A stretch of DNA of 64,000 nt from an uncultured Solibacteraceae bacterium (GTDB lineage Bacteria; Acidobacteriota; Terriglobia; Bryobacterales; Bryobacteraceae): NCBI GenBank assembly GCA_964353255.1, contig CAYGVJ010000007.1, positions 317 to 64,316 of the forward strand. Direction: 5' to 3'. Positions 1 through 64,000 of the stretch are shown piece by piece (positions within the stretch are counted from its first letter, which is position 1; the number at the start of each line of letters is the position of its first letter). The notes under the pieces are model-generated. The model saw nothing but the letters and a program-made list of their open reading frames with translations. It was not told where the DNA came from and searched no databases. A program made the position numbers and the translations under genes.

Positions 1-8
1 CACTGCTC

Positions 9-1391
9 TTGGCGACCCGCATTCGACTCGCTCGCCTTTCCAGGCGCCGGATCGGGAAGTTCGCGGAGCTTTGTCATGAGCTGAATTGGCGGGAATCATA
101 CCCTGAGCTAGTCGCTCTTCTCGCACGGAACCTCAAGGAGTTCTTTCGCATTTACCACGCCGACTACGGGCTCCCGGCTCTTCGGCGGCGCCTCACGTCG
201 CGAGTGCTGCCAACCTTTGAGGACACTATCCTGAGGCTGGACGCTCTTCGAAAGACGGGAGGACAGCCACCGCTCACTTTTGCGGACCGGATTCCAGACC
301 AAATCGCCAGGCACGTGATCCGATTTCTCCCAGCATATTCGTGCGAGCAACGCATCGCGGCCCAAGTGGTCGAGAGCGTTCTGATGGCGCCGCGCTTCAT
401 CGAGGCGCTTTCAAACACGCGACCGTACCTCGGGATCGACATCATCCGCGGACTGGCCGGCAAGTTCGATCAGCAGGAGTTTCTTTCGGACTATATGGCA
501 GCGCTGATGGCCAACCCGGCGAGCGTGCTCTATCGGGAGATCGAGAAGAGCCAAAACCTTGCGTACGCCTTCCCCGAAACAAACCGCATCCTTCACAACC
601 TGGTGAAGGACGCCAAGGTTGCGCGGGATCTGGAGATTTGGAGACCAGTCGGCGAGTTCGCTCTGCGCGAACTGGACCGTCTGGCCGCCGATCCAGCCGG
701 CGACCGATACAACCACGCTTCCGGCGAGTTCGAGGAGCGGGAGGCGTGGCGCTCTCCGGTATGCGCGGCAATCCGTTTCTTCGACATCATGGTCCGCGCC
801 GGGCTTTCTCAAGGCATCGAGTGGCACATGGGGCTCTGCTATTTCCCGCCGATAGTGGATGGCATGGTCAGGAACTACAAGCCCTCCGGCCGACTCGTTG
901 ATCTCGACCAGACGTTCCCGACGCCTTACAACCACCTGATGTATGAGGCCGTTTCTACCATCCGAGAGTGGGTCGAAGCGGCCGATGAGGTTCCGGAAGG
1001 CCAGGGCAACGTGACCCTCCACTCCGTCCACGCCGACGCTGAGAACGGCAATATTCCGAAAACCGCTATCCTGGCGCTTGGCGAGTGTGCGGGCCACGTT
1101 CTGCTTTCCGACAAGCTTCGGGACAAGTTCAAGGACACGGTGATGGACGGCACGTTCGGGCTCTACTTCAGACTGCGGCAATCAGCGAAGTTGAGCCAGT
1201 ATGCTGAGGTGCTTGGTTCTTCGCTGCGACATGGCGGGTTGGCCTCTTGGACTGCCGATCCGATGTACTTGGCGAACCTCCACGAGTCGTTTGGCCGCTT
1301 GCAGCACGAATACCGCATCAAACATGACCCGGAACATGTTTCGGATCTCGCCCGCGCTATCGGGGTCCGCACGGAAGGGGCCGCACGTTGA
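9..1391 (+). CDS. Hypothetical protein (>=460 aa), first gene of a three-gene unit with darT-darG; may be 5'-truncated by the window edge
   Basis: ORF is open to the window edge. Its TGA stop (1389-1391) overlaps the TTG at 1388 and lies 12 nt before ATG 1403 of darT. Helix-rich sequence with no motif I can assign. Third codon positions are visibly less G/C-rich than in nearby housekeeping genes. Confidence 0.6.
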   Translation: MATRIRLARLSRRRIGKFAELCHELNWRESYPELVALLARNLKEFFRIYHADYGLPALRRRLTSRVLPTFEDTILRLDALRKTGGQPPLTFADRIPDQIARHVIRFLPAYSCEQRIAAQVVESVLMAPRFIEALSNTRPYLGIDIIRGLAGKFDQQEFLSDYMAALMANPASVLYREIEKSQNLAYAFPETNRILHNLVKDAKVARDLEIWRPVGEFALRELDRLAADPAGDRYNHASGEFEEREAWRSPVCAAIRFFDIMVRAGLSQGIEWHMGLCYFPPIVDGMVRNYKPSGRLVDLDQTFPTPYNHLMYEAVSTIREWVEAADEVPEGQGNVTLHSVHADAENGNIPKTAILALGECAGHVLLSDKLRDKFKDTVMDGTFGLYFRLRQSAKLSQYAEVLGSSLRHGGLASWTADPMYLANLHESFGRLQHEYRIKHDPEHVSDLARAIGVRTEGAAR

Positions 1392-2059
1392 GCTCTGCGT
1401 CAATGACGTCAGTGGGGGTGCCTCCGGGCCCAATCACGATCTACCGGCTTGTGCATATTGAAAATCTGCCGACGCTGCTCGCCCGCGGAGCGCTCCATGC
1501 GCCGAACTGGACGCCCAACGATGGCTTCCCCTACCGCACCATCCACAACCTGAGCGTTCAGGTGAGTCGCCACAGCAGACCGATCCCGTGTGGTCCTCGC
1601 GGCACCTGCCACGAGTACGTCCCGTTTTACTTCGGTCCTCTGTCCGTCATGTTGCTGAATCTTAAGACAGGACGGGTGGAGGGGTACAACGAGGGGCAGG
1701 CGCCGCTCATCTACCTGACCACAACAGTGCAGCGCGTCATCGACGCTGGCCGCCAGTTCGTGTTCTCGGACGGGCACGGCCTGGCGACGTTCACCAGTTG
1801 GTACGACGACCTGGCGCAACTCGGACAACTGGATTGGAACCTCGTCGGCGCCCGCTACTGGGCAGACCAACCGGATGACAATGACCGGCAGCGCCGCAAG
1901 CAGGCCGAGTTCCTGGTCTGGAAGTCGCTGGACTGGTCGTTGATCGAGAGAATTGCCGTTTTGAACCACCAGGTGAAAGCGAACGTTGAGGCCGTGTTGG
2001 ACCAGCATCCCGATCGGTTTCACCCCAGAGTGGAAATAAGGTCAGAATGGTACTACTGA
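1388..2059 (+). CDS. darT: DarT ssDNA ADP-ribosyltransferase toxin (DUF4433 family)
   Basis: Motifs IYRLVHIENLPTLL, HEYVPFYFGP, FVFSDGHG and KQAEFLVW (catalytic Glu context). Followed directly by a macrodomain gene. The true start may be ATG 1403. Confidence 0.85.
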   Translation: MSSASMTSVGVPPGPITIYRLVHIENLPTLLARGALHAPNWTPNDGFPYRTIHNLSVQVSRHSRPIPCGPRGTCHEYVPFYFGPLSVMLLNLKTGRVEGYNEGQAPLIYLTTTVQRVIDAGRQFVFSDGHGLATFTSWYDDLAQLGQLDWNLVGARYWADQPDDNDRQRRKQAEFLVWKSLDWSLIERIAVLNHQVKANVEAVLDQHPDRFHPRVEIRSEWYY

Positions 2060-2072
2060 AGAGAGAGCGCCG

Positions 2073-3125
2073 ATGATTGAAATCGCCAAGGGCAACATAT
2101 TGGAAGCCGACGTCGAGGCACTGGTGAACACCGTGAACTGCGTCGGCTTGATGGGCAAAGGCATCGCGCTTCAGTTCAAGCAGGCATTTCCGGCCAATTT
2201 CAAAGCCTACGAGGCCGCGTGCCGTGCTGGCGAGGTTGTGCCGGGACGGATGTTCATTTTCGACAATGGCAGCCTCATCAACCCGCGGTACGTCATCAAT
2301 TTCCCCACCAAGCGCCACTGGCGCGGGAAGTCGCGCATGGCGGATATTCGGTCCGGGCTGAAAGCGCTCGTCGCCGATGTTCGTAGGCTGGCTGTCCACT
2401 CGGTCGCCGTACCGCCCCTCGGATGCGGGCTTGGGGGATTGGACTGGCGCAAGGTGCGGCCTATCATCGAGCAGGCATTCTCTGAGCTGCCGGACGTTCA
2501 CGTGTTACTGTTCGAGCCCGCAGGGCCGCCGGATGCGAAGGCCATGCCCGTGCGGACCGCGCGGCCTCACATGACTGCGGCGCGTGCACTGTTCATCAAG
2601 TTGATGGACGCCTACGCGGCTCTGGAGTACAGCCGCACCCTGCTGGAGGTGCACAAGCTTGCCTACTTCCTGCAAGAGGCGGGAGAACCACTGCGGCTCA
2701 AGTATGAGGCAGGCCACTACGGCCCTTACGCAGCCAATCTCAATAAGGTGCTGGAGATGATGGAAGGTCACTTCGTCCGCGGCTACGGAGACAGCCAGAA
2801 GCCGAATGCGGAGATCGAGTTGCTGCCCGGCGCCGTTGAGGAGGCAACCGCTTTCCTCGCCGGCAAGTCCGAATCCTTGGGGCGTCTCGGACGCGTTGCG
2901 CGATTGATTGAAGGCTTCGAGACGCCTTACGGCCTGGAACTCCTGGCATCCGTCCATTGGGTGAGTCATCGTGGAGGACCCGGGAGTCACGAGCCCGCCG
3001 CCAATGCGGAGGAAGCCGTTGGCCAGATTCATACATGGAGTCCCCGCAAGCAGCAGGTGTTCAGGCCGGCGCACATCCGCACAGCGTGGAATCGGCTTGA
3101 AGACCAAGGATGGATAGGGGGATAG
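2073..3125 (+). CDS. darG: DarG antitoxin: N-terminal macrodomain plus C-terminal DarT-neutralising extension
   Basis: Macrodomain motifs [29 protein letters not shown] and [10 protein letters not shown], then a ~200-aa C-terminal domain. Sits 14 nt after darT. Confidence 0.85.
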
Positions 3126-3384
3126 CGAATCGCGGGCAGCTCGCTCAGGAAGCGACTGGGGAGCCCGCCACATAACAGGGCAGGTTTCGTCGGCCTTCCG
3201 AGAGGCCAACGCGCGGCAGTACGTGCCGGCCGCCAACCAGGCCTGGGAGGCCCGCTTCCCCGGCATCTTCCATATCAAGGACGGCACGATGCGCACGGGG
3301 GAGATTACCGGCCCCGGCCTCGGCGCTGTATGACGTGGCCCGAAACCTTGAACGGAAACTTGGGTTAAGTGAGTTGAGGAGATT

Positions 3385-4038
3385 GTGAGTATGACGCTTC
3401 GCGCAGTAATCCCGTTCGTCGTCTTCGGCGTCGCCCTGGGCCAGGCCCCGCTGGGGCCGCCGAATAGACCAAGCGTTCCCGGGGGCCCTGGGATGCCGAT
3501 GCTGGTGCCGGACATTGGCGCACTGAAGGCTTACTTGAACCTGACCGATGCGCAGGTTCAGCAGATGCGGCAGGCCGGTGAGCAGGCGCGCAAACAGGCC
3601 GCCGAAAAGGTGAGAACCATTCAGCCGCAGGTCCGGGACAAGCGATTGGCCCTGCGAGACTTGCTCGCCAAAGGCTCCAACGACCCTGCCGCCGTGGGCA
3701 AGCTGGTCCTCGAGATTCAAGCGTTGCAGAAGCAGGTGCGGGAGGGGCGAGAGGCGGTGCGAAACAGCCAGCTTAACGTCTTGACCGCGGAGCAGAAAGC
3801 CAAGTTCAAAGCCATCGAAGACGCTGCGGCGCTGCCGGCGGCGACGCGCGCTGCCATCAGGCTCGGGCTGGTGCCGCGCCCACAAGGCGAACCGGGACTC
3901 GGGATGATGAGGCGGGGCAGAGGCCTGCGCAGACAGGGTGGCACAATGGTGGAACCGGGCCCGGGTATGATGGGACCCGGCGCGGGGCCCCGCCGACGGG
4001 GTCAGGGACTCGGGCCCATGGACGGCGTCGCTCCGTGA
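3385..4038 (+). CDS. Periplasmic Spy/CpxP-family (LTXXQ-motif) protein with a Gly/Pro/Met-rich tail
   Basis: Signal-peptide-like N-terminus, two LTXXQ motifs (LTDAQ, LTAEQ), coiled-coil-like core, GAGGAG Shine-Dalgarno upstream. ATG 3391 is an alternative start. Confidence 0.6.
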   Translation: MSMTLRAVIPFVVFGVALGQAPLGPPNRPSVPGGPGMPMLVPDIGALKAYLNLTDAQVQQMRQAGEQARKQAAEKVRTIQPQVRDKRLALRDLLAKGSNDPAAVGKLVLEIQALQKQVREGREAVRNSQLNVLTAEQKAKFKAIEDAAALPAATRAAIRLGLVPRPQGEPGLGMMRRGRGLRRQGGTMVEPGPGMMGPGAGPRRRGQGLGPMDGVAP

Positions 4039-4078
4039 CCGCTCCATGCGCAGCGCGGCCTCCAGCGCTGCCCGGCTA

Positions 4079-4657
4079 CTATCTGGCGACGCCCACCACC
4101 AGCAGTGCCACCGGGGTCTCGCCCAGCGTCAGGTGCATGGTCCACTCGCCATCGCGGCTCATGCGCAGCCGGGGTGAAGGGCCGGCTGCGCCGGAGACGA
4201 GGCGCAACAGGGCCGGCGCGTCGGTGCGCGAGACCTTGCGGCTCAGGGCTTCGAGGGGCTCGGTTTCCGGAGGGCTTAAGCGCTGGTCGTCCTCTGCTTT
4301 GATCATGAGCAGGGAGTCGCCCGGCAGCGCCCGCAACGTGTAGAGCCCCGGTCCGAAGCCCCGGCCGTAACGATCAGCGCCCGGCGAGGCGAACCGGATG
4401 GCGCCGGCCAAAGCGCCTTCGGGGAGACCTCCAGCCTTCAGCGCCTCTTCCGCGGACGCGCCCTCGGAAACCGGGGCCTCACGCAGCCAGACTTCGCAGA
4501 AGGTGAACCGGTTGGGGTCCACGATCTTCACGCCGCGGCTCTGTAGCGCCTCGCGGATCTCCGCCGCCAGTTGCGCCGGCGGCGCGCCCGTGGGCAGCGC
4601 ACGATAGTCTTGCGCCGCCAGAGCAGCGGTTGCCAGCAGGAACAGCCATGCTCGCAT
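4079..4657 (-). CDS. Secreted hypothetical protein
   Basis: 192-aa ORF with N-terminal signal peptide (MRAWLFLLATAALAAQ); host-like codon bias; no recognisable domain. Confidence 0.5.
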   Translation of the reverse strand: MRAWLFLLATAALAAQDYRALPTGAPPAQLAAEIREALQSRGVKIVDPNRFTFCEVWLREAPVSEGASAEEALKAGGLPEGALAGAIRFASPGADRYGRGFGPGLYTLRALPGDSLLMIKAEDDQRLSPPETEPLEALSRKVSRTDAPALLRLVSGAAGPSPRLRMSRDGEWTMHLTLGETPVALLVVGVAR

Positions 4658-4867
4658 TAGAGTTCTCCCTCACAGGTTGGACGCACGCCAGGCAGCGTCC
4701 GACTCAGGACCGGCGCAAGAGTTCGGTCACGCCTGCCGGAAGGATGGGTGAAAGTCGCCCCGGCCGAGTGGCCCTTTTATTTTCAGCCAGTTGCAAGCCT
4801 TCCCGGCCGTTCCGGCAGAGCCTTCCGGCTGGTTTCCTGCCGGGCGGCTGCTAAGATCTGAAGCGGC

Positions 4868-5092
4868 ATGGACAAGCGAGAACTGGCTGAACGTCTGGCC
4901 CGCAAGGCGCGGCTGCCCAAGCCGGTCGCCGCCGATCAGCTTGACCGGGTGGTCCACGGCATCCTGCGGAGCTTGCGCAAGGGGCAACGGGTTACGCTTC
5001 CGGGCTTGGGCACTTTCGTCCCCGGGAAGAAGCCTACGTTTCGATTCGAGCCGGCCAAGTCCGGCAAGAGTGCCCGCAGCGGGCGAAAATGA
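4868..5092 (+). CDS. Small HU/IHF-fold-like DNA-binding protein (short-arm, HU-CCDC81-like)
   Basis: The pattern ELAERLA...VAADQLDRVVHGILRSLRKGQRVTLPGLGTF matches the helix-helix-strand core of HU but lacks the long beta-arm. Basic tail. Its stop overlaps the next start (ATGA at 5089). Confidence 0.6.
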   Translation: MDKRELAERLARKARLPKPVAADQLDRVVHGILRSLRKGQRVTLPGLGTFVPGKKPTFRFEPAKSGKSARSGRK

Positions 5093-5661
5093 GCGGCGCG
5101 GCAGCCACTTCCAGTGAGCAGGTAGCGGGCATTGTCAAGCGCTGCCTGGAGCGCGGCCGGAGCGTCGAGATCGACGGGCTGGGAGTGTTCCGTCCGGCTG
5201 CCGGGGGCCGGTTCAAGTTCGTCGCCGAGGCTCGCTCGAGCGTGTTCCTGGCTTACGTGCAAGAGGACGCCTCCGCCGCTGAGCGGCTGTACCGGGATTT
5301 CCAAGCCCGGGGCTTTGACCCGTGGCTGGACCGCCAGAAGCTGCTACCCGGCCAGAACTGGCCGCGAGCCATCGAGCAGGCCATCGAGTTCTGTGACTAC
5401 TTCGTGGCGTGCTTCTCGAAGTGCGCCGCCGGCAAGCGCGGCTGGTTCCAGTCCGAGTTGCGCTACGCGCTGGATTGCGCCCGGCGCGTGCCGCTGGGGG
5501 AGACTTACCTGATCCCGGTGCGGTTGGAAGAGTGCCGCGTGCCGGCGCGGATCAGCCAGCAGTGGCAGTACGTGGACCTGTTTCCGGATTGGGACCGGGG
5601 GTTCAGGCGGATCCTGGCGGCGATTCGGCGCCGGGTGAGGCGCTCACCCCGAGCGAGCTAG
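5089..5661 (+). CDS. Fusion protein: N-terminal HU-like segment plus C-terminal TIR domain
   Basis: N-terminus VAGIVKRCLERGRSVEIDGLGVFRP..GRFKFV repeats the HU-like core. Residues ~52-150 match bacterial TIR_2: VFLAYVQEDAS, GFDPWLDRQKLLPGQNW, DYFVACFS, WFQSELRYAL (conserved Glu). Confidence 0.75.
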   Translation: MSGAAATSSEQVAGIVKRCLERGRSVEIDGLGVFRPAAGGRFKFVAEARSSVFLAYVQEDASAAERLYRDFQARGFDPWLDRQKLLPGQNWPRAIEQAIEFCDYFVACFSKCAAGKRGWFQSELRYALDCARRVPLGETYLIPVRLEECRVPARISQQWQYVDLFPDWDRGFRRILAAIRRRVRRSPRAS

Positions 5662-6039
5662 CTTGCGCTTGATCTCCGCGGCGCGCGGGTGGTCTGGCGC
5701 CAGCTCCAGGAACTTGCGGTAGGCTTCCCGCGCGGCCTTCGGGTCCTTCAGTTTGTTCTGGGTCTCCCCCAGCCGCAAGTAGGCCTCGGCGTAGCCGGGG
5801 TTCCATTTGGTGGCTTCGCGGAAGCGACCTGCCGCGGCCTTGTACTTGCCCTTGCGGAAATAGAAGTTGCCCACCTTGAGCTCCTGCTCCGCCTGAAGGG
5901 GATTGAACGAGTACTCCTTGACGGTGAGAGCCTCGTCCTCTTCGGGAGGCTCCTGGACGGGAGGCGCCTTCTGCCGCTGGGCGCAGAGCGCGCCACCGAG
6001 CAGCATCAGGAGCAGGAGGCCACCACCGGCGCGTGCCAC
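5644..6039 (-). CDS. Exported TPR-repeat protein
   Basis: Signal peptide followed by TPR-like repeats (GNFYFRKGKYKAAAGRFREA, PGYAEAYLRLGE, AREAYRKFLELAP). Confidence 0.7.
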   Translation of the reverse strand: MARAGGGLLLLMLLGGALCAQRQKAPPVQEPPEEDEALTVKEYSFNPLQAEQELKVGNFYFRKGKYKAAAGRFREATKWNPGYAEAYLRLGETQNKLKDPKAAREAYRKFLELAPDHPRAAEIKRKLARSG

Positions 6040-6061
6040 AATTCTAGTATAAGGTTCGTCG

Positions 6062-7873
6062 ATGGATCTCCGCGAGAAGGCCGCTCAGTTGCCCGCCCAG
6101 CCCGGCGTCTACCTCTACAAGGACGCCGGCGGAGCGGTCCTCTACGTCGGCAAGGCCAAGGACCTGCGCAGCCGCGTGCGGAGCTACTTCTCCGAAGGAG
6201 GCCGGGCCGACGCGAAGACCGGCACGCTGATCGCCGAAGCCCGCGACGTGGAGTACATCCTGGTGGACAACGAGCGGGAGGCGCTGGCTCTGGAGAACAA
6301 CCTGATCAAGCACTGGCAGCCGCGCTTCAACGTTTTGCTGCGGGATGACAAGACCTACCCTTACATCAAGCTGACCAACGAGCGCTACCCGCGCGTCTAT
6401 GTGACGCGGCGGCTCATCAAGGATGGCTCGACTTACTACGGCCCGTATTTCCCCGGGAACCTGGCGCACCGGCTGGTGCACTTGATTCACCGGTATTTCG
6501 GGTTGCCCTCCTGCAAGGTGGATCTGACGCGGCGCCACGCGCAGCCCTGCCTCCAGCACCACATTCACCGCTGCCACGGCCCCTGCGTGGAGGGGCTGAC
6601 CACGGAGGAAGCCTACGCCCGGGCGGCCCGCCTAGTCCGGCTGTTTCTGGAGGGACGCCACGGGGACCTGCTCGCGGAGCTGCGCGCGGAGATGCAACGC
6701 GCCTCCGACGAGACGCGCTTCGAGCAGGCGGCAGTGCTGCGGGACGTGATCTCGACCATCGAGGAGACCGAGGATAAGCAGAGGATGGCCGCGGCCGCCG
6801 GCGAGGACATAGACATCTTCGGCTGCTACGCCGAACCGCCGCTGGTAGCGGCCAACGTCTTTCACCTGCGCAACGGGCGCATTGTGGACCGCCGCGAGTT
6901 CTTCTGGGAGGACCGGACGGAGTTCGAATCGGCGGAGTTTGTCTCGGGTTTTTTGAAGCAGTTCTATCTCGACCAGCAGTACGTCCCGGCGCGGATTCAC
7001 GTACCGGTGGAGTTCGAGGACCGGGAGGCTTTGGAGGAGGCGCTGTCGGAGCGGCGCGGGCGCAAGGTCGAGATCCACACGCCGCAGCGGGGACCGAAGA
7101 AGGCGCTGCTCGATCTGGCTGAGACCAACGCCCGGCACAGCTTCGAGCAGCGTTTCCGGGTGCTGAAACCCTCGGCGAAGGCGATTCAAGAGGCGCTTCA
7201 GGACATGCTGGGCTTGGCAGAGCCGCCCCGGCGCATCGAGTGCTTCGACATTTCCCATATTCACGGGACGGACACCGTAGCCAGCCTGGTGGTTTGGGAA
7301 AACGGGCGGATGAAGAAGTCGGATTACCGCAAGTTTGTCATCCGCACCGTGGAAGGCAGCGACGACTTCGCGGCCATGCGGGAGGTGATCACGCGGCGGT
7401 ATCGGCGGCTGCAAGAAGAGAAGCGGCCCCTGCCGTCGCTGGTGCTGGTGGACGGCGGCGTGGGTCAACTGCACGCGGCCGCCGAAGCGCTGGAGGGGCT
7501 GGGAATCACGGATCAGGCGCTAGCCGCCATCGCCAAGCGCGAGGAGTGGATTTACGTCTACGGGCAGGAAGACGAGCCGGTGGTGCTGGACCGCTTCTCG
7601 CCGGTGCTCCATCTGGTCCAGAGCGTGCGCGATGAGGCGCACCGGTTCGCCGTGACCTTCCACCGCACGCGGCGCGCGGCGGCGCGGCTGCGCTCGGAGC
7701 TGGAGCAAATCCCTGGGGTGGGAGAGAAGACCGTGCAGAAGCTGCTCAAGCACTTCGGCAGCCTCGAGGGCGTGCGCCAGGCCGCGGAGGAAGAGCTGGC
7801 GGCGGTGGTGGGGAAGGCAGCGGCAAGGCGGGTGCGGGGGTGGCGCGCCGCTCCCGAGGGCGACGTACAATAA
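6062..7873 (+). CDS. uvrC: Excinuclease ABC subunit C
   Basis: GIY-YIG N-terminus (PGVYLYKDAGGAVLYVGKAKDLRSRVRSYF), UVR domain, RNase H-like endonuclease region and C-terminal (HhH)2 (IPGVGEKTVQKLLKHFGSLEGV). The last 10 codons are unrelated to the displaced tail copies. Confidence 0.95.
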   Translation: MDLREKAAQLPAQPGVYLYKDAGGAVLYVGKAKDLRSRVRSYFSEGGRADAKTGTLIAEARDVEYILVDNEREALALENNLIKHWQPRFNVLLRDDKTYPYIKLTNERYPRVYVTRRLIKDGSTYYGPYFPGNLAHRLVHLIHRYFGLPSCKVDLTRRHAQPCLQHHIHRCHGPCVEGLTTEEAYARAARLVRLFLEGRHGDLLAELRAEMQRASDETRFEQAAVLRDVISTIEETEDKQRMAAAAGEDIDIFGCYAEPPLVAANVFHLRNGRIVDRREFFWEDRTEFESAEFVSGFLKQFYLDQQYVPARIHVPVEFEDREALEEALSERRGRKVEIHTPQRGPKKALLDLAETNARHSFEQRFRVLKPSAKAIQEALQDMLGLAEPPRRIECFDISHIHGTDTVASLVVWENGRMKKSDYRKFVIRTVEGSDDFAAMREVITRRYRRLQEEKRPLPSLVLVDGGVGQLHAAAEALEGLGITDQALAAIAKREEWIYVYGQEDEPVVLDRFSPVLHLVQSVRDEAHRFAVTFHRTRRAAARLRSELEQIPGVGEKTVQKLLKHFGSLEGVRQAAEEELAAVVGKAAARRVRGWRAAPEGDVQ

Positions 7874-7877
7874 GGCC

Positions 7878-8117
7878 ATGGGGTTGCCACCGCCGTTCGA
7901 CCGCATCACCATCGACCCGGAGCTCATGAACGGGCAGCCGTGCATCCGCGGCATGCGGCTCACGGTGCGACGCGTGCTTCAGGCGATGGCGCTCTATCCT
8001 GACCGTGCCGAGCTTTTCCGGGAATATCCGGAACTGGAAGAAGAGGACCTGCGGCAGGCCCTGGAGTTTTCGGCCGCCAATCTGGATGACCGCATCGACC
8101 TGCTGAACGTGGCGTGA
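7878..8117 (+). CDS. DUF433-family antitoxin-like protein
   Basis: ITIDPELMNGQPCIRGMRLTVRRVLQ...YPELEEEDLRQALEF matches the DUF433 pattern. Starts 4 nt after the uvrC stop. Confidence 0.8.
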   Translation: MGLPPPFDRITIDPELMNGQPCIRGMRLTVRRVLQAMALYPDRAELFREYPELEEEDLRQALEFSAANLDDRIDLLNVA

Positions 8118-8120
8118 GCC

Positions 8121-8501
8121 GTGATGCACAGGCTCCTACTGGATCAGGGACTGGCGCGCGCGACGGCAGCGATTCTCAGGGAGCGCGGGTGGGATGCCGT
8201 TCATGTCGGTGAGCTCGGCTTGGCCCACGCCTCAGACCGCTCCATCCTGGAGCTGGCGCGGCGTGACGGCCGCATGCTCTGCACGCTGGACGCTGACTTC
8301 CACCAACTGCTGGCTCTGAGTGGGGCAACGTCTCCCTCCGTCATTCGCATCCGGATCGAGGGCTTGCGTGGTCCGGCGCTGGCGCGGCTGCTGGAGCGAG
8401 TCTTGGAAGAGGTGGGGCCTTCGCTGATGGCCGGAATGGCGGTGACGATAACCACCCGTTCGGTCCGGGTGAGGCGGCTTCCGTTGACCAGCGCGAGATA
8501 G
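8121..8501 (+). CDS. DUF5615-family (PIN-like/Mut7-C-like) toxin-like protein
   Basis: LLLDQGL...HVGELGL..ASDRSILELARRDGRMLCTLDADFHQLL pattern. Sits 3 nt after the DUF433 gene, a typical pairing. Confidence 0.8.
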   Translation: MMHRLLLDQGLARATAAILRERGWDAVHVGELGLAHASDRSILELARRDGRMLCTLDADFHQLLALSGATSPSVIRIRIEGLRGPALARLLERVLEEVGPSLMAGMAVTITTRSVRVRRLPLTSAR

Positions 8502-8502
8502 C

Positions 8503-8661
8503 GTGACTGATTCCCCTGGGGTGGGAGAGAAGACCGTGCAGAAACTGCTCAAGCACTTCGGCAGCCTCGAGGGCGTGCGCCAGGCTTCGGAGGAAGATCT
8601 GGCGGCGGTGGTGGGGAAGGCAGCGGCAAGGCGGGTGCGGGGGTTCCACGCGGCGGGATAG
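8503..8661 (+). pseudogene. uvrC: Displaced uvrC 3' tail, copy B (HhH segment plus its own stop, ...RVRGFHAAG*)
   Basis: 8514-8644 aligns to uvrC 7711-7841 with 4 mismatches in 131 nt (hand alignment). The frame is preserved to TAG 8659-8661. Confidence 0.8.
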
Positions 8662-8696
8662 CCTTCTGGGCGTCCCGGTGATACGATCAGGCTGCT

Positions 8697-9956
8697 ATGG
8701 CTGCGAGTCAAGTGAAGCTGTGGGTTGGGGCGCTCTGCCTGGCGACGCTGGCACAGGCTGCCGAACTGCCCGACGAGCGCGTGCGCCGCTACATGGATTA
8801 CAAGTTCGGGATGTTCATCCACTGGGGGCCGTATTCGCTGGCGAGCGTCGAGGCCTCCTGGCCCATCATGCGGCCGGAGCGCAAGGAACGCGGGACGATC
8901 AGCGAAGCCGAGTACCGCTTGCTGCCCACACGGTTCAACCCGGTGAAATTCGAGCCCAAGGCCTGGATCCGGCTAGCCAAGGAGGCGGGCCAGCGCTACA
9001 TGGTCTTCACCAGCAAGCATCATGACGGGTTCGTGATGTTCGATTCGGCCTACACCGACTACAAGATCACTAACACGCCTTACAAGAAGGACCTCGTGGC
9101 GGAACTGGCGGCGGCCTGCCGTGCGGAAGGGATGCCGCTGGGCTTCTACTACTCGCCGCCGGACATGAACCACCCGGGGTACCGCGACACCTCGAAGCCC
9201 TCCAGCGCCAACTGGCGCGGAGAGCCCACGCGCGCGGAATGGGTCACCTACCTGGACTACATGGAGGTGCAGGTGCGGGAGCTGCTCACGCGCTACGGCG
9301 AGCTGGCGGTGGTGTGGTTCGACGGCCTGGGCGGCGGCGCCTACGATGGGCTCCGCTTCCAGAAGCTGGTGCGCGAGCTCCAGCCCAAGGCGGTGATGAA
9401 CAACCGCATCGGGATCGCGGGCGACTTCGAGACCCCCGAGCAGTTCGTCCCCAAGACACTACCCACGCGGCCCTGGGAAACCTGCATGACCATCAACCGC
9501 ACCTGGGCCTACAACCGGAACGACACCAACTACAAGTCCACCACGCAGTTGATCCGGATGCTGATAGAGGTGGCCGGCAAGGGCGGCAATTTCTTGCTGA
9601 ACGTGGGGCCGACGCCGGAGGGCGCCATCCAACCGGAGTTCGAGGAGCGGCTGCGCGGGATCGGCGCCTGGCTGAAGGTGAACGGCGAAGCCATCTACGG
9701 AACGACCGCCGGCCCGCTACAGGATCTGCCCTGGGGCCGCACTACGGCCAAGGGCGGGACCATCTACCTGCACGTGTTTGACTGGCCGAAGGGGACTCTG
9801 GAGGTGGCTGGCCTGCGCGCCCGGGTGCGGCAGGTCTCCCTGCTGGCGGGAGGACAACGCCTGCGGTTCACCCAGAGAGGCGACCGGTTGAGCGTTCAGA
9901 CGCCGGAGCAAGCGCCCGACCCGCACGCTACGGTGCTGGCGTTGCGCACCCGCTGA
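8697..9956 (+). CDS. Exported alpha-L-fucosidase, GH29 family
   Basis: Signal peptide; GH29 motifs YKFGMFIHWGPYS, TSKHHDGF, VVWFDG, GGNFLLNVGP. Confidence 0.85.
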   Translation: MAASQVKLWVGALCLATLAQAAELPDERVRRYMDYKFGMFIHWGPYSLASVEASWPIMRPERKERGTISEAEYRLLPTRFNPVKFEPKAWIRLAKEAGQRYMVFTSKHHDGFVMFDSAYTDYKITNTPYKKDLVAELAAACRAEGMPLGFYYSPPDMNHPGYRDTSKPSSANWRGEPTRAEWVTYLDYMEVQVRELLTRYGELAVVWFDGLGGGAYDGLRFQKLVRELQPKAVMNNRIGIAGDFETPEQFVPKTLPTRPWETCMTINRTWAYNRNDTNYKSTTQLIRMLIEVAGKGGNFLLNVGPTPEGAIQPEFEERLRGIGAWLKVNGEAIYGTTAGPLQDLPWGRTTAKGGTIYLHVFDWPKGTLEVAGLRARVRQVSLLAGGQRLRFTQRGDRLSVQTPEQAPDPHATVLALRTR

Positions 9957-9989
9957 TCAGCGAGCGCTCCGGGCCGCGGGAGCGGAAGC

Positions 9990-10009
9990 CGCGGCGGCCT
10001 CAGCCGCCG
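9990..10009 (+). terminator. GC hairpin downstream of the fucosidase gene (possible terminator, no U-tract)
   Basis: GCGGCGGC-CTCA-GCCGCCGC, 8-bp stem with a 4-nt loop, 34 nt after the stop codon. Confidence 0.25.
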
Positions 10010-10172
10010 CCGTCCCGAGCGGCGGTGGTGAGTGGGTGGATGATGCGCAACTTCCATCGTATCAAACAGTTCGCCTGTTGTGAGACGCGCCGACAGGTTG
10101 CTGTTGTTCAGGATTGTCTTCTGTTCACGTATCGTGTACAATGGGGTTGTGTGAACAGGAGGGCGTCCTGAC

Positions 10173-11207
10173 ATGAAAAGGCACAACCTGCCCGTGCTCC
10201 ACGCGGCCATAGCGGGCTTGCGCCGGACGACGGGCCTTACGGCCCGGATCCTCGCCCAGGAGCCGCTCACTCCCGCCGGTCGTGCGGATGCGGTGCTCGA
10301 AATCGAGGCAGGTGGCCACGCGTATCGCTTTGTCGCCGAGGTGAAGGTTGTCGATCGGTTCGAGACTCCCGCCCAGGTGAAGAGGCGGTGGGCCGGCCCA
10401 GACGCCGTCCCGATTCTGGTGGCGCCATGCCTCACGCGCGATGCGGCTCAACGTTGCCGAGAACTGCGCTTAGCCTTCATAGACACGGCGGGCAATACTT
10501 ACCTCGAAGGCCCCGGACTTCTGATCTGGGTCGTCGGTCAACCCCATCCGATCGAACTGAAGCGACAACGGTTTCGGGCGCTCAACCCGGCAGGACTCCA
10601 GGTCACCTTCGCGCTACTGTGCCGTCTGGACCTTATTCAAAGCACTTATCGCGAGATCGCCCGAGCGGCAAACGTGGCGCTGGGAACGGTCGGACCTGCG
10701 ATCAAGGATCTTGAGGCCCGCGGTTTCATTCGGTGGGCGCGCAGCGGAGCACGGCGAGTTGTCGATCCTCGCCGGCTCCTAGAGGAATGGGTGACCTATT
10801 ACCATACGACCCTGCGCCCGAAACTGAATCCACGACGTTTCGACGCAGATACGGACTCCTTAGAGAAGGCGGACCTCAAGGCGTACGACGCGTACTGGGG
10901 AGGAGAGGTTGCGGCGGACAAGCTCACGCACATGCTGAAACCGGCCACGTTCACGATCTATGCCCGCGAACTGATTACCCGCCTAGTTTTGGGCCAACGC
11001 TTGCGTGCACGCGCAGGCGGCCGGATCGAAGTTCTCGACGCGTTCTGGAACTTCGCCGCGGACCCGGGCCATCCCGACGTCGTGCCTCCGGTGCTTGCCT
11101 ACGCGGACCTTCTCGCGACGCAGGACGGCCGTAACATCGAGGCGGCGAAGCTCATCTATGACCAACTTGTCGAACCCGCGTTTCATCGTGCCGGTCAAGC
11201 CGGTTGA
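10173..11207 (+). CDS. AbiEi-family type IV TA antitoxin / transcriptional regulator with an extra N-terminal domain
   Basis: Central wHTH (STYREIARAANVALGTVGPAIKDLEARGFI) and an AbiEi-type C-terminal region (LLEEWVTYY...LRPKL...YWGGEVAADKLT). AGGAGGG Shine-Dalgarno upstream. Followed by an NTase gene. Confidence 0.65.
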   Translation: MKRHNLPVLHAAIAGLRRTTGLTARILAQEPLTPAGRADAVLEIEAGGHAYRFVAEVKVVDRFETPAQVKRRWAGPDAVPILVAPCLTRDAAQRCRELRLAFIDTAGNTYLEGPGLLIWVVGQPHPIELKRQRFRALNPAGLQVTFALLCRLDLIQSTYREIARAANVALGTVGPAIKDLEARGFIRWARSGARRVVDPRRLLEEWVTYYHTTLRPKLNPRRFDADTDSLEKADLKAYDAYWGGEVAADKLTHMLKPATFTIYARELITRLVLGQRLRARAGGRIEVLDAFWNFAADPGHPDVVPPVLAYADLLATQDGRNIEAAKLIYDQLVEPAFHRAGQAG

Positions 11208-12033
11208 TCCACTCACGGGTCGCGTACTTCGTCGGGTAGATCAAGCCGCGGCGGCGTGTGGCTCGCGATGCTTCGTGGCGGGCGCTATGGCGCGAGACTT
11301 GGTCTTGGTGAACGCCTTCGGGCTGCCGCCCGGCCGGGCGACCAGGGACATTGATTTCGGCATTGCGGTCGAGAGCTGGGAACAGTTTCAGACGCTCAGG
11401 GCCAACCTGATTGAGACCGGCCAGTTCGACGCCGCGCCGCGGGATGCCCGCCGACTGTACTGGAAAGACCCGGACGCCGAAGTCGCCACTCCCATTGACC
11501 TCATTCCCTTTGGCGGAGTCACGTCTGAGGACAAGACCATCGCCTGGCCTCCAAACCGGGATTTCGTGATGAACGTGGCCGGATTCGAGGAGGCGTTGGA
11601 GTCCGCAATCGAGCTGCGAATCGAAGACGACCTCGTCGTCTCAGTAGCGTCAATTCCGGGACTCACCGTTCTGAAACTGATCGCTTGGCAGGATCGCCGG
11701 AGTAGGAACAACCAGGACGCGGCAGATCTCATTCGCCTCCTGGAGTACTACGCGGAGGCCGGGAATCTGGATCGCCTCTACGAACAGGAGATGCTTCTGC
11801 TCGAGACTGCTGGTTTCGACCTGGAGCTGGCGGGAGCACAGCTATTGGGGCGCGATGCGGCTCGCATCTGCCAAGCGGCGACACGGCAGCAGGTTTCCGC
11901 TCTTCTCAGTTCGGAACCGCTTGTCGACCAACTGATCGTCCAAATGGACCGAACAGGATTCAGCGAAGACCTGCAAACGGAACGGATCTCCGGCCTCTTG
12001 AGACGGTTCTGTCAGGGTTTCCTCGGCGCTTGA
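11158..12033 (+). CDS. AbiEii/AbiGii-like nucleotidyltransferase toxin
   Basis: NTase signature FVAGAMARDLVL...GRATRDIDFGIAV and a helical C-terminal domain. Overlaps the AbiEi-like gene. The start is uncertain (ATG 11158 or GTG 11188); the longer 11005 frame overlaps AbiEi implausibly. Confidence 0.7.
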   Translation: MTNLSNPRFIVPVKPVDPLTGRVLRRVDQAAAACGSRCFVAGAMARDLVLVNAFGLPPGRATRDIDFGIAVESWEQFQTLRANLIETGQFDAAPRDARRLYWKDPDAEVATPIDLIPFGGVTSEDKTIAWPPNRDFVMNVAGFEEALESAIELRIEDDLVVSVASIPGLTVLKLIAWQDRRSRNNQDAADLIRLLEYYAEAGNLDRLYEQEMLLLETAGFDLELAGAQLLGRDAARICQAATRQQVSALLSSEPLVDQLIVQMDRTGFSEDLQTERISGLLRRFCQGFLGA

Positions 12034-12043
12034 TTGTGCTGCG

Positions 12044-12160
12044 CCGGTGCTGCACCTGGTCCAGAGCGTGCGCGATGAGGCGCGCCGGCTCGCGGCGACC
12101 TTCGACCGCACGCGGCGGGAGGCGGCGCGGCGGGTCAAGGGGTTCTACGAGCCTGCCTGA
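12044..12160 (+). pseudogene. uvrC: Displaced uvrC tail, copy C (older, HhH segment deleted; ...RTRREAARRVKGFYEPA*)
   Basis: 12044-12133 aligns to uvrC 7601-7690 with about 10 mismatches in 90 nt (PVLHLVQSVRDEA...). It then joins directly to a terminal peptide resembling copy B. Confidence 0.75.
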
Positions 12161-12540
12161 GGCTCCGGCGCGCTCTCGCCCGCCTCGCGGATGAGCGCGG
12201 CGCAGCGGGCGGCTTGGTAGCGCAGTTCGAGATCCTCAGCGAGGCTGAGGAGTTCGTCTCGGCTGGCCCGGCCGGGCCGCAGCGCATTGTAGATCTCCAG
12301 GATGCGCTCCGCAGGTACGTTCACCAGCTCGGCGGCGCGGCGTAGGTTCTCGGCAAGCTGCGGCCTGCCGGAGGATGCGGCGATTTGCGCCTGAAGCTCC
12401 AGCGCCTCGGAAGTCACGCGCAGGTCCTCCATGGTAAGGGCGCCCTCGAGGACGGCTTCGAGCGTGATTTCCCGGAAGGGCAGCCCGGTGGGGGTCTTCA
12501 GCCGCTCGGGGACCTTTTCGGCCAGCGGGTACTCAGGCAC
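12145..12540 (-). CDS. pduE: B12-dependent diol/glycerol dehydratase small (gamma) subunit
   Basis: YPLAEK..PERLKTPTG..FREITLEAVLEG....DLRVT..ALELQAQIA...GR.QLAENLRRAAEL..VP..RILEIYNALRPGR is a classic PduE/DhaB-gamma pattern. Its GTG start overlaps the upstream stop (GTGCCTGA). The longer 184-aa frame is rejected. Confidence 0.85.
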   Translation of the reverse strand: MPEYPLAEKVPERLKTPTGLPFREITLEAVLEGALTMEDLRVTSEALELQAQIAASSGRPQLAENLRRAAELVNVPAERILEIYNALRPGRASRDELLSLAEDLELRYQAARCAALIREAGESAPEPQAGS

Positions 12541-14764
12541 GGCGCACCCCCAGTTCTTGGGGCGGTTTCCGCTGGTCCACCTGCTCGGTCTCGCGCAAGT
12601 GCAGAATGGTGGTCTGGACGATGTAGCGCAGCCGGGCCATGTTATCGATCCGGACCGGGACGGGGAGCACCGGCTCGCCCTTGGCGTAGTTGGCCGCATT
12701 GCGTCCGATGACGCGGTAGGACTCCAAGGTCAGGTTGGGCGCTTGCGGGAACAGTTCCAGGTTGCTGAGCGGTTCCAGGTCGCGGCGGTGGATGACCGTG
12801 GTGCCCTTGGACTGGATGCCGATGCTGACGCCCGAACCGCTCAGACGCGCTCCGGCATGGCCGATGAAGCCGCAATCCGAGGTGTGGTAGATCTTGACCA
12901 CCCGCGGCTTCAGGCCCTCCTGCTCGATTCCCTCGAGGAGCGCCTGAAGCACTTCGGCGTGCGGCAGGCCGAGCAGCGTAGCATCGAGCGCGGCGCCGAA
13001 GGCCGGGCCCACGGCGATGACGATCTCGCGCGGGTCATCGCCGGGGCGGGCTTCACCCACCTCTTCCAGCCACGCCGGTTTAGCTTCCGCCCGCGCCCGG
13101 CCAATGGCCCGCGGGTCCTGGGCCTGCGGGATGCCGGCGATCTCGCCGGCCCGCTCGGGGCTGAGGCGATAGCCGCTGCCGGGTCCCTGGTAGTCGTTGG
13201 GATCGTTGACTGCGCTCAGGACTCTGGCCCCCGGCAAGACCACGGCGGAGGTTTGCAGGTAGTCGCCGGAGACCCGCAGCTTCTGTATGGCCAAGATCTT
13301 CCCGGCGATGTCGCGGAAGCCGCGCCGCGCCAGGGCCTTGATCACGTCCACGCCGTTCAGTCCCCGGCTGAGGAAATCCTCGGCGGCTTCCAGATCCGCC
13401 ACCACGTTGCGCTCCGGCATATCGTCGCTCGAGTAGGCGATGACGGCAGCCTCGACCTCGGCATCGCTGATCGGCGGCAGGTCTAGTTCCCCGAAGACGG
13501 CTTGGACGGCCTGAGCCGCGCGCCGCCGCACCTCCAGCACCTCAGGCTCGAGCACCGGCCGCAGCCCGCCGTCGGCCTGCATGTCGCGCTGGAGAACGTT
13601 GTAGTCGTCCAGGTCATCGGCGTCGAAATTGCCCCCGCCGAAGAGGTTGTCCTCGCGCGGCATCGAGCTGTAGCCGGAGAAGATGAAATCGGTGCCCGGC
13701 AAGAACTGGAGCATCAACTTGGAAGCCTTGCGGATGTCGGAATGCGAGGCCATGGCGTCGTTGCCCGAGGCCACTTCCAGGTCGAGGGCGGCGGCAATCA
13801 GGTTCTCTGCCAGCACGCCGCGCACGCCGCCGGGCAGCGACTCGGGCAGCGCGATGCAGCTTATCGAGCCGTTCTGAACCCCCTGGGAGCCGGCGCCCTT
13901 GATGGCCATCAAACAGCGGGTTTCCAGGTAGATCATCGACTTGCCTTCGGCATGCCCCATCAGGGCCTCCGAACCGCTGCCGGAGGTGAAGCGGACCTTG
14001 ATGCCGCGGGAGGCGTAGGCCGAAGCGAGGAACGCTTTCGACCAGGGAGTGTCGTCGCCGTCGCGGAAAGCCTGCTCGGTACCGTAGACCGAGAGCGTTT
14101 CGGCGTAGGTGGTCAGCCCCAGCAGCGCCAGTCGCAGGCCCAGCGACTCCTCGACCGCGCACTGCGTCAGGGCCGTGCCGCGCCCGGTCTGCGAGCCGAC
14201 CAGCACCGCGAGCGCGTTCAGCGGGGCATAGCGCGCCACTCCCACCGTGGTCTCCAGCTCCGCGAAACCGCGCTCGACCGCCTCGGCGGCGTCGGCGGCC
14301 AGCAGCGCCGGGTTCTCGCGGCGGTTGGTGACGTGCGCCTGGTTAGAGGGGGTCTTGCGGGCCCGCATCTTCTGGAGGGCCATCATCATCTCGACCACGT
14401 TCAGGTGGTCAACCACCTGCATGATCTTGGCCGGCGTGAGCCCGGCGAAGAGGCGCACGACCTCGGCGCGCGGCGTGTGGATGTCCACCAGCATCCGGGC
14501 CAGAGCCTTCGAGTCCGTAGCCATGGCAGCCTCGGCGACGGGGACGTCGATGGCGTGGCGCGCGATGAAGCGGTCCAGCATGTCGTAGCGCGCTTCCGGC
14601 GTGCCGTCCAGCTCGATGATGCGTCCGTCGCGCACCTTGATCTGTGGCTTCGGATCGAAGGGGCTATTGAAGACCACCAGGCCGGTCTCGGGCCACTCCT
14701 GGATGAAGGTGTCCCGGTTAACGTCGCGCCGGGCGCGCGCCTGGAAGCGTTTGGAGACCGCCAT
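12533..14764 (-). CDS. pduC: B12-dependent diol/glycerol dehydratase, large (alpha) and medium (beta) subunits fused in one 743-aa polypeptide
   Basis: Colinear with PduC over ~550 aa (NVVEMMMALQKMRARKTPSNQAHVTN, GDDTPWSKAFLASAYASRG, QFLPGTDFIFSGYS). It continues into a PduD-like region (EIVIAVGPAFG, RLSGSGVSIGIQSKGTTVIH, LSNLELFPQAP). Confidence 0.9.
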   Translation of the reverse strand: MAVSKRFQARARRDVNRDTFIQEWPETGLVVFNSPFDPKPQIKVRDGRIIELDGTPEARYDMLDRFIARHAIDVPVAEAAMATDSKALARMLVDIHTPRAEVVRLFAGLTPAKIMQVVDHLNVVEMMMALQKMRARKTPSNQAHVTNRRENPALLAADAAEAVERGFAELETTVGVARYAPLNALAVLVGSQTGRGTALTQCAVEESLGLRLALLGLTTYAETLSVYGTEQAFRDGDDTPWSKAFLASAYASRGIKVRFTSGSGSEALMGHAEGKSMIYLETRCLMAIKGAGSQGVQNGSISCIALPESLPGGVRGVLAENLIAAALDLEVASGNDAMASHSDIRKASKLMLQFLPGTDFIFSGYSSMPREDNLFGGGNFDADDLDDYNVLQRDMQADGGLRPVLEPEVLEVRRRAAQAVQAVFGELDLPPISDAEVEAAVIAYSSDDMPERNVVADLEAAEDFLSRGLNGVDVIKALARRGFRDIAGKILAIQKLRVSGDYLQTSAVVLPGARVLSAVNDPNDYQGPGSGYRLSPERAGEIAGIPQAQDPRAIGRARAEAKPAWLEEVGEARPGDDPREIVIAVGPAFGAALDATLLGLPHAEVLQALLEGIEQEGLKPRVVKIYHTSDCGFIGHAGARLSGSGVSIGIQSKGTTVIHRRDLEPLSNLELFPQAPNLTLESYRVIGRNAANYAKGEPVLPVPVRIDNMARLRYIVQTTILHLRETEQVDQRKPPQELGVRRA

Positions 14765-14770
14765 GGCCGG

Positions 14771-15700
14771 CTACTTCTTCCGGATCTCCTCGAGCCGCTT
14801 CTTCAGGTACTCCTGGTATTCCTTCTTGAGCTCCGGGTCGCGCGGGCTGCCGTAGATGTCGCTGGAGACGTACTTGCCCTCGTCGAATTTCATCCGCGTC
14901 CACTCGTCGTGGATGTGGGTTTCGTCGGCGCGGTCGAGGACTTCCTTCACCAGTTGCGGCGGAACGAAGAACACGCCTTCCTGGTCGCCCACGACGAGGT
15001 CGCCCGGCATGACCGTAGCGTTGCCGATGCGCACCGGGATGTTGATGCCGGTCAGCGTGACGTTGCCGATGGCGCTGGGGTGGACGTGCCGGAAGTAGGC
15101 GGGCATGTCCATCTGCGAGACGCCTTCCAGGTCGCGGATGCTGCCGTCCAGCACGATCCCTGCGCCCCGGGTGGTCTTCATGATGTAGTAGAACAGGTTG
15201 TCGCCGACGATGGTGCCGTTTTCTTTCTTGCCGAACAGGTCCACCACGATGACGTCGCCGGGCCCGAGCATGTCGATTACCGTCTGATTGCTGAGCCGGC
15301 TGAGGCCGCGGGCTTTGGCCTTGGTGAGGGCGACGCTGTCGAGGTCGGGGCGCGCCGGCATGAACTGCGCGGTGAAGGCCCGGCCAACCAGCTTCTTGCC
15401 GGGATGCAGGATGCGGAATCCGTCTTCATACTGGTTGCGGAAACCTTTCATCGCCAGGACGCCGATGATATCCTCGGCGGATAGGCCGCGGGCCCTGGCG
15501 ATCAAGTCGTCGGGGACCTTCGGCCGGCCGTCAGGGAATCGGTCGAAGGGGTTCTGCGCGGTGTACTCGATGAGCTCTTCCTTGCTGAACGCGAACACCT
15601 GGCCCCGGGCAGGGGCCGGCGCCAGCAGCGCCGCCAGGCACGCCCCCAGGACCAGGGCGGCCATCCACCTGGCGGAACGAGTTGCGGTGGTGTGAATCAT
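14771..15700 (-). CDS. RraA-family (RraA / HMG-CHA aldolase-like) protein with an N-terminal signal-like peptide
   Basis: The core DVIVVD...GDNL....K..G..G.V.DG.IRD resembles the RraA fold. N-terminus MAALVLGACLAALLAPAPARGQ. GGAGG Shine-Dalgarno upstream. Sits 6 nt upstream of the dehydratase gene. Confidence 0.7.
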   Translation of the reverse strand: MIHTTATRSARWMAALVLGACLAALLAPAPARGQVFAFSKEELIEYTAQNPFDRFPDGRPKVPDDLIARARGLSAEDIIGVLAMKGFRNQYEDGFRILHPGKKLVGRAFTAQFMPARPDLDSVALTKAKARGLSRLSNQTVIDMLGPGDVIVVDLFGKKENGTIVGDNLFYYIMKTTRGAGIVLDGSIRDLEGVSQMDMPAYFRHVHPSAIGNVTLTGINIPVRIGNATVMPGDLVVGDQEGVFFVPPQLVKEVLDRADETHIHDEWTRMKFDEGKYVSSDIYGSPRDPELKKEYQEYLKKRLEEIRKK

Positions 15701-15775
15701 GGTTACCTCCCAATCACGCTTTTACCGTGATGGTACTTCAGACGGCGACCGAGCCGCTTGGCATAGGCTGGAGGG

Positions 15776-17905
15776 ATGAGAACCGGGAAGGCCCAACACT
15801 TGCTTTTTTCCGTCCTGCCGCTGTTGATAGTCCCGGCGGCTGGCTTGGCCGGCGAGCCGATCGACCGGCGGGCGCTGGTCACGCGGCACAACATCGAGCT
15901 GCGCGAGGCCGACCCGTTGTCGCCTCTGTCGGTGGGCAACGGGCAGTTCTGCTTTACGGCGGACGTGACCGGGCTTCAGAGCTTCGAGCAGGAGTATCTG
16001 AAGGGCGTAGCGCTCGGCACTATGGCCGATTGGGCCTGGCACAGCTTCCCCAATCCAGGGGGATTCAATCTTAACCAGGCGCTGGTGCTTGTGGACGCGG
16101 GCGGAAGGCAGGCCACCTATCCGATCAGGATGAACACCCCGGCCACGGAATGGCTGCGCGCCAATCCGCACCGGTTCAGCCTCGCGCAGATAGGCCTGGC
16201 GATCGCGCGAGAGGACGGAACACCGGCGCGTTTGGAAGACCTGAAGAGCATCCGCCAGCGGCTCGACCTTTGGCAGGGAGTGCTGGCCAGCGAATTCGAG
16301 GTGGAAGGCCGGCCAGTGCGGGTGGAAACGGTCTGTCACCCGCGCCTGGATGCAGTCGCGGCGCGCGTCGAGTCGCCGCTGGTGGCGGCCGGCCGGCTGA
16401 AAGTGTTCGTGGCGTACCCGTATCCGGCGGGCGCTTGGGGTCCGGCTCTGAATGACTGGCGCAAGCCGGACAGTCACACCACCGCGGTGACTGCGCGCTC
16501 GAACAACCGCCTCGAGGTGCGTCGCGAGCTGGACGGCACGCGGTACGCCTGCGTCATTGTTCACGAAGACGGCAGCGCCTTGCGGCAGCAAGGCGCCCAT
16601 CGGTGGGAGATTCTGCCTAGGAGCGGCGCCGAGAGGATACGCCTGGCGGTTACCTTCGCGCCCGAATCACCGGTCGCTCAGGCGGCGGCGAGCTTCGACG
16701 AGGCCCGGAAGGCCGCAGTCGCCTGGTGGCCGGCGTATTGGCGGTCCGGCGCCGTAGTGGATCTTTCGCAAAGCCAGGATCCGCGCTGGCGGGAGGTGGA
16801 ACGGCGGGTGATCTTGTCTCAGTACCTGATGGCCATTCAGGAGCGGGGCAAGTATCCGCCGCAGGAAACCGGCCTCACCTGCAATAGCTGGTTCGGCAAG
16901 TTCCATCTGGAAATGCACTGGTGGCACGGCGTGCACTGGGCGTTGTGGGGCCGCGCGGGGGTTTTGGAAGAGCAGCTTGCGTGGTATCGGGATGTGCTCC
17001 CCGTGATGCGGGAGACGGCCAAGCGCCAGGGGTACGAGGGCGCGCGCTGGGGCAAGATGCTGGGGCCCGATGGCCGCGAATCGCCCTCCGGGATAGGGCC
17101 GCTGCTCGTCTGGCAGCAGCCGCACCCCATCTATCTGGCCGAGCTGATCTATCGGGGACGAAAAAACCGAGCCACGCTGGAACGGTACCGCGACATCGTA
17201 TTCGAGACGGCCAGGTTCATGGCCTCCTACCCGGTCTGGGACGGGGACCGGCAGTGCTACAACCTGGGGCCGCCACTGTTGTCGGCGCGCGAGTTCGGGG
17301 GCGCCGGCTACGTTCGGACCAGGAACCCTGGCTTCGAGCTGTCTTATTGGCGCTGGGGCTTGAAGACGGCGAACCAATGGCGCCAGCGCCTGGGCTTGGC
17401 GCCGGAGTCCCGCTGGGAGCATATCGCCGATCACCTAGCCTCCCTGCCCATCCGCGAGGGCATCTACCTGGAGCAGGAGACGCCCCTGGCCCCGGACGGA
17501 GGGCATCCCTGCATGTTGGCCTCCCTTGGTGTTCTCCCGCAGTCTCCCATGGTCGATGCGAAGACGATGGAACGGACCCTGGAGTACGTGCTGCGACGCT
17601 GGCCCAAGGACGCCATGTGGGGCTGGGACTTCCCCATGATGGCGATGACCGCCGCCCGGTTGGGCCGGGGGGATCTGGCGGTTGAGGCCCTGATCTTGCC
17701 CTGGCCGAAGAACCGCTACGCGGCCAGCGGTCACAACTACCAGCGTGCGAACCTGCCGATCTACCTGCCCGCGAACGGGGGATTGCTCGCGGCCATCGCC
17801 ATGATGGCGGCCGGCTGGGACGGCGGCCCGTCCGGAAACGCCCCAGGGTTTCCCGCGGATGGTTCCTGGGTCGTGCGGTGGGAGGGGCTGCGGGTGGCGC
17901 CGTAG
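15776..17905 (+). CDS. Exported putative glycoside hydrolase (six-hairpin, (alpha/alpha)6-like)
   Basis: 709-aa ORF with a signal peptide and Trp/aromatic-rich repeated helical segments typical of six-hairpin glycosidases. Family not assignable by eye. Confidence 0.45.
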   Translation: MRTGKAQHLLFSVLPLLIVPAAGLAGEPIDRRALVTRHNIELREADPLSPLSVGNGQFCFTADVTGLQSFEQEYLKGVALGTMADWAWHSFPNPGGFNLNQALVLVDAGGRQATYPIRMNTPATEWLRANPHRFSLAQIGLAIAREDGTPARLEDLKSIRQRLDLWQGVLASEFEVEGRPVRVETVCHPRLDAVAARVESPLVAAGRLKVFVAYPYPAGAWGPALNDWRKPDSHTTAVTARSNNRLEVRRELDGTRYACVIVHEDGSALRQQGAHRWEILPRSGAERIRLAVTFAPESPVAQAAASFDEARKAAVAWWPAYWRSGAVVDLSQSQDPRWREVERRVILSQYLMAIQERGKYPPQETGLTCNSWFGKFHLEMHWWHGVHWALWGRAGVLEEQLAWYRDVLPVMRETAKRQGYEGARWGKMLGPDGRESPSGIGPLLVWQQPHPIYLAELIYRGRKNRATLERYRDIVFETARFMASYPVWDGDRQCYNLGPPLLSAREFGGAGYVRTRNPGFELSYWRWGLKTANQWRQRLGLAPESRWEHIADHLASLPIREGIYLEQETPLAPDGGHPCMLASLGVLPQSPMVDAKTMERTLEYVLRRWPKDAMWGWDFPMMAMTAARLGRGDLAVEALILPWPKNRYAASGHNYQRANLPIYLPANGGLLAAIAMMAAGWDGGPSGNAPGFPADGSWVVRWEGLRVAP

Positions 17906-17979
17906 ACTTGACAAGTCGGGAGACTTATCCTACGCCCGGCTCTTGGTATGATGTTCTACCGATTGCGAGGACTGCTTAG

Positions 17980-19986
17980 ATGAGCGAAACCAAGTTCCGT
18001 CCCTACGTTCCCGAGAAAACCGACCTCGCCGAATTCACCGTCCGGGCGGTAGTGCTGGGCCTGGTGATGACGGTGGTGTTGGGGGCCGCTAACGCCTACC
18101 TGGGTCTGCGAGCCGGGATGACCATTGCCGCCACATATCCGGCGGCGGTCATCAGCATGGCGGTGCTGCGGCTGTGGCGCGGCTCGATCCTGGAGGAGAA
18201 CATCGCCCGCACCGTCGGCTCGATCGGCGAGTCGGTGGCCGCCGGCGCCATTTTCACCATCCCGGCGTTCGTCATCTCCGGGGCCTGGAAGACGTTCGAC
18301 CCCGGAGTGGCGTACTGGAAATCCACCGTGCTGATGCTGGTGGGCGGCATTCTGGGCATCCTGTTCGTGACCCTGCTGCGGCGGGTAATGGTGGAAGATC
18401 CCGACCTGGGCTTCCCGGAATCGGTGGCGGCGGGCGAGATCCACAAAGCCGGGCAGCGCGGCAGCGGGGCGGCCAAGATCCTCTTCAGCAACATGGCATT
18501 TGGGTCGGTGATCTATGCCCTGGGCGTCGTCAAGCTGTACGCCGCCGGCAAGACTTTTTTGTTGGCGGTCGGCGAGACGGGCAAGAGCCTGGTGCGGCTG
18601 GTGAGCAAGGGCTACCGGCAGGAGGTGGGGGTCGGCGGCGTCACGGCGGCAGCGATGCCGGCGATCAGCCCAGCGTATCTGGGCGTGGGTTACATCATCG
18701 GGCCGCGGCTGGCGGCGCTGAACTTCTCCGGCGGCGTGCTGGCGTGGGGACTGTTGATTCCGCTGCTGGCCTACTTCCTGGGGCCGCAACTGGCGCCCTC
18801 GAACCCCAACTGGGAGACGGTCAGTGACGCGGTCTGGAAGTCCATCGTGCGCCCCATCGCGGTAGGGGGCATGCTGGTGGGCGCCGGCTTCACGCTGTTC
18901 CGGATGCGCAAGAACCTGGCCCGCGGCCTGGCGCGGGCCGTGTCGGACGTTAGGAAAGCCGGGGCCAAGGCGCAGGTCACTTCCCGGCTGGACCGCGACC
19001 TGAGCGCCAAGACGGTCTTCGCCGGGCTGGGCGTCACTTTCGTCTGCATGGCGCTGCTGTACGCCTACTTCGCCAACATGCTCTCCGGGGGCGTGGTGGC
19101 GGCGCTGGTGATGATCGTGCTGGGCTTTTTCTTTGCCGCGGTCTCGGGCAACTTGGTGGGCCTGATCGGTTCCTCGAACAACCCGATTTCGGGCCTGACG
19201 CTATCGACGCTGATCGTGGCGGCGCTGTTGATGGTCTCGATCGGCGTTTCAGGTGTGGGCGGCGTGGCGGCGGTCCTGGGCGTGGCCGCGGTGGTATGCG
19301 TGTCCTCGGCGGTGGCGGGCGAGATGCTCCAGGACCTGAAGGTGGGACATATTCTGGGCGGGACCCCGCGGAGCATGCAGATCGGCGACGTGCTGGGAGT
19401 GGTGTTTGCCAGTCTGCTGATGTATTTCCCCCTGCTGGTGTTGCACCAGGGGAACATCAACGCCGGAGGCATCGGCTTCGGCGACAAGGAATTATCGGCG
19501 CCGCAGGCCGGCCTGATGGCCTCCCTCGCCCAGGGTATCGTGGGGGGCGGCATGCCCTGGCCGCTCATCGCGGTGGGCGTGCTGATGGGCTTCACGCTCA
19601 TCATGGTGCAGGTGCGCAGCCCCATGCTGTTCGCCGTGGGCATGTACCTGCCGCTGGAGACCACGTCGGCGATCTTCGTCGGCGGCGTGTTCCGCTGGAT
19701 CACCGACAGCCTGAGCAAGCGGCGGGGTTTCAACGAGGCCCAGAAGACGCGGGTGGAGAACGCCGGCATTCTCACCGCTTCGGGCCTGATCGCCGGCGAG
19801 GCCCTGACCGGGCTGGTAGTGGCGACCTTCAAGTTCTTCGAGTGGCCGCTGCCGGTAATCTTCAAGGAGCCGTCCATCCTGGCGGGGCTGGTGGTGCTGG
19901 CGCTGATCGCCGGGATCATGATCCGGGTGCCGCTAGGCAGCGCCGGACGGCCGGAGGAGGCCGCGCCGCCGGCGGCGATGATGTAA
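17980..19986 (+). CDS. OPT-family oligopeptide transporter
   Basis: 668 aa, about 16 hydrophobic segments. N-terminal pattern EFT.RA...G......GAANAYLGL..GMT..A..PAAV.S is typical of bacterial OPT proteins. Confidence 0.85.
   Translation: MSETKFRPYVPEKTDLAEFTVRAVVLGLVMTVVLGAANAYLGLRAGMTIAATYPAAVISMAVLRLWRGSILEENIARTVGSIGESVAAGAIFTIPAFVISGAWKTFDPGVAYWKSTVLMLVGGILGILFVTLLRRVMVEDPDLGFPESVAAGEIHKAGQRGSGAAKILFSNMAFGSVIYALGVVKLYAAGKTFLLAVGETGKSLVRLVSKGYRQEVGVGGVTAAAMPAISPAYLGVGYIIGPRLAALNFSGGVLAWGLLIPLLAYFLGPQLAPSNPNWETVSDAVWKSIVRPIAVGGMLVGAGFTLFRMRKNLARGLARAVSDVRKAGAKAQVTSRLDRDLSAKTVFAGLGVTFVCMALLYAYFANMLSGGVVAALVMIVLGFFFAAVSGNLVGLIGSSNNPISGLTLSTLIVAALLMVSIGVSGVGGVAAVLGVAAVVCVSSAVAGEMLQDLKVGHILGGTPRSMQIGDVLGVVFASLLMYFPLLVLHQGNINAGGIGFGDKELSAPQAGLMASLAQGIVGGGMPWPLIAVGVLMGFTLIMVQVRSPMLFAVGMYLPLETTSAIFVGGVFRWITDSLSKRRGFNEAQKTRVENAGILTASGLIAGEALTGLVVATFKFFEWPLPVIFKEPSILAGLVVLALIAGIMIRVPLGSAGRPEEAAPPAAMM
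19960..19984 (+). repeat. 25-nt direct repeat, copy 1 (last codons of the OPT gene)
   Basis: GCCGCGCCGCCGGCGGCGATGATGT is identical to 20613-20637. Here it is followed by AA, giving TAA. Confidence 0.9.
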
Positions 19987-20067
19987 ACGTCCGTTGTGGT
20001 CCGCAGAATCATCTGTGGGATCCTAAGCAAGTTCGTTCGGGCGGTCAGGTTGTGGTGAGGGCTTCTG

Positions 20068-20349
20068 GTGGGGTATACATTTGAGTGGGACCCGAAGAAG
20101 GCGGAGTCCAACGCCCGAAAGCACGGCGTGACCTTCGACGAGGCATCAACGGTCTTCGGCGATCCACTGGCGCTCCTCATGCCCGACCCGGATCACTCTC
20201 TGGACGAGGAGCGGTATCTATTGCTCGGAACATCGAGTCAGCATAGGCTCCTCGTGGTGGCTTTTGCGGAGCGAGCGCCGCGCACCCGCCTGATCTCGGC
20301 GAGAGGAGCCACTCAGCGCGAGCGGAGGCGCTATGAAGAAGAAGGCTAG
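20068..20349 (+). CDS. brnT: BrnT (DUF497) ribonuclease toxin
   Basis: FEWDPKKAESNARKHGVTFDEASTVFGDP....D.DHS..EERY...G......LLVV.......RLISAR.AT..ERR.Y is the canonical BrnT pattern. Confidence 0.85.
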   Translation: MGYTFEWDPKKAESNARKHGVTFDEASTVFGDPLALLMPDPDHSLDEERYLLLGTSSQHRLLVVAFAERAPRTRLISARGATQRERRRYEEEG

Positions 20350-20581
20350 TGGTCGCCATCGGAATAGCGACCGCGACACGATGCGACCAGAGTACGACTT
20401 CTCTGCGGCGGTTCGAGGCGCGACTGCGGCGAGATACGCTCAGGGCGCCAACGTCGCTGTGATCGATCCGGAGGTGCTGGACGTGTTTCCCGACGGCGCC
20501 GCCGTGAACCAAGCGCTCCGCGCTCTCGCGCCCGTCCTGCGCCAACAACGTCAGGTCCCGACGAAGCAGGGAAGCGCCTAA
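20333..20581 (+). CDS. Cognate antitoxin of BrnT (BrnA position)
   Basis: Overlaps brnT by 17 nt. The EYDFS...NVAVIDPEVLDVFPD..AVNQALRAL pattern is common in BrnT partners. Confidence 0.6.
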   Translation: MKKKASGRHRNSDRDTMRPEYDFSAAVRGATAARYAQGANVAVIDPEVLDVFPDGAAVNQALRALAPVLRQQRQVPTKQGSA

Positions 20582-20612
20582 CAGACAAAAGATCCCTGAA
20601 CACACGGCTGAA

Positions 20613-20637
20613 GCCGCGCCGCCGGCGGCGATGATGT
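20613..20637 (+). repeat. 25-nt direct repeat, copy 2 (displaced OPT gene terminus)
   Basis: Identical to 19960-19984. Followed by GA, giving TGA. Confidence 0.9.
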
Positions 20638-20648
20638 GAGCGGGGGCC

Positions 20649-22526
20649 TTACAGCACCACGCGCTGGTCGCCTTCGCGGCGGGTGAGGCGCTCGCGGTCC
20701 AGGTATTCGAGCAGCGGAATGGCGTACTTGCGCGAGACGCCGGCCAGCTCCTTGAACTCCGCCACGGTCAGCCGGCGGCCTTTGTAGCCGCTCATTTTCC
20801 GGCGCAGCTCCTGGAGGGCGGCGGAGTGGAAGACCAGCTCGTCGCCCACGCGGACGAGTCGGCCTTGGCGGAGCAGCAGTTGGAGCAGCGAGCGGGCGCG
20901 CGCCGGCTCGAGGCCGGATTTCGCCAGCACCTCGGCCACCGCGGGCACGCCCAGGCCGGCCTCGAGGAAGGCCTTCTCGATGGCCGCCAAGGCCTGCTCC
21001 TCGTCGTGCTTCAGCGCCGGCTTGTGCGTCACCAGGCGAACCGCTTCGCCCTCCGCGACGATTCCGGTAGAGCCCTCGAGCAAGGCGTCCAGCAGGAAGG
21101 CGGGCGCCTCCGGCAGCTCGCGGCTGCGGAGTTCCTGCTTGGGCATCCCGGGCAGCAAGGGGTTCTGCGCGTGGAAGGCTTCCAGTACCTGAGTGAGGCG
21201 TTGCAACGTAGCGCCCGCCCACTGCCGGTCTGCCACCCAGAGCTGCGGCTGGCGGAACAGCAGCAGGCGCTCGGATTGAGCGGCGCGTTCCAGCTCGTGC
21301 TCAGAAGAGCCGGTGCGGGCCACCAGCTCCGCCAGGCTCAGGCCGTAGCGCGACTCGCGCACCAGCAGCTCGACGCGCTCCTCCAACGTTCCCTCCGCCA
21401 GAATCTTCAGGCGAGTGGCCGCGCGCTCGCCACGTCGATACCTGTGACCGCTGATGTCCAGCACCGTGCCGCCGCCGATGGTCACTACGGGCGAGAACAT
21501 GCGGATGATGAAGCGGTCGCCGGGCAGCACCAGCAGCGGTTGCTCGAAGCGCAGCCGGGCATAGGTGCGGGCGCCGGGCTGCAACGTCTCGGTGCCGTCC
21601 AGCAGCCGCACCTGGGCCTCTACTTCCGCGGTTCCGGCGTGGAAATGCACCGGCGCCCGCTGCTTCAAAGGCTTCGCCGAGGGCAGCAGCTCCAGCAGGC
21701 AGTCCAGTTCGGCGGTGGCGCGAAGGCGCCCCGGTTCGGAGAGCACCATGCCGCGTGCCAGCTCGGACGCCTCGGCGCCCACCAGGTTCAGGGCGGTGCG
21801 CTGCCCGGCCAGGGCCCGCTCGACGGCGGCGCCGTGCACCTGGATCCCGCGGACCCGCAAGCGCCGCCCACCGGGATGAACTTCCACTTCCTGCTCGTGC
21901 GCCACCGAGCCTGAGATGAGCGTTCCGGTGACCACCGTTCCGAAGCCGCGCATCGAGAAAGCGCGGTCGATGGGCAGGCGCAGGCAGCGCGAGGCGTCCT
22001 TGAGGGGGACCGTCGAGGCCGCTTCCCGCAGACGCGCCACCAGCTCTTCGAGTCCCTGGCCGGTCACCGAGCTGACTGCGAGGATGGGCGCGCCCTCCAG
22101 GAACGAGCCGGCAACGAAGTCCTCCACTTCCAACCGGACCAAGTCCAGGATGTCGCGCTCGACCAAGTCGGCTTTGGTCAGAACCACGATGCCTTGCGGG
22201 ATGCCGAGCAGCCGGCAGATGTCGAAGTGCTCGCGCGTCTGGGGCTTGACGGACTCATCGGCAGCGATCACCAGCAACAGCAGATCGATGCCGCCCACCC
22301 CGGCCAGCATGTTCTTGACGAACCGCTCGTGACCGGGCACGTCCACAAAACCCAGGCGTATGTCGGGGGGCAGGTCCAGGTGGGCGAAACCCAGGTCGAT
22401 GGAGATGCCGCGGCGCTTCTCTTCTTCCAGCCGGTCAGTGTCGATGCCGGTGAGCGCCCGGACCAAGGCGGTCTTGCCGTGGTCGATGTGGCCGGCGGTT
22501 CCGACGATGACGTGACGCATACCCAC
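20649..22526 (-). CDS. selB: Selenocysteine-specific translation elongation factor
   Basis: GTPase motifs [16 protein letters not shown] and TKADL, then EF-Tu-like domains II/III and a long winged-helix C-terminal SECIS-binding extension. 625 aa. Confidence 0.9.
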
Positions 22527-22533
22527 TCGCGGT

Positions 22534-24096
22534 TCAGGCGCTGCGCTTGCCGCGCGGCAGGTAACGCGGCGCGCAGTAGCGGTTGGGCGGTTGTCCGATT
22601 GAGTTGCGCGCCTGCACGTCCCCGAAGGGGTCCTCGAAGCGGGCCATCAGGGCGTACAGGCAGGCGCGCATGTCGTCGGTGGCCTCCCGGTAGCGCGGGT
22701 CGTCCACCGCGTTGTGCAGTTCCTCGGGGTCTTTCTCCAGGTCGTACAGCTCGTCGAAGTCGAACCCGTTGAAGACGTACTTGTAGCGCGGGGTGATGGC
22801 GATGCGCTGGGTGTAGAGGAACTCGCCGCCGTAGTAGGCGCACATGATCTGGTCGTCCCAATCCGCGCGCGCGGGATCGGCGAGCAGCGGCTGCAAAGCG
22901 CGGCCGTCGGCGAACGGCAGGGGCTGCGCGCCGGCTGCCTGGACATAGGTGTGCGCGAGGTCGTGCGTCTGCATCAGGTGCGCGCAGCGCGAACCCGGAC
23001 GCACGACGCCCGGCCAGCGCACGATAAACGGCACGCGGTAGCACTCCTCGTAGGGGATCCAGCCCTTGATCCACATGCGGTGCGCCCCCACCATGTCGCC
23101 GTGGTCGGTGGTGAAGACCACCAGGGTATTGCCGGCCTCAGCGGTCTTGTCCAGCGCGTCCAGAATCCGCCCGATCTGTGCGTCCAACTGCTCGACGTAG
23201 GCGTAGTAGTAGGCGCGGCTCTGCCGGTAGTCCTCCTCAGTCACTTTGCCCCAGCTCTCCGATTCGCGCCGGTGCAGGCCAGGTTTACCGCGGAAGCTGT
23301 CGTAAAAGCTCTTCGGCACCTTGATGGCGCGCGGGTCGTAGCGGTCCAGGTATTGCTTGAGGGGAAAGTAAGGGTCGTGCGGCTCGACGAAGTGGACTTC
23401 GAGGTGCCACGGCTCGGCGCCGCGCGCGAAGCGGTTCATCATGCGGATGGCGCACTCGGCCAGGTGAAATTCCGGCGTGGCCTCCTCGGGCCCCTCGCGG
23501 TAGCCCCACATAGCGAAGGGCTCGCTGCCCGGCCACTGCATCTGGCGCGTGACGGTGCGCTTTAGTTGCGCCTTGGGGCGCGCGACGCGGTCGGGGTTCA
23601 GATCGTACTTCTTGAGCGCCTCCGGCCAGCAGCCCTGCACGGCGGCGCCCTCGTGAAAGCCGAAATCGAAGGGCGTGCGCACCCAGGAGGCATGCCACTT
23701 GCCGACGTAGCCCAGCCGGTAGCCCGCCTCGCGTAGCCGCTGCGAATACAGCACCACGTCCGGATTCATGTCGCGGTGCACGGAGGGCGAGGAGTGGATC
23801 TGGTTGTACACCCCGTTGTGCCAGTGGTAGGCGCCGGAGAGCATCATGGCGCGCGCCGGGCAGCACACTGCCGAGGGCGTGTAGGAACGCTCGAAGAGCA
23901 TGCCGGCTTCGGCCAGGCGGTTCAGGTTGGGCGTGCGGCACTCCGAGCGGCCCGCGATGGTGCCCCACTGCTGCTGGTCGCTCAGAATGTGCAGGATGTT
24001 GGGACGCCGCGCGCCCGCGGCACCCGCCGGCGCGATGGCCGCGCCGGTAACGAATTCACGACGGTTCAGCATCGGCCCCAGCATAACGTAGCGCAA
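22534..24096 (-). CDS. Exported sulfatase (formylglycine-dependent arylsulfatase family)
   Basis: Twin-arginine-like leader (NRREFVTGAA), N-terminal NILHILSDQQ and a C-x-P-x-R motif (SAVCCPARAMMLSG). The start may be an internal Met (24072). Confidence 0.85.
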   Translation of the reverse strand: MRYVMLGPMLNRREFVTGAAIAPAGAAGARRPNILHILSDQQQWGTIAGRSECRTPNLNRLAEAGMLFERSYTPSAVCCPARAMMLSGAYHWHNGVYNQIHSSPSVHRDMNPDVVLYSQRLREAGYRLGYVGKWHASWVRTPFDFGFHEGAAVQGCWPEALKKYDLNPDRVARPKAQLKRTVTRQMQWPGSEPFAMWGYREGPEEATPEFHLAECAIRMMNRFARGAEPWHLEVHFVEPHDPYFPLKQYLDRYDPRAIKVPKSFYDSFRGKPGLHRRESESWGKVTEEDYRQSRAYYYAYVEQLDAQIGRILDALDKTAEAGNTLVVFTTDHGDMVGAHRMWIKGWIPYEECYRVPFIVRWPGVVRPGSRCAHLMQTHDLAHTYVQAAGAQPLPFADGRALQPLLADPARADWDDQIMCAYYGGEFLYTQRIAITPRYKYVFNGFDFDELYDLEKDPEELHNAVDDPRYREATDDMRACLYALMARFEDPFGDVQARNSIGQPPNRYCAPRYLPRGKRSA

Positions 24097-24119
24097 CAGC
24101 GCGGTGTTACCCTGAGGGC

Positions 24120-25028
24120 TTGCGCCGTCATCCTCTCTTCAAAGCGTATGTCGCGCTGGTGGCGATCTGCTTCTTCTGGGGCACGACCTACCTGGGAATC
24201 CGGATGGCCCTGGAGTCCTTCCCTCCGCTGCTGCTGGTGAGCCTGCGTTTCCTGGTTTCCGGAGGTGTGCTGCTGGTGGCCGCCCGGCTGGTGGGAGCGC
24301 ACTTGCCTGGAGGCCGGGACCTGCTGATCTCGGCGTTCACCGGGTTTCTGAATCTCGGGATAGGGAACGCCTGCCTGACCTTCTCGGAATTGTGGATTCC
24401 GAGCGGCTGGGCGGCGTTGATTATCAGCATGTCGCCGCTCTGGATGGTGACCATCGAATCCTTGATGCCGGGGGGAGAACGGATGCACCGCCCGGGGCTC
24501 CTGGGGCTGCTGGTGGGCCTGGCCGGGGTCGGGCTGCTGCTATCCTCCGACATCACTGGCGCCCGATTCGGCGGCGCCCTGGTCAAAGGGTTCCTGGTTC
24601 TGCAACTAGGCACCGCGGCATGGTCGTTCGGGTCAATCTACCAGAGACGGCAAGCGACGCCCGTTCATCCGGTGGTCACCGGCGCCGTCCAGCAGCTTGC
24701 CGCGGGTCTGGCGTTCCTGCTACCTGCCTTACTGGTGCCGGAGCAGCCGGTGCGCTGGAGCTTTCGCGGGGCGGCGGCGCTGGTGTACCTGATGGTGTTC
24801 GGCTCGATCATCGGCTACAGCGCGTACGTCTATGCGCTGAGTCACCTGCGGGTGGCGGTGGTTTCGATCTACCCTTACGTCAATCCCGTGGTGGCCGTGG
24901 CGCTGGGCTGGCTGTTCTACCGTGAGCCGTTCGGGATGCGGGAGGGCGCGGCTATGGCGGTCATTTTCGCAGGTGTGCTGCTGGTGAAGCGGTCCACGCC
25001 TGGGGCGCGTCCGGCGCCCTCAGACTAG
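24120..25028 (+). CDS. EamA/DMT-family transporter
   Basis: About 10 hydrophobic helices in two EamA-like halves. TTG start. Confidence 0.75.
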   Translation: MRRHPLFKAYVALVAICFFWGTTYLGIRMALESFPPLLLVSLRFLVSGGVLLVAARLVGAHLPGGRDLLISAFTGFLNLGIGNACLTFSELWIPSGWAALIISMSPLWMVTIESLMPGGERMHRPGLLGLLVGLAGVGLLLSSDITGARFGGALVKGFLVLQLGTAAWSFGSIYQRRQATPVHPVVTGAVQQLAAGLAFLLPALLVPEQPVRWSFRGAAALVYLMVFGSIIGYSAYVYALSHLRVAVVSIYPYVNPVVAVALGWLFYREPFGMREGAAMAVIFAGVLLVKRSTPGARPAPSD

Positions 25029-25645
25029 TTCTTCCGCAGCAGCTTGGCGCCCAAGGCCCCGCCGGCCACCGGCAGCAGCGCGAACAGCAGGAACAGGAAG
25101 ACCAGGGAAAACACCAGGTTGATGGCCATCCCCACCGGGCTTTGCATCAACTCGACCACCTGGTCCAGGTTGTCCCGCAGCAAGGGAACCTGGCTCAGCC
25201 GTTGGCGATCGGTGAACAGCCCGCTGCGCGCGGCGGCCAGGAAGTTGATAGTGAAAAGTACGGTGAAGATGGCGAAGGAAAACACGCCCGTTAACCAGCC
25301 GACGCGCGCGCCGCTCGCCACCGACAGCGCCTGACCGCTGCGCCGCAAGTAGACGTAAACCGCCAGAAAGCCGGCGCCCACCAGCCACAGCGGGGCGGCC
25401 AGGAACAGGTAGGGGAACAGGGTCAGCAGATTGGCCAGCAAGGCGGCCAGAAACGCGGCTCGTAGCGCCAGCCGGTTGCGGAAGTCAATGGCGGGCGGCG
25501 GCTTGGGCGCCCGGCGCTCAGCTTCGGGGAGGGCGCGCGGCGGCGCAGGCTCGGCGAAGTCCTCCTCGCGCTGGGGCTTGCCACACCGGTGGCAGAAGCG
25601 GGCGTCAGGCGGCAGCTCCGCGCCGCAGGTGCAGAACTCGGCCAC
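25025..25645 (-). CDS. Zinc-ribbon membrane protein
   Basis: CTCGAELPPDARFCHRCG zinc ribbon followed by four hydrophobic segments. I chose the GTG start at 25645; the 306-aa extension overlaps the divergent gene. Confidence 0.55.
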   Translation of the reverse strand: MAEFCTCGAELPPDARFCHRCGKPQREEDFAEPAPPRALPEAERRAPKPPPAIDFRNRLALRAAFLAALLANLLTLFPYLFLAAPLWLVGAGFLAVYVYLRRSGQALSVASGARVGWLTGVFSFAIFTVLFTINFLAAARSGLFTDRQRLSQVPLLRDNLDQVVELMQSPVGMAINLVFSLVFLFLLFALLPVAGGALGAKLLRKN

Positions 25646-25705
25646 GCCTCCAGTGTGCCACGACCGGCCTGTGGCGCGCGAATCTGTGTTACAGTCGTCT
25701 CGTTC

Positions 25706-26674
25706 ATGCGTCCTTTGACTCTGCTGGTGCTGGCCGACCCGGCGCAGCGGTGCCTGGCCATGCTGGAGCGTCTTCCCGAGGATGCCGGGATCGTCGTGGG
25801 CGACTGTGCGGAGGCCTTCCAGGCCGCGGCGCCCGAAGCGGAGGCGATTCTGTTCTGGTTCTCCCGGCGCGAGCTTCTGGAGGCCGTCTGGCCGACGACG
25901 CCGGGACTCCGCTGGGTGCATTGCAGTTCGGCGGGAGTCGAGCACATGCTGTTTCCCGAGTTAATCGAGAGCGACGTAGTGCTGACCAACTCTCGGGGCG
26001 CCTTCTCCCCCGCGCTGGCCGAGTTTGTGATCGCCGCGGTGCTGTTCTTCGCCAAGGATCTCCGCCGGATGGTGCGCAGCCAGGCGGCGGGCATCTGGGA
26101 CTGCTTTGATATCGAGGAAGCGGCCGGGCGGGCGCTAGGCATCGTGGGCTACGGAGACATCGGGCGCGCAGTGGCGGCGCGTGCCCGAGCCCTGGGGATG
26201 CGGGTGCTGGCGGTGCGGCGCAGGCCCGAGCCGGCGGGCGACGACCCGCTGGTCGAAGCGGCCTACCGGGTCGAGGCGCTTTCCAAAGTGCTGTCGGTTT
26301 CGGATTACATCGTCGTCTGCGCCCCGTTTACCCCGGCCACGCTGGGGCTGATCGGGGAAGCCGAGTTGCGGCTGATGAAGAGCAGCGCTGTGCTGATCAA
26401 TGTCGGACGCGGCCCGGTGGTTGACGAGCGCGCCCTGGTGCGCGCGCTGGAGGAGGGCTGGATCCGCGGCGCCGCCCTGGACGTCTTTGACCAGGAGCCG
26501 CTGCCGGCTGGTCACCCGTTTTACCGTTTCGAGAACGTCCTGCTGTCGGCGCACTGCGCCGATCGCACGCCCGACTGGCAGGACCGGGCCATGGAGTTGT
26601 TCATCGAGAATTTCCACCGCTTTCACCGCGGCGCGCCTCTGCGCAACGTGGTGGACAAGCAGTTGGGATACTGA
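25706..26674 (+). CDS. D-isomer-specific 2-hydroxyacid dehydrogenase family protein
   Basis: NAD-binding GIVGYGDIGRAVA, then LINVGRG..VDE.AL and AALDVF..EPLP motifs. ATG at 25706. Confidence 0.85.
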   Translation: MRPLTLLVLADPAQRCLAMLERLPEDAGIVVGDCAEAFQAAAPEAEAILFWFSRRELLEAVWPTTPGLRWVHCSSAGVEHMLFPELIESDVVLTNSRGAFSPALAEFVIAAVLFFAKDLRRMVRSQAAGIWDCFDIEEAAGRALGIVGYGDIGRAVAARARALGMRVLAVRRRPEPAGDDPLVEAAYRVEALSKVLSVSDYIVVCAPFTPATLGLIGEAELRLMKSSAVLINVGRGPVVDERALVRALEEGWIRGAALDVFDQEPLPAGHPFYRFENVLLSAHCADRTPDWQDRAMELFIENFHRFHRGAPLRNVVDKQLGY

Positions 26675-26690
26675 GAGGAGTCCAGTGACA

Positions 26691-29600
26691 ATGACCAGAT
26701 CATTCATAATCTCAGTTTTCGTGGCTACGGTGAGTGTTTGTTTCGCCCAGACTGACCAGCTCCTGCTGGCCCAAAGGCCCACCCTCAGCCAGACGCAGGT
26801 GGTCTTCAGCTATGCCGGAGACCTGTGGATCGTCAGCCGCGAGGGTGGCGAGGCCAGGCAGTTGACGACCGGGACGGGGGTGGAAACCGAACCCCGGTTT
26901 TCGCCCGACGGCACGCTGATCGCCTTTACCGGGGAATACGACGGCAACGTGGACGTGTACGTGGTTCCCGCCACCGGAGGCGTCCCGCGCCGCCTGACCT
27001 GGCATCCGGGGCCGGACACGGTCCAAGGCTGGACCACGGACGGCAAGCAGGTCTTGTTCCGCTCATCGCGTGCCAGCTACTCCCGCTTCGGCCGGCTGTT
27101 CACGATCCCGCTGGACGGCGGCTTCCCGGCCGAAGTCCCGCTGCCCATGGCCGAAGAGAGCTCCTATTCGCCGGATGGCAAGCGGCTGGCGTATGTGCCG
27201 CTAGGGCGCGCCTTCGAGGCCTGGAAGCGCTACCGCGGCGGCAGGACCACGCCCATATGGATCGCCGACCTGGCCGACTCTCGCGTCGAGAAAGTGCCCC
27301 GTGAAAACTCGAACGATTTCTGTCCCATGTGGATTGGAGACCAGATCTACTTCCTCTCGGACCGCAACGGGCCCGTGACATTGTTCGCCTACGACACGCG
27401 TGCCAAGAAGGTCCGCGAAGTCCTTCGGAACACCGGGCTGGATCTCAAGTCGGCCTCGGCCGGGCCGGGGGCTATTGTCTATGAGCAGTTCGGCTCACTG
27501 AACCTGCTGGATCTCAAGTCCGGCAAGCCAGGCAAGCTGGAGATCCGGCTCGCCGGGGACCTGCCGGCCACGCGGCCCACCCTGGAGCGGGTGGCCAACC
27601 GCATCAGCGCGGCGGGGATATCCCCGACGGGCGTGCGGGCGGTCTTCGAAGCCCGCGGCGAAATACTCACCGTGCCCGCCGAGAAGGGTGACATCCGCAA
27701 CCTCACCAACACACCGGGCGTGGCGGAGCGCGATCCGGCCTGGTCGCCGGACGGCAAGCGCCTCGCCTACTTCTCCGACGAATCCGGCGAATACGCGCTG
27801 CACCTGCGCGCGCAGGACGGCAAGGGCGACGCCGAGAAGATCGATCTGGGCAGCCCGCCCTCCTTCTACTACCATCCGCTGTGGGCGCCGGACAGCAAGA
27901 AGATCGCCTACGCCGACGCGCGGCTGACCATCTGGTACGTGGACCTGGAGAAGAAGACCCCGGTGCGGGTGGATACGGACACTTACGACAGCCCGGACCG
28001 GGCGCTCGGCCCAGTATGGTCGCCGGACAGCCGTTGGCTCGCCTACACCAAGATGCTCAAGAATCATTTGCGCGCGGTCTTTGTGTATTCGCTCGAGCAG
28101 GCCAAGGCCTTCCAGATCACCGACGGCATGAGCGACGCGCGCTACGCCGGCTTCGATGTCAACGGCAACCACCTCTACTTCACGGCCAGCACGGATGTCG
28201 GGCTGACGGCCGGCTGGCTGGACATGTCCTCCATGAACCGCCCGGTGACGCGGAGCGTCTACCTGGTGGTTCTGCGCAAGGACCTGCCCTCGCCGCTGGC
28301 GCCGGAGAGCGACGAAGAAAAAGCCGAGGAGCCCAAAAAGCCCGAGGAGGCCAAGAAAGCCGAAGAAGCCAAGAAGGCCGCCGAGAAGAAAGAGCCGGTC
28401 ACGGTGCGCATTGACGTGGACAACATCAGTCAAAGGATCGTGGCCCTGCCCATCCCGGCGCGCAACTACGTGGGCCTGGGAGCAGGCAAGACCGGCATTC
28501 TCTTCCTGGTCGAGGGCAGCCCGGTACCCGGCCCACAAATGGGCCCGCCCAGCGTGACTGTGCACAAGTTCGATCTGAAGACGCGCAAGACCGAAAGGTT
28601 CCTCGAAGGCATCACTGGGGGCGAGCTCTCCTTCAACGGCGAAAAGACGCTGGTCCGCCGGGGTGACCAGTGGCTGATCGTGGGCACCGCGCAGCCGCCC
28701 AAGCCCGGGGAGGGGGTTCTCAAGATGGAGACCATGGAGGTGCGGGTGGACCCGCGCGCCGAGTGGCGCCAGATGTACCGCGAGGTGTGGCGCATCGAGC
28801 GCGACTTCTTTTACGACCCCAACCACCACGGGCTGGACTTGAAGGCCGCGGAGAAGAAGTACGAGCCGTACCTGGAGCGGCTGGGCAGCCGTGCAGACTT
28901 GAACTACCTGTTTGCCGAGATGCTGGGCGAGCTTTCGGTAGGCCACCTGTACGTGGGCGGCGGCGCCATGCCGGAGGTCCGGCGGGTGCGTGGCGGCCTG
29001 CTGGGCGCCGATTACCGGATCGAGAACGGGCGCTACCGCTTTGCCCGAGTGTACAGCGGTGAGAACTGGAACCCCGAGCTGCGGGCGCCGCTGACGCAGC
29101 CGGGGGTCAACGTCGTCGCCGGCGAGTACCTGCTGGCGGTCAACGGTCGCGAGGTGCGCGCCTCAGACAGCCTGTACAGCTTCTTTGAGGGAACGGCGGG
29201 CAAGTCCGTTCTGCTGCGGGTGGGGCCCGATCCGGGCGGAACCGGGTCGCGCGAGGTGACGGTGGTGCCGGTCGAAAGCGAGTCCAGCCTTCGCGGCTTG
29301 GCCTGGATCGAGGACAACCGGCGGAAAGTGGATCAGTTGAGCGGAGGCCGCCTGGCCTATGTGTACCTGCCCAACACCTCCACGGCCGGCTACAGCAACT
29401 TCAATCGCTACTACTTCGCGCAGGTGGGCAAGCAAGGGGCGGTCATCGACGAGCGCTTCAACGGCGGCGGCTCGGTGGCCGACTACATCATCGACTACCT
29501 GAAGCGGCCCGTGCTGAGCTGGTGGGCCACACGGGCGGGCGAGGACTTCACTACCCCCGCGGGCGCCATCTTCGGCCCCAAGGTGATGATCATCAACGAA

Positions 29601-29969
29601 ATGGCCGGCTCGGGCGGCGATTTCATGCCCTGGGCGTTTCGCAAGGCGCGTGTCGGGCCGCTCATCGGCAAGCGTACCTGGGGCGGGCTGGTGGGCATTT
29701 TCGGCTTTCCGGCGCTGATGGACGGGGGCCGCGTGACCGCGCCCAATCTGGCCTTCTACAATACCGAAGGGCAGTGGGAGATCGAGAACGTCGGCGTGGC
29801 GCCCGACATGGAGGTTGAGTTCGACCCGCAGGCCTGGCGTGCCGGAGGCGACCCGCAACTGGAGAAGGCGGTCGCCGCGTGCCTGGACCTGCTCAAGAAG
29901 AATCCGCAGCCGGCGCACAAGAAGCCGGCGTACCCGAACTACCACCAGCCGAAGCCGGCGGGGCGGTGA
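26691..29969 (+). CDS. Tricorn-protease-like exported peptidase (TolB-type beta-propellers plus PDZ plus S41 domain)
   Basis: Signal peptide, repeated P.FSPDG..IAF / WSPDGK.LAY propeller motifs and a C-terminal S41-like core (GGGS.ADY, AGSGGD, RTWGG). About 1092 aa from ATG 26691. Confidence 0.8.
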   Translation: MTRSFIISVFVATVSVCFAQTDQLLLAQRPTLSQTQVVFSYAGDLWIVSREGGEARQLTTGTGVETEPRFSPDGTLIAFTGEYDGNVDVYVVPATGGVPRRLTWHPGPDTVQGWTTDGKQVLFRSSRASYSRFGRLFTIPLDGGFPAEVPLPMAEESSYSPDGKRLAYVPLGRAFEAWKRYRGGRTTPIWIADLADSRVEKVPRENSNDFCPMWIGDQIYFLSDRNGPVTLFAYDTRAKKVREVLRNTGLDLKSASAGPGAIVYEQFGSLNLLDLKSGKPGKLEIRLAGDLPATRPTLERVANRISAAGISPTGVRAVFEARGEILTVPAEKGDIRNLTNTPGVAERDPAWSPDGKRLAYFSDESGEYALHLRAQDGKGDAEKIDLGSPPSFYYHPLWAPDSKKIAYADARLTIWYVDLEKKTPVRVDTDTYDSPDRALGPVWSPDSRWLAYTKMLKNHLRAVFVYSLEQAKAFQITDGMSDARYAGFDVNGNHLYFTASTDVGLTAGWLDMSSMNRPVTRSVYLVVLRKDLPSPLAPESDEEKAEEPKKPEEAKKAEEAKKAAEKKEPVTVRIDVDNISQRIVALPIPARNYVGLGAGKTGILFLVEGSPVPGPQMGPPSVTVHKFDLKTRKTERFLEGITGGELSFNGEKTLVRRGDQWLIVGTAQPPKPGEGVLKMETMEVRVDPRAEWRQMYREVWRIERDFFYDPNHHGLDLKAAEKKYEPYLERLGSRADLNYLFAEMLGELSVGHLYVGGGAMPEVRRVRGGLLGADYRIENGRYRFARVYSGENWNPELRAPLTQPGVNVVAGEYLLAVNGREVRASDSLYSFFEGTAGKSVLLRVGPDPGGTGSREVTVVPVESESSLRGLAWIEDNRRKVDQLSGGRLAYVYLPNTSTAGYSNFNRYYFAQVGKQGAVIDERFNGGGSVADYIIDYLKRPVLSWWATRAGEDFTTPAGAIFGPKVMIINEMAGSGGDFMPWAFRKARVGPLIGKRTWGGLVGIFGFPALMDGGRVTAPNLAFYNTEGQWEIENVGVAPDMEVEFDPQAWRAGGDPQLEKAVAACLDLLKKNPQPAHKKPAYPNYHQPKPAGR

Positions 29970-29979
29970 AGCGCGCGCC

Positions 29980-31389
29980 TCAGCGCGCGGTGAGCTTCAG
30001 GTACAGCGCGGCCGGGCCGGGGAATGGCGTGGTGAAGGTGCGGACCGCGCCGCCGGTGACCGGCTGGGCCGCAATGCCGGTTCCGGCGTTCACGTTGAAC
30101 CATTCCACCGAGAAGGTCCCGGCGGCGTCGGTCAGGTTCACGGTGAATTCGCCCTTGTTCCCCGGCTGAAAGACAAGGTACTCTTTGCCGCGGTTGGCCA
30201 GACAGTAGCCGGTGGCCGAGAGGTTGTTGACGGGCGCCATCGAGGCCAGGTCCACCCGCTCGGCGAAGCGGCGTGTTTGCGCCATGCCCTGCCGGGCGGA
30301 ATCCTGCCAGGTGGGCGAGGGGAGAAGCTCCTCCATGAAGGCGACATTCAGGCCGCGGCAGAAGCTCTTCCAGACCCAGATGTTGTCGCCCCCGGTGTGG
30401 CCCCAGAGATGGTCCGTGTCATTGAGGACCACTTTGCTGATGTGGTTCGAGGAAGGGTTCTCCCGGTAGTTCTCTTCCGGGCTGCCGGGGTTGGGTGAGA
30501 TCCAATCGGCCGGGCTGTTGTACAGCGCCGCGTTCGTGCCTCCCCTGTACTGGAAGGTCATCCCCACGGGGTGTTGCTTGGGTTTGCCTGACTCGTACTT
30601 CTTGACGTAGTTGATGACGTAGTACTGCCAGTCGGTCGAATAGGCGCCGGCCTCATTGCACACTTCGTAGAGCACGTTATCGAGATCGTTGACCGTGTCG
30701 ATCACTTTGCGGAGGTAGGCCTCTTGAAGACCCAACACGCGCTGGCCCATGGGGCTGTCCGCCAGGCTGTTGTACTCCAGGCCGCTACCGTCGCCGCCGA
30801 GATCCGCATCGACGCCGTTGACGTTGTTCTGGGCGTTGAAAGGATGGTAGACCCAGGCGTCGGTGAACTGGAGTTCCCAGCCCTCAAACAGCATGATGGA
30901 GACATAGATGCCGCGCTTACCGGCGGCGCGGACGCGCGTTCTGAGGCGGTCGAAGTACTGGGTGTTGAAGCGGGTCAGGTCGAACTTGGGCTTCTCGTCT
31001 TTGGCCAAACCGGGGCCGGTACGCTCCCAGGGGTGAGGCTGGCTGTGCTTGATGACGCCTTCGGGCTGGCGGTCGGTCCACTGGGGGGCTTCCCATCTCC
31101 ACAGGCGGATGAAGTTGTGGTTCCAGCTCTGAAGCGAGTTCAGGTAGGCGGTGTAGTCGAAGACCGGGGGCGGGTCCTGGCTGGCGGGCAGCCGGTGCCC
31201 GGTGTCCTGGAGGTTGTGCCAGATGTGCGAGCCGGCCAGGTAAATGGCCTTCCCGGAGCCGTCGGTGAAGTAGCGGGGATTGGACTTGAGCGAGCGCAGG
31301 GGGCCGGCAGCGGGACCTCGCTGAGCGACTGCGGGCAAGGCGAGCAGGGCCAGCAGCAGGGCGGCAGGCGCCAGGCGATTGGTTGTCAT
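29980..31389 (-). CDS. Exported glycoside hydrolase (TIM-barrel, GH5/DUF4038-like) with a C-terminal beta-sandwich
   Basis: Signal peptide from ATG 31389. NHNFIRLW, YEVCNE (acid/base-type NE) and a C-terminal beta-rich domain. Confidence 0.6.
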   Translation of the reverse strand: MTTNRLAPAALLLALLALPAVAQRGPAAGPLRSLKSNPRYFTDGSGKAIYLAGSHIWHNLQDTGHRLPASQDPPPVFDYTAYLNSLQSWNHNFIRLWRWEAPQWTDRQPEGVIKHSQPHPWERTGPGLAKDEKPKFDLTRFNTQYFDRLRTRVRAAGKRGIYVSIMLFEGWELQFTDAWVYHPFNAQNNVNGVDADLGGDGSGLEYNSLADSPMGQRVLGLQEAYLRKVIDTVNDLDNVLYEVCNEAGAYSTDWQYYVINYVKKYESGKPKQHPVGMTFQYRGGTNAALYNSPADWISPNPGSPEENYRENPSSNHISKVVLNDTDHLWGHTGGDNIWVWKSFCRGLNVAFMEELLPSPTWQDSARQGMAQTRRFAERVDLASMAPVNNLSATGYCLANRGKEYLVFQPGNKGEFTVNLTDAAGTFSVEWFNVNAGTGIAAQPVTGGAVRTFTTPFPGPAALYLKLTAR

Positions 31390-31497
31390 GTTAGGAGGAG
31401 TATCACAGTTGAGTGGCGCGCTCAACGCTCCACCATGGCCGGCTTGCTCGTCCAGGTCGCGTTCGGCTTCGGGTCGGAGAAAGACCCTCCGCTTCAC
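31390..31497 (-). pseudogene. ParE/RelE-type toxin relic (first ~20 codons only), in frame with the downstream hydrolase ORF
   Basis: VKRRVFLRPEAERDLDEQA resembles a ParE N-terminus. The GTG overlaps the TAG of the ParD-like relic (TAGTG). Confidence 0.4.
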
Positions 31498-31670
31498 TAG
31501 ATGGTCCCTTTCCGCCGGCCGCCCAGAAGGTGACGCCGCCTGCGCTCCCAGAAGTGCCGGTCGGCTTCAATCGGCGGGCCGGAAGCCAGACCCTCGAGCA
31601 GCGCCTTCTCGAGCCGCTCTTCCGCCTTGCTTTTCTGATCCGGGCGCTTGAGCGCCCTCGCGCGTTTCAA
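31497..31670 (-). pseudogene. ParD-type antitoxin relic (C-terminal half only, RHH part missing)
   Basis: AEERLEKALLEGLASGPPIEADRHFWERRRRHL matches the ParD C-terminal pattern (L..L.EG..SG.P...D......R..L). It begins 2 nt after the plsC stop, so the N-terminal DNA-binding half is absent. Confidence 0.4.
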
Positions 31671-31671
31671 C

Positions 31672-32403
31672 CTATGTTCCTCCGTATGCCTCTTCGGCCA
31701 GCTCCGCGACCTGCTGCTGAAGTTGCCGGGTCAGCGCTTCGTGGTCGTGAACCTTGAGGCCGGCAGTCGGGATCGGGTCGCCCACGCGCAGGGTGACCGG
31801 CCCGCCGCGCACCACCAGCGAGTCCATGGGCAGGATCTGGCGGGTGCCGATCAGCGCCACCGGGACCACCGGCACGCCCGCCTTGATGGCAACGTAGGCC
31901 GCGCCTTCCTTGAATTCCCGCATGGCGCCCGGTGAGCGCCCGCCCTCGGGGAATATCAGCGGCGAGATGCCTCGCTCGCGGATCACGCGCGCGGCCTGCG
32001 CCAGGGTCTTCAGGGAAGCCCGCGTGTCGCCGCGGTCCACCGGGATGTGGCCGGCCCTTTTCATGGCATAGCCGATGATGGGGAACCAGAACAGGCTCTT
32101 CTTGGACAGGAAGCGCAACTGAACGGGAAGGCAGGTGAACAGGACGGGAATATCCATGTAGCTCAGGTGATTGGAGGCGAAGACGTAGCTCGCGCCGGGC
32201 GAGATCTTCTCCAGGCCCTCGACGCGCACTTTCGCTCCGGCGATTGCCAGCAGCATCCGCGCCCACCGGCGCGTCACGGCGTGCTGGGCGCGTCCCGTCG
32301 AGTCAAACAGCGAGGTCACGAGCGACAGCGTGCTCATGACGGCCGTGGCCAACACGAGCAGCGGGTCGGTGATCAGCAGGGCGCGGAGGCGAGCCAGCAA
32401 CAT
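31672..32403 (-). CDS. plsC: 1-acyl-sn-glycerol-3-phosphate acyltransferase
   Basis: NHLSYMDIP (HX4D) and FPEGGRS acyltransferase motifs. Confidence 0.85.
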   Translation of the reverse strand: MLLARLRALLITDPLLVLATAVMSTLSLVTSLFDSTGRAQHAVTRRWARMLLAIAGAKVRVEGLEKISPGASYVFASNHLSYMDIPVLFTCLPVQLRFLSKKSLFWFPIIGYAMKRAGHIPVDRGDTRASLKTLAQAARVIRERGISPLIFPEGGRSPGAMREFKEGAAYVAIKAGVPVVPVALIGTRQILPMDSLVVRGGPVTLRVGDPIPTAGLKVHDHEALTRQLQQQVAELAEEAYGGT

Positions 32404-32416
32404 GGGACCGACCTGC

Positions 32417-33709
32417 CTATTTTACGAGGAGCGCGCGCGCTTCGCCTACCAGGAACAGCGAGCCGGTGATGAAGACGGCGTCTTCGGGGGCGGCCTCGCG
32501 GGCCACCTCCAGCGCCTGCGGCAGGCGTGGGGCGGTGCGCACGCGCGGGTGATCGACCAGCTCGCGCAGCAGCTCCGGCCGCACGGCCCGGGCCTGGTCC
32601 GGCGCGGTGAGGATAACCTGATAAGCCAGGGGGAACAGAACGGCGGACATCTCGACCACCGCCTTGTCACGCATAGCGCCGTAGATCAGCCAGACGCGAC
32701 GGCGCGCGTAGAACCGTTCGAGGTAAGCGGCTAGGGCGCGGGCTCCGGCGGGATTATGCGCGCCGTCAAGAACGATTTCAGGCGTCGTCGAGATCCGTTC
32801 CAGCCGTCCCGGCCAGCGGGCTTGGTGGATGCCGTCGTGGATGGCGTTGTCGGGCACACCCAGGCAGTCCAGGGCGGTGATGGCGACCCGCGCGTTAGTC
32901 ACCTGGTGCTCGCCGGCCAAGGGGCACTCGATAGGAATCCGCCGGGGGCCGCCGGCCACAAACCGGCTGCCCTCCGGGTACAGAGTCACCTCTTCCGCCG
33001 GCCAGCGCGAGGTCCAGACCGGCTCGATGCCCGCGGCGGCCGCGCAGGCGGCGAGTGTGCTGGCGACTTCCGGGCGTTGCTCGGCGAACACCGCTGGAAC
33101 GCCCGGCTTCAGAATGCCCGCCTTCTCCGTGGTGATGGCTTCCAGGGCCTTGCCCAGGTAGCTCTCGTGATCGAAGTCGATGGGCGTGATCACGGCCAGT
33201 TGCGGGGTGACGACGTTGGTGGCGTCGAGCCGCCCTCCCAAGCCCACTTCGAGCACCGCCGCCTTTACGGCCAGTTCCCGGAACAGGACGAAGGCCATGG
33301 CGGTCACGGTCTCGAAGTAGGTGGGATGGTGCTCCAGCCGGCCATCCCGCAGCAGCCCCTCTGCCGCCTGATGCACGCGATCGAAGGCCGAGACGAAGAG
33401 CTCCGTGGCCACCGGCCGGCCCCCGACGCGGATGCGCTCCGTGGGTTCGACCAAGTGCGGCGAGGTGTAGAGGCCCGTGCGCAGGCCGGCGGCCCGCAAC
33501 CCGGACTCGATCATGGCGCAGGTGGAGCCTTTGCCGTTGGTTCCGGCGACGTGAATGAAGCGCCCCGTCTGGTGCGGGTTCTCGAGGGCCTCCAGCAGCG
33601 CCGTCATGCGCTCCAGGCCCAGCCGGGAGGACCGGGCCTCGTTGGCCAGGCTGTACAGGAAGCGGACCGAGTCCGGATAGGTCACTGGCGACTTCCCCTG
33701 GTAAACCAT
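32417..33709 (-). CDS. folC: Bifunctional folylpolyglutamate synthase / dihydrofolate synthase
   Basis: Mur-ligase P-loop HVAGTNGKGST and overall FolC layout (430 aa). Confidence 0.9.
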   Translation of the reverse strand: MVYQGKSPVTYPDSVRFLYSLANEARSSRLGLERMTALLEALENPHQTGRFIHVAGTNGKGSTCAMIESGLRAAGLRTGLYTSPHLVEPTERIRVGGRPVATELFVSAFDRVHQAAEGLLRDGRLEHHPTYFETVTAMAFVLFRELAVKAAVLEVGLGGRLDATNVVTPQLAVITPIDFDHESYLGKALEAITTEKAGILKPGVPAVFAEQRPEVASTLAACAAAAGIEPVWTSRWPAEEVTLYPEGSRFVAGGPRRIPIECPLAGEHQVTNARVAITALDCLGVPDNAIHDGIHQARWPGRLERISTTPEIVLDGAHNPAGARALAAYLERFYARRRVWLIYGAMRDKAVVEMSAVLFPLAYQVILTAPDQARAVRPELLRELVDHPRVRTAPRLPQALEVAREAAPEDAVFITGSLFLVGEARALLVK

Positions 33710-35031
33710 ATTCTAGCGGCGGCAACCAGCAGGGCGCAGCCGCCGATCAGTTTGGCTTCGAACAGCCAGGGGGATTCGGCCTCGCCGGGTGGAACCAGGG
33801 AGAATACGATCGCGGCTGTGGTGACCAGTGCTCCGGCCGCTGCGCTCCAGCGTTGGCCGTGTTTCCAGGCGCTCAGAAACAGGTAAAGGAAAGGTATGAA
33901 GTAAGTGACTACGGTCATGTCTACCAGAAGTTGGTAGCCGGAGCGCAGGTTCTCGCCCAACTGCACGATGAGCAGAAACAAGGTGCACGCGGCGCCCTGG
34001 GTGAGGATCGCCACGTGGGGCGTGCGCCAGCGGGGATGGAGCCTGGCGAACGAGGCGGGCAGATAGCGGTCCAGGCCGATGACGAAGGGCAGGCGCGCCG
34101 CCCCGGCCAGCCATGCCCCTAGCTGGCCGGTGACGCCCGCCGTGATCAGCAACGCCAGGAGCGGGGCCACCCAGGGCAGCGCCAGGCGTTCGCCCGCCGC
34201 CGCACCGGCCTGCGCCAGGCCGCTCATGATGTTTACGCGCTCCGTCGGCAGCAGGACGAGCAGGGCGAGTGTCCCGAGAATGTAGAACGCGGCGATGGCC
34301 GTACCGCTGATCCAGGCGGCGCGCGGCACCGTGCGCGGGGGATCCCGGATCTCGCCGCCCATGATCGCCCCCAGCTCGAGTCCTCCGAACGCAAAAGCGA
34401 TCTGCGACCAGAAGTTGAGCTTCCCCCAGCTCCACTCGGGGAGCAGATCGAGCCGCGTTGCCGATCCGCTGCGCGTCCAGACGACCGCGCCCAGGATGAC
34501 CAGCCCGGCCCCGGCCGCGTAAGTGGCCAGGCCGCCCAGGTTCTCCGTCCACTTGCCGATGCGCACTCCCAGCAGGTTGGTCAGCAGTGCTATCCACAGC
34601 ACCAGCAGCGACGCGGTGACCACGAAGAGCCGGTTGTCGGCCAGGCGCACGTATTGTCCGCCCAGCGTGTAGACCGCAATGGCGATGCCCGCCAGCAGCA
34701 GGTTGGGGATGTAGAACAGGTTGCTCAGCCAGTAGCACCAGCCGCACAGAAAACCGTGCCAGTCGCCGAAGCTGCGCTTGGTCCAGATGTAGATGCCGCC
34801 TTCGTCGGGGAAGCGCGCCGCCAGCCGCGACACGGCCAGCGCGGAAGGCACGAAGAACAGCGCCGCCGCCAGCACCCACAGGGTGAGAGAACCCGGCCCC
34901 GCGTGCGCGGCCGCCGCCAGCCAGCGGATGCCCACCACGGCGGCGATGTTGAACAGAACCAAGTCACGCAGGCCTAGCTCGCGCTGTAGAGCGGGCTGAT
35001 CGGCGGGCCTGCCAGATGGGCGCGTTGGCAC
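33682..35031 (-). CDS. APC-family amino acid permease
   Basis: 449 aa, 12 hydrophobic segments, N-terminal L.R.LGL.DLV.FNIAAVVG pattern. Confidence 0.8.
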   Translation of the reverse strand: MPTRPSGRPADQPALQRELGLRDLVLFNIAAVVGIRWLAAAAHAGPGSLTLWVLAAALFFVPSALAVSRLAARFPDEGGIYIWTKRSFGDWHGFLCGWCYWLSNLFYIPNLLLAGIAIAVYTLGGQYVRLADNRLFVVTASLLVLWIALLTNLLGVRIGKWTENLGGLATYAAGAGLVILGAVVWTRSGSATRLDLLPEWSWGKLNFWSQIAFAFGGLELGAIMGGEIRDPPRTVPRAAWISGTAIAAFYILGTLALLVLLPTERVNIMSGLAQAGAAAGERLALPWVAPLLALLITAGVTGQLGAWLAGAARLPFVIGLDRYLPASFARLHPRWRTPHVAILTQGAACTLFLLIVQLGENLRSGYQLLVDMTVVTYFIPFLYLFLSAWKHGQRWSAAAGALVTTAAIVFSLVPPGEAESPWLFEAKLIGGCALLVAAARIWFTRGSRQ

Positions 35032-35117
35032 TTCACTCCCTGGTGGTCAGGGGTGATTATATACTGAGGCCGCGAGTGCCCGTGACGGATACAGCCTGAA
35101 GCTGTATACTGATCTGT

Positions 35118-35351
35118 ATGAGACAGTTGAATGTCAATGTGACGCCGGAGTTCGAGCAGGACCTGCGGCAGTTCATGCGACAAAGGAGTCTGGCGCGCAA
35201 GACCGATGCCATCCGCCTGGCCTTGCATGAGGCCGCAGCCGGCGAGGGTGCCGGCCGGGAGCACGACTACCGGTCCTGGCTGGGGCTCGGTCTGCGGGCT
35301 CCATTGCGCCGCAAGCTCCGGTTTCACAGCGAGGACGAGCTGTGGTCGTAG
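35118..35351 (+). CDS. vapB: VapB-type antitoxin
   Basis: 77-aa ORF overlapping the PIN gene by 10 nt. The N-terminal V.P.FE.DL..FM...S....DAIRLAL pattern is RHH/VapB-like. Confidence 0.6.
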   Translation: MRQLNVNVTPEFEQDLRQFMRQRSLARKTDAIRLALHEAAAGEGAGREHDYRSWLGLGLRAPLRRKLRFHSEDELWS

Positions 35352-35722
35352 ACACCTCCGTTTTGCTGGCGGTCTTCTTCAACGAGAAGCACGGCCCCTG
35401 GGCGGCGGACCAGCTCCGGGAGAACAGCCACCGCCTGCGCATGAGCACCGTGAACTACGCGGAAGCGCTGATCCTGATTCAGGACCGGCAGCCGCACCTG
35501 TTCGGCGAAATCCGGCAGGCCATTGAAGCATCCACGATCCGGCTGGTCCCCCCGACCGCGGAGCAGGCGGAGATCGCCGCCGCGGCCCGGCTCCGCTATC
35601 CGCTGAACCTGGGGGATTGCTTCGCTTACGCGCTGGCCAAGCACGAGCAATGCCCGCTGCTGACTCTGGACCGCGACTTCCGGAGGACTGACCTGACGGT
35701 GGTCCTTCCAGGGGCGGCGTGA
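35342..35722 (+). CDS. vapC: VapC PIN-domain ribonuclease toxin
   Basis: MVVDTSVLLAVF (first acidic residue), NYAEALI, LNLGDCFAYALA and LLTLDRDF are the PIN acidic quartet contexts. Confidence 0.85.
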   Translation: MVVDTSVLLAVFFNEKHGPWAADQLRENSHRLRMSTVNYAEALILIQDRQPHLFGEIRQAIEASTIRLVPPTAEQAEIAAAARLRYPLNLGDCFAYALAKHEQCPLLTLDRDFRRTDLTVVLPGAA

Positions 35723-35769
35723 CAGTGTTTATGCCGCCGCCTGCCGTATGATGAGACTAGGGAGGCCGG

Positions 35770-36018
35770 ATGATCACGATTCCTGTGCGAGGCAGGGTGA
35801 AACCGGACGGCACACTCGTGGTGAGCGTCGCCACGGGCATGCCGGAGTCCGAGGTTGAGGTATTGGTGGTCGTCAACCGGCTCTCTTCAGGCACGCCTGC
35901 TGACCAGTTCAAGACCTGGCCGGAGGGTTTCTTTGAACGCACCTACGGCGCCTGTGCCTCTGGCCCGCTGTGCCGGGCTCCCCAAGGGGAGTTTGAGGTC
36001 CGTGGGATTTTGCAGTGA
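35770..36018 (+). CDS. Orphan antitoxin-like protein (AbrB/SpoVT-like N-terminus)
   Basis: MITIPVRGRVKPDGTLVVSV beta-rich N-terminus. Its stop overlaps the GTG of a truncated PIN ORF (GTGA). Confidence 0.5.
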   Translation: MITIPVRGRVKPDGTLVVSVATGMPESEVEVLVVVNRLSSGTPADQFKTWPEGFFERTYGACASGPLCRAPQGEFEVRGILQ

Positions 36019-36107
36019 TCTATCTGCTCGACACGAACACTTGTATCCGCTACCTCAACGGCGAGTTCGGCAGGGTCACCGGCCTTCAATGTGAGGACTG
36101 GGAGTAG
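36015..36107 (+). pseudogene. vapC: Truncated vapC (PIN) remnant, 30 codons
   Basis: VIYLLDTNTCIRYLNG is a typical PIN N-terminus. The ORF stops after 30 aa. Confidence 0.6.
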
Positions 36108-36173
36108 GCGCCAGCCAGACGGCCCTTCCCCGATGCCACCGGCTAAACTGAAAGACAACCCGCGTCCGACTTT

Positions 36174-36758
36174 TTGGCGCTGGCGAGCGTCATTGGACAT
36201 GGAGCCGAAGTGATCTTTCGGGAGGTCGAGGACCACGACCTGATCGGGCGGGCCCGGCGGGGCGATGTCGAAGCTTACAACCTGCTGGTCTCGCGCTGGG
36301 AGAGGCGCGTCTTCAATTACCTGCTGCGGCTGGTGGGCGACCGCGAGGACGCATTCGACCTGAGCCAGGAGACGTTCTTGAAGGCCTATCAGAACCTGGG
36401 CAAGCTGGAGGAGGACGGGCGGTTTGCCTCCTGGTTGTTTCGCATCGCGCACAACGAGGCTTTCTCGCTGCTGCGCCGGCGCAAGCCGGAGGGCGAGCTA
36501 CCGCCGCAGGTTGCGGACGGGCGCGCCCGCTACGGGATGTTTCCCGCGGAGCTTAGCCTGGCGGTCGAAAGCGCGCTGGCCCGCCTCTCGGACGAGCAAC
36601 GCGAAGCCGTTCTGCTCAAGGTTTACCAGGGTTTCAAGTTCGAGGAGATGGCGGAGGTTTTGGCCTGCCCGGTCTCCACCATCAAGTCGCGGCTATACAC
36701 CGCTCTGGACGTTCTCAAAGAGACGCTGGCTCCAATTCAGACTCGGGGTGTCGAATGA
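36174..36758 (+). CDS. ECF-type RNA polymerase sigma-70 factor
   Basis: Region 2 (AYNLLVSRWERRVFNYLLRLVGDREDAFDLSQETFLKAY) and region 4 (REAVLLKVYQGFKFEEMAEVLACPVSTIKSRLYTAL). TTG start; GTG near 36210 is an alternative. Confidence 0.85.
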   Translation: MALASVIGHGAEVIFREVEDHDLIGRARRGDVEAYNLLVSRWERRVFNYLLRLVGDREDAFDLSQETFLKAYQNLGKLEEDGRFASWLFRIAHNEAFSLLRRRKPEGELPPQVADGRARYGMFPAELSLAVESALARLSDEQREAVLLKVYQGFKFEEMAEVLACPVSTIKSRLYTALDVLKETLAPIQTRGVE

Positions 36759-37318
36759 GCTGCTCGCCGTTTGAACTCAAAGACTACTTCCTCGATGAGC
36801 TGGGCCCGGCCGAGCGCCGGCAGGTCGAGGACCACTTGCAGGACTGCCCGGTTTGCCGGGAAGAGCTGGAACGCCTGCACTTGACGCGATCGGCGCTCGA
36901 CGCGCTGAGAGACGAAGAGCCGCCGCGGCGGATCGCTTTCGTCTCCGACAAGGTCTTCCAGCCGGGCTGGTGGCAGCGGCTCTGGCAATCCGCGCCGCGG
37001 CTGGGCTTCGCCGCGGCCGCCCTGCTCTCGGCGGCGATTTTTGCGCACGCCCTCTTGCGGCCCGCTCCCACGGCGGCGCCCGTGGCCGCGGATACCGCAG
37101 CCATCGAAGCGCGCATCGGCGCGGCGGTGGCCGAGGCGGTGGCCGCCAGCGAGGCGCGCCAGGTCCGCCAGACCGCGCAGCTTGTCGCCGACGTCGAGAA
37201 GCGCCTGGACTTCGACCGCCGCGCCGACCGGGTGGCCTTCGAGGAAGTCTTCAGCGTGCTTCAGAAAAGATACAACGTCATGTTCATGGCCAGCGCCGAG
37301 CTGGGGGTGCGAAAATGA
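36755..37318 (+). CDS. Anti-sigma factor (zf-HC2, single-pass membrane)
   Basis: H-x3-C-x2-C motif (EDHLQDCPVCREEL) and one TM segment. 4-nt overlap with the sigma gene. Confidence 0.7.
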   Translation: MSCSPFELKDYFLDELGPAERRQVEDHLQDCPVCREELERLHLTRSALDALRDEEPPRRIAFVSDKVFQPGWWQRLWQSAPRLGFAAAALLSAAIFAHALLRPAPTAAPVAADTAAIEARIGAAVAEAVAASEARQVRQTAQLVADVEKRLDFDRRADRVAFEEVFSVLQKRYNVMFMASAELGVRK

Positions 37319-37857
37319 AACGCTCGCTGCTGCTGGCGCTGTTGCTGGCCACCGCTCTGGGCACGGCCGAGAGGCCGCGCGTCACGCGCGTGGCGCTGGA
37401 GGCGATGGAGAAAACCTTCGACCAGCGGGTCCTGCGCTTCGACTTGAACGACCCGTTCGATCTGCTGGGCTCCACGCGTGGGGTCTACCTGGAGGGCTAT
37501 GGCGCGGTCTTCACCGCCGAGGTCAACCTGGTGGCCAGCGCCGTGATCACTCCCTTCCGCCCGGCGCCGGACCGGGAGCAGATCGAGCGGCTGCGTCAGA
37601 AGAAGCAGGAGCGGGTGGCGCTGCTCAAGAAACACATGCGCGAGATGCTGTTGAACCTGGCGGCGTCACTGGAGGCGGTCCCACCCAGCGAGCAGATCGC
37701 GCTGGGCGTCTCGGTGTTCTACTTCTCCTGGGAGGATCGCGGCGGCCTGCCGAGCCAGATCCTCATGCAGGCGCGGCGCCAGACGCTGCTGGATCTGGCG
37801 GGCAAGCGCGCCAGCGACCAGACGCTCCGGGATCTCATTCGCGTCGAGGAGTTCTGA
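37315..37857 (+). CDS. Exported hypothetical protein co-transcribed with the sigma/anti-sigma pair
   Basis: ATGA overlap with the anti-sigma stop. Signal peptide MKRSLLLALLLATALGTA. 180 aa. The longer 36853 frame is rejected. Confidence 0.5.
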   Translation: MKRSLLLALLLATALGTAERPRVTRVALEAMEKTFDQRVLRFDLNDPFDLLGSTRGVYLEGYGAVFTAEVNLVASAVITPFRPAPDREQIERLRQKKQERVALLKKHMREMLLNLAASLEAVPPSEQIALGVSVFYFSWEDRGGLPSQILMQARRQTLLDLAGKRASDQTLRDLIRVEEF

Positions 37858-37860
37858 AAG

Positions 37861-39498
37861 ATGCGCCTTGGCGAGATGCTGATCGCCCGCGGGCTGCTGG
37901 AGCCCGAGGATCTGGAGAAGGCGCTCGAAATCCAAAAAGAGCGCGGGGAGAAGATCGGTAAGATTCTGGTGGACCTGGGATTCGTGGCGGTGCGCGACGT
38001 GCTGGCCGCGCTCTCCGAGCAACTCGGCATCCCGCTGGTGGCGATCGACGCTCCCCCGCCGGTGACGCCCGAGACCGAGGGCCTCGCGCCCCGCTTCATG
38101 CGGCAGTGCCGGTTCATCCCGGTGGCCCTTCAGGATTCCACGCTCACCATCGCCATGGCGGACCCGCTGGACTTTGAGACCATCTCGGCGGTGCGGGGCT
38201 TCACCGGCCTGAGCGTCGAGGCGGTGCTGGCCGCGGAGCGGGAGATCCTGGACGCCATCGACAAGTATTGCGGCGAAGCCGAGAAGGAAGCCGCCGAGTC
38301 GGGGGCCCGCACCAGCCAGGCGGACGAAGACCTCGAACACCTGCGCGACATGGCCAGCGAAGCTCCGGTCATCCGCCTGGTCAACGCCATGATCGCCCAG
38401 GCAGTCGAGCAGCGCTCCAGCGACATCCACATCGAGCCGTTCGAGAAGGAATTCCGCGTCCGCTACCGCATCGACGGCGTGCTCTACAGCCAGGAGCCGC
38501 CGCCGCGCGAGTTTAAGGCGGCCATCATCTCCCGCGTCAAGCTGATGGCCAAGCTGAATATCGCCGAGCGCCGCTTGCCACAAGACGGGCGCATCAAGAT
38601 CAAGGTGTTGGGCCGCGAGGTGGACCTGCGCGTCTCGACGCTTCCTACGCTGTACGGGGAAAGTGTCGTGATGCGCCTGCTGGACCGCTCGGTGGGCGGT
38701 TTCTACGATCTCCGGAGGCTGGGCTTCGACGAGTTCATGCTGAGCCGCGTGGAGCACTACACCTCGCTGCCCCACGGGATCCTGCTGGTCACCGGGCCGA
38801 CGGGCAGCGGCAAATCCACCACGCTGTACGCGGCGCTCAAGCGCATCAACCAGCCGGACAAGAAGATCATCACGATCGAGGACCCGGTCGAGTACCAGAT
38901 GGATGGCATCAACCAGATCCACGTCAACCCGCAGATCGGCCTGACCTTCGCCAGCGGCCTGCGGCACATCGTGCGCCAGGACCCGGACGTGATCATGGTG
39001 GGCGAGATCCGCGACCGGGAGACCGCCGACATCGCCATTCGCGCCGCCCTCACCGGCCACTTCGTGTACTCGACGCTGCACACCAACGACGCCCCCAGCG
39101 CCATCACCCGCCTGACCGACATGGGAGTCGAGAACTACCTGATCAGCTCGACCCTGGTGGCGGTGCTGGCCCAGCGCCTGGTGCGGGTGATCTGCCCGCG
39201 ATGCAAGATTCCCGCGGGGACGCGCCTGGCGCCGGACGGCTCGACGGTGGCCTGCTACCGGGGCGCCGGGTGCGAAGATTGTTTCGGCACCGGTTACAGC
39301 GGGCGGGTGGGGATCTTCGAGCTGATGGAGCTCGACGATGAGCTGCGCAAGCTCATCCTTAGGAACGCCGACGCCGTCGAACTCACCGCTGCCGTCCGCC
39401 GCCACGGCATGCGGAACCTCCGCGAGGACGGTTGGATGAAGGCCGCGGCGGGGCTGACCACGGCGGAGGAAGTGCTGCGAGTGACCCAGGAACTCTGA
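37861..39498 (+). CDS. gspE: Type II secretion / type IV pilus-type assembly ATPase with an N-terminal MshEN-like domain
   Basis: Walker A GPTGSGKST, Asp/His boxes and a tetracysteine cluster (CPRC...CEDC). N-terminus RLGEMLIARGLLEPEDLEKALEIQ. Confidence 0.9.
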   Translation: MRLGEMLIARGLLEPEDLEKALEIQKERGEKIGKILVDLGFVAVRDVLAALSEQLGIPLVAIDAPPPVTPETEGLAPRFMRQCRFIPVALQDSTLTIAMADPLDFETISAVRGFTGLSVEAVLAAEREILDAIDKYCGEAEKEAAESGARTSQADEDLEHLRDMASEAPVIRLVNAMIAQAVEQRSSDIHIEPFEKEFRVRYRIDGVLYSQEPPPREFKAAIISRVKLMAKLNIAERRLPQDGRIKIKVLGREVDLRVSTLPTLYGESVVMRLLDRSVGGFYDLRRLGFDEFMLSRVEHYTSLPHGILLVTGPTGSGKSTTLYAALKRINQPDKKIITIEDPVEYQMDGINQIHVNPQIGLTFASGLRHIVRQDPDVIMVGEIRDRETADIAIRAALTGHFVYSTLHTNDAPSAITRLTDMGVENYLISSTLVAVLAQRLVRVICPRCKIPAGTRLAPDGSTVACYRGAGCEDCFGTGYSGRVGIFELMELDDELRKLILRNADAVELTAAVRRHGMRNLREDGWMKAAAGLTTAEEVLRVTQEL

Positions 39499-40706
39499 TG
39501 GCCAGTTACCACTTCAGAGCGGTGGCCCCGGACGGCAAGCTCAGGACGGGCTCGCTGGCCGGCTCGAGCGACCGGCAGGTGGCGCAGGAGCTGCGCCGCC
39601 AGGGGCTCACACCGGTCTACGTCGGCCTTCAGCCGCGCCGCAGACTGGAGTTGAGACTCCCGGTGTGGAAGCGCGGCCGGCGCCGGGACGTTATGTTCTT
39701 CACCCAGGAGCTGGCCACGCTGCTCAAAGCCGGGGTGCCGCTGGACCGGGCTCTGGGAATCACCAGCGAGCTGACCGAGCGCGCGGTCTTCAAAACAGTC
39801 GTGCAGGACGTGCTCCGGGTGCTCAAGACCGGCAAGTCCCTGGCCGACAGCCTGGCCGCGCACCCGGAGTACTTCTCCAGCCTGTATATCAACATTGTGC
39901 GGGCGGGCGAGGCCAGCGGCGCCCTGGCGCCGGTGTTCGACCGGCTGGCCGAGTTCGAGCGCACCGGCGACGAGGTGCGCAACTACATCATCTCCTCGAT
40001 GATCTACCCGGCCCTGCTGGCCATGGTGGGGATGGCCTCCATCCTGGTCCTGCTGAACTTCGTGGTGCCGCGCTTCGCCCAGGTCTTCGAGGAGTCGCGG
40101 ATGCGCATGCCGCTGGTGACCCGGGCGCTGCTGGAGATGAGCCGGCTGCTGAGGACGTACGGCTGGCTGGCTCTGGCCGCGATCGCGGCGGCAGTGGCGG
40201 GCTGGCGGGCGTACATCCGCACTTCCGGCGGCAGAATGTGGTGGGACTCTTTCCGGCTGCGCCTGCCGCTGCTGGGGCTGGCGCTGCGCAAGGCGGAGAC
40301 CTCCCGGTTTGCGCGGGCGATGGAGACCCTGGTGGCGAACAGCGTTCCCCTCGTGCAGTCGATTGGCATTGCGGCGGCCATCCTGACCAACCGCCGGATG
40401 GCCGGGGTGCTCGAGGCTGTGGCGCAGGGGGTCAAGCGGGGCGAGGGCATCGCCGGGCCGCTGGCCCGCACGGGGGAGTTTCCCCCGCTGGCCGCGCACC
40501 TGCTGAGCGTGGGGGAGGAAACCGGGCGGCTGGACCAGATGTTCGGCCGCATGGCGGAGATTTACGAGAACGAGACCCGCGCCGCGATCAAGCGGTTCAC
40601 CGCGTTGTTCGAGCCGCTGGTGATCCTGGCGATGGGCGTGATTGTGGGCGCTTTGATACTGAGCATGCTGCTGGCAATCACCAGCATCAACGAGGTGGCG
40701 GTGTGA
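39498..40706 (+). CDS. gspF: Type II secretion inner-membrane platform protein
   Basis: Two GspF/PilC repeats (F.QELATLLKAGVPL..AL; F.RAMETLVANSVPLVQSI). The ATG overlaps the gspE stop by 1 nt. Confidence 0.9.
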   Translation: MASYHFRAVAPDGKLRTGSLAGSSDRQVAQELRRQGLTPVYVGLQPRRRLELRLPVWKRGRRRDVMFFTQELATLLKAGVPLDRALGITSELTERAVFKTVVQDVLRVLKTGKSLADSLAAHPEYFSSLYINIVRAGEASGALAPVFDRLAEFERTGDEVRNYIISSMIYPALLAMVGMASILVLLNFVVPRFAQVFEESRMRMPLVTRALLEMSRLLRTYGWLALAAIAAAVAGWRAYIRTSGGRMWWDSFRLRLPLLGLALRKAETSRFARAMETLVANSVPLVQSIGIAAAILTNRRMAGVLEAVAQGVKRGEGIAGPLARTGEFPPLAAHLLSVGEETGRLDQMFGRMAEIYENETRAAIKRFTALFEPLVILAMGVIVGALILSMLLAITSINEVAV

Positions 40707-40708
40707 AC

Positions 40709-41113
40709 ATGAAGCGCGAAAGAAAGAGAAGGCGGCAGGCCGGCGTCACGCTGATCGAGATGCTGGTGGTGGTCACCATCATCTCGATGTTCGCGGGCCT
40801 GGCGGCCTACAAGCTCTGGCCGCACGTGGATACGGCGCGCATCACCCGTGCCCGCACGGACATCGGCACACTGATGGGCACGCTGGAGATGTATCGGATG
40901 CGCAATGGCGTATTCCCCACCACGGAACAGGGGTTGCAGGTTCTGCGCCCGTATCTCCAGCGTGACGTGCCCCCAGACCCCTGGGGTCGGCCGTACGTCT
41001 ACAAGTACCCCGGCTCGCAGGGCGAGGACCCCGAGATCATCTGCTACGGCGCCGACGGGAAGCCGGGCGGCGAGGGCGTCAACGCCGACATCGTGAGCTG
41101 GAAGAACCAGTGA
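40709..41113 (+). CDS. gspG: Major pseudopilin
   Basis: Prepilin leader ...AGVTLIEMLVVVTII and the GspG C-terminal signature DPWGRPYVYKYPG....I.CYGADGKPGGEG.NADI.SW. Confidence 0.9.
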   Translation: MKRERKRRRQAGVTLIEMLVVVTIISMFAGLAAYKLWPHVDTARITRARTDIGTLMGTLEMYRMRNGVFPTTEQGLQVLRPYLQRDVPPDPWGRPYVYKYPGSQGEDPEIICYGADGKPGGEGVNADIVSWKNQ

Positions 41114-41126
41114 GAGGGCGGGGCGG

Positions 41127-41588
41127 GTGCAACGCGGCATAACCCTGGTCGAGATGGTGGTGGTGATGACGCTGCTGGGCTTGCTGGTCGGCATCGCCGT
41201 GCCGTCGATTGCGGGGGGCCTGGATGCCCTGCGGCTCAGCACGGCCAGCGACTCGCTGGTGAGCTTCTTCAACGCCGCGCTCAACCGGACCGAGCGCCGG
41301 CAGCAGGCCGTCGAGATCACGATCTCGAAAGCGGACAACACGCTGCGGATGCGCTCGGTGGAGCCGGGTTTCTCAAAGACGCTGGAGCTGCCCGCGGGCG
41401 TCACCATTCGCGCTGTGTTGCCGGAGTGGCCCCAGGAGGAGCAAGGCCCGCGATACATCCTGCTGTATCCCGGCGGGGCGCTGCCCAGCTTCGGAGTCGA
41501 GATCGCCAGCCCCCGCGGCGGGCGCAGGGTGGTGCGCGTGGACCCGATCACGGGCGTGCCCCAGATCGAGCGCCTCGAGGGCCGATGA
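41127..41588 (+). CDS. Minor pseudopilin (GspH-like)
   Basis: Prepilin-type N-terminus RGITLVEMVVVMTLLGLL. Position after gspG. Confidence 0.6.
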   Translation: MQRGITLVEMVVVMTLLGLLVGIAVPSIAGGLDALRLSTASDSLVSFFNAALNRTERRQQAVEITISKADNTLRMRSVEPGFSKTLELPAGVTIRAVLPEWPQEEQGPRYILLYPGGALPSFGVEIASPRGGRRVVRVDPITGVPQIERLEGR

Positions 41589-42004
41589 ACCGCCGCGGCT
41601 TCACCCTACTGGAAATGCTGGTGGCCACGGTGATCATGGGCGTGGCGGTGGTCGCTTTGCTGGCCAATCTTTCCACCTCGATGCGCCACGCCGCCGATCT
41701 CACCGAATATGATCGCGCCACGCTGCTGGCCCGCCGCACCATGGACCAACTCCTGCTGGAACCGCGCCTGCCCCGACTGGCGCCCTTCGAGGGCCGGTTT
41801 GACGCGGAGGCCGCCGGTGGTCTGGAAGGTGGCTGGCGGGCAGAGCTCACGGTGTTCGAGGCGCCTCCGAATGCCGGCCCTGGTTCGGCCGCCCTGGAGC
41901 GCCTGGAGCTGGAGGTCTGGTGGATGCGCGGCCGCGAGCGGCGCAGCGTGCGGCTGGAGGGATTCCGGCGGACCACCTTGGGGCAGCCGGGGGTGACCCA
42001 GTGA
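41585..42004 (+). CDS. Minor pseudopilin (GspI-like)
   Basis: RRGFTLLEMLVATVIMGV prepilin N-terminus. ATGA overlap with the upstream gene. Confidence 0.6.
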   Translation: MNRRGFTLLEMLVATVIMGVAVVALLANLSTSMRHAADLTEYDRATLLARRTMDQLLLEPRLPRLAPFEGRFDAEAAGGLEGGWRAELTVFEAPPNAGPGSAALERLELEVWWMRGRERRSVRLEGFRRTTLGQPGVTQ

Positions 42005-42729
42005 ACAACCGCGGCGTGACATTGCTCGAACTGCTCGTGGCGGTCTCCCTGCTGAGCCTTCTGGCGACCGGGCTCGTGCTGGCCATGCGCCTGGGCTTCA
42101 ATGCCATGAACACGACCAATGCTCAGTTGCTCGACAACCGCCGTATGTTGAGCGTGCAGCGGATTCTCGAGCAGCAGATCGCGGGCTTGATGCCGGTGGT
42201 GGCCGATTGCCTGGTCAACCCCGGGCTGCCGCCGGCGGCGATGCCTTTCTTCCAGGGCGCGCCGACCTCCATGCGCTTCGTCTCCAGCTACTCGCTGGGT
42301 GAAGCCTGGCGCGGCTACCCGCGCATCCTGGAGTTCCAGGTGATCCCGGGCGAGGAGGGCCGCGGAGTCCGGCTGGTGGTCAACGAGCATCTGTACACCG
42401 GGCCGCGGAGCGCCGGGTCGTTCTGTCTAGGCGCGATCCCTGATCCGTCTCTGGGTGGGTGGGTGCCCGGCTTCCGGCCCATTCAGGTGGGGCCGTACTC
42501 ATTCGTTCTGGCCGACAAGCTGGCTTACTGCCGGTTCATCTACCGGGAGACGTTGCCGCCGCCGGCGCTGGCGCGCTGGACGCCGGTGTGGCCGAAGATG
42601 GGCTGGCCTTCGGCGGTGCGCATCGAGATGGCGCCGCTGGAGGCTGCCCGAGCACGGCTGCCGCTGGTGAGCATCACCGCTCCGATCCGCGTCAACAAGG
42701 TGCCTTTCAATGAGTATGCGGACTACTGA
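42001..42729 (+). CDS. Minor pseudopilin (GspJ-like)
   Basis: RGVTLLELLVAVSLLSLL prepilin N-terminus, ~242 aa. GTGA overlap with the upstream gene. Confidence 0.55.
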   Translation: MNNRGVTLLELLVAVSLLSLLATGLVLAMRLGFNAMNTTNAQLLDNRRMLSVQRILEQQIAGLMPVVADCLVNPGLPPAAMPFFQGAPTSMRFVSSYSLGEAWRGYPRILEFQVIPGEEGRGVRLVVNEHLYTGPRSAGSFCLGAIPDPSLGGWVPGFRPIQVGPYSFVLADKLAYCRFIYRETLPPPALARWTPVWPKMGWPSAVRIEMAPLEAARARLPLVSITAPIRVNKVPFNEYADY

Positions 42730-43786
42730 GCACTTGTGGGGCGGCCTCTCAGGCCGCAGCCGGCTCTCAGCCGGCTCACGCGGCGGGGCCGGGGGGCCCC
42801 GCGCGGGCCAGTGGGCCCGCCCCACCTCCGGCAGCGCCTTGCTGATCGTGTTGTGGCTCACCGCGGCGCTCGCGGCCATTGCCTTCTCGCTGGCCGGGAG
42901 CGTCCGCGGGGAGGTCGAGCGCGCCTCGACGATGCTGGACGGCACGCGGGCTTACTACCTGGCCACCGGGGCCATCGAGCGCGCCTTGCTCTACATGCAG
43001 TGGGGCGGTTTCTACCGGCTCCCCGACGGCTCCTCGCCCTACTACACGCCCGGCGTTCCCGTGATGCTGTTGAGCTTTCCCTCGGGCGAGGTCCGGGTCG
43101 AGGTCATCCCCGAGGCCGCCAGAATGAACATCAACTTTGCGCCGCCCGAGGAACTCTATCGGCTGCTGCTGAATGTGGGGGTCGGGCCGGAGCGGGCCCG
43201 CGAGATCGTTCTGGGCATCCTGGACTGGCGCAGCCCCGCGCCCGCTCCTACGGTCTTCGACCGGTACTATTTGTCTCTCCAGCCGTCTTTTCGGGCCCGC
43301 CATGCGTCCTTTGAAGAGATCGAGGAATTGTTGCCGGTCAAGGGTATGACGCCGGAATTGTTCTACGGAGGCTACGAGCGGGACCCCGAGGGGCGCCTGA
43401 GTTGGCGAGCGGGGCTGAAGGATTGCCTCTCCGTCTACGGCTCGCCCGGGCAATACGATGTGAACACGGTCGAGCCGGCCGTGCTGGCGGCCGTGGGCTT
43501 CCCTCCCGAACTGGTGACCGGGATCGTGGAGGCTCGCCGCCAGGCGCCGGTGAGGAACCTGGCGCAGTTGCAGGCGCTGCTCCAGGGCGCCGGGCCGGCC
43601 GTCCAGCGGCTGCGGGTCGGCGGGACGTCAATGTTCACACTGCGCGCCACGGCGCGGTTGCGCACGGCCGCCGGCGGGCTGTCCGATCAGCGCCGCTCGG
43701 TGGCCACCTTGGTCAAGCTGAGCCCGTCCGGCTCCGATGATCCCTATCACGTGCTCCGCTGGTACGACAACGTGTGGGTGCAATGA
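42710..43786 (+). CDS. gspK: Minor pseudopilin GspK-like (tip complex)
   Basis: SALLIVLWLTAALAAIA, RMNINFAP..ELYRLL, ILDWRSP and EEIEELLPVKGMTPELF match the T2SSK layout. Confidence 0.7.
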   Translation: MSMRTTEHLWGGLSGRSRLSAGSRGGAGGPRAGQWARPTSGSALLIVLWLTAALAAIAFSLAGSVRGEVERASTMLDGTRAYYLATGAIERALLYMQWGGFYRLPDGSSPYYTPGVPVMLLSFPSGEVRVEVIPEAARMNINFAPPEELYRLLLNVGVGPERAREIVLGILDWRSPAPAPTVFDRYYLSLQPSFRARHASFEEIEELLPVKGMTPELFYGGYERDPEGRLSWRAGLKDCLSVYGSPGQYDVNTVEPAVLAAVGFPPELVTGIVEARRQAPVRNLAQLQALLQGAGPAVQRLRVGGTSMFTLRATARLRTAAGGLSDQRRSVATLVKLSPSGSDDPYHVLRWYDNVWVQ

Positions 43787-45081
43787 AGGACTCCGGCTTC
43801 CGCAGGTGGTTAGCCTTCGGCACGGGCGTCGGGCTGGAACTGGGCGCCAACGACCTCCGGGTTGCCATCGTCCGGGTGCGTCCCAAGGGGACAGACCTGA
43901 TTGGGACGACCGCCATCGTGCGGTACCGTGAGCGCCACGCCGCCGAGTGGGGCGCCGAGTACGCCGATTTTCTGAAGCGCCATGGCGCGGCTCGCCTGGC
44001 CGCCGCGGTGTTGCTGCCGCGCCGCGAGGCCATTCTGCGGCAGCTTTCGCTGGCGGGCGTGCCCAACCGGGAGCTGGGCGCCGCGGTCGGCTTCCAGATC
44101 GATTCGCTGCATCCGTACCCGGAGGGGGAGGCCGTCTGGACCTGGTCTCGGCTGGCCCAGGGCGGGGCGGTGCTGGTGGGCATCACCCGGCGGTCCGCCG
44201 TCGAGCGCTACAGCGCTATGTTTGCGGAAGCAGGCGTCAGAGTCGCATCATTCACTCTTTCCGGGGCCGCCTTTTACGCCGCCCTGCGGTTGCTCCGGAC
44301 GCCGCCGGAGGAGGGTTTTCTCGCGCTCGGGGAAGCCGAGGGCGGCCTGGAGGTCTACGGGGAGAGCCCGGCGCGGCCGGTGTTTTCGGCCACTCTCGAG
44401 CTGCCCTGGGAGCGGGCGGCGAGCCTGGCGGCTGCGGAGCTGAGGCTGCCTCCCGCCGCCGAGCCGGCTCACCTTGCGGCGGTGCTCCCGGCGCCCGCGG
44501 AGGCGAGCCTGGGCCAGCACTTGCTGGCATACGCAGCGGCGCTGGCCGGAGCTTGCCCCTGGCGCGCGGCTCCCTTGAACCTGTTGCCGGCCGAGCAGCG
44601 CAGCTCGAGTTCCCGGGCGGTCTTGATTCCTACGGCGGCGTTGGCGTCTCTGTTGCTAGTGGTCGTGGCGGCGTGGGCCGCCATCTCGCCGCTGGAGAAC
44701 CGCAGGTACCTGGCGGCGCTGGAAAGCGAGATCGCGCGGCTGGAACCCGAGGCACGGCGAGCGGCCACTCTGGACCGCGCGATCGACGCCGCTCGCGGGC
44801 GGGCTGCTCTGCTGGACGGTGTTTGGCGCCGCTCGCAGGCGGGCCTGGATGCCCTGGCTGAACTGACCAGGCTGCTGGCGCCTCCGGTGTGGCTGAATAA
44901 CCTCGAACTCACGGCGAACTCGGTGGTGCTGAACGGCGAGGCCGAGCAGGCCGGGCAACTGTTGAAGCTGATCGACGGCTCCCCCTTGTTCCAGAACTCC
45001 GAATTCACCATCCCGCTGGCCCGGACGGGCAAGAACGAGGTGTTTCGGGTCCGCGCCGGGCGGGAGGGAGTGTCGCAATGA
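43783..45081 (+). CDS. GspL-like assembly protein (PilM-like cytoplasmic domain, TM, PilN-like periplasmic domain)
   Basis: ATGA overlap with gspK. N-terminal actin-like region, one TM (IPTAALASLLLVVVAAWAAI) and a coiled-coil plus ferredoxin-like C-terminus. Confidence 0.6.
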   Translation: MKDSGFRRWLAFGTGVGLELGANDLRVAIVRVRPKGTDLIGTTAIVRYRERHAAEWGAEYADFLKRHGAARLAAAVLLPRREAILRQLSLAGVPNRELGAAVGFQIDSLHPYPEGEAVWTWSRLAQGGAVLVGITRRSAVERYSAMFAEAGVRVASFTLSGAAFYAALRLLRTPPEEGFLALGEAEGGLEVYGESPARPVFSATLELPWERAASLAAAELRLPPAAEPAHLAAVLPAPAEASLGQHLLAYAAALAGACPWRAAPLNLLPAEQRSSSSRAVLIPTAALASLLLVVVAAWAAISPLENRRYLAALESEIARLEPEARRAATLDRAIDAARGRAALLDGVWRRSQAGLDALAELTRLLAPPVWLNNLELTANSVVLNGEAEQAGQLLKLIDGSPLFQNSEFTIPLARTGKNEVFRVRAGREGVSQ

Positions 45082-45671
45082 AGTTCCAGGGGCGGGAGAA
45101 GCGCGCGCTGGCTGTGCTGGGCGCCGCCGCGGCTCTTTTGGTCTTGCTGGCCCTGGTGCTGCCCGGCCGGGGCGAGCGCGCCAGTGTGGCGGTGCGCGAA
45201 CCCATCCCCGAGGCCGAAAAGCGGCTGGCGCGGCTGCGGCGGCTGGCGGCGGGGGTCCCGGGCAAACAGGAATTGCTCAAGCAGGTTTCGGCTGAGCTGG
45301 CCCAGCGGGAGAAGGGCATAATCCAGGCCGACACCGGCGCCCAGGCCCTGGCGCAGCTCATGGAGCTGCTCCGGCGCGTTGCCAGGGCTCAGGGGCCGCC
45401 GCTGGAGATCAAGACCGCCGAGCTGGGCCAGATCGCCCGTCTGGGTGACGATTACGGGGAAGCCCAACTCAGCGTCACTTTCGAGTGTCGCATCGAGGAG
45501 CTGCTGAACCTGCTGGCAGACTTGACCAAACAGCCGGAGATCGTTGCCACCAGGGAGATTCGCGTAGCTACGAGCAACTCGAAGGAAAAGACTCTCAATG
45601 TCCGGCTGACGGTATCCGGTGTGGTGGCGCGCCGGCTGGTGCCGGAGAAGAAAGGGCTGGCCTCGTTTTGA
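45078..45671 (+). CDS. GspM/PilO-like assembly protein
   Basis: ATGA overlap; N-terminal TM, coiled coil, C-terminal alpha/beta domain; position after the gspL-like gene. Confidence 0.5.
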   Translation: MKFQGREKRALAVLGAAAALLVLLALVLPGRGERASVAVREPIPEAEKRLARLRRLAAGVPGKQELLKQVSAELAQREKGIIQADTGAQALAQLMELLRRVARAQGPPLEIKTAELGQIARLGDDYGEAQLSVTFECRIEELLNLLADLTKQPEIVATREIRVATSNSKEKTLNVRLTVSGVVARRLVPEKKGLASF

Positions 45672-46393
45672 AGAAGAAGCTGACGCTGCTGAATCTGGCG
45701 CTGGTAGCGCTGATCGTTCTGGCAGGCTGGCGGGCGCGGCAGTCCTGGCTGGGAGCTCAGGAGCGCGAGCAGGCTCTGTTGCGGGCTTCGCAGAAGGCCC
45801 CGCTGCTGCCCCCGCCGCTGGCGTCGCTGCCGGCCGTGGAGCCGGTTTCGGCCGCGGGCTACCTGGGCGTGGCGGAGAAGATGCTCTTCGCGCCCGACCG
45901 CAATCCGACCGTGATCCTGGAACCGGTCAAGCCCAAGCCTATGCCGCCCCTGCCGGTGGCCTATGGCGTGGTGAATCTCGGCGATGGTCCCATGGCCATC
46001 TTGAGTGAGAAGTCCGGCAGCCCCAACCGGGCGTTTCGGGCCGGCGATACGATCGGTGAGTTCAAACTGGTGGCGGTCAACGCAGAGGAGCTGGTTTTCG
46101 AATGGGAAGGCCAGAAGGTCGCCAAAAAGATGGAGGAGCTCCGCGAACGAGCTGCGAGTGAGACTTCCAGTGGCGCCGAGGCTGCCGCGCGCGCGCCGAG
46201 CCCGCCTCCGCCGCCCGTGCAGGCGCAGGCACCGGTGTCGGAAAGACCGCTCGGGCCGGGCGAGTCCGCCGGTGGAGTGCGGGTCTGCCAGCCCGGCGAT
46301 AGCTCGCCCCCAGGCACGGTGGTTGACGGATTCCGCAAGGTGGTTTCCGTGACGCCGTTTGGCCGTGTCTGCCGCTGGGAGCCGGCGCAATAG
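45668..46393 (+). CDS. GspC/PilP-like periplasmic protein (bitopic)
   Basis: TTG start overlapping the upstream stop. TM LTLLNLALVALIVLAG. Beta-rich core GDTIGEFKLVAVNAEELVFEWEG resembles the PilP/GspC HR domain. Pro-rich linker. Confidence 0.4.
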   Translation: MKKKLTLLNLALVALIVLAGWRARQSWLGAQEREQALLRASQKAPLLPPPLASLPAVEPVSAAGYLGVAEKMLFAPDRNPTVILEPVKPKPMPPLPVAYGVVNLGDGPMAILSEKSGSPNRAFRAGDTIGEFKLVAVNAEELVFEWEGQKVAKKMEELRERAASETSSGAEAAARAPSPPPPPVQAQAPVSERPLGPGESAGGVRVCQPGDSSPPGTVVDGFRKVVSVTPFGRVCRWEPAQ

Positions 46394-46426
46394 CGGCGAC
46401 GACGGCAAGGAAGGAGTGTTGGACCC

Positions 46427-46852
46427 ATGAAACTGGCTGTACTGGCGCTGGCGCTGATGGCGCCGCTGGCATTCGCGGGCGCCGAGCAAAAGAAGAAATC
46501 GCCTGCTGCGCCGCCTCCGGCCAAGGAGACCGTGATCCCCAAAGAGGCCAAGCAGATCGAGCCTTACACCTACCGTTACACCGACGCGCAGGGCAAGATC
46601 TGGATCTATCGCAAAACGCCCTTCGGCGTCGTGCGCCTCCCGGAGCCGCCGCCGGAGGCCAAGCCGGTCGAGGAGATTCCCGAGGGCATGAAGGCGGCCG
46701 AAGACGGAGATAGCATCCGCTTCGAGCGGCCCACGCCCTTCGGCAAGCATCGCTGGACCCGCAAGAAGTCCGAGCTGACGGAACTGGAGCGCAGGGTCTG
46801 GGAGCGGGAGCGCCAGAAAAGCGCCCCCGCCAAATCCAATCCGCAGGAGTAA
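46427..46852 (+). CDS. Small exported Lys/Glu/Pro-rich protein immediately upstream of the secretin (pilotin-like position)
   Basis: Signal peptide MKLAVLALALMAPLAFAGA. Two TPFG motifs. 141 aa. Confidence 0.5.
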   Translation: MKLAVLALALMAPLAFAGAEQKKKSPAAPPPAKETVIPKEAKQIEPYTYRYTDAQGKIWIYRKTPFGVVRLPEPPPEAKPVEEIPEGMKAAEDGDSIRFERPTPFGKHRWTRKKSELTELERRVWERERQKSAPAKSNPQE

Positions 46853-46857
46853 GTGGA

Positions 46858-49134
46858 ATGAGAAAATCGCTGATTTGCCGTAGCGTGGTTGGCATTGCGC
46901 TGGTGGGGGGGCTGGCGGCCCAGCCGCCATCGCAGCCGCCCAGAGTGGTCCCGCCGCCCGGATTCGGGCCGTCACCCTCCTCGCTGTCTTCAGAGGCGCA
47001 GGCGGCGAAGCCGGCCGAGCCCGCGCCGGCCAAACCCGAGGCGGCCAAGCCTCCCGTTTCCCCAGCCACAATAACGCAGACCGCCTCCGGCGATTTCATC
47101 CTCAACCTTCAGAACGCCTCGCTGGTTGACGTCATCGACATCCTGGCGCGGCGGTTGAGGATCAACTACATCCTCGATGCGGGGGTCAAGGGCAGCGTCA
47201 CGATCAACACCTACGGCGAGATCAAGCAGATCGAGGTGCGCCCGCTGCTGGAAACCATTCTGCGGATCAACAACGCGGCCATGGTGCAGGTGGGCGAACT
47301 GTATCGCATCGTCCCGGTCAACCAGGTCTCCCGGCTGCCGATGAGCCCGCAGATCGACCCCAAGAGCTTTCCGGAAGACGAGCGGATGATCCTGAACCTC
47401 ATCTTCCTGAAGTACGCCACGGTGGCGGAGTTGTCCAAGCTGGTTGAGCCGTTCCTGGGCGAAGGGGCCAAGACCGTCGCCTACGATCCAGCCAACCTGT
47501 TCATCATCCTGGACAACGCCCGGAACATGAGACGCACCATGGAGCTGATCGCGTTGTTCGACAGCGACGCGCTGGCCGGGCAGCGGGTGCGGCTGCTCGA
47601 GGTCAAGAACAGCCGGCCCTCGGACATCGCCAAGGAGCTGGAATCGGTACTGAAGGCCGTCACCCTGGCGGACAAGGCCAGCGCGGTCAAGTTCCTCCCC
47701 ATCGACCGGATCAACACTCTGGTCGCCATCGCTCCGAACCCTGGGGTCTTCGAGCAGGTCGAGACCTGGCTGAAAAAGCTGGATGTGACGGTTTCCAGCA
47801 GCGCCGGGACGGTCAACAACTACGTTTATCGCGTCAAATACGGCCGGGCGGAGACCATGGCCGGGGCCATCATGCAGCTCTACTTCGGCAGCATGGGGAT
47901 GGGTTACCTGGGCTACGGCATGGGCGGCTCCGGCATGGGCGGCTCCGGCATGGGCGGTTACGGCATGGGGGGCTACGGCATGGGGGGCTACGGCATGGGG
48001 GGCTACGGCATGGGCGGTTACGGCGTCGCATCTCCGGGCTACGGGGGAATGATGCCTGGTCAGGGCCTGAGCATGCCGACTTCCTCGGTCACTGGCTACA
48101 GCCCTTCAGGCTTGGTTTCGGGCCAGGCAAGCGCGGGCGGCGGCGCCACCGCCGCCGGGACCGGCGCGCTGCGCGCGGGCACCGACCTTACGGGTTCCTA
48201 CCTGGGCTACGGCGGCGGCTACATGATGCCCGCCAGCCCGCGCATCGTCCCTAATCCTTTCGACAGCACGCTGCTGATTCAGGCCACCCGGCAGGAGTAC
48301 GATCAGATACTAAAGCTGCTCAAGGAACTCGACGTTTCCCCGCGCCAGGTCCTCATCCAGGCCAAGATCTACGAGGTTAATCTCACCGGCGCCTTCGCCA
48401 GCGGCGTGGGAGCCTTCCTGCAAAAGATAAGCGGGGCCGAGCGTCAGCTCGCCGGCTCTTTCAACTCCTCCGGCAACATCGGCGTTTCCCTCAGCACGGG
48501 AATGCTGGTGGGGCAGAGCCGGCAGTTGCTGGCATTTCTGACCGCGCAAGAGGACAACCGCCGCGCCAAGGTGATCTCAGCGCCGAGCGTTATCGCCACC
48601 GACAGCATCGCTGCTTCCATCACTGTGGGCAGCGAGGTGCCGACCCTGGCGTCTCAGGCGGTGGCCGGCGGCCTTCAGGTCGGCGGCAACAGCCTGTTCG
48701 CCAACACCGTTCAGAGCCGGCAGACCGGGGTGACCTTGGACATAACCGCGCGCGTGAACCCCAGCGGCATCGTCACGCTGATGATCAATCAGGAGGTCAG
48801 TGCCCCGCAGGCGCCGGCGGCGAGCGCCGCCATTCAGTCGCCCTCCTTCTCCCGCCGCCAGGTGCACACCCAGGTGACGGTCCAGGACGGCGACACCATT
48901 GCCATTGGCGGCATCATCAACGAGTCGGACACTTACAGCACCAACGGCATTCCCATCCTGCACCGGCTGCCGGGCATCGGGGCTTTGTTCGGGAACAAGT
49001 CGATCAGCAAGGAGCGGACCGAGCTGGTGATCTTCATGACCGCACGGGTCATCTACGACACCAACGAGATCACCGAGGCCAGCGACGAGATCCGGAGCGG
49101 CTTCCGGCGTTTGCAGAAGCTGTTCCGAGAATAG
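46858..49134 (+). CDS. gspD: Secretin (GspD/PilQ family) with an internal Gly/Tyr/Met repeat insertion
   Basis: N0/N1-type domains (LQNASLVDVIDILARRLRINYILD), secretin core (VLIQAKIYEVNL, ISAPSVIATDS, VQDGDTIAIGGI, IPILHRLPGIGALFG). Confidence 0.9.
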   Translation: MRKSLICRSVVGIALVGGLAAQPPSQPPRVVPPPGFGPSPSSLSSEAQAAKPAEPAPAKPEAAKPPVSPATITQTASGDFILNLQNASLVDVIDILARRLRINYILDAGVKGSVTINTYGEIKQIEVRPLLETILRINNAAMVQVGELYRIVPVNQVSRLPMSPQIDPKSFPEDERMILNLIFLKYATVAELSKLVEPFLGEGAKTVAYDPANLFIILDNARNMRRTMELIALFDSDALAGQRVRLLEVKNSRPSDIAKELESVLKAVTLADKASAVKFLPIDRINTLVAIAPNPGVFEQVETWLKKLDVTVSSSAGTVNNYVYRVKYGRAETMAGAIMQLYFGSMGMGYLGYGMGGSGMGGSGMGGYGMGGYGMGGYGMGGYGMGGYGVASPGYGGMMPGQGLSMPTSSVTGYSPSGLVSGQASAGGGATAAGTGALRAGTDLTGSYLGYGGGYMMPASPRIVPNPFDSTLLIQATRQEYDQILKLLKELDVSPRQVLIQAKIYEVNLTGAFASGVGAFLQKISGAERQLAGSFNSSGNIGVSLSTGMLVGQSRQLLAFLTAQEDNRRAKVISAPSVIATDSIAASITVGSEVPTLASQAVAGGLQVGGNSLFANTVQSRQTGVTLDITARVNPSGIVTLMINQEVSAPQAPAASAAIQSPSFSRRQVHTQVTVQDGDTIAIGGIINESDTYSTNGIPILHRLPGIGALFGNKSISKERTELVIFMTARVIYDTNEITEASDEIRSGFRRLQKLFRE
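47911..48024 (+). repeat. Tandem 15-nt coding repeat (about 7.5 units, consensus GGCTACGGCATGGGG, encoding GYGMG/GSGMG)
   Basis: Direct reading of 47911-48024. In frame within the secretin gene. Confidence 0.9.
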
Positions 49135-49290
49135 GACCGCTGGCCACCGCAAAGGTCCGCGCCCCAACTGCCGATATGCTTGGTGCGTGGCTTCGCAGGG
49201 ACCACTGCGCCAGGCTGGCGGCCCGCCTTTGAGACCCAACCCGCCACGAGCCGGCAGCGCCCCGGATGCCCGCGGACGGGAACCTAGCCC

Positions 49291-50508
49291 ATGGTCAAGG
49301 TGCTGCTGGTCGAGGACAACTCTGGGGATGCGGAACTGGTGCAGGAGATGCTCGCCGAGGCCGAAGGCGCTCCCTTCACCATCCTGTGGTCCGCCTCGCT
49401 TTGGGCCGGTCTGGACCGCCTGGCCGAGGAACAGGTGGACGTAGTCCTGTTGGATCTGTTTCTGCCGGATTGCCACGGGCTGGAAACCTTCACCGCCTTG
49501 CGCGCCCACGCGCCGGGCGTGCCCGTGGTGGTGCTCACCGGCCTGGACAGCGAGGCAGTGGCGATGGCCGCGGTGCGCGAGGGCGCCCAGGACTATTTGG
49601 TCAAGGGCAAGCTGGAGAGTGAGTCTCTGGTGCGGGCGCTGCGCTACGCCTTGGTCCGGCACTCCAAGCAGGCGGAGCCGGCCTCGCCGGAGGAGCGCCG
49701 GCAGGCGGGCATGGTGGGCCTGCTGGGCGCCAAGGGCGGCGTGGGCGTCACTACCCTGGCCTGCCATCTGGCCCTGGAGCTGCGCCGCCAGGCTGACGAG
49801 GGCGTCCTGGTGGTGGATCTGGACCTGAACGCCGGCTTGCTGGGTTTCCTGCTGAAGGCCAGCGCGTCGTTCTCGATCCTGGACGCGGTCAAGAACATCC
49901 TGCGGCTGGATGTGGAGGGGTGGAAGAGCATGGTATCGTCCGGCACCGGAGGCCTGAAGTTGCTCCCCGCTCCGAGCGCGGCGCCCCTGGAGGAACTGCC
50001 CCCGGCGGGCAGGATCTGCCACGTGCTGCGCTTCGCCCGGCTGCATTACCGCTGGATCGTGGCTGACCTGGGGCGGCTCACGGCTTTCTCCGTCAAGCTT
50101 CTCAAGGAGTTCGACGAGTTGCTCCTGGTTACCACCGATGATGTGACCGCGTTGCGCGAGGCCCTGCGTGCCGGCCGGCAGATCCTGGACAGCGGCTTCC
50201 CGGCGGAGCACCTGCGGCTGGTCCTCGACGGGGCGCCCCGATCGCTGGATATTCCGGTCAACGACGTCGAGCAGGTGGTGGGCCTGCCGGTCTACGCCGT
50301 GCTTCCGGAAGACGGCCGGCAGTTGCGCAAGGCCGGCCTACGCGGCGAGCTGCTGGCCGAGGACAGCGCCTTGCGTCAAAGCATCGCCCGCCTGGCCGCC
50401 CGCCTGGCGGGCGCCGCCGACCAGCCGGGGGAGGCCAAGTCGCGCCGGACGGGCTGGGACCTGAGGAGAATCGTGCGCTGGGGAGCGAATCGCGGCGCGC
50501 CGGCTTGA
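49291..50508 (+). CDS. Response-regulator receiver fused to a CpaE/TadZ-like (ParA/MinD superfamily) ATPase domain
   Basis: REC: VLLVEDNSGD, DVVLLDLFLPD, VVVLTG, DYLVKG. Deviant P-loop region GLLGAKGGVGVTTLA. Confidence 0.75.
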   Translation: MVKVLLVEDNSGDAELVQEMLAEAEGAPFTILWSASLWAGLDRLAEEQVDVVLLDLFLPDCHGLETFTALRAHAPGVPVVVLTGLDSEAVAMAAVREGAQDYLVKGKLESESLVRALRYALVRHSKQAEPASPEERRQAGMVGLLGAKGGVGVTTLACHLALELRRQADEGVLVVDLDLNAGLLGFLLKASASFSILDAVKNILRLDVEGWKSMVSSGTGGLKLLPAPSAAPLEELPPAGRICHVLRFARLHYRWIVADLGRLTAFSVKLLKEFDELLLVTTDDVTALREALRAGRQILDSGFPAEHLRLVLDGAPRSLDIPVNDVEQVVGLPVYAVLPEDGRQLRKAGLRGELLAEDSALRQSIARLAARLAGAADQPGEAKSRRTGWDLRRIVRWGANRGAPA

Positions 50509-50536
50509 GGACCGGCGGTGTGGATTCATTGCGGGG

Positions 50537-52075
50537 GTGACCCTGTCAGAAGGTGCCGGCATGCACCTGCCCGAGAATGAGAAGACCGGAGTCCTGGTGG
50601 TCGGCGGGGACGCCGACCAGGCTGGATTCCTGACCGAGCTGCTGGCCCGCGTCCAGGGCGCGCCTTTTCGGGTCCACTGCGTGGAGCGGCCCCCGATCGC
50701 GCGGGAGCGGTCCGCGCAGGGCGGCATCGATGCTGTGCTGCTGATTCTGCCGGCGTCCAGCGCGCTGGCGCGGGACGCCGTGCACGAGTTGCGCGCGCAA
50801 GCCCCGCGGGCGCCGGTCCTTCTGCTGGCCGAACGCGAAGACGAGGCCCTGGCCGTCAGGTTGCTCCGCGAGGGGGCCGAGGACTTCCTGGTGCGGCCGC
50901 AGGTGTCCGGGCCGGCGCTGGCGCGCGTCATCCGCCGGGCCATCGAACGACATCGGCTGCGGGAAGTGGCCGTGGCCGCCAGCCGGGAGTTCGAAAGGCA
51001 GCGCAAAGAGCGCCGGCGCGCCGAGGAGGTCCTCAACAACTTCTTCGTACTGGCGGTCGAGCCGCTCTGCATCATCGGGTTCGATGGCCGCTTCCGGTGC
51101 CTCAACCCAGCCTGGGAAGCCTTGGTCGGCGCCAGCTTGCAGCAACTGATGGAGACTCCTTTTCTCGAGCTGGTTCATCCGGAGGACCGTGGCGCGACAG
51201 CCGAGGAGTTCCGGCAACTGCTGGCCGGCGCCCAGACGCGGGCCTTCGAGAACCGCTGCCTGGCCCAGGACGGCTCCGCCCGGTGGTTGCTGTGGAAAGC
51301 GGCTTCCTCCCCCGAGGAAAAGCTGGTCTACGCCGCGGTGCACGACATCACCGTACGCAAGCAGGCCGAAGAAGCCCTGGCGCGTTCCAACGCGGAGCTG
51401 GAACGGTTCGCTTACGTGGCCTCGCACGACCTTCAGGAGCCGCTGCGCATGGTGGCCAGCTACACCGGGCTGCTGGCCCGGCGCTATCGGGGCCGGCTCG
51501 ACGAGCGCGCCGACCGTTGGATCGCCTACGCGGTGGACGGCGCCAGGCGGATGCAGGAACTCATCCACGATCTGCTGGCCTACTCCCGGGCGCAGGCGGA
51601 GGCCGGCGTTCTCAAGCCCGCCAGCCTGGAGGCCGCCTTCGACACCGCGGTCGGCAACGTGCGCGCGGCGGTGGAAGAAACCAGCGCCACCATCACCCAC
51701 GATCTGCTGCCCACGCTGGCGGCCCGGCCCGGCCAGTTGGTCCAACTGTTTCAGAACCTGCTCAGCAACGCCCTCAAGTTCCGCGGCCAGGACCCGCCCC
51801 GCATCCAGGTTTCGGCCCAACCTCAAGGCGACCACTGGCTGTTCGCGGTCCGCGACAACGGCGTGGGCTTCGATCCGCAGGACAGCGAAAGAATCTTCCA
51901 GTTGTTCGAACGCCGGCACGACAAGCGCCTCTACCCCGGCACCGGCCTGGGACTGGCCATCTGCCAGCGGATCGTGGAAGCGCACGGGGGCCGCATCTGG
52001 GCCGAGTCCGGCCGGGGCGCGGGCGCCACTTTCTATTTCACCCTGCCCGCGATGGAAGAGGAAGCTGCCGCATGA
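50537..52075 (+). CDS. Cytoplasmic sensor histidine kinase: pseudo-receiver, PAS, HisKA, HATPase_c
   Basis: H-box FAYVASHDLQEPLR, N-box LLSNALKF, G1 RDNGVGF, G2 GTGLGLAICQ. PAS core between residues ~165-285. The N-terminal REC-like fold lacks the acceptor Asp (DAVLLIL). Confidence 0.85.
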   Translation: MTLSEGAGMHLPENEKTGVLVVGGDADQAGFLTELLARVQGAPFRVHCVERPPIARERSAQGGIDAVLLILPASSALARDAVHELRAQAPRAPVLLLAEREDEALAVRLLREGAEDFLVRPQVSGPALARVIRRAIERHRLREVAVAASREFERQRKERRRAEEVLNNFFVLAVEPLCIIGFDGRFRCLNPAWEALVGASLQQLMETPFLELVHPEDRGATAEEFRQLLAGAQTRAFENRCLAQDGSARWLLWKAASSPEEKLVYAAVHDITVRKQAEEALARSNAELERFAYVASHDLQEPLRMVASYTGLLARRYRGRLDERADRWIAYAVDGARRMQELIHDLLAYSRAQAEAGVLKPASLEAAFDTAVGNVRAAVEETSATITHDLLPTLAARPGQLVQLFQNLLSNALKFRGQDPPRIQVSAQPQGDHWLFAVRDNGVGFDPQDSERIFQLFERRHDKRLYPGTGLGLAICQRIVEAHGGRIWAESGRGAGATFYFTLPAMEEEAAA

Positions 52076-52533
52076 AGGGCACGCAACTAGGCCGGCCCGT
52101 CGAGATTCTCCTGGTGGAGGACAACCCCGGGGACGTCGAACTCACCATAGAGGCGTTCCAGGAGGCCCGGCTGCTGAATCACGTCAGCGTGGCCCGCGAC
52201 GGGCAGCAGGCCATCGATTTCCTGCGCCGGGCGGGACCCTATGCCCGGGCGCCCCGCCCGGACCTGATTCTGCTGGACTTGAACCTGCCCCAGCGCCATG
52301 GTTACGAGGTGCTCAAGGAAGTCAAGCGGGATCCGGGACTGGCCCGCATTCCGGTGTTGATCCTGACTTCCTCGCAAGCCGAGCGCGACGTCGCGGAGAG
52401 CTATTCGCTCCACGCCAACTGTTTTGTCTCCAAGCCCCTGGAGGTGGAGGAGTTTCTTTCGGTAGTAAAGTCGATCACCGAGTTTTGGCTCGCTGTGGTG
52501 AGGCTGCCGCTGGGCGATGAAACCAGAGCATGA
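52072..52533 (+). CDS. Stand-alone response regulator (receiver only)
   Basis: ILLVEDNPGD, DLILLDLNLP, VLILTSS and SKP motifs. ATGA overlap with the kinase stop. Confidence 0.85.
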   Translation: MKGTQLGRPVEILLVEDNPGDVELTIEAFQEARLLNHVSVARDGQQAIDFLRRAGPYARAPRPDLILLDLNLPQRHGYEVLKEVKRDPGLARIPVLILTSSQAERDVAESYSLHANCFVSKPLEVEEFLSVVKSITEFWLAVVRLPLGDETRA

Positions 52534-53710
52534 GAAGACCGTAGTCCTGCTGGTGGCGGATCGTCTCGGAGAGGCGGAGTTCTTTCGCCAGACGCTGGCC
52601 GCGGCCGAGGGCTCTGGCTTCCAGGTTGAGTGCGCTGAGCGGCTCTCGGAGGCCCTGGCCCGCGCGAGGCAGGGAGACATCGACGTGGTCCTGCTGGAGT
52701 TGTCCCTGCCGGACAGCTCCGGCTTGGAGACCTTCCTCAAGATGCAGGCCGCGGCGCCGCAACTGCCCGTGGTGATCCTGGCCGACGCCGCCGGCGAGAA
52801 GCTGGCCTTCAGCGCGCTGCGCCAGGGCGCGCAAGATTATCTGCTCACAGGACGCGGCCCGGCAAGCCTGATTGTGCGGTCGCTCAGGAATGCTATCGAG
52901 CGGCACCGCTCGGTGGTCCAGGCGCCGCCCGGGCGGTCCAGGGGCGCCAGGCAGGCTGGGCGCGTGGTGGCCTTCCTCGGCGTCAAGGGGGGCGTGGGCG
53001 CCACCACCGTGGCTTTGAACGTGGCCACCGTACTGGCCGGCCGGCACTCGGTGGTAGCGGTGGAGCTGCGGGGCGGATTCGGCGCCTTCGCGCCGCACCT
53101 AGGCCAGCGCGAGCCGGTCGAGAACCTGGGCAGCCTTTGGGCGCTGGATCCGGACCAGTTGGACGAGCGGGACCTGGCCCGGCGCCTGGTCAGCCTTCCC
53201 TCGGGGTTGCGTGTGATGTTCGGTCCCCAGCGGGCCTCCGAGTGCCGGGAAGTCACGTCCGGGCACGCCGCGGCGCTCATTCACAGGCTGGCCGACTTGG
53301 CCGAGTGCCAGGTTTTGGATCTGCCGGCCTTTCCCTGCGCCGCCAACCGCGCCGCGGCGCGTTGCTCTCAACTGCTGGCGCTGGTGGTGGAGCGGGAGCC
53401 GGGCGCGGTGTTGGCCGCCGGGCAGATGCTGGAGCTGCTGCGGTCCTGGAACGCTACCCAGGGGCTGATCGGCGTCGTGATCGTCAACCGCACTTCGCTG
53501 GCAGCGCCCATGCCGCTCCACGAGATCACCGCGCAGCTCGGCTCCGCCCTACTGGGGGTGATCCCGCCCGCGCCGGACCTGTGCGCCAAAGCTTTGCACG
53601 CGGGAACGCTGGCGGTGCTCCTGGAGCCGGACAGCATGCTGGCCGGCAGCTTCCGTGCGCTGGCGGAAAAACTGGAGCCCGCAGCCATGCTAGCGCCGCC
53701 CCGCCCCTGA
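52517..53710 (+). CDS. Second receiver-like / CpaE/TadZ-like ATPase fusion (acceptor position is Glu)
   Basis: REC-like VVLLVADRLGE, DVVLLELSLPD, DYLLTG. P-loop region AFLGVKGGVGATTVA. Paralogous in layout to 49291-50508. Confidence 0.75.
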   Translation: MKPEHEKTVVLLVADRLGEAEFFRQTLAAAEGSGFQVECAERLSEALARARQGDIDVVLLELSLPDSSGLETFLKMQAAAPQLPVVILADAAGEKLAFSALRQGAQDYLLTGRGPASLIVRSLRNAIERHRSVVQAPPGRSRGARQAGRVVAFLGVKGGVGATTVALNVATVLAGRHSVVAVELRGGFGAFAPHLGQREPVENLGSLWALDPDQLDERDLARRLVSLPSGLRVMFGPQRASECREVTSGHAAALIHRLADLAECQVLDLPAFPCAANRAAARCSQLLALVVEREPGAVLAAGQMLELLRSWNATQGLIGVVIVNRTSLAAPMPLHEITAQLGSALLGVIPPAPDLCAKALHAGTLAVLLEPDSMLAGSFRALAEKLEPAAMLAPPRP

Positions 53711-53794
53711 CCAGTTCACTGCCAGGAGTATCCCGGTGGCCCTAATGCGGGGCCGCCTCGGCGCCGATAGACGGTGCAGAGGCAGTGTCGCAGG

Positions 53795-54487
53795 ATGTCT
53801 TACGTCCGCATCAACTCGACGGTCGAATACGACCCGGCCACCAACACGGTTCGCCAGGACGGGCAGACCCGCCCGGCGGGCCTGGCCGCCCTGGCTTTCT
53901 CAACCGTTCTGGAGGTTCAGCAACAGCTCCGTGCCCAGTCGCCCGAGGCGCCCGCGGGCGACACACCGGTCGCACCTGCGGCCGTGGTGCCACAGTTGAC
54001 GGCCAGCGGAGCCCCGCTGATTACTCTGCGCGCCACGCCCGCGTCCAATCCTTGGAACTACAGCGGCCCAGCGGCTCGCAATCCCTACTACATGATCCCG
54101 GGCGTGCCGCTGGAGGACGGTCTGATTAAGGGCTACGAGAACTGGTTCGAGTCGGCCCAAGTCCTGGCGGCCGGAAGCTCCGAGGCTGGCGTGGCCTACG
54201 CCATGCGGGTAGTCACCGCGGAAGGCGCCCAGGAGGCTCTGCGCCTGGTGCAGGAATATGTGTCGGAGGCCACACTGGAAGCCACCGTTTTCGGGGCCCA
54301 AGGAGGGCCGTGGTGCGCCGACAAACCCACCTACTACGTCGCCCTGCCTAGTGGCGCCCAGCTCAACGCGGCAGCCATTCTGGACAGCTACTACAGCCGG
54401 GGCCAGGGCGTCACCGCGCTATCGGACCTGATGCTGCGCGACGAGCTGCGCTGGCAGGCGGGGAATCCCGGTGTGGGCGCAGGCTGA
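53795..54487 (+). CDS. Hypothetical protein
   Basis: ~230-aa ORF with host-like codon bias following the regulatory genes. No recognisable domain or signal peptide. Start uncertain (GTG 53774 or ATG 53795). Confidence 0.4.
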   Translation: MSYVRINSTVEYDPATNTVRQDGQTRPAGLAALAFSTVLEVQQQLRAQSPEAPAGDTPVAPAAVVPQLTASGAPLITLRATPASNPWNYSGPAARNPYYMIPGVPLEDGLIKGYENWFESAQVLAAGSSEAGVAYAMRVVTAEGAQEALRLVQEYVSEATLEATVFGAQGGPWCADKPTYYVALPSGAQLNAAAILDSYYSRGQGVTALSDLMLRDELRWQAGNPGVGAG

Positions 54488-54504
54488 GACCGGTGGCGCC
54501 GCTG

Positions 54505-55275
54505 TCAGGGACCGGTTTCCAGGGCCTGAGTTTCTGAGGCGGGTTCTGCACTCAGATCCTCGGCTTCGGCGGGAGGGTTGTAGTAGAGGATGCAGCCGCA
54601 GCTATGGCAGAACATGACTCGGTCGCCCCGCTTGACATCCTGGAAGAACTGGAGGCGCAAGGCCAGGTGGCAGGCTGAGCAGCGGCCATCGGCCGCCTCA
54701 GCCACAGCTACGCCTCTGCCCTTCTGCCGGATCCTCTCGTAGGCGGCGTAGACCTCCGGGGACAGGCCGGCCACGGCCTGCTGGCGCTGGGCCTCGAGCT
54801 CCTCCAAGCTTTGCTGGTCCGCGGCCGTGCGCTGGCGAGCGCGTTGCTTTTCCGCCTCCACCTGCTCCTTCTCGCGGGTCAGGTCCGCTTCTGCCGCCCG
54901 CAGGTTGCGCTCCAGGGCTTCGGCCTCGCTCATCCGATCCAGGATCCGGTCCTCATGCTTGCGGATGGCGGTCTCGCAGAATTCGATTTCCCGCTTGAAG
55001 GCTGCGTACTGCTCGTTGGTTCGCGCCTCCATCTGCTGATCCTTGAGCTTGGAGATCTTCTGCTCCAGCGACTGCACCTCGAGTTCAAGTTGCTTGCGCT
55101 CCCGCTGGTTGGCCGCCAGCGCGGCCCGGTCGGCCTCGACTTTACGGACATGCGTCTCCAGCGTTTTCTCAATCCGGGCGATGTGCTTGGGAAGGGAGGC
55201 GATCTCGCGTCGCAGTTCATTGATCCGGCTATCCATCTCCTGCAACTGGATAACCAGTTTCAAGTCTGTGACCAT
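54505..55275 (-). CDS. Coiled-coil plus C4 zinc-ribbon protein (COG1579/DUF164-like)
   Basis: Long heptad-rich region, then CSACH...CHSCGCILY zinc ribbon. Confidence 0.75.
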   Translation of the reverse strand: MVTDLKLVIQLQEMDSRINELRREIASLPKHIARIEKTLETHVRKVEADRAALAANQRERKQLELEVQSLEQKISKLKDQQMEARTNEQYAAFKREIEFCETAIRKHEDRILDRMSEAEALERNLRAAEADLTREKEQVEAEKQRARQRTAADQQSLEELEAQRQQAVAGLSPEVYAAYERIRQKGRGVAVAEAADGRCSACHLALRLQFFQDVKRGDRVMFCHSCGCILYYNPPAEAEDLSAEPASETQALETGP

Positions 55276-56978
55276 TTTCTCCTAATTTTAGCACGCCGCC
55301 ACGGCACGACCCTGGCGAGCGGCGCTCGCAGCGCCCGCACTGCCGCTTCCAATTCTTCCACCTTCACCGCGCGGCACATGCCGAGAAAAACCGCTGCGCC
55401 GAGCGGAATCGAGATCGCCAGCTCGACCAACCGCGCCCCGCGGGTGACTCCCAGCCAGGTCTCGATGGAGTTGCTGGTCAGCGCCACCGCGCCGCCCATC
55501 ACCAGCGACGCCAGCGTGATCTTCAGCAGGCTCAGCAGCAGCTTCCTGCCTGGAATGCTGCGGACCCGGCCGCGCAGCACCGTGAACAAGGCGATGGAGG
55601 CGAACAGCGCCACGCCGGAAGTGGCCACGGCCAGTCCCGCGTGTCCCAGGCGGGTGAGGCGGAGCATCGTCAGAGCCACCAGGAAGTTGATCAGGATGGA
55701 GGCCAGGCTCACCAGGGCCGGCACGCGGGCGTCACCCAGCGCATAGAAGGCCGGCGCCAGCACCTTGGCTGCGGCGTAGCCAGCCAGACCCACCGCGTAC
55801 CAGGCCAGCGCCAGCGCGGTCTGCCGCGTGTCGTAGGCCTGGAACTTGCCACCCTCGTAGATGACGCCGATCATCGAGTTGCCCAAGATCGCCAGGCCCA
55901 CCGAGGAGGGCAGCGTGAGCAGGAAGACCGTGCCCAGCGAGCGCGCCAACGTCCGGCCGAATTCCTCCAGGTTGCCCGAGGCGGCGCTGCGAGAAATCGC
56001 GGGCAGGGTGGCCGAGGCGATGGCCACTCCGAACAGGCCCAGCGGGAGCTGCATGAACCGGAAGGCATATTGCAGCCAGCTCACCGGGCCGTTGACGCCG
56101 CGTAGAGGATCTACGATGCTGGAGGCGAAAACCGTTGTGACCATGACGTTGATCTGCACCGCGGCGTTGCCCAGGATGGCCGGCCCCATCAACTGGATAA
56201 TGTGGCGCAGGCCGGGATGCGACCAGTTGAACCGCACGCGGAAGGAGAAGCCCGAGCGCCTCAGGCTGGGCACCTGCCAGAGCAGTTGCAGCAGACCGCC
56301 CAGCACCACGCCGTAGGCCATCCCCGCGATGGGGGCCAGACCCAGGCGCGGGCCCAGCAGGAAACCCAGCAGCAAGCCGAATCCGACCGAGCCCAGGTTG
56401 AAGAAAGTCGAGGACATGGCCGGGATTCCGAATTGATGGCAGGCGTTCAGCACCCCCATGGCCTGCGCGGCCAGGGCCACCAGCAGCAGGAAGGGGAACA
56501 TGGTGCGGGTAAGCTGGATGGCCAGCTCGAGCTTGGCGGGCTCCGCGGCGGCCCAGCCGGGGGCCAGCAGGCCCACCAGCGCCCGGCTCAACAGCATGCC
56601 CAGCAGGCAGACCCCTCCCACCATAACCAGCACCGCGGTGCCCACCAGATTGGACAGCTCGGCGGCTTCCCGCTTCCCCTTGGTGGCCAGGTATTCCGTG
56701 AAAGTGGGGACGAAGGCGGCCGACAAAGCACCCTCGGCGAACAAGTCGCGCGTGAGATTGGGGATGCGAAAGCCCAGCGAGAAGGCGTCGTACACCATGC
56801 TGGCGCCGAACAAGCGGGCCATGATCGTCTCGCGCACCAGCCCGCTCAGCCGGCTCAGCATGACTCCCGCCGAGACCACGCCGGCCGAGCGGACGATGCT
56901 CTCGTGCTGGGAGGAGCCCGGATCAGTGTCTTCGGCTATGGGCAGCGCGCCGAGCGCAGCCTGATCGGGATCGTTCAT
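55260..56978 (-). CDS. murJ: Lipid II flippase
   Basis: N-terminus SRLSGLVRETIMARLFGAS...DAF..GFRIPNL.R.LFAEGALS.AFVP is the canonical MurJ/MviN pattern. 14 hydrophobic segments. Confidence 0.9.
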   Translation of the reverse strand: MNDPDQAALGALPIAEDTDPGSSQHESIVRSAGVVSAGVMLSRLSGLVRETIMARLFGASMVYDAFSLGFRIPNLTRDLFAEGALSAAFVPTFTEYLATKGKREAAELSNLVGTAVLVMVGGVCLLGMLLSRALVGLLAPGWAAAEPAKLELAIQLTRTMFPFLLLVALAAQAMGVLNACHQFGIPAMSSTFFNLGSVGFGLLLGFLLGPRLGLAPIAGMAYGVVLGGLLQLLWQVPSLRRSGFSFRVRFNWSHPGLRHIIQLMGPAILGNAAVQINVMVTTVFASSIVDPLRGVNGPVSWLQYAFRFMQLPLGLFGVAIASATLPAISRSAASGNLEEFGRTLARSLGTVFLLTLPSSVGLAILGNSMIGVIYEGGKFQAYDTRQTALALAWYAVGLAGYAAAKVLAPAFYALGDARVPALVSLASILINFLVALTMLRLTRLGHAGLAVATSGVALFASIALFTVLRGRVRSIPGRKLLLSLLKITLASLVMGGAVALTSNSIETWLGVTRGARLVELAISIPLGAAVFLGMCRAVKVEELEAAVRALRAPLARVVPWRRAKIRRKWSQT

Positions 56979-57041
56979 GGCCCCGGGGATGCCGACTCCT
57001 GCGGCTTCGGAACAACTATTATAGCGGCCTGCCGCCGCGGC

Positions 57042-57596
57042 TCACGGATTCCGCTCCGGCTTCATCACCGCCACGCAGCCCAGGTTGCGGTACAACTGCT
57101 TGTAGTCCAGCCCGAAGCCGACTACGAAGCGGTCCGGGATCTCGAAGCAGCGAAACTCCACCGGCACCTGGATGATCCGCCGCGGAGTCCGGTCCAGCAG
57201 CGTGCACAGAGCCAGGGAATTGGGGCCGCGTGCCGCCAGGGTTTGCAGCAGGTAGCGTGCCGTGAACCCCGTGTCCACGATGTCCTCGACCAGCAGGACG
57301 TCCTCCCCTTCGATGCTGTCGTCCAGGTCCTTGGCGATGCGCACCACCCCCGGCGCCGTGGTCTTGCTGGAGAAGCTGGAGATCGACAGGAAGTCGATTT
57401 TCACCGGGATGGTGATGGCCCGGGTTAGGGCGGTCAGGAAGAAAACCGAGCCTTTCAGCACGCCGATCAGCTTCAGGTCGCGGCCCCGATACTTCTGGGA
57501 AATTTCGGCGGCCACCTCGCGGATGCGCTGCTCGACTTGCTCTTCGGTGTAGAGGACGCGCTCGAACTCGGGCGGAAGCGTTTTGTTGTCGTTCAT
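57042..57596 (-). CDS. hpt: Hypoxanthine phosphoribosyltransferase
   Basis: PRPP motif VLLVEDIVDTG and FVVGFGLDY, 184 aa. Confidence 0.9.
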   Translation of the reverse strand: MNDNKTLPPEFERVLYTEEQVEQRIREVAAEISQKYRGRDLKLIGVLKGSVFFLTALTRAITIPVKIDFLSISSFSSKTTAPGVVRIAKDLDDSIEGEDVLLVEDIVDTGFTARYLLQTLAARGPNSLALCTLLDRTPRRIIQVPVEFRCFEIPDRFVVGFGLDYKQLYRNLGCVAVMKPERNP

Positions 57597-58570
57597 GCCT
57601 TGCTAGTTCTTTCGGCCAGGCCGTACTTGAAGATCAGGTTCTCGAAATCCTTCTGGTAGAAAACCTGGATATTGAGGTGCGGGTAGATGGCGCGCAGCAG
57701 CTTGACCTTGCGGTTCTTCTTGGTGACCAGGGACTGCTTCATGGTGGTCAGCTCGACGTAGAGGTCGAACTCGGGCAGGAAGAAGTCCGGCGTGAAGGCC
57801 TCGAGCACCTTGCCGTCCTTGTCCCACTGGATGGGAAAGCTGCGCGGCTCGTACTGCCAGGCCACCCGGTAGAAGTCCAGCAGGTTGGCGAAGATCTCCT
57901 CGCTGGGATGCCCGAACCGGGTGCCCTTGAGGTTGACCTTGCCGGGCGGGACGATGCCGTGTTTGGACAGCTTGAGGCGCGCGCGGAACTGGAGGCGGGC
58001 TTCGGCGGCGGGCGACAGCAGGCCCTGCCCGGCGAGGCCGCGCGCGCCCGAGGCGGCCTCGATCAACTGGGCCACCTGCTCGGGTTCGAGCGTCTCCGAG
58101 TTGAAGACCACGTCGAACAGGCACGCCGGCGCGCCGGCCCGGCCGAAGCGGCGCTTCCGGCGGGCTTTCTGCTCGGCTTCCAGGTGGCGCAGTAGTTGCC
58201 GGGCCGAGGGGCGGTCCAGCCGGTGTTCGAGCATCAGCGTTCCGAGCCGTCGCGATTCCGGGGCCACCACCTGGACGCGCAGCACGCCGGGGAAACTCTT
58301 GAGCAGGAGTTCGGCCCCTTCGGCGGTCACCACCAGGTGGTGCGCGGTGACCAGACGCGCCACGATCGACAGCACCGCCTCCGGAAAGGCCTTGTCGGGA
58401 ACCGCGGTTTCTGCGCCGAACTCCTCTGCGATCAACTCCCGCAGGCGGGCGTCGCTGAGCACTTCGAAGTGCAGGAGCTGCGCGGCCAGGCGCGCCGCTT
58501 CTTCGTGCCGGCAGCCCGGCTGTCCGGAAACGGTGATCAGAGCCATCCTGGGCTCCGCCCGCGCCTCCAA
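57593..58570 (-). CDS. Two-domain protein: cytidylate-kinase-like N-domain with a degenerate P-loop plus a C-terminal PD-(D/E)XK-like domain
   Basis: ALITVSGQPGCRHEE occupies the P-loop position of Cytidylate_kin2-type proteins. The C-terminus TPDFFLPEFDLYVELTTMKQ has D..E.T..K spacing. ATGA overlap with hpt. Met-9 (58546) is the likely start. Confidence 0.55.
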   Translation of the reverse strand: MEARAEPRMALITVSGQPGCRHEEAARLAAQLLHFEVLSDARLRELIAEEFGAETAVPDKAFPEAVLSIVARLVTAHHLVVTAEGAELLLKSFPGVLRVQVVAPESRRLGTLMLEHRLDRPSARQLLRHLEAEQKARRKRRFGRAGAPACLFDVVFNSETLEPEQVAQLIEAASGARGLAGQGLLSPAAEARLQFRARLKLSKHGIVPPGKVNLKGTRFGHPSEEIFANLLDFYRVAWQYEPRSFPIQWDKDGKVLEAFTPDFFLPEFDLYVELTTMKQSLVTKKNRKVKLLRAIYPHLNIQVFYQKDFENLIFKYGLAERTSKA

Positions 58571-58665
58571 TGCTCAGGCATTGCTCACTGCCATGATAGC
58601 GTACCGAGCCGGGCTTGATTGTGGAGCGCTGTGGTCCGTGGTAGGATGAAGAGCGGTCCACTCGC

Positions 58666-58742
<77 letters not shown>

Positions 58743-59021
58743 TTTGCTCTTGAGGGCCCCGCCTGCCGGTTGCCAGGCGGCCTGGCACGCCCCGCACCGG
58801 ATGCCGAACGGAGCCGCGAGCGCGAGAAGCGGTGAAAGAATCGTTCGGCAAGTCAGGAGACTTACCCCACTTGAGCGAGCGGTGGGGAGCGCGCGCCAGC
58901 GGAGCCGTTGCGGTATACTGGCAGGTTTGCGGGTTCGCCGTCCGGCGTTCCCGGAGAACACTTGAGAACCGCGACTGGCGCGCCTGAGGGCGCGACCAAC
59001 AGGAAGGAAGAAGGAACCATC

Positions 59022-59582
59022 ATGCGATCTGTCAGGAAGTCCTGCTTTTTGCTTTTGTGTCTTGGACTGAGTCTCACGCTCTTGGTGGCCCAAGAGAAGA
59101 AGCTGCGCGACCCCGACGTGGTGTTCGTGCCCACTCCCCAGGAAGTGGTGGATGAGATGCTGAAGGTGGCTAACGTCCATAAGGGGGACGTGGTCTACGA
59201 TCTCGGGTGCGGGGACGGCCGCCTGGTGATCACCGCCGCGAAGCTGGGAGCCCGCGCTATCGGCATAGACATCAACCCCGAGAGGATCAAGGAGTCCCTG
59301 GCCAACGCCCGCGAAGCCGAGGTGATGGACCGCGTGACTTTCCGCAACGAGGACCTGTTCGAGGCGGACATCAAAGACGCCACGGTGGTGACCCTCTACC
59401 TGTTGCCGTCGCTGAACTTGAAGCTCCGCCCCAAGCTGTGGAAGGAGCTGAAGCCCGGCACCCGCATCGTCTCCCACGCCTTCGACATGGACGACTGGAA
59501 GCCCGAGAAACAGATCGATGTTGACGGCCGCACCGTCTACTTCTGGACGATACCCGCGAACGCGGGCGTCCCGGCTCGGTAG
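59022..59582 (+). CDS. Class I SAM-dependent methyltransferase with an N-terminal signal-like peptide
   Basis: Motif I VVYDLGCGDGRL, then GIDINP and a post-II region. N-terminus MRSVRKSCFLLLCLGLSLTLLVAQ. Confidence 0.8.
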   Translation: MRSVRKSCFLLLCLGLSLTLLVAQEKKLRDPDVVFVPTPQEVVDEMLKVANVHKGDVVYDLGCGDGRLVITAAKLGARAIGIDINPERIKESLANAREAEVMDRVTFRNEDLFEADIKDATVVTLYLLPSLNLKLRPKLWKELKPGTRIVSHAFDMDDWKPEKQIDVDGRTVYFWTIPANAGVPAR

Positions 59583-59715
59583 GGCAGGGTCCGAGCGCAG
59601 CGCGGCGGCCCAGCCGGGCCTGTCCCTCAGCAGGGCTGGCGGTGCGGGCGCCGTGCTGTTGACGTTGGCATCGCTCTCCGGTTCGCGTGAACCGGTCTGG
59701 ACGGCCGGCGCGCCC

Positions 59716-60029
59716 AAAGGCCCGTTCGAACCCGCCTGGGAGTCCATCCGGCGGCACTACCGAGTCCCGCGGTGGTTCCGGGACGGCAAGTTCGGCATCT
59801 TCCAGCACTGGGGCCTCTACGCCGTCCCGGGCAAACCTACGGCCCTCCCAGGCAGGGTTTCCCCGACCAGAAGTTTCGCGATGACTGGGTCGCCCGTAAC
59901 ATGGAGCTGATCGATAAGTACCGCCCCGACATGCTCTGGTTCGACGCCGGTCTCAAGGTGAAGTTGCCCGCCGAAAAGCCCTGCGAGCACGCCTTCGCGC
60001 TCAAGATTTTCGGACTCAGGCTCAAGTAA
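59716..60029 (+). pseudogene. GH29 alpha-L-fucosidase remnant (internal deletion/frameshift and 3' truncation)
   Basis: Frame A: EPAWESIRRHYRVPRWFRDGKFGIFQHWGLYAVPG (GH29 N-terminus). Frame B, ~30 nt later: DDWVARNMELIDKYRPDMLWFDAG (a GH29 motif normally ~200 aa downstream). A stop follows soon after. Confidence 0.65.
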
Positions 60030-60117
60030 GTAAAAAGGACGTGAAATGTCACGGGCCCTGGTGGTATTCCTGCTATACGCGACGAAGGAAGTGATTACGC
60101 CACGGCTCTCTTACGGT

Positions 60118-60146
60118 CGCGGCTCAGAACCGCATTCCGAGCCGCG
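60118..60146. other. Stem-loop (8-bp GC stem, 13-nt loop) in the convergent intergenic region
   Basis: CGCGGCTC-AGAACCGCATTCC-GAGCCGCG. About 90 nt from the stops on either side. Possible bidirectional terminator or REP-like element. Confidence 0.3.
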
Positions 60147-60237
60147 CGCGTGAGCAAGCGGTCTGGAGCGGGCGTTTTTCAGCAGGCTCTTTAGCTTATC
60201 GCTCTCGAACCGGCACCGGGACTTTTTCCACTGGTTA

Positions 60238-61239
60238 CTACGGCTTGTAAGTCTTCGAGTAATTGTTCCGGGTATTCGTCACCGTGAAGCTGCCGTCGCG
60301 CTGCGCGACGAGGTGGATAGCCTTCGCCTCGCACTTCTCTTGCGGGTTGGCGATAAACTCCTCGGGCGCATTTCTCTCTTTACCGGCGAGGGAGTAGTGG
60401 AGCTGCCAGAGATCCTCGAAGCCGGGAGAAGTCTTGATGATCTCCAGCACCGCGGGCTCGCCGCCTTTGCGGGCCCCGTTGTTCATGATGACGACTTTCG
60501 GGCGCAGGGCATGAATGAGGAGCTGGGAGTTGGAGACCTTGAAACCGTGATGGCTCGCCATGAACAGGTCAACCGTGCCGACGGGGTTGTTCGGGCACAT
60601 GAGCTTGTATTCGACGTGCTGGAGCAGGTCCGCCAGGTCCAGCATGCGGAACTTGCCGAACTCGAACAGCAGGCCCACGGAGCCGGCGTTGTCATAGACG
60701 TCGGTCGGTTCCGGCTTGGCGCCGGCGCACAACGGATTGGGCTGGCCGGCGCCGCGGAGCGGTTTGGAGAGCGCCTCGCCGCCGGAAGTAACTACGGTGA
60801 TGCGGAGCCCTTTCATCGGAATCACGTCGCCGGGCTTGACCGAGAGGCGTTTCCGGCTGCCAATCGCGCTCAGATAGGCTTTGAGGAACCTTTCATCCCG
60901 GTTCTCCGGCATCGGGGGACCGTGGTCCACGAAGACGCGCCCCGGAATCCGCGCGTCCACCTGCGCGACGTTGCCGGCGTGGTCGGCGTCGTAGTGGGTG
61001 GCCACAATGTAGTCGAACTGCTTGATTCCGACGGCTTGGGCCGCGGCCACGATCCGGTCGGTGTCCCGGTTGTCCGGCCTTGGATATCCGGCGTCGATGA
61101 GCATCGTCTCCCCGGCGGGCGTGACGATAATCACCGCCTTGCCGCCTTCGGTATCGACAACGTAGATGTTCAGGACGTCGGCGGCCGGCAAGACGCGAAC
61201 GAGCGTCAAGGCCAAAATCGAGAACAGCAAGGCTCTCAT
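60238..61239 (-). CDS. Exported MBL-fold metallo-hydrolase
   Basis: Signal peptide from ATG 61239 (AGGAAGGAAG Shine-Dalgarno upstream). ATHYDADHAG metal-binding motif and a later SHHG. Confidence 0.75.
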   Translation of the reverse strand: MRALLFSILALTLVRVLPAADVLNIYVVDTEGGKAVIIVTPAGETMLIDAGYPRPDNRDTDRIVAAAQAVGIKQFDYIVATHYDADHAGNVAQVDARIPGRVFVDHGPPMPENRDERFLKAYLSAIGSRKRLSVKPGDVIPMKGLRITVVTSGGEALSKPLRGAGQPNPLCAGAKPEPTDVYDNAGSVGLLFEFGKFRMLDLADLLQHVEYKLMCPNNPVGTVDLFMASHHGFKVSNSQLLIHALRPKVVIMNNGARKGGEPAVLEIIKTSPGFEDLWQLHYSLAGKERNAPEEFIANPQEKCEAKAIHLVAQRDGSFTVTNTRNNYSKTYKP

Positions 61240-61324
61240 GCTTCCTTCCTTTCTACGGCAGTTCCGCCGGGGCCGCTCCTTTTGCGGTCCTCGGTAGCTG
61301 GTAGTATACACCGAGGAGGACCGC

Positions 61325-62407
61325 ATGATCTCATCCCGACTGCCGCTCGTCGTTCTGGCGACCATCGTCTGCTGCCAGGCCGTGGCTCTGGAGAGGCCGG
61401 GAGTCACCTTCAAAATCTTTCAATTCCCGGCCAACACGATCCCTCGCATTGACGGCAATGCCGATGACTGGGCCATGGTGCCAGAGGAATACGTCGTCGG
61501 CACCGATCAGCTCGTGGATGACACCGGCAGGAACGCCCAGCCCGACCCGAAGACCCTGGATGTGCGCGTGCGCGTGGGCTGGGTGAAGGGGCTCAACCGG
61601 CTCTACTTCCTCTACGAAGCGTACGACAACTACTGGGATTTCTCCCGCCCGGACCTGCATAACGACACCTTCGAAGTGGTGGTGGACGGGGACGCCTCGG
61701 GCGGGCCGTTGATTGCCCAGATGCATCCGAACAAGGAGTTGAGCCAGTGGGACGCTTACTTCTCGATGCACGGCGTGCACGCGCAGAACTATCACATCTT
61801 CACGCCGGCGGAAGGGAAGGACTGGACGCTGGCCTGGGGCTGCCAGCCCTGGATCAAGGAGCTTCCCTATGCCAACGCCGCGTACTCCTACAACTTCAAG
61901 CCGGGCGAGCCCGGCAAGCTGGTGCTGGAATTCTGGATCACGCCCTTCGACTACGCCGGGTGTGAAGGCCCACGGCACTCCATCGAGTCGCAATTGTGGG
62001 AGCACAAGCTCATCGGCCTCTGCTGGGCGGTTCTGGATTACGACGACGTTAACGCCCAGGGCCAGGACGGGTTCTGGAATCTGTCCCGCAAGCACACCAT
62101 GTACGGGAACGCCTCCGAGCTGGTCGCCTTCCGGCTGATGCCGCTCGAACCCCGGTTCCGCAAGAAGCTCGAAGCGCAGTGGTCTTTCAAGGTGGTGGAC
62201 ATGGGCCGGCGGCTGGTCGCCTTCCAGGACCTTTCCGAAGGCAAGATCACTTCCTGGAAATGGGAGTTCGGCGACGGCGCGACTTCGACCGAACAGCACC
62301 CGATCCACGCCTATCAGAGTCCCGGAAGGTACGTCGTCACGCTCTGGGTGGAAGGGCCGGAAGGAAAGTCGCGGCGGTCCAAGGTCTGGGACGTGGCAGT
62401 GAGGTAA
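61325..62407 (+). CDS. Exported carbohydrate-binding (CBM9-like) plus PKD-domain protein
   Basis: Signal peptide. C-terminal PKD signature WEFGDGATS....P.H.Y..PG.Y.V.L.V. Confidence 0.7.
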   Translation: MISSRLPLVVLATIVCCQAVALERPGVTFKIFQFPANTIPRIDGNADDWAMVPEEYVVGTDQLVDDTGRNAQPDPKTLDVRVRVGWVKGLNRLYFLYEAYDNYWDFSRPDLHNDTFEVVVDGDASGGPLIAQMHPNKELSQWDAYFSMHGVHAQNYHIFTPAEGKDWTLAWGCQPWIKELPYANAAYSYNFKPGEPGKLVLEFWITPFDYAGCEGPRHSIESQLWEHKLIGLCWAVLDYDDVNAQGQDGFWNLSRKHTMYGNASELVAFRLMPLEPRFRKKLEAQWSFKVVDMGRRLVAFQDLSEGKITSWKWEFGDGATSTEQHPIHAYQSPGRYVVTLWVEGPEGKSRRSKVWDVAVR

Positions 62408-62455
62408 CGCAGCTCGGCTGAGCCGCGCGACGTAAGATACAGGAGAGGGAGGATC

Positions 62456-63304
62456 ATGCGGAACACGCTGCTTTTCGCAACCGTCTTTCTGAGCGCGGCG
62501 GCGCTGCGCGCCCAGACCGATTGGGAGAACCCGGTCAAAAAGAGCCTGCGGGAGGGCAAGCCGGTAATCGGGATCACCGTCACCATCCCGAGCCCCGATG
62601 TGGCCTTGCAAGCGGCCCGGCTGGGGTTCGACTTTCTGTGGATCGAGATGGAGCACAGCCAGATCACGCTGGAGACGGCGCGGAACATGATTCTGGCGAC
62701 CAATGGGACGGCGACCGTGCCTTTCATCCGGGTTCCGGTCAACGAGCTGTGGACTGCCAAGCGGGCGCTGGATGCCGGTGCACTGGGTGTAATCTTCCCC
62801 TTCGTCTCCACGCCCGAACTGGCGCGGCAGGCGGTGGCGGCCTGTAAGTACCCTCCGCTCGGCCTGCGCGGCTCGGGCCCGGGGCTGGCGAGCCTCCGGT
62901 GGCCCGCGCCGGGCGGCTACATCGATTTCGCCGACAAGAACGCGATGGTCGTCATCATCATTGAGCAGAAGCAGGCTGTGGAGCGGATCGACGAGATCGT
63001 CTCCGTGCCCGGCATCGACGTGGTGTTCATCGGGCCGAGCGACCTGTCGTACTCTTACGGTTTCCGGGGCCGGCAAACACCCGAGGTGAAGGAGGCCATC
63101 GCCAAGGTGCTCGCCGCCGGCAAGCGCCACAACGTCGCCGTGGGGCGCCTGGCCGGGGCTGCGGACATCGCCGGCTACATCAAGGAGGGATTTCAGTTCT
63201 TCCAGGCCGCGAGCGACCTGGCCATGATGGCCGCGGGCGCGCGCCCGTTCCTGGAAGCGGCGGGGAAAACGGCTGGCGAGCCCAAGGCCCGGCCGGTGTA
63301 CTGA
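62456..63304 (+). CDS. HpcH/HpaI-family aldolase with an N-terminal signal-like peptide
   Basis: GFDFLWIEMEHS, VPFIRVP, GALGVIFPFV and DVVFIGPSDLS motifs. N-terminus LLFATVFLSAAALRAQ. Confidence 0.85.
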   Translation: MRNTLLFATVFLSAAALRAQTDWENPVKKSLREGKPVIGITVTIPSPDVALQAARLGFDFLWIEMEHSQITLETARNMILATNGTATVPFIRVPVNELWTAKRALDAGALGVIFPFVSTPELARQAVAACKYPPLGLRGSGPGLASLRWPAPGGYIDFADKNAMVVIIIEQKQAVERIDEIVSVPGIDVVFIGPSDLSYSYGFRGRQTPEVKEAIAKVLAAGKRHNVAVGRLAGAADIAGYIKEGFQFFQAASDLAMMAAGARPFLEAAGKTAGEPKARPVY

Positions 63305-63330
63305 CGACTGCTACTACACGGAGAGCTGAA

Positions 63331-64000
63331 ATGAAGAGAACGATTCGCGTGGCAATGGCGCTGCTGGGGACCGCCCTGCTGGCGCCGGCACAGACCAAGA
63401 AGGTAGTGATCACCAGCCCCGGAACGGCCTATTCGCAGTTCGGGCCCGCGGAAGTGGCCGAGTTGCGCGCGGCCGCGCCCGCCGTCAACCTTGTCCCTTA
63501 CGCCCAAGAGCGCATGATGGCGGAGGTGATTGACGCCGACGGCGTCATCGGCACGATCACGCCCGAGATCATCCGCGTGGCGAAGAAGCTGAAGTGGGTG
63601 CAGGTCGGCTCGGCGGGCGTCGAGCGGTATCTGACGCCGGAGCTGAAGAACAGCAGCATCATCCTGACCAACTGCAAGATCGTGCAAGGGCCGGAGATCG
63701 CCGATCACGCCTTCGCCTTGCTGCTGGCGCTGACGCGTGAGCTGAACCGCAGCATTCCGCGCCGCACCGAGGAGAGCTGGGCCACGCGTGACTACCGGCC
63801 CATCGAGTTGTATGGCAAGACCGCGGTGGTGGTCGGCGTGGGCGGCATCGGAAGCCAGATCGCGGTGCGGGCACAGGCGTTCGGCATGCGCGTGATCGGC
63901 GTGGATCCGCGCGATATGCCCTATGTGCCTTTCCTCCAGAAGTCGGTTCCGCCTGACCGGCTGGACGCGGTCCTGCCCGAGGCCGACGTGGTCTTCGTCT
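63331..64000 (+). CDS. D-2-hydroxyacid dehydrogenase family protein with a signal-like N-terminus (3'-truncated by the window end)
   Basis: ATG 63331. VAMALLGTALLAPAQ, then a catalytic-domain pattern and Rossmann motif VVGVGGIGSQIA. The ORF runs to the window edge. Confidence 0.75.
   Translation, partial: MKRTIRVAMALLGTALLAPAQTKKVVITSPGTAYSQFGPAEVAELRAAAPAVNLVPYAQERMMAEVIDADGVIGTITPEIIRVAKKLKWVQVGSAGVERYLTPELKNSSIILTNCKIVQGPEIADHAFALLLALTRELNRSIPRRTEESWATRDYRPIELYGKTAVVVGVGGIGSQIAVRAQAFGMRVIGVDPRDMPYVPFLQKSVPPDRLDAVLPEADVVFV

Follow-up and report, generated by a model that had tools for sequence, protein, structure and literature searches.

The window analysed here, a stretch of 64,000 nucleotides from an uncultured Solibacteraceae bacterium, begins inside a gene that we call X, which is followed on the same strand by a darT-darG pair and an orphan fragment of an enolase-superfamily gene. 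The features are as follows:

Positions 1–1391, + strand: gene X, 3' part (1389 nt, residues 85–546), frame open from position 3
Positions 1361–1405, + strand: X/darT junction, comprising the last ten codons of X, GGAAGGGG, TTGA and an alternative ATG
Positions 1388–2059, + strand: darT, ssDNA thymidine ADP-ribosyltransferase toxin (PF14487, toxin_DarT, PADLOC DarT)
Positions 2073–3125, + strand: darG, antitoxin with an N-terminal macrodomain and a C-terminal DarT-binding domain (antitoxin_DarG, PADLOC DarG)
Positions 3202–3332, + strand: orphan enolase-superfamily (MR_MLE_C) 3' fragment, the last 43 codons and stop (tblastn, DNA match, Pfam)

The original prediction named darT and darG from the letters of the sequence, and both identities are upheld by the Pfam, NCBIfam and PADLOC profiles. 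DarT, which is 223 aa long if read from the TTG at 1388 and 218 aa from the ATG at 1403, matches Pfam PF14487 (DUF4433) at 6e-55 with profile positions 1–201 of 201 covered, NCBIfam toxin_DarT with 234 bits (cut-off 150) and PADLOC DarT with 209 bits; the match to Thermus DarT 7OMV has E = 2e-46. The motifs YVPFYF and KQAEFLV, cited in support of darT, are both found in its translation. The catalytic Glu is the E of KQAEFLV, aligning with the A of KQAAFLV in 7OMV, which is an E160A crystal construct; the roles of E160 in Taq DarT and of K80 in DarG are described in PMC5179494. DarG begins 13 nt after the darT stop, in the adjacent position on the same strand. It matches NCBIfam antitoxin_DarG end to end (469 bits, 338/338 positions) and PADLOC DarG with 444 bits, and its macrodomain is recognised by Pfam (2.7e-25) and by 5M3I and 5M31 (~1e-53). 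Aligned to 5M31 and 5M3I, DarG keeps the equivalents of N22, K29, K80 (in FPTK), H82 and W83, while its residues 190–342 match 7YK3_B at 1.7e-22 and correspond to the DarT-binding domain. By these sequence comparisons, darT and darG look like a canonical, apparently intact DarTG2-type pair.

The reading frame upstream had been taken for a 460-aa protein. This size is a product of truncation by the window edge, since frame 3 is already open where it enters the window (positions 3–8 read ctg ctc), with no stop codon ahead of the TTG at 9. The complete X protein, P0001, has 546 aa and is 100% identical to the part encoded in the window, from which residues 1–84 are therefore absent. In X, three hydrophobic helices at the N terminus are followed by an all-alpha domain of ~450 aa. 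The hydropathy segments (approximately residues 1–21, 30–57 and 70–97) are kept in distant family members and, except for the end of the third, fall outside the window. Its description as a helix-rich protein was accurate: the predicted structure (AF2, pLDDT 84) is all-alpha and contains 28 helices. According to the positive-inside rule, the ~450-aa domain, approximately residues 97–546, would be located on the cytoplasmic side.

It had also been stated that X carries no assignable motif, and our searches agree, with zero matches for the window protein in Pfam, NCBIfam, PADLOC and the PDB sequences (phmmer for the last). Ten diverse family members compared with Pfam and PADLOC gave nothing below E = 0.01, and neither a P-loop, nor a helicase/ATPase domain, nor any other known domain was found in X. 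A fold search with Foldseek against PDB and BFVD returned generic alpha-solenoid matches only (E >= 0.027, TM <= 0.32), which we did not take as homology. The possibility that the conserved QGIEWH motif is HEPN-like was dropped because the Arg of Rx4-6H is missing and profile support is nil. A literature search with the RefSeq accessions of the homologues from E. coli, Klebsiella and Acidisarcina found no paper.

The junction between X and darT was expected either inside the darT start or shortly before it, and each description applies to one of the two possible starts. The X stop codon TGA occupies 1389–1391 and the darT TTG 1388–1390, which creates a TTGA overlap at 1388–1391; the next in-frame ATG, at 1403, lies 11 nt past the X stop. 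A purine-rich GGAAGGGG is present at 1373–1380, within the 3' end of X, and a GGAGG-like motif stands 7 nt upstream of the overlap. When four diverged loci (the window, L001, L037 and L038) were aligned, each proved to keep ACGTTGA and the GGAGG-like motif. A promoter and terminator scan found no such site between X, darT and darG. The three genes, proposed to be linked, are joined physically and, judging by the conserved overlap and motif, probably also in translation; the Shine-Dalgarno-like motif lies inside X. When C-terminal tails were compared, the tail GVRTEGAAR was seen only in DarTG-linked X, and DNA homology with the DarTG-less loci L008-11 ends at window position 1360.

The right end of this unit was located by means of the fragment at 3202–3332. 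It is 84% identical at the amino acid level (tblastn) to the end of a 469-aa gene in L038, its DNA matches L038 at 7766–7897 and 11465–11568, and the MR_MLE_C Pfam match identifies the gene as a member of the enolase superfamily. In L038 a direct repeat of 199 nt (98% identity), derived from the 3' end of this gene, encloses exactly X, darT and darG, that is, a discrete insertion of 3.5 kb. Judged from this sequence match, the window fragment is the right-hand copy of an L038-type repeat and marks the right end of the insertion; the structure as a whole is deduced from L038 because the left end of the cassette falls outside the window. Neither a tRNA near the cassette nor any Rfam match in positions 1–6000 was found. 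Base composition had been said to set the block apart at roughly 55–65% G+C against 70% or more. The direction of this difference was confirmed while its size was not: G+C is 61.2% for 1–3332 vs 66.6% for 3333–64000, a smaller contrast than claimed. The block has the lowest G+C of 203 overlapping 3.3-kb windows, and GC3 is 0.73–0.77 in X, darT and darG vs 0.86–0.87 in the TIR gene and uvrC. The suggestion that the block was acquired horizontally as one unit fits the lower G+C, the right-hand repeat and the repeat-bracketed insertion of L038.

The X family comprises 936 representative clusters at 50% identity (E<=1e-3). We gathered 23 genome and 55 metagenome loci, which span Acidobacteriota, Proteobacteria, Bacteroidota, Elusimicrobiota and Natroniella. 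Homologues were found in 136 plasmid records, in Klebsiella phage-plasmids, in Stx1a/Stx2c prophages of E. coli O157-type genomes, where they adjoin the integrase, and also in conjugative-element-like (ICE-like) regions, in defence-rich islands and beside integrases and transposases; an IMG/VR scan for close relatives gave none. It seems highly improbable, with such a distribution, that X is a normal chromosomal gene, with a housekeeping or envelope role, behind which a DarTG pair happens to have been inserted. The absence of a defence-database match for X would agree with that explanation, as would the ordinary metabolic genes that adjoin many distant homologues. However, X in L038 lies inside the repeat-bracketed insertion together with DarTG, X has the same low G+C as the pair, the family is patchy, and in E. 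coli a homologue occurs in 35 of 5426 genomes, every time in a prophage. The case in which X would be part of a housekeeping gene present in relatives was not encountered. We conclude that X is cargo of mobile elements and not a housekeeping gene.

Whether X belongs functionally to DarTG depends on the company it keeps. The tightly coupled X-darT-darG trio was found in one shallow clade (62–80% identity in X), where it occurs in at least six distinct contigs and two genomic contexts, and DarT/DarG within 8 kb of X is confined to this closest clade. About 59 of the 63 dereplicated X locus groups are without DarTG; the linked ones are four groups plus the window, with L037/L042 counted once and genes in the compared loci called simply as longest ORFs. 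Co-occurrence of X homologues with DarT across genomes, which the original prediction had proposed as a check, is therefore lacking outside the nearest relatives. When 889 ORFs from 89 loci were clustered all against all, no partner of X emerged beyond the closest clade, and among 144 neighbours from 56 loci scanned with Pfam and PADLOC no family appeared in more than two cases. Close same-strand partners vary by locus and include AbiTii, HEPN_AbiU2 (twice), a DpnII/MboI-like nuclease, Schlafen/AlbA_2, and a type III Mod-DUF1016-Res array beside Kiwa KwaB.

The two halves of the trio also occur apart. In L008-11, X (71% identity) nests inside the DarTG-linked clade and has a homologous methyltransferase upstream, with DarTG absent. 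Conversely, L093/94 carry the DarTG pair alone, and in L092 the X slot ahead of the pair is taken by an unrelated protein of 302 aa; the possibility that this protein is a truncated X was ruled out (BLASTP E = 4.4). These pairs without X are 78–88% identical to the X-linked ones (DarT 78–84%), and by identity in DarT and in DarG the linked and unlinked pairs are intermixed, forming no separate lineage.

These observations bear directly on the suggestion of a three-component DarTG. The trio does recur, coupled and in two contexts, but the status of X as a component was not borne out, as solo X and solo DarTG both exist. A true tripartite system restricted to this clade could be envisaged, in which X, as a membrane-anchored sensor or regulator that responds for instance to phage DNA entry or envelope stress, would control the release, level or location of DarT. 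The junction conserved in four diverged loci, the recurrence of the trio, the L038 repeats that enclose exactly these three genes, the coupling of other X homologues to AbiU2, AbiTii, nuclease-like and RM genes, and the precedent of DarHTG with its required third (helicase) gene (PMC13069673) would all suit such a system. Nonetheless, such a system strikes us as unlikely, given the large majority of X groups without DarTG, the DarTG-less X nested in the linked clade, the closely related pairs that are solo or behind an unrelated protein, and a DarG that keeps the macrodomain and DarT-binding architecture which is sufficient in characterised systems.

Helicase and methyltransferase genes lie upstream in a number of relatives (L001, L035, L037, L090-92, L095 and L096). 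PADLOC labels the pair DpdE/DrmD (the SNF2 helicase) and DrmMI/type IIG (the large N6-methyltransferase), and in L001, L035, L037, L090, L091, L095 and L096 the ends of SNF2, methyltransferase and X overlap or are spaced by 4 nt. X might accordingly be the third gene of this upstream system with DarTG merely appended, just as DarTG is appended to type I RM operons; the methyltransferase homologue upstream of X in L008-11 points the same way. We consider it quite unlikely, however, because in L038 X-DarTG has no SNF2 or methyltransferase gene within 8 kb and follows directly on the enolase-family gene, the 64-kb window, which starts inside X, likewise holds no SNF2 or methyltransferase homologue, the SNF2-methyltransferase pair of L092 has another protein in the X slot, and the helicase-methyltransferase pair is missing beside nearly all distant X homologues.

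The explanation that we favour, and hold to be probable, is that a cassette of ~3.5 kb, in which two separable modules share one operon, was acquired horizontally and that positions 1–3332 form its right-hand part. Since X usually occurs elsewhere without DarTG, it is most likely a travelling neighbour and not a third part of DarTG, and the comparative evidence suggests that it is dispensable for the pair. The first module would be X with its three N-terminal transmembrane helices, normally alone or beside varied partners, and the second the canonical DarTG2-type pair, whose mechanism we take from family knowledge. By analogy, DarT would ADP-ribosylate thymidine in single-stranded DNA and thereby block replication, the DarG macrodomain would remove the modification, and the C-terminal domain of DarG would bind DarT. 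Upon phage infection the control by DarG would be lost and DarT would modify phage DNA; the pair may also stabilise the DNA that carries it. In this clade, recombination ~30 nt before the end of X would have joined the darT leader to X and so placed darT on the X transcript; the overlap of its TTG with the X stop, behind the Shine-Dalgarno-like motif, is plain from the sequence. From there the unit would have reached at least two settings. In one it follows a DpdE/DrmD-like SNF2 helicase and a DrmMI/type-IIG-like methyltransferase; in the other it lies at the 3' end of an enolase-superfamily gene, where a Campbell-type single crossover seems to have duplicated that end.

The order of the trio and its overlapping junction have been kept through ~20–25% nucleotide divergence, and the three genes have moved as a unit. 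A functional tie would equally produce this pattern.

As to what X does, its location leads us to guess at an independent role, most likely in exclusion or abortive infection, exerted at the membrane for the mobile elements that carry it. The homologues coupled to toxic or effector-like genes hint that it might instead be a partner module and not a loner. Carried further, this would make X a new membrane-anchored sensor or gate in the inner membrane, serving interchangeable toxic effectors, and the window a three-component, membrane-coupled DarTG; we regard this as unlikely. The effectors would be DarTG here and HEPN AbiU2, AbiTii, nuclease-like proteins and type III RM elsewhere. If it were true, X would be an unrecognised defence family residing in Stx prophages and Klebsiella phage-plasmids.

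The DarTG pair itself offers nothing new. What the case illustrates is the welding of a toxin-antitoxin module to a neighbouring gene, with which it then travels: the two have a common transcript and a stop/start overlap, and copies of a duplicated gene end flank the cassette. The same process places DarTG in type I RM operons. The case also cautions against counting a gene as a component on the strength of operon linkage alone. The X family, on the other hand, is sizeable (~940 clusters at 50% identity) and wholly uncharacterised, with no Pfam, PADLOC or structural relative, and should X serve in defence or exclusion, the E. coli homologue from Stx prophages, WP_000501170.1, and the Klebsiella homologue from phage-plasmids, WP_156246517.1, offer a direct test route.

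Membrane-anchored "moron" genes of prophages and plasmids, found beside the integrase, encode superinfection-exclusion or abortive-infection proteins. Members of the X family resemble them in adjoining the Stx prophage integrase, in sitting in Klebsiella phage-plasmids and in having N-terminal transmembrane helices; the likeness is by location only, as X has no sequence or fold similarity to characterised exclusion or Abi proteins. With the DarTG2-type systems of Thermus aquaticus, M. tuberculosis and EPEC the window shares the darT-darG order, a full-length DUF4433 DarT with the catalytic Glu, and a DarG with the catalytic Lys and the DarT-binding domain; its two proteins also match those solved from Thermus and Mtb strongly in sequence. 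The proteins themselves show no difference, but the window darT has no separate upstream region, and its first codon shares nucleotides with the stop codon of X, which encodes a membrane protein of 546 aa.

DarTG is also known from inside type I RM operons (Jankevicius 2016, PMC5179494) and, in the RptR-RMS-DarTG-M48 island of EPEC, from within a larger defence array (PMC12255303). The pair described here is similarly placed, internal or terminal in a larger operon of defence or mobile-element genes and oriented like them, and close relatives of the cassette follow an SNF2 helicase and a large N6-methyltransferase. In contrast, the host operon is not a type I RM one, and in the window and L038 the only co-resident gene is X, with no RM genes seen. 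A parallel for a third gene in a DarT operon, as with X here, is the three-gene DarHTG (Liu-DS3), which has a required UvrD-like helicase and the ADP-ribosylglycohydrolase antitoxin DarG3 (PMC13069673), and which shows that tripartite DarTG systems exist. It differs in that X is not a helicase and the window antitoxin is a macrodomain DarG, not DarG3, and also in that the DarHTG helicase is required whereas X appears dispensable. If X nevertheless gates DarT, the window would represent a second type of tripartite DarTG.

The first 3332 nt of the window carry an uncharacterised gene, here called X, followed by the toxin and antitoxin genes darT and darG (the DarTG pair) and a right-hand repeat remnant. 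In the original prediction X was taken for an ORF of 460 aa. The ORF itself is real, but this length does not stand: frame 3 of the plus strand is open from the window's first in-frame codon to the TGA at 1389-1391, with no stop in the X frame upstream of the TTG at position 9 used as start by the ORF lister, and a database protein of 546 aa (P0001) matches the X ORF at 100%. The window thus holds only the C-terminal 462 residues of this protein.

Genes of the block at window positions 1-3332
to TGA 1389-1391, plus strand: X, 3' part, frame 3; full protein 546 aa
from TTG 1388 (overlapping the X stop as TTGA) or in-frame ATG 1403, plus strand: darT (PF14487, toxin_DarT, PADLOC DarT)
from 13 nt past the darT stop to 3125, plus strand: darG (antitoxin_DarG, PADLOC DarG)

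The identification of darT and darG was confirmed by Pfam, NCBIfam, PADLOC and solved structures; the overlap between X and darT is seen in the sequence itself. DarT matches PF14487 (6e-55), the NCBIfam toxin model (234 bits, cut-off 150) and the PADLOC profile, and it aligns with the Thermus DarT structure 7OMV at 2e-46, the glutamate of its KQAEFLV motif aligning with the site of the E160A mutation in the crystallised protein. DarG covers the entire NCBIfam antitoxin model (469 bits) and matches PADLOC DarG with 444 bits; its macrodomain aligns with those of Mtb and T. aquaticus at about 1e-53, with N22, K29, K80, H82 and W83 kept, while residues 190-342 match the DarT-binding domain of Mtb DarG (7YK3_B). 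Roles of the DarT and DarG residues follow PMC5179494. Because of these profile matches and of the key residues kept in the structural alignments, the pair is, judged from its sequence, a canonical and apparently intact DarTG2-type module. For the window DarT there is a public gene call (P0168, 202 aa) that begins at GTG 1451. This start lies within the stretch that the DarT models of Pfam and NCBIfam match, and homologues are 214-224 aa long, so the call is probably too short. The lower G+C content predicted for the block was correct in direction and overstated in size: it is 61.2% in 1-3332 vs 66.6% in the remaining window, a difference of about 5 points. This is nevertheless the lowest value among 203 overlapping 3.3-kb windows, and GC3 is lower too.

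X had been described as helix-rich and lacking any assignable motif, and both statements hold. No match was found in Pfam, NCBIfam, PADLOC or PDB sequences, either for X or for ten diverse members of its family. The AlphaFold2 model is all-alpha and confident (pLDDT 84, pTM 0.78, 28 helices), and Foldseek searches with it against PDB and BFVD returned nothing significant, only generic solenoid matches (TM ≤ 0.32). In an alignment of 14 homologues (A1), three hydrophobic N-terminal segments (approximately 1-21, 30-57 and 70-97) are followed by a basic stretch, and the hydrophobic segments are also present in distantly related proteins of E. coli, Klebsiella and Natroniella; the large C-terminal domain would, by the positive-inside rule, lie in the cytoplasm. 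The invariant polar residues R224, E263, D287, N321, Q354, H359, N432 and K437 point to a defined site for binding or catalysis. The family is large: searching 1.84 billion representatives with a profile yielded 936 clusters at E ≤ 1e-3, and 538 at E ≤ 1e-30, most of them of about 540 aa.

The distribution of X was assessed in 23 genome and 55 metagenome loci, together with loci from exact protein look-up. According to tblastn with the window DarT and DarG, these genes adjoin X only in its closest clade (L001/L036, L035, L037/L042 and L038), within which X identity is 62-80%; searching from the DarT side added four further contigs (L090, L091, L095 and L096). Among the loci covered, co-occurrence of X homologues with DarT is limited to this clade, and about 59 of 63 X groups (dereplicated at 90% identity) have no DarTG within 8 kb. 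Clustering of all flanking ORFs revealed no conserved neighbour of X outside the close clade. In a separate scan, 144 flanking proteins from 56 loci gave matches to 146 Pfam families, each in at most two proteins. Most X loci have no tightly spaced same-strand neighbour, and where such a partner is present, it varies:

AbiTii
HEPN_AbiU2, twice (a Cupriavidus genome and an Elusimicrobiota genome)
DpnII/MboI-like nuclease
Schlafen/AlbA_2 protein
type III Mod-DUF1016-Res array beside Kiwa KwaB

A dense defence island containing X was seen in a Gallionellaceae MAG (L015 1-12338), in the order helicase fragment, IrrE/M78-HTH, two small ORFs, Kiwa KwaB, X, N6_N4 Mod methylase, DUF1016/YhcG nuclease and Res, with a 4-nt overlap of X with the Mod gene.

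Further surroundings of X include TrwB/TrwC, integrases, transposases, ArdC and relaxases. Relatives occur in 136 plasmid records (among them Acidisarcina, at 37% identity, rhizobial, haloarchaeal and 115 Klebsiella records), in Klebsiella phage-plasmids, and in Stx1a/Stx2c prophages; there, a homologue of 515-517 aa is flanked by a DUF551 gene and the integrase, and 35 of 5426 complete E. coli genomes have it. Each of these relatives is annotated 'hypothetical protein'. Homologues of the Stx prophages and Klebsiella phage-plasmids are located as follows:

L097, 4488-6041
L100, 4095-5642
L098, 5473-7011

The E. coli protein WP_000501170.1 occupies the DUF551 gene/integrase slot at yjjG, and WP_156246517.1 is the Klebsiella homologue; no paper citing these accessions was found in the library searched. 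From these scattered loci, mobile elements and shifting partners we therefore conclude that X has a patchy distribution, as cargo of variable regions and mobile elements, and is neither DarTG-specific nor a housekeeping gene; the latter explanation, raised in the original prediction, is highly improbable.

DarTG, in turn, also occurs without X. Among the nearest DarT relatives three arrangements were found:

SNF2-MTase-X-DarT-DarG: L090, L091, L095, L096
SNF2-MTase-302-aa protein-DarT-DarG: L092
DarT-DarG alone, with unrelated genes around: L093/L094

The L001 DarT is 83.7% identical to that of L092 and 80.7% to that of L093, and only 74.9-81.7% to other X-linked DarTs (L037: 78.0%). Likewise, the L037 DarG shares 87.4% identity with L092 and 86.9% with L093 vs 85.1% with L001, and no DarTG lineage peculiar to X-linked loci emerges from the pairwise identities. 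In the other direction, L008-11 has an X that nests within the DarTG-linked clade (71% identity to the window X, 81% to that of L037) and no DarTG. DNA homology between the window and L008-11 ends at 1360, about 30 nt short of the X stop, and a C-terminal tail, GVRxxGAxR, is common to DarTG-linked X proteins and absent from other X; together these features mark the recombination junction near the X 3' end.

In the contexts with a methyltransferase, the trio stands behind a DpdE/DrmD-like helicase (PADLOC, 875 bits) and a 1428-aa DrmMI/type-IIG-like methyltransferase, with gene ends that overlap or lie 4 nt apart. X might accordingly be read as the third gene of an SNF2-MTase system, which we consider improbable: the slot between this methyltransferase and DarTG is variable, filled by X in some of the loci and by the 302-aa protein in L092, and no SNF2 helicase or methyltransferase homologues were found within the 64-kb window. 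The 302-aa protein (L092 5106-6014) was ruled out as a relative of X (BLASTP E = 4.4). Its first 155 residues are 74% identical to a 175-aa protein (L008 7395-7922) just upstream of X in L008-11; the 302-aa protein is a second shuffled module. Upstream of the DarTG-less X, L008 1-7922 is a multi-gene array of a large N6-methyltransferase (1608 aa) and proteins of 661 aa (weak LmuB-like matches), 222 aa, 951 aa (weak Dsr1-like match), 73 aa and 175 aa, which may be an undescribed multi-gene defence island.

The X/darT junction of the trio is kept in four loci: the window, L001, L037 and L038 have an invariant ACGTTGA, preceded by GGAAGGGG, GGGAGGAG, GGGAGGGG or CGAAGGGG. The darT start of the solo pair in L093 aligns with the window ATG 1403. 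No promoter- or terminator-like site was found between X, darT and darG. In L038, these three genes and no other lie between the copies (7702-7900 and 11401-11599) of a 199-nt direct repeat of 98% identity. The left copy forms the genuine 3' end of an enolase-superfamily gene (MR_MLE_C, 469 aa); the right copy is an orphan fragment. A matching orphan fragment follows darG in the window (3202-3332; last 43 residues at 84% identity, then a stop), so both loci appear to carry the same kind of insertion, with the structure expected from a Campbell-type single crossover of a circular intermediate; the cassette encodes no recombinase.

The flanks to the right of the cassette differ, with an ABC transporter in L038 vs an LTXXQ/heavy-metal-resistance (Spy/CpxP-like) periplasmic protein gene in the window (3385-4038); the ORF of 300 aa on the other strand (3145-4047) is probably not a real gene. 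Two kb to the right of the cassette, directly before uvrC, lies a gene for a 190-aa TIR-domain protein (5089-5661; Pfam TIR_2 4.9e-27, weak PADLOC matches to Aga_TIR and SAVED_TIR). Its start overlaps a 74-aa ORF (4868-5092), HU/IHF-like by eye, and its N-terminus resembles a second copy of that motif.

The proposal of a three-component DarTG variant was right in that the genes are linked and acquired as a unit. That X is a true, defining component of the system is unlikely, given the groups devoid of DarTG. In favour of this reading, the trio is both mobile and conserved, X lies tightly against other toxic modules elsewhere, and a precedent exists in DarHTG, a tripartite DarTG (PMC13069673). 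However, the third gene of DarHTG is a required helicase, which X is not, and the antitoxin here is an ordinary DarG.

The simplest account, which we moderately favour, is that modules have been shuffled at the termini of defence or mobile-element operons. A DarTG module would have been fused to the X 3' end, and the joined pair would then have spread as a cassette; X and DarTG would be co-transcribed, with darT translation probably coupled to X, DarTG functioning as the usual two-gene system and X acting separately. From its carriage and position, X itself would most likely serve in exclusion at the membrane or in abortive infection. The X family is the by-product of greatest use: a large and uncharacterised group of membrane proteins carried by mobile elements, which the E. 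coli Stx-prophage and Klebsiella phage-plasmid homologues make testable. The window DarTG belongs to an already known kind of system. Modular shuffling has precedents: DarTG is known as an insert in type I RM operons, locus stabilisation having been proposed as one reason (PMC5179494), and in EPEC it lies in a seven-gene co-regulated island, at a site that has been called a recombination hotspot (PMC12255303).

Follow-up and report, generated by a model that had tools for sequence, protein, structure and literature searches.

The window analyzed here is a 64,000-nt stretch of DNA from an uncultured Solibacteraceae bacterium (Bryobacteraceae, Bryobacterales, Acidobacteriota; assembly GCA_964353255.1, contig CAYGVJ010000007.1, forward strand, 317–64,316). 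It carries two overlapping plus-strand genes, each with an ATG start. HU74 (4868..5092) encodes a very basic, arm-less HU-fold protein of 74 aa with an α1-α2-β1-β2-β3 topology and a basic tail; HU-TIR (5089..5661) encodes a 190-aa protein in which a half-HU N terminus precedes a TIR domain. The stop codon of the first gene and the start codon of the second overlap as ATGA (5089..5092, plus strand), as read from both ORFs, an arrangement that suggests translational coupling. The initial annotation had described two overlapping ORFs of these sizes, which lie at exactly these positions, and comparative data identify both as real genes: Full-length orthologs occur in 58 species-level Bryobacterales genomes, and dN/dS over 14 close pairs is 0.03–0.28 across both genes (0.03–0.26 for HU74), indicating purifying selection.

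Close spacing is the rule among orthologs. The intergenic distance lies between −38 and +19 nt in 54 of 55 orthologous loci, with a single outlier at +53, and the commonest value, −4, recurs in 17 loci. Ortholog spacings of −4, −14, −17, 0, +12, and −1 place the two genes in varying frame relations; a programmed frameshift or read-through yielding a single tandem-HU–TIR polypeptide was rejected on this ground. One metagenomic protein, P0336, is the sole fused-looking case, and its simplest reading is a sequencing frameshift.

Comparison of orthologous loci also revealed an extended −10-like element, TGC-TAAGAT (4849..4857, plus strand), 10 nt 5′ of the HU74 ATG. In 36 of 56 orthologous loci, TGnTAnnnT occurs 7–11 nt (mode 9) 5′ of the start codon; TAnnnT is present at that site in 51 of 56. 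Background frequency was 2 in 336 upstream 25-nt windows. A σ70 consensus scan requiring a −35 element returned no −35/−10 promoter near the operon, a consensus scan returned no intrinsic terminator, and an Rfam comparison of positions 3000–9000 found nothing at E ≤ 0.1. Reading the aligned upstream regions by eye brought no palindromic operator to light. The position of the conserved element suggests a leaderless or near-leaderless mRNA.

Downstream lie two conserved neighbors, neither with a demonstrated part in the function of the pair. The first is a convergent gene (5644..6039, minus strand) for a 131-aa protein with TPR Pfam matches and a hydrophobic, signal-peptide-like N terminus; its 3′ end overlaps that of HU-TIR by 18 nt. 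The second is uvrC (6062..7873, plus strand), identified in orthologous loci by tblastn. Toxin–antitoxin and defense modules surround the pair in this window, with DarT (1388–2059) and DarG (2073–3125) on one side, the latter 1.7 kb upstream, and the 3′ end of uvrC is accompanied by duplicated remnants that flank inserted modules. These features agree with the earlier description of a DarTG system 1.7 kb away and an insertion hotspot at uvrC.

HU-type segments and the TIR domain

HU74 clears the 22.4-bit Pfam threshold for Bac_DNA_binding (PF00216) with a score of 34.9 bits, aligning aa 1–55 with profile positions 1–55 of 90. Its family profile matches HU-β structures in the PDB over positions 1–60 (E = 6.7e-10), and an AF2 monomer model of low confidence (pLDDT 61), with helices at 3–13 and 20–37 and strands at 42–44, 48–52, and 58–61, retrieves HU/IHF proteins as all 50 of its 50 top Foldseek matches. 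Residues P45, G46, L47, G48, and F50 are invariant in the family, preserving the HU turn G-F/L-G-x-F. On this profile evidence, HU74 belongs to the HU/IHF superfamily. A score of 30.3 bits against HU-CCDC81_bac_2 (PF18175) falls under the Pfam gathering threshold of 35.

Because the match ends at position 55–60 of the 90-position profile, the β-ribbon arms and C-terminal helix are missing, together with the arm arginines and the intercalating proline; family members measure 58–79 aa, compared with about 90 for canonical HU. The annotation's view of a 74-aa HU/IHF core with a reduced DNA-embracing arm is thereby upheld, with the arms absent. The family is strongly basic (mean net charge +8, pI 10.9), and the last 14–20 residues of HU74 form a basic tail whose charge is kept among orthologs while sequence and length are not. 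HU74-family proteins were found in this lineage only.

The N-terminal module of HU-TIR (aa 1–50; 5089..5238, plus strand), supported by hhalign against the HU74 family and by an AF2 model, contains a partial HU fold at residues 9–48. The model (segment pLDDT about 80) places a helix at aa 9–21 and strands at 26–28, 32–37, and 41–46; HU helix 1 is absent. Consistent with this, matches of the segment start at profile position 26–28, with one helix only before the strands, and the sequence 5′ of it is HU74 coding sequence in a frame that differs between loci. Its GLGxF turn is invariant. Homology to HU74 is apparent both within the window, where tblastn aligns HU74 aa 21–60 with 5101–5220 (35% identity, E = 0.002), and between families (hhalign 96.4%, E = 1.2e-9, columns 16–48 against 32–64). 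PF00216 is matched by 25 of 34 HU-TIR N termini, PF18175 by all 34 at subthreshold level (13.5–16.7 bits, best E = 5e-6), and the best PDB match of the N-terminal profile is single-chain IHF (E = 0.0011).

These profile comparisons identify the HU-TIR N terminus as homologous to the HU domain, so that both N-terminal segments now have an HU/IHF-like match. The proposal that the 190-aa ORF repeats the HU core held for the homology and fell short for the fold, which is partial. With helix 1 missing, a canonical four-helix HU body is impossible; since the two HU-like segments are homologous, an origin by local duplication is plausible. A profile search with the N terminus alone, covering other architectures, returned only fragments of the HU-TIR family. 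Three longer representatives whose match seemed to begin at positions 10–14 (P0299, P0319, and P0356) were rejected as other carriers of the module: They are Trypsin-TIR-FGE, TIR-TPR-TIR, and ParA-like-TIR proteins, with no HU segment.

The remainder of HU-TIR (5239..5661, plus strand) comprises the TIR domain (aa 51–185) and then, through the stop codon, a short basic tail at the C terminus; the protein ends 5–15 residues past the domain. It scores 95.3 bits against TIR_2 (PF13676; cut-off 28) and 30.7 bits against TIR (PF01582; cut-off 21.3), and Pfam gave no TM, LysM, or SPOR match in the protein. Top Foldseek matches of the HU-TIR model are the TIRs of SPARTA TIR-APAZ, Hydra TRR-2, SARM1, AbTir, and MyD88, with probability 1.0 for SPARTA, SARM1, AbTir, and MyD88; a profile comparison with SPARTA TIR-APAZ chains gives E = 2e-7.

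Across 102 sequences, G88, Q89, N90, W91, and R93 of the BB loop (LLPGQNWPR, aa 85–93; 5341..5367, plus strand) never vary, while L85, L86, P87, and P92 reach at least 90% conservation. The motif is found again in TIR relatives of other architectures. Glu123 (codon 5455..5457, plus strand), in helix αC and within the WFQSELRYAL stretch where the annotation had placed the conserved glutamate of a bacterial TIR domain, is invariant in the same 102 family members and aligns with Glu77 of Crt TIR-APAZ, in an otherwise canonical TIR fold. The E77A substitution in Crt TIR-APAZ eliminates NADase activity (PMC9097488). By this alignment, E123 is the putative catalytic glutamate and the domain a putative, catalytically competent NADase; a conserved glutamate alone is no proof of activity.

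Distribution, neighborhood, and selection

The pair is stable through one order. A small gene lies directly upstream of HU-TIR in all 57 informative Bryobacterales loci and also in two distant HU-TIR relatives. The TPR gene follows downstream in 44 of 58 loci and uvrC in 43 of 58 (51–87% identity by tblastn); in six or more loci the two genes have parted from uvrC but not from each other. Flanks are otherwise made up of housekeeping genes. A functional link to uvrC was considered and set aside: The convergent TPR gene lies in between, and several subclades lost the adjacency and kept the pair. One MAG contains two copies, and its bin looks mixed.

The modules that surround the pair in this window do not travel with it. 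DarTG, DUF433/DUF5615, and AbiE are absent at all 58 orthologous loci, which served as an internal control, and no known defense gene is conserved beside the pair among the 58 species. IMG/VR viral contigs yielded no relative, and plasmids no full-length copy. The defense-island setting proposed earlier is therefore not supported for the family, which is syntenic and vertically inherited among housekeeping neighbors and matches no PADLOC system. The same annotation had named two observations that would speak against its proposal, namely orthologs in housekeeping contexts and orthologs without the partner; the former is what we find, whereas the small gene is retained in every informative locus.

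HU74 and HU-TIR pairwise identities correlate with a Spearman coefficient of 0.80, compared with about 0.4 for each against UvrC, and HU-TIR evolves at about the same pace as its TPR neighbor. The pair is vertically inherited and housekeeping-like, and does not move like a phage-defense cassette; its synteny suggests core status in Bryobacterales.

Proposed mechanism and alternatives

We favor, at a probability of roughly 0.5, the reading that HU74 and HU-TIR form a co-translated two-subunit module, lineage-fixed in Bryobacterales, whose HU-type part tethers or gates a TIR NADase. It builds on the observed gene structure, homologies, catalytic-residue conservation, co-occurrence, co-variation, purifying selection, and synteny. 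The conserved extended −10 element would probably drive a near-leaderless bicistronic mRNA, and the overlapping stop and start would couple translation, so that both proteins are made together. HU74 would contribute an HU fold that has lost its DNA-embracing arms and is strongly basic. HU-TIR holds only the second half of that fold (helix 2 and a short sheet) and so would have no HU body on its own; pairing with HU74 may complete one.

The completed HU-type unit is predicted to act as a dimerization, tethering, and regulatory module for a competent TIR domain. Its basic surface and tail would most likely set the TIR on nucleic acid, and the TIR–TIR contacts needed for NAD+ cleavage may arise only with several heterodimers side by side. 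Rather than mobile defense cargo, such a module would be a switch fixed in the lineage for stress, DNA state, or immunity. Against this stand the low confidence of the HU74 monomer model, the missing helix 1 that precludes a canonical four-helix body, and the loss from both partners of the β-arms, intercalating proline, and arm arginines that define DNA binding by HU; arm-truncated HU-CCDC81 domains have been proposed to bind protein in place of DNA. The toxin–antitoxin and defense flanks in this window would, at a minimum, also fit an immune role. A heterodimeric sensor of DNA or DNA lesions that gates the TIR is a reasonable candidate, with the qualification that the DNA-clasping arms of HU are absent.

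A more specific and tentative possibility is that the arm-less HU heterodimer loads TIR domains of a core-genome protein on chromosomal DNA, tethering them to the nucleoid, and that TIR–TIR assembly, with NAD+ cleavage or production of a nucleotide signal as its outcome, then signals the state of the cell's own DNA, for example damage, single-stranded gaps, or compaction. If true, a bacterial TIR would here serve a housekeeping rather than an immune purpose, at a site beside uvrC in most Bryobacterales.

Slightly less probable, and on balance unlikely, is a dedicated anti-phage abortive-infection system fixed in Bryobacterales, in which the HU-like heterodimer would sense phage DNA or a phage-induced structure and trigger TIR oligomerization and NAD+ depletion. 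The nearest solved TIRs, SPARTA TIR-APAZ and AbTir, are defense effectors; a nucleic-acid-binding partner beside a TIR protein follows SPARTA logic; and in this window the pair sits between DarTG and toxin–antitoxin insertions. PADLOC and NCBIfam searches add partial TIR matches to pAgo-TIR, SAVED-TIR, ThsB, and retron-TIR proteins. These matches are, however, confined to the TIR part and lie far under the cut-offs (29.7 bits against 220 for NCBIfam ThcB4; E = 0.001–0.03 for the PADLOC ThsB models), and no known system is recovered. Membership in Thoeris, SPARTA, CBASS, Pycsar, or retron systems was rejected on the same grounds, and for Thoeris also because the conserved neighbors are the TPR protein and uvrC, not a ThsA effector (SIR2/Macro-SLOG). 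Vertical, syntenic occurrence in 58 species, the viral and plasmid searches, and slow purifying evolution without the diversification typical of conflict sensors also argue against dedicated immunity.

Less probable again is a domesticated type II toxin–antitoxin-like pair, with HU74 as a DNA-binding antitoxin and autorepressor that caps the half-HU or blocks the enzyme via its tail, and with HU74 loss releasing TIR self-association and NAD+ depletion. The layout is the classic one: a small upstream gene for a DNA-binding-fold protein with a disordered tail, then a larger enzyme gene, with overlapping stop and start. Strict co-occurrence and co-variation of the two proteins fit this arrangement, and the conserved promoter element at the operon start could serve autoregulation. 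Unlike type II modules, the pair is order-wide, syntenic, and apparently single-copy rather than patchy or mobile (the lone two-copy MAG looks mixed), and its two proteins share a homologous half-domain. Conservation of the HU74 tail in charge only suits nonspecific nucleic-acid binding over active-site occlusion, and the by-eye reading of aligned upstream regions gave no palindrome for an autorepressor.

Bacterial TIR proteins with small N-terminal dimerization domains exist (AbTir-type), and such a precedent, together with a plausible local duplication of the HU-like segments, would fit a pair that forms no functional complex—HU74 as a minor nucleoid protein, the HU-TIR N terminus as a self-dimerization stub or the TIR as a nonenzymatic scaffold, and adjacency left by duplication and fusion—but this is very improbable given a linkage that outlasts rearrangements separating the pair from uvrC, tight coupling in all but one of 55 loci, a mutual divergence correlation twice that of either protein with UvrC, and a half-HU module and HU74 family found only in this architecture and lineage, respectively.

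To our knowledge, bacterial TIR domains have been studied almost solely as mobile immune effectors. HU-TIR behaves instead like a core gene of one order, with stable synteny and purifying selection, and its TIR is joined to a split HU fold that has no arms. The pair is thus a candidate for asking whether TIR domains of bacteria can be fixed in a lineage or serve physiology, and whether an HU-type dimer can be an assembly platform that switches TIR NADase activity on. Should it prove to be an ordinary abortive-infection or toxin–antitoxin module, the gain would be smaller: one further sensor type for TIR effectors.

Comparison with known systems

A literature search found no paper on an HU–TIR fusion, in line with the initial annotation, which had regarded an HU-like module wired to a TIR as undescribed. 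HU74 shares with canonical HU/IHF (PF00216) the α1-α2-β topology, the G-x-G-x-F turn, a conserved Lys3, a basic composition, and a score above the Pfam cut-off; it differs in its shorter length and in the missing arms, intercalating proline, arm arginines, and C-terminal helix.

HU-TIR resembles AbTir, TcpB/BtpA, and PdTIR in size and in the order of its parts, a short N-terminal oligomerization module ahead of a C-terminal TIR that has a catalytic glutamate, and AbTir and PdTIR are among its structural or sequence matches. The N-terminal domain of those proteins is a coiled coil, whereas HU-TIR carries an HU half-fold, and no obligatory small partner is known for them.

The nearest solved TIR, whether judged by sequence profile or by fold, is that of SPARTA (short pAgo plus TIR-APAZ), with the catalytic glutamate aligned. 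SPARTA is likewise encoded by two genes; its nucleic-acid-binding partner heterodimerizes with the TIR protein, and oligomerization turns the NADase on. Unlike SPARTA, HU-TIR has no APAZ and no Argonaute, with no pAgo in the window flanks or orthologous loci, and TIR identity is about 20%; SPARTA is also a sporadic defense system, whereas HU74/HU-TIR is syntenic through one order.

The closest precedent for the gene arrangement is the HU-CCDC81 family, for which split-HU operons combining a stand-alone HU with a single-HU fusion protein were predicted to yield a heterodimer (Burroughs, Kaur, Zhang & Aravind 2017, PMC5499826). The bacterial architecture described there consists of one or more HU domains, a disordered linker, a TM segment, and LysM or SPOR (PMC5499826); TIR is absent from the text of that study. 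Shared with these operons are a shortened β-hairpin tip, a small HU gene adjoining a single-HU fusion gene—the operon structure from which the heterodimer was predicted—and matches of both window proteins to PF18175 below its cut-off. Membership in the PF18175 clade was rejected because both HU segments score under threshold and the architecture differs: In HU-TIR, the HU segment is joined to a cytoplasmic TIR enzyme, where those operons encode a TM segment and LysM or SPOR; that segment lacks helix 1 and amounts to half a domain; and the lineage is Acidobacteriota, whereas HU-CCDC81 operons are found mainly in Bacteroidetes. With HU74 and HU-TIR, the split-HU operon concept of Burroughs et al., until now tied to envelope anchors, would come to include an enzyme.

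HU-derived modules and the TIR domain

The two overlapping ORFs of the initial annotation are present: HU74, an arm-less HU-type protein of 74 aa (4868..5092, + strand), and HU-TIR, a partial-HU/TIR fusion of 190 aa (5089..5661, + strand), with the HU74 stop overlapping the HU-TIR start in an ATGA at 5089-5092. The architecture and coupling proposed there also hold, comprising an HU-derived module common to both proteins, a canonical TIR domain with its Glu, and the overlap. Public annotation of the pair reads only "HU family DNA-binding protein" and "TIR domain-containing protein."

HU74 matched the Pfam HU model (PF00216) at 34.9 bits (cut-off 22.4), restricted to profile positions 1-55 of 90, and a 92-member HU74 family profile matched solved HU proteins over positions 1-60 (E 6.7e-10). 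The AF2 monomer has the topology α1-α2-β1-β2-β3, and its best 50 Foldseek matches were all HU/IHF chains (50/50); its pLDDT is low (61), as expected where the fold is an obligate dimer. By profile and modeled topology, HU74 belongs to the HU superfamily yet fails its arm and helix-3 features: The β-ribbon arms, arm arginines, intercalating proline, and last helix are absent. Family members are 58-79 aa long, with a sequence-variable basic C-terminal tail, a mean net charge of +8, and a pI of 10.9; Escherichia coli HU-β is less basic.

HU-TIR residues 52-176 match TIR_2 (95.3 bits), and the AF2 model (pLDDT 77) matches TIR domains of SPARTA TIR-APAZ, Hydra TRR-2, SARM1, AbTir, and MyD88. Among 102 HU-TIR family sequences, Glu123 (in FQSELRYAL) is invariant and the BB-loop motif LLPGQNWPR is conserved. 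Profile alignment pairs Glu123 with Glu77 of Crt TIR-APAZ, whose mutation abolishes NADase activity (PMC9097488). By sequence, HU-TIR is thus a genuine member of TIR_2, carrying a canonical TIR with a putative catalytic Glu. The subfamily of this domain is large, counting 2298 representative clusters at E ≤ 1e-30, and is fused elsewhere to many other domains.

The first ~50 residues of HU-TIR are modeled as one helix (aa 9-21) and three short strands (pLDDT ~80). Aligned to the HU74 family profile, theirs scored a probability of 96.4% (E 1.2e-9), with columns 16-48 pairing with HU74 columns 32-64, a stretch that begins late in helix 2 and takes in the short sheet; the likeness is visible even by single-sequence tblastn inside the window (E 0.002). 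Sub-threshold matches to PF18175 (HU-CCDC81_bac_2) came from 34/34 N-termini tested, and the best PDB match of the profile was single-chain IHF. On these four lines of profile and sequence evidence, the N-terminus is an HU-derived half domain in which helix 1 is not encoded. Profile search and inspection of other relatives found this half-HU module in no other architecture. A metagenomic cluster representative (P0336, 200 aa) combines in one polypeptide the N-terminal portion of HU74, a linker unrelated to either protein, the half-HU, and the beginning of the TIR; a frameshift in the assembly is a likelier source of this product than a natural tandem-HU-TIR fusion.

In one HU74 subclade (loci L037, L042, L044-L053, and L056), the third strand with its F-x-F motif is lost, length falls to 58-68 aa, and AAD becomes ARD alongside further clade-specific changes. 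At the same loci, the HU-TIR N-terminus carries Ala in place of Cys19 and a shorter loop. Among the ~55 pairs compared, these changes may represent compensatory covariation between partners.

Organization and expression signals of the gene pair

HU74 and HU-TIR are a stand-alone bicistronic unit, set apart by a divergent gene upstream (4079..4657, across a 210-nt spacer) and a convergent gene downstream. The latter encodes a 131-aa TPR protein (5644..6039, - strand) and shares 18 nt at its 3′ end with that of HU-TIR; uvrC follows (6062..7873). The TPR protein has a hydrophobic, signal-peptide-like N-terminus and a near-threshold YfiO/BamD-like match. Spacing between HU74 and HU-TIR is -38 to +19 nt in 54/55 loci measured, most commonly -4.

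In aligned upstream regions, TGnTAnnnT is conserved 7-11 nt (mode 9) 5′ of the HU74 start codon in 36/56 loci, and the shorter TAnnnT in 51/56, against a background of 2/336 windows of 25 nt taken further upstream. The window copy is TGC-TAAGAT (4849-4857). The motif resembles an extended -10 promoter, and its position ~9 nt before the start, with no Shine-Dalgarno consistently present across loci, suggests a leaderless or near-leaderless mRNA. A consensus -35/-10 scan found no promoter for the pair, and no Rfam family matched the region.

Distribution, genomic context, and evolution

The TIR domain gives HU-TIR thousands of relatives; full-length orthologues (53-75% identity) occur in 58 species-representative genomes, labeled almost exclusively Bryobacterales, Bryobacteraceae, or Solibacteraceae. 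When these loci were scanned by tblastn with the window's proteins, an HU74 orthologue lay immediately 5′ of HU-TIR in 57/58, the remaining locus ending at a contig end. A small HU gene also overlaps the start of two distant family members (P0254 and P0259). The TPR gene, between the pair and uvrC, was retained in 44/58 loci and uvrC in 43/58; in at least six, the pair lies away from uvrC yet undivided.

The defense-island setting proposed initially is not borne out: DarT, DarG, the DUF433/DUF5615 pair, and the window's fucosidase were found by tblastn in 0/58 loci. Crude gene clustering instead gave sub-lineage synteny with housekeeping-type genes on both sides, which we take from their sequences to encode metallophosphoesterases, a cysteine-synthase-like protein, a probable Rrf2-type regulator, an oxoprolinase-like protein, and a large, seemingly spermidine-synthase-like membrane protein. 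A search of IMG/VR viral contigs found no relative, and plasmid matches were confined to the TIR domain.

Mean pairwise identity was 0.73 for UvrC, 0.58 for the TPR protein, 0.57 for HU-TIR, and 0.48 for HU74. Divergences of HU74 and HU-TIR were correlated (Spearman 0.80; either versus UvrC, ~0.4), and dN/dS was 0.03-0.28 for both across 14 close pairs. The two genes are under purifying selection, with strict co-occurrence, correlated divergence, and vertical synteny. One MAG (CAWIHA01; MFD03726.bin.1.141) carries two differing HU74/HU-TIR/TPR/uvrC blocks on separate contigs (L023 and L031); since uvrC is duplicated as well, the two blocks seem to reflect mixing of genomes in the bin and not paralogy.

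Elsewhere in the window, the uvrC 3′ end occurs three times (7599-7851, 8494-8670, and 12029-12131; 94% for 7711-7851 versus 8514-8654, 90% for 7599-7688 versus 12042-12131). The remnants, coding for UvrC aa 544-600 and 509-542, bracket the DUF433/DUF5615 (PIN-like) pair (7878-8501) and a block comprising a 419-aa ORF (8697-9956), presumably a fucosidase, and AbiEi/AbiEii (10173-12033), an arrangement suggestive of successive, nested insertions into the uvrC 3′ end that each regenerate it. The AbiEi (10173-11207) and AbiEii (11005-12033) ORFs overlap by ~200 nt as listed and the AbiEii Pfam match starts only at aa 93, so the true AbiEii start is probably further downstream. DarT (1388-2059; PF14487, 186 bits) and the macro-domain protein DarG (2073-3125) are preceded by a 460-aa ORF (9-1391) whose end overlaps the DarT start; it has no Pfam match, is likewise found in 0/58 orthologous loci, and possibly adds a third member to DarTG.

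Proposed mechanism and relation to known systems

The half-HU of HU-TIR would be unable to build an HU body alone, and we therefore infer that it pairs with HU74; we assign a physical complex a probability of about 0.65. NAD+-cleaving chemistry by HU-TIR is similarly probable. HU74 is very basic, owing a conserved Lys3 and a basic tail to its family, and would set the complex on nucleic acid though arm-less; for such binding we judge the chances even. TIR NADases require TIR-TIR assembly, as established for SPARTA, AbTir, and SARM1, so a 1:1 HU74:HU-TIR heterodimer would keep its TIR domain switched off until a number of such units come to lie side by side.

The biological role is the least secure part of this reading. 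The pair's core-like behavior speaks against both ordinary mobile defense cargo and a toxin-antitoxin module of the typical kind; it is compatible with an immune switch fixed in the lineage or with an endogenous switch responding to stress or DNA state. The latter could be a housekeeping function of a nucleoid-tethered TIR. Thoeris is ruled out by the absence of ThsA, and SPARTA by that of both APAZ and pAgo; the pair matched no PADLOC system, and PADLOC and NCBIfam matches to HU-TIR were partial, covered the TIR domain only, and fell far under cut-offs.

No paper carrying both "TIR domain" and "HU domain" was found in the literature searched. Burroughs et al., who do not mention TIR, proposed pairing for operons of stand-alone HU and single-HU-CCDC81 proteins (PMC5499826). 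HU74 resembles the HU-CCDC81 clade but scores under the cut-off of its arm-truncated model (30.3 bits against 35 for HU-CCDC81_bac_2). We read the pair as a TIR effector whose split-HU partner module had not been described before and is fixed in a single bacterial order; the pair parallels the split HU-CCDC81 operons in operon logic and SPARTA in activation logic.

Follow-up and report, generated by a model that had tools for sequence, protein, structure and literature searches.

Introduction

Insertion with long target duplication has been described as a class of gene gain around restriction-modification (RM) systems, in which target duplications of variable length (>30 bp to ~420 bp) are not accompanied by any other mobile element (Nobusato et al. 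2000, Gene 259:99; Furuta, Abe & Kobayashi 2010, NAR 38:2428, PMC2853133). Such insertions were found in Helicobacter, Haemophilus, Neisseria and others, and the authors, who defined the class without a mechanism, suspected DNA breakage by the cargo as its driver (PMC2853133). Sequential or C-terminal displacement via homology-facilitated illegitimate recombination is known from Rhs (Jackson et al. 2009) and from the T6SS effector-immunity arrays of V. cholerae, which are passed between relatives through ordinary homologous recombination (Kirchberger et al. 2017, PMC5361080). In Rhs and T6SS the variable 3' end is itself the functional payload (toxin tip and immunity gene), and orphaned ends are reusable. 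Tandem accretion also takes place at gene 3'-end and tRNA att sites, including that of integrase-less CIMEs, as for ICESt1/CIME at the fda 3' end of Streptococcus thermophilus.

The DNA analysed here is a stretch of 64,000 nt (the window) from a soil acidobacterium of the Bryobacterales, whose live UvrC shares 70-83% amino acid identity with Bryobacterales UvrC. Loci of relatives are designated by L-numbers and protein homologues by P-numbers. The pattern found next to uvrC belongs to a known class ('insertion with long target duplication', 'C-terminal displacement') and is unusually frequent at this gene.

Results

Copies of the uvrC 3' end

BLASTN of uvrC against the whole window gave only two significant extra matches, the remaining ones having E values of at least 0.03, and these repeats were reproduced by a repeat search and by whole-window self-BLAST. 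Positions 7711-7841 recur ungapped at 8514-8644 with 127/131 identities (E 1e-58), the 4 mismatches being those counted in the first-pass annotation, and 7599-7688 recur at 12042-12131 with 81/90 identities (E 2e-29), corresponding to the third and more diverged fragment reported there. The frame of copy B runs to its own stop (..AAARRVRGFHAAG), ending at 8661, while in copy C ..RREAAR is joined directly to RVKGFYEPA (stop 12158-12160), as had also been read: the gap is an in-frame deletion of 141 nt between two copies of an imperfect 12-nt repeat encoding AAAR (7676-7687, 7817-7828). In L171, a contig of 98.7% identity obtained from a different sample, the same AbiEii-TTGTGCTG-C junction is seen with C extending through ..LRSELEQIPG, and the presence of an undeleted C behind the same junction indicates that the deletion is real and recent. 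Codon differences between copy C and live uvrC are 4 synonymous and 5 non-synonymous, at conserved residues; copy C is a relic in decay, carried as a passenger on the AbiE block's right end.

The tail of copy B and the sequence downstream of it correspond to the uvrC tail (..RVRGFCESG*) preceding GH29 in L170, and since L170 agrees with segment A at three of the four A/B differences in the alignment, the derived changes are in copy B. Copy B starts 12 nt past the DUF5615 stop and copy C 8 nt past the AbiEii stop. Longer homology extending upstream of each fragment, which the first-pass annotation named as the mark of decayed paralogues, was not found by BLASTN for B or C over the whole window; as the homology ends where the copies start, neither is a decayed full-length paralogue. 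Copies B and C are former uvrC ends, scars of recombination that added the TA pair and other accessory genes beside uvrC.

Table 1. Positions of the features at the uvrC locus, in window coordinates.
Feature	Position	Strand	Evidence or remark
Live uvrC, 603 aa	6062-7873	+	ORF; Pfam GIY-YIG, UVR, two UvrC RNase H-like domains, HhH
Segment A' of live uvrC (..PVLHLVQSVRDEAHRFAVTFHRTRRAAAR), counterpart of copy C	7599-7688	+	BLASTN
Segment A of live uvrC, helix-hairpin-helix end, PGVGEK..AAARRVRG	7711-7841	+	Left copy of 131-nt direct repeat
Last 10 uvrC codons (WRAAPEGDVQ and stop) and 4-nt spacer	7842-7877	+	Aligned tails and spacers of the window, L161, L162, L163
DUF433 protein, putative antitoxin	7878-8117	+	Pfam PF04255, E 2e-19
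DUF5615 PIN-like protein, putative toxin	8121-8501	+	Pfam PF18480, E 2e-23
Copy B, displaced uvrC end: HhH segment and native-type tail GFHAAG*	8514-8661	+	BLASTN; HhH Pfam match on 52-aa ORF
GH29 alpha-L-fucosidase	8697-9956	+	Pfam E 4e-90; GC3 0.89, host-like
Decayed copy of last pduE codons and stop (antisense)	9957-9971		Left copy of ~15-nt target duplication from AbiE-block insertion
Remnant, 3' end of glycine/arginine-rich RRM gene (..GRGSGSRGGLSRRRPERRW*)	9963-10044	+	Passenger, left end of AbiE block
AbiE promoter/operator region, inverted repeat TGTTCAC..GTGAACA	10105-10172	+	Holds a sigma-70-like site
AbiEi, antitoxin / transcriptional regulator	10173-11207	+	Pfam PF09952, E 3e-37
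AbiEii nucleotidyltransferase toxin, 291 aa	11158-12033	+	Pfam PF08843
Copy C, uvrC 3' fragment, in-frame 141-nt HhH deletion, tail KGFYEPA*	12042-12160	+	BLASTN
pduE, diol dehydratase small subunit	12145-12540	-	Pfam PF02287

The toxin-antitoxin pair at the uvrC tail

The uvrC stop lies at 7871-7873 and the DUF433 ATG at 7878; a DUF433 gene is found 4 nt past uvrC in L161-L164 as well. The end of the live gene, formerly described as 10 unrelated codons, proved to be conserved together with the TA pair: the tail ..RAAPEGDVQ* has the counterparts ..TPQGDLQ* in L161, ..ASEGAVQ* in L162 and ..PLEGDTVK* in L163, each with the same TA pair 4 nt on, and L166, which has lost the pair, still has the tail together with ~20 nt from the start of DUF433. 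The uvrC-TA junction, common to four related lineages, is thus an old one that has been inherited. A promoter-like site belonging to the TA pair was not found, and the 4-nt gap is kept across four lineages, in line with the earlier proposal that the pair can be read through from uvrC. The DUF5615 protein is 100% identical to P0001 and has homologues of 68-86% identity which adjoin uvrC in relatives; the public gene call starts at ATG 8124 and gives 125 aa. The junction is older than the clade, yet copy B is just 3% diverged from A, a combination that would call for gene conversion or a second event.

The GH29/pduE junction and the AbiE block

GH29 orthologues lie downstream of uvrC in L162, L163/L167, L166, L169 and L170, and GH29 is a long-standing neighbour of uvrC in the clade; cargo does lie between A, B and C as first annotated, but GH29 is not recent cargo. 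GH29 and pduE abut directly in L170 (TGA/TCA), where copy C is absent. In the window, 9978-12162 (RRM remnant, AbiEi/AbiEii and copy C) is an insertion in this junction, flanked by the ~15-nt pduE-end duplication. Since the junction is intact in L170, copy C came in with the AbiE block at a time when the TA/B structure was already there, and is not the oldest end left in place. The motif TCAG.G.GCGCTC stands directly past the GH29 stop in the window and in L170, not in L166, L167 or L169, and the duplication is identical to the L170 21-mer at 16/21 positions, a level matched by 24 of 200,000 random windows. At the opposite junction pduE lost its stop and acquired 6 extra codons (EPQAGS*) from copy C antisense, the C-termini being ..REAGESAPEPQAGS in the window and ..REAAESAP in L170. 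The RRM remnant aligns with the end of the RRM_1 gene located after GH29 in L166 (..GGSGNRGGGFGRRRREPRW*).

The AbiE unit occurs alone and elsewhere in L172, the homology to the window beginning at 10105 and ending at the AbiEii stop codon. The only sigma-70-like site in 7400-12400 is at 10114-10142. AbiEi has a GC3 of 0.70, below that of host genes, and P0241 is 97% identical to AbiEii and likewise of 291 aa. Pfam upheld the previous gene calls for DUF433/DUF5615, GH29, AbiEi/AbiEii and pduE, and a fused PduCD is also present in the window (Pfam).

Displaced ends in relatives and at other genes

Displaced uvrC ends recur independently in L006, L012, L079, L154 and L163, each with a differing fragment boundary and cargo and none with a recombinase. 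In L006 the displaced piece measures 489 nt and is 99.8% identical (1/489 differing), with a single 156-aa ORF as cargo, and the empty site is preserved in L001; states lacking the inserts were thus found among relatives here as well as at the GH29/pduE junction of L170. The displaced ends of L012 (~81 nt), L079 (37 nt) and L154 (~280 nt) accompany a tachylectin-like gene, an ankyrin gene and a PIN-type pair respectively. The insert of L079 is missing from ten relatives, in which a metallophosphoesterase-like gene converges on and overlaps the uvrC end, this gene being the one that follows the insert in L079. Three displaced pieces of 35, 513 and 71 nt are present in L163. Between its live end and piece D1, 36 of 168 codons differ (29 synonymously, 7 non-synonymously), in mosaic blocks, and D1 with two small ORFs downstream corresponds to the live uvrC end of L166; judged by these differences, the displaced end and the live one resemble two alleles that are both functional.

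The phenomenon had been presented as one of uvrC, but the same signature was observed at other genes (L042, L053, L154b, L138, L065, L069), often around TA pairs; 5' gene heads are also duplicated in L053 and L154b. The signature was carried by 4/127 uvrC tails compared with ~8 per ~2,177 genes (rough Poisson P = 0.0014), making uvrC a roughly 8-fold hotspot for displaced ends. Across events the repeats measure 15 to 513 nt, and the left repeat of a uvrC event always ends ahead of the uvrC stop or exactly at it. The cargo is ORF-tight, usually with 1-60 nt to spare on each side, and 5-12 nt separate the last cargo stop from the displaced fragment in the window (twice) and in L006.

Search for a recombinase or a site

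No tyrosine or serine recombinase was found among the ORFs of the 64-kb window, though one may be encoded elsewhere in the genome, nor, at 160 loci, among the 4,507 ORFs that follow uvrC, barring an integrase fragment in L146. In this locus a DUF433/DUF5615 pair follows uvrC, and the fragment stands 0.3 kb further on, abutting a tRNA-Ser gene. Terminal inverted repeats, hairpins and Rfam motifs were not found at the cassette ends, IntI-like tyrosine recombinases were not detected with an XerD seed, and no attC-like hairpin repeats were found. These ORF and repeat searches agree with the first-pass annotation, which had seen no integrase, transposase or terminal inverted repeats. Its likening of the locus to tRNA-type att sites does not hold, as each event has its own 5' boundary of the displaced fragment, which leaves no common core.

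Discussion

It is rather probable that the uvrC 3' flank in this lineage is a recombination hotspot which adds accessory DNA without a site-specific recombinase, by means of a homology anchor in uvrC and an illegitimate join opposite. DNA of a related genome, by whatever route it may enter the cell, would pair with the conserved 3' portion of uvrC through ordinary, presumably RecA-mediated homologous recombination, and its other, non-homologous end would be joined illegitimately. Should this join fall on the upstream side of the point where homology ends, or in the sister chromosome, its position would leave the cargo flanked on each side by a target piece of variable length (15 to ~500 nt). 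The live uvrC would keep a complete end, sometimes that of the donor, and the older end would become a dead fragment downstream. The serial displacement by replacement ends previously proposed stands insofar as incoming DNA can supply a new end, most clearly in L163, but not for copy C, which was not displaced in place.

Applied to the window, an old insertion would have put the promoterless DUF433/DUF5615 pair and a short leader into the uvrC tail, with copy B left behind before GH29, the ancestral neighbour; that B is still 97% like A may reflect gene conversion or a repeat re-created later. Much later, the RRM remnant, AbiEi/AbiEii and a uvrC fragment would have entered the GH29/pduE junction with the ~15-nt duplication, the block probably having been taken from the corresponding locus of a relative in which AbiE already stood before a displaced uvrC end. 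This fragment, as copy C, would then have lost its 141-nt HhH segment between the two AAAR-coding repeats. Direct repeats invite RecA-mediated deletion, so inserts with addiction modules (TA, AbiE) would be the likeliest to persist, and such modules probably protect the repeats against deletion. Same-species genomes were looked for and none was found, so no event is represented by donor, recipient and product together.

Both copies could alternatively derive from the recipient, with no foreign uvrC allele, by an in-situ long target duplication through a widely staggered break, replication template-switching or sister-chromatid bridging. This fits the L006 and window A/B repeats equally well, as these (1/489 and 4/131 differences) are too alike to reveal a foreign allele, and it accommodates the duplicated 5' heads, the range of repeat lengths and a literature class defined without mechanism (PMC2853133). 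The 36 codon differences of L163, mostly synonymous and mosaic, the different native-type tail that D1 has in common with L166, and the unlike tails of copies C (YEPA*) and B (HAAG*) point instead to different alleles rather than copies of one sequence, and a left repeat that never passes the uvrC stop is more readily explained by a donor gene end than by a staggered interval placed at random. In-situ duplication is consequently considered unlikely, though merodiploids are reportedly generated by transformation. More doubtful is accretion at an att site within the uvrC 3' end, with a site-specific recombinase (tyrosine or other) provided in trans, as for CIME-like integrase-less elements, which is in essence the mechanism put forward in the first-pass annotation: direct repeats of a gene 3' end around cargo are its classic signature, several events affect one gene and L146 has its integrase fragment near a TA pair, but that fragment abuts tRNA-Ser with no integrase adjoining uvrC in 160 loci, the boundaries and lengths (15 to 513 nt) vary between events, unrelated genes and 5' ends bear the same signature, and the cassette ends are devoid of inverted repeats, hairpins and Rfam motifs.

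It is very improbable that strain variants were assembled into a chimera, or that B and C are decayed full-length paralogues. The sequence probably comes from a metagenome-assembled contig (a single NCBI contig carries P0001) and the TA-to-B junction was seen in one sample only; however, the copies are diverged (3% and 10%), one with a deletion, the junctions have no common k-mers to mislead an assembler, and independent samples reproduce the uvrC-TA (L161-L164), uvrC tail-GH29 (L170) and AbiEii-C (L171) junctions. Paralogy is opposed by homology that stops sharply 8-12 nt after cargo stop codons, with nothing uvrC-like upstream. The homology-anchored, illegitimate join remains our preferred reading; random illegitimate joins do not predict ORF-tight cargo, an observation which counts against it, as does the small divergence of B from A at so old a junction.

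With regard to described systems, the CIME likeness lies in direct repeats of a gene 3' end bracketing successive inserts with the live gene intact, whereas CIME accretion needs a recombinase and a fixed core, neither of which was found here, and boundaries vary. Promoterless, ORF-tight cassettes, often TA pairs, lying downstream of a fixed point and putatively expressed by read-through resemble integron arrays, from which the locus differs in having no detected IntI-like recombinase or attC-like hairpins and in an inter-cassette repeat that is a piece of the target gene. A conserved 5' anchor, an incoming new 3' end with linked genes, old ends orphaned downstream and no integrase are features common to C-terminal displacement; unlike in Rhs and T6SS, displaced uvrC ends are decaying without evident use and the payload consists of unrelated genes past the stop codon. 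With long target duplication the events have in common a small gene unit between variable long direct repeats that are single-copy at a relative's empty site, an insert with neither transposase nor integrase inside or next to it, addiction-type cargo and junction fusions or truncations, L006 versus L001 being a textbook case. In contrast to the RM examples, the cargo here, in Acidobacteriota, comprises TA/Abi pairs as well as ordinary genes (ankyrin, lectin-like, UDG), the end of one housekeeping gene is struck repeatedly, and in at least one event (L163) the two copies look like different alleles.

Displaced uvrC ends in the window

BLASTN of the live uvrC (6062-7873) against the window gave only two significant extra matches, one of 127/131 nt with uvrC 7711-7841 (E 1e-58) and one of 81/90 nt with uvrC 7599-7688 (E 2e-29), in agreement with the repeat search and the whole-window self-BLAST. 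These are copies B and C of the table, and they confirm the end repeated with 4 mismatches and the third, more diverged fragment that the first-pass annotation had described. B starts 12 nt past the DUF5615 stop and C 8 nt past the AbiEii stop. As compared with uvrC, 141 nt are gone in frame from C between the AAAR-coding 12-mers at 7676-7687 and 7817-7828, which leaves it without the HhH segment as had been read before. The stop of the live uvrC lies at 7873 and the first base of the DUF433 gene at 7878, consistent with the 4-nt interval also reported there, and all earlier gene calls were confirmed by Pfam. The feature is real and not an artefact, and three of its junctions recur in independent samples.

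B and C are not worn-out full-length uvrC paralogues; no uvrC homology was found upstream of either, which upholds the view that both are displaced gene ends. Tandem duplication of the uvrC end together with its neighbours, followed by loss, is likewise ruled out, the genes behind A (7711-7841 of the live gene), B and C being unrelated and intact sites being present in relatives. The possibility that B lies nearer the family consensus than A was also rejected, as three of the four positions that distinguish the two have the A state in the closest relatives, L161 and L170.

Besides the uvrC pieces, the only repeats of the window are a 55-nt tandem duplication (47910-47964 and 47970-48024, 93% identical) and a 65% identical pair 3.2 kb apart (49438-49760 and 52682-53013), probably paralogous genes.

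Displaced gene ends, flanking remnants and cargo in the window and in related loci
Locus	Feature	Position	Strand	Details
Window	Copy B of uvrC end	8514-8644, stop 8661	+	Frame continues into RRVRGFHAAG (stop)
Window	Copy C of uvrC end	12042-12131, stop 12160	+	RREAAR fused straight to RVKGFYEPA (stop)
Window	Decayed copy of last pduE codons	9957-9971		Flanks AbiE-block insertion opposite true pduE end
Window	Sequence after TA pair			12 nt, then uvrC from PGVGEK on (copy B)
L163	Sequence after TA pair			35-nt uvrC piece
L162	Sequence after TA pair			~20-nt repeat of tail end, then membrane-protein gene
L161	Sequence after TA pair			No uvrC sequence
L006	Displaced uvrC end			489 nt, 99.8%; cargo: one 156-aa ORF
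L012	Displaced uvrC end			~81 nt; cargo: tachylectin-like gene
L079	Displaced uvrC end			37 nt, extreme tail; cargo: ankyrin gene
L154	Displaced uvrC end			~280 nt, 79%; cargo: PIN-type pair
L042	Another gene's 3' end			151-nt copies; cargo: DUF433/DUF5615 pair
L053	Displaced 5' head of MiaB-like gene			Beside DUF433 gene and small unclassified partner ORF
L154	gcvT start			61-nt copies; cargo: MazE-type antitoxin gene and adjacent small ORF
L138	Repeats			113 nt; cargo: UDG gene
L065, L069	Further cases of the signature

Recurrence downstream of uvrC in relatives

The organism is a member of the Bryobacterales (Acidobacteriota), and genome and metagenome scans provided 160 uvrC loci with 70-83% amino-acid identity; the exact UvrC protein was not on record, the best in both scans having 83% identity, and closer relatives were found only with the cargo proteins as queries. 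Upstream of uvrC the loci are conserved (TPR lipoprotein, often a TIR gene) and downstream they are not. When each locus's own uvrC end was BLASTed against its flank, independent displaced uvrC ends were found in 4 of the 160 loci (L006, L012, L079 and L154), two other apparent tails, in L025 (26 nt) and L101 (24 nt), having been dropped as GC-rich chance matches on alignment. Empty sites do exist among relatives: L001 holds a single copy of the 489-nt target of L006 and is devoid of the 477-nt insert, and L170 has an intact GH29/pduE site at the position of the AbiE block. The metallophosphoesterase-like gene that lies behind the insert in L079 is convergent with uvrC in ten relatives, where the two genes overlap by 23-47 nt at the uvrC stop. 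No two events have the same 5' boundary of the displaced piece, and the duplications measure 15, 35, 37, ~81, 131, ~280, 489 and 513 nt.

Upstream of uvrC in the window, a small HU/IHF-like gene (4868-5092, + strand) overlaps by 4 nt the start of the TIR gene (5089-5661, + strand; Pfam TIR_2, 5e-27). This pair of a DNA-binding protein and a TIR gene, conserved within a housekeeping neighbourhood, also precedes uvrC in L163/L167 and L169, and TIR homologues were seen in ~12 other Bryobacterales loci.

The TA pair, the live uvrC tail and GH29

The adjacent small genes behind the live uvrC, with 3 nt between them, match DUF433 (PF04255, 2e-19) and DUF5615 (PF18480, 2e-23) in Pfam and fit the definition of a type II TA pair, here a putative one of the PIN-like kind. 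The arrangement of uvrC, a 4-nt gap and this same pair is common to L161, L162 and L163/L164, loci reached via the cargo-protein searches, with nucleotide identities of 85%, 82% and 77% respectively. The uvrC tails end in AAPEGDVQ in the window, TPQGDLQ in L161, ASEGAVQ in L162 and PLEGDTVK in L163. Because the tails of L161 to L163 are alike and each precedes the same TA pair, the last 10 codons of the live uvrC, formerly considered unrelated sequence, are a conserved tail or leader tied to that pair. The UvrC proteins of the window, L162 and L163 are one another's closest sequences and the three share the junction, and consequently the TA insertion, which is old, appears to predate the group.

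GH29 is found downstream of uvrC throughout the clade and is an old neighbour of uvrC, not cargo; the uvrC tail that precedes it in L170 is the counterpart of the B tail with the sequence downstream of B. The simplest state was observed in L169, in which uvrC converges on KduI, followed by GH29, without TA pair or displaced ends. The exact empty site for the 131-nt A/B repeat was not found among the relatives examined, and for A and B to be 97% identical although the TA junction beside them is old, the two must have undergone gene conversion or the repeat must have been formed anew at a later time.

At the DUF433/DUF5615 position, L166 (485-848) and L163 (~7466-7906) carry a VapB-like 65-aa ORF with a truncated PIN ORF of 58-60 aa, preceded by the first ~20 nt of DUF433 with its ATG changed to ACG. 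The two loci seem to record an exchange of TA pairs behind a common leader.

Copy C as a passenger of the AbiE block

L170 is 92% identical to the window over GH29 and 90% over pduE. Since the two genes abut directly there (TGA followed by TCA), the AbiE block of the window (9978-12162) is an insertion relative to L170. The duplication flanking it is of ~15 nt only (L170 having the intact site), and the true pduE end, deprived of its stop at the junction, reads on for 6 codons in the antisense of C. The block comprises, in order, an RRM gene-end remnant, the AbiE unit with its own promoter, 8 nt and copy C, the remnant being the end of the gene that follows GH29 in L166. The AbiE genes (AbiEi_2, PF09952, 3e-37; AbiEii, PF08843, 5e-8; Pfam) overlap by 50 nt and have a promoter-like site with TGTTCAC/GTGAACA inverted repeats. 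With a regulator, a nucleotidyltransferase, overlapping genes and a putative inverted-repeat operator, the unit fits the definition of a candidate AbiE type IV TA or abortive infection system.

The AbiE unit alone (10105 of the window to its stop codon) occurs elsewhere in L172, another Bryobacteraceae genome, with no uvrC piece adjoining. The AbiEii-C junction is also present, with C undeleted, in L171, which was sequenced in a separate run and has 98.7% identity with the window; the junction is thereby confirmed independently, and the loss of 141 nt from C is shown to be recent. Most simply, the block would have been taken from a relative's uvrC-GH29-RRM locus in which AbiE already stood before a displaced uvrC end, with C then entering the genome after the TA/B structure existed. 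C differs from uvrC by 4 synonymous and 5 non-synonymous codon changes, at conserved residues; its greater divergence would result from its origin in another allele together with decay. Copy C had been taken for an older end pushed downstream, which is not sustained given its arrival in the AbiE block and the abutting GH29 and pduE of L170, where C is absent. A native context for C, overlapping pduE by 16 nt, was ruled out by the same abutment and by pduE ending 6 codons earlier.

Both L170 and L171 are short contigs, the former with its position 1 at the exact start of copy B and the latter ending (position 1768) 8 nt into the repeat. Such breaks at the A/B repeat edge are expected if those genomes too have several copies of the uvrC HhH segment, stopping the assembler. 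On the pduE side of the block, the large and medium subunits of a diol/glycerol dehydratase are fused in a 743-aa ORF (12533-14764, - strand; Pfam Dehydratase_LU and Dehydratase_MU), the stop of which is overlapped by the small-subunit gene.

Displacement at other genes

Self-BLAST of all 160 loci (2.18 Mb) revealed that the displacement signature is not specific to uvrC, since it is shown at other genes by the six loci in the lower part of the table. The uvrC tail is still enriched, with 4 events in 127 tails as compared with ~8 events in ~2,177 genes (~8-fold, rough Poisson P = 0.0014, window and L163 excluded). Minimal gene units make up nearly all of the cargo, in most cases with no more than 60 nt left over on either side. 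An exclusive link of DUF433/DUF5615 pairs with uvrC is unsupported, such pairs being present elsewhere too (L042, L053, L038, L083).

The displaced MiaB-like radical-SAM head of L053 (18872-19295 against 20028-20241) consists of two joined segments, i.e. it has an internal deletion. It mirrors copy C in this respect, a hint that displaced fragments often become shorter in this way.

Recombinase, att and integron searches

Searches by jackhmmer, with XerD and Hin sequences used as seeds only, returned no tyrosine or serine recombinase among the ORFs of the window or the 4,507 ORFs within 10 kb downstream of uvrC in the 160 loci, except for one fragment in L146. No mobility gene was found in or beside the inserts, either by Pfam on the cargo of the window and relatives or by the jackhmmer searches, and every cargo ORF is accounted for. 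Neither the window ORFs nor the junctions had an integrase or terminal inverted repeats, in keeping with the first-pass annotation, and the cassette ends and junctions of the window share no inverted repeats. Rfam, used to look for structured RNA and elements resembling attC over 5000-14000, likewise gave no match at E <= 0.1. A site-specific recombinase, as expected of att sites or a CIME, was thus missing from the window and, the L146 fragment apart, from the 10 kb downstream of uvrC in the 160 loci, and no constant core or crossover position was present, the boundaries differing in all events. As for an integron (IntI, attI, attC hairpins), the same searches gave no tyrosine recombinase, shared inverted repeat or Rfam match.

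In L146, a divergent DUF433/DUF5615 pair (2312-2892) lies 167 nt after uvrC and is followed by a tyrosine recombinase fragment, the last 121 aa of the protein (3176-3671), that abuts tRNA-Ser(CGA); no other ORF within 10 kb downstream of uvrC in the 160 loci resembles a recombinase.

Mechanism of end displacement

L163 contains three displaced pieces, of which D1 (513 nt) differs from the live copy at 36/168 codons, with 29 synonymous and 7 non-synonymous differences in alternating identical and diverged blocks (mosaic). D1 has a native-type tail other than the live one (REGGVP), with two small ORFs behind it, and in L166 that tail and these ORFs make up the end of the live uvrC. As the differences are mostly synonymous and mosaic and the D1 end is that of L166, two functional alleles from different lineages have probably been brought together in L163, in which an incoming uvrC 3' end with a TA pair would have displaced an L166-like end. 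One junction within homology with a donor-type live copy is seen in L163, the repeats of the window (A/B, 4 differences) and L006 (1) being too alike to resolve it. In every uvrC event the left repeat ends at or just before the uvrC stop and never past it, and the right-hand boundary varies.

With the left end bounded by the stop and the right end variable, homologous pairing within uvrC on one side, combined with an illegitimate join on the other, would fit the events, and a fixed recombination site would not. The comparison with a tRNA-type att site made in the first-pass annotation has accordingly to be abandoned, the boundaries differing in all events and the 160 loci offering no recombinase beyond the L146 fragment. 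Of the serial integration it had proposed, the replacement of ends and the displacement of older ones do occur, as in L163, and what it said of site-specificity, of the last codons of the live gene and of how copy C arose did not hold. RecA-mediated deletion would be expected between repeats of 131-513 nt that lie within 3 kb of each other, and the inserts may persist only if their loss is punished, which would produce the excess of TA and Abi cargo.

Comparison with described systems

The closest described phenomenon is the insertion with long target duplication reported by the Kobayashi group around restriction-modification systems, with variable repeats of >30 bp and up to ~420 bp, no other mobile element and no known mechanism (PMC2853133). 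That group's definition comprises direct repeats >30 bp with one copy at the empty site of a relative, no mobility gene and an insert <20 kb. The 489-nt repeat of L006, single in L001, corresponds to the first of these, the cargo of the window and relatives is free of mobility genes and below that size, and here too the duplication is of another length and at another position from one event to the next. The serial displacement of gene ends described here has two further parallels, the C-terminal displacement of Rhs and, in T6SS effector genes, a sequential displacement ascribed to homology-facilitated illegitimate recombination (PMC5361080). What is new is the cargo (type II TA pair, AbiE, plain genes), the phylum and the hotspot at a housekeeping gene, which takes insertion with long target duplication beyond restriction-modification systems and, in Acidobacteriota, to modules of the TA and abortive-infection kinds.

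It is rather unlikely that Bryobacterales have an unrecognised, possibly trans-acting activity which places minimal gene cassettes at the ends of genes, preferably at the uvrC tail, and in doing so duplicates some tens or hundreds of bases of the target. The cassettes, often promoterless, contain little beyond their ORFs, with 1-60 nt to spare on each side, and such an activity is retained as a reading because ORF-tight ends, the ~8-fold uvrC preference and the TA bias are not predicted by random illegitimate joining. If it existed, it would provide a mechanism for the long-unexplained insertions with long target duplication.

With homologous pairing in uvrC and an illegitimate join, a gene-dense genome with convergent, near-overlapping genes could gain accessory and defence genes beside a DNA-repair gene, which stays unbroken, without a dedicated recombinase. 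The cargo bias would also have a simple explanation, in that addictive cargo alone outlasts the deletions to which flanking repeats lead. Displaced ends serve as a readable log of a cassette's earlier locations, and so do the passenger relics, namely copy C and the remnants of the RRM gene and of pduE; short HhH-only or gene-tail ORFs adjoining TA pairs should be annotated as scars, not genes. Copy B lies within an intact 52-aa ORF with a GTG start (8503-8661, + strand) and has a stand-alone HhH score (HHH_5, 5e-9), so automatic annotation may list this displaced gene end as a small DNA-binding protein.
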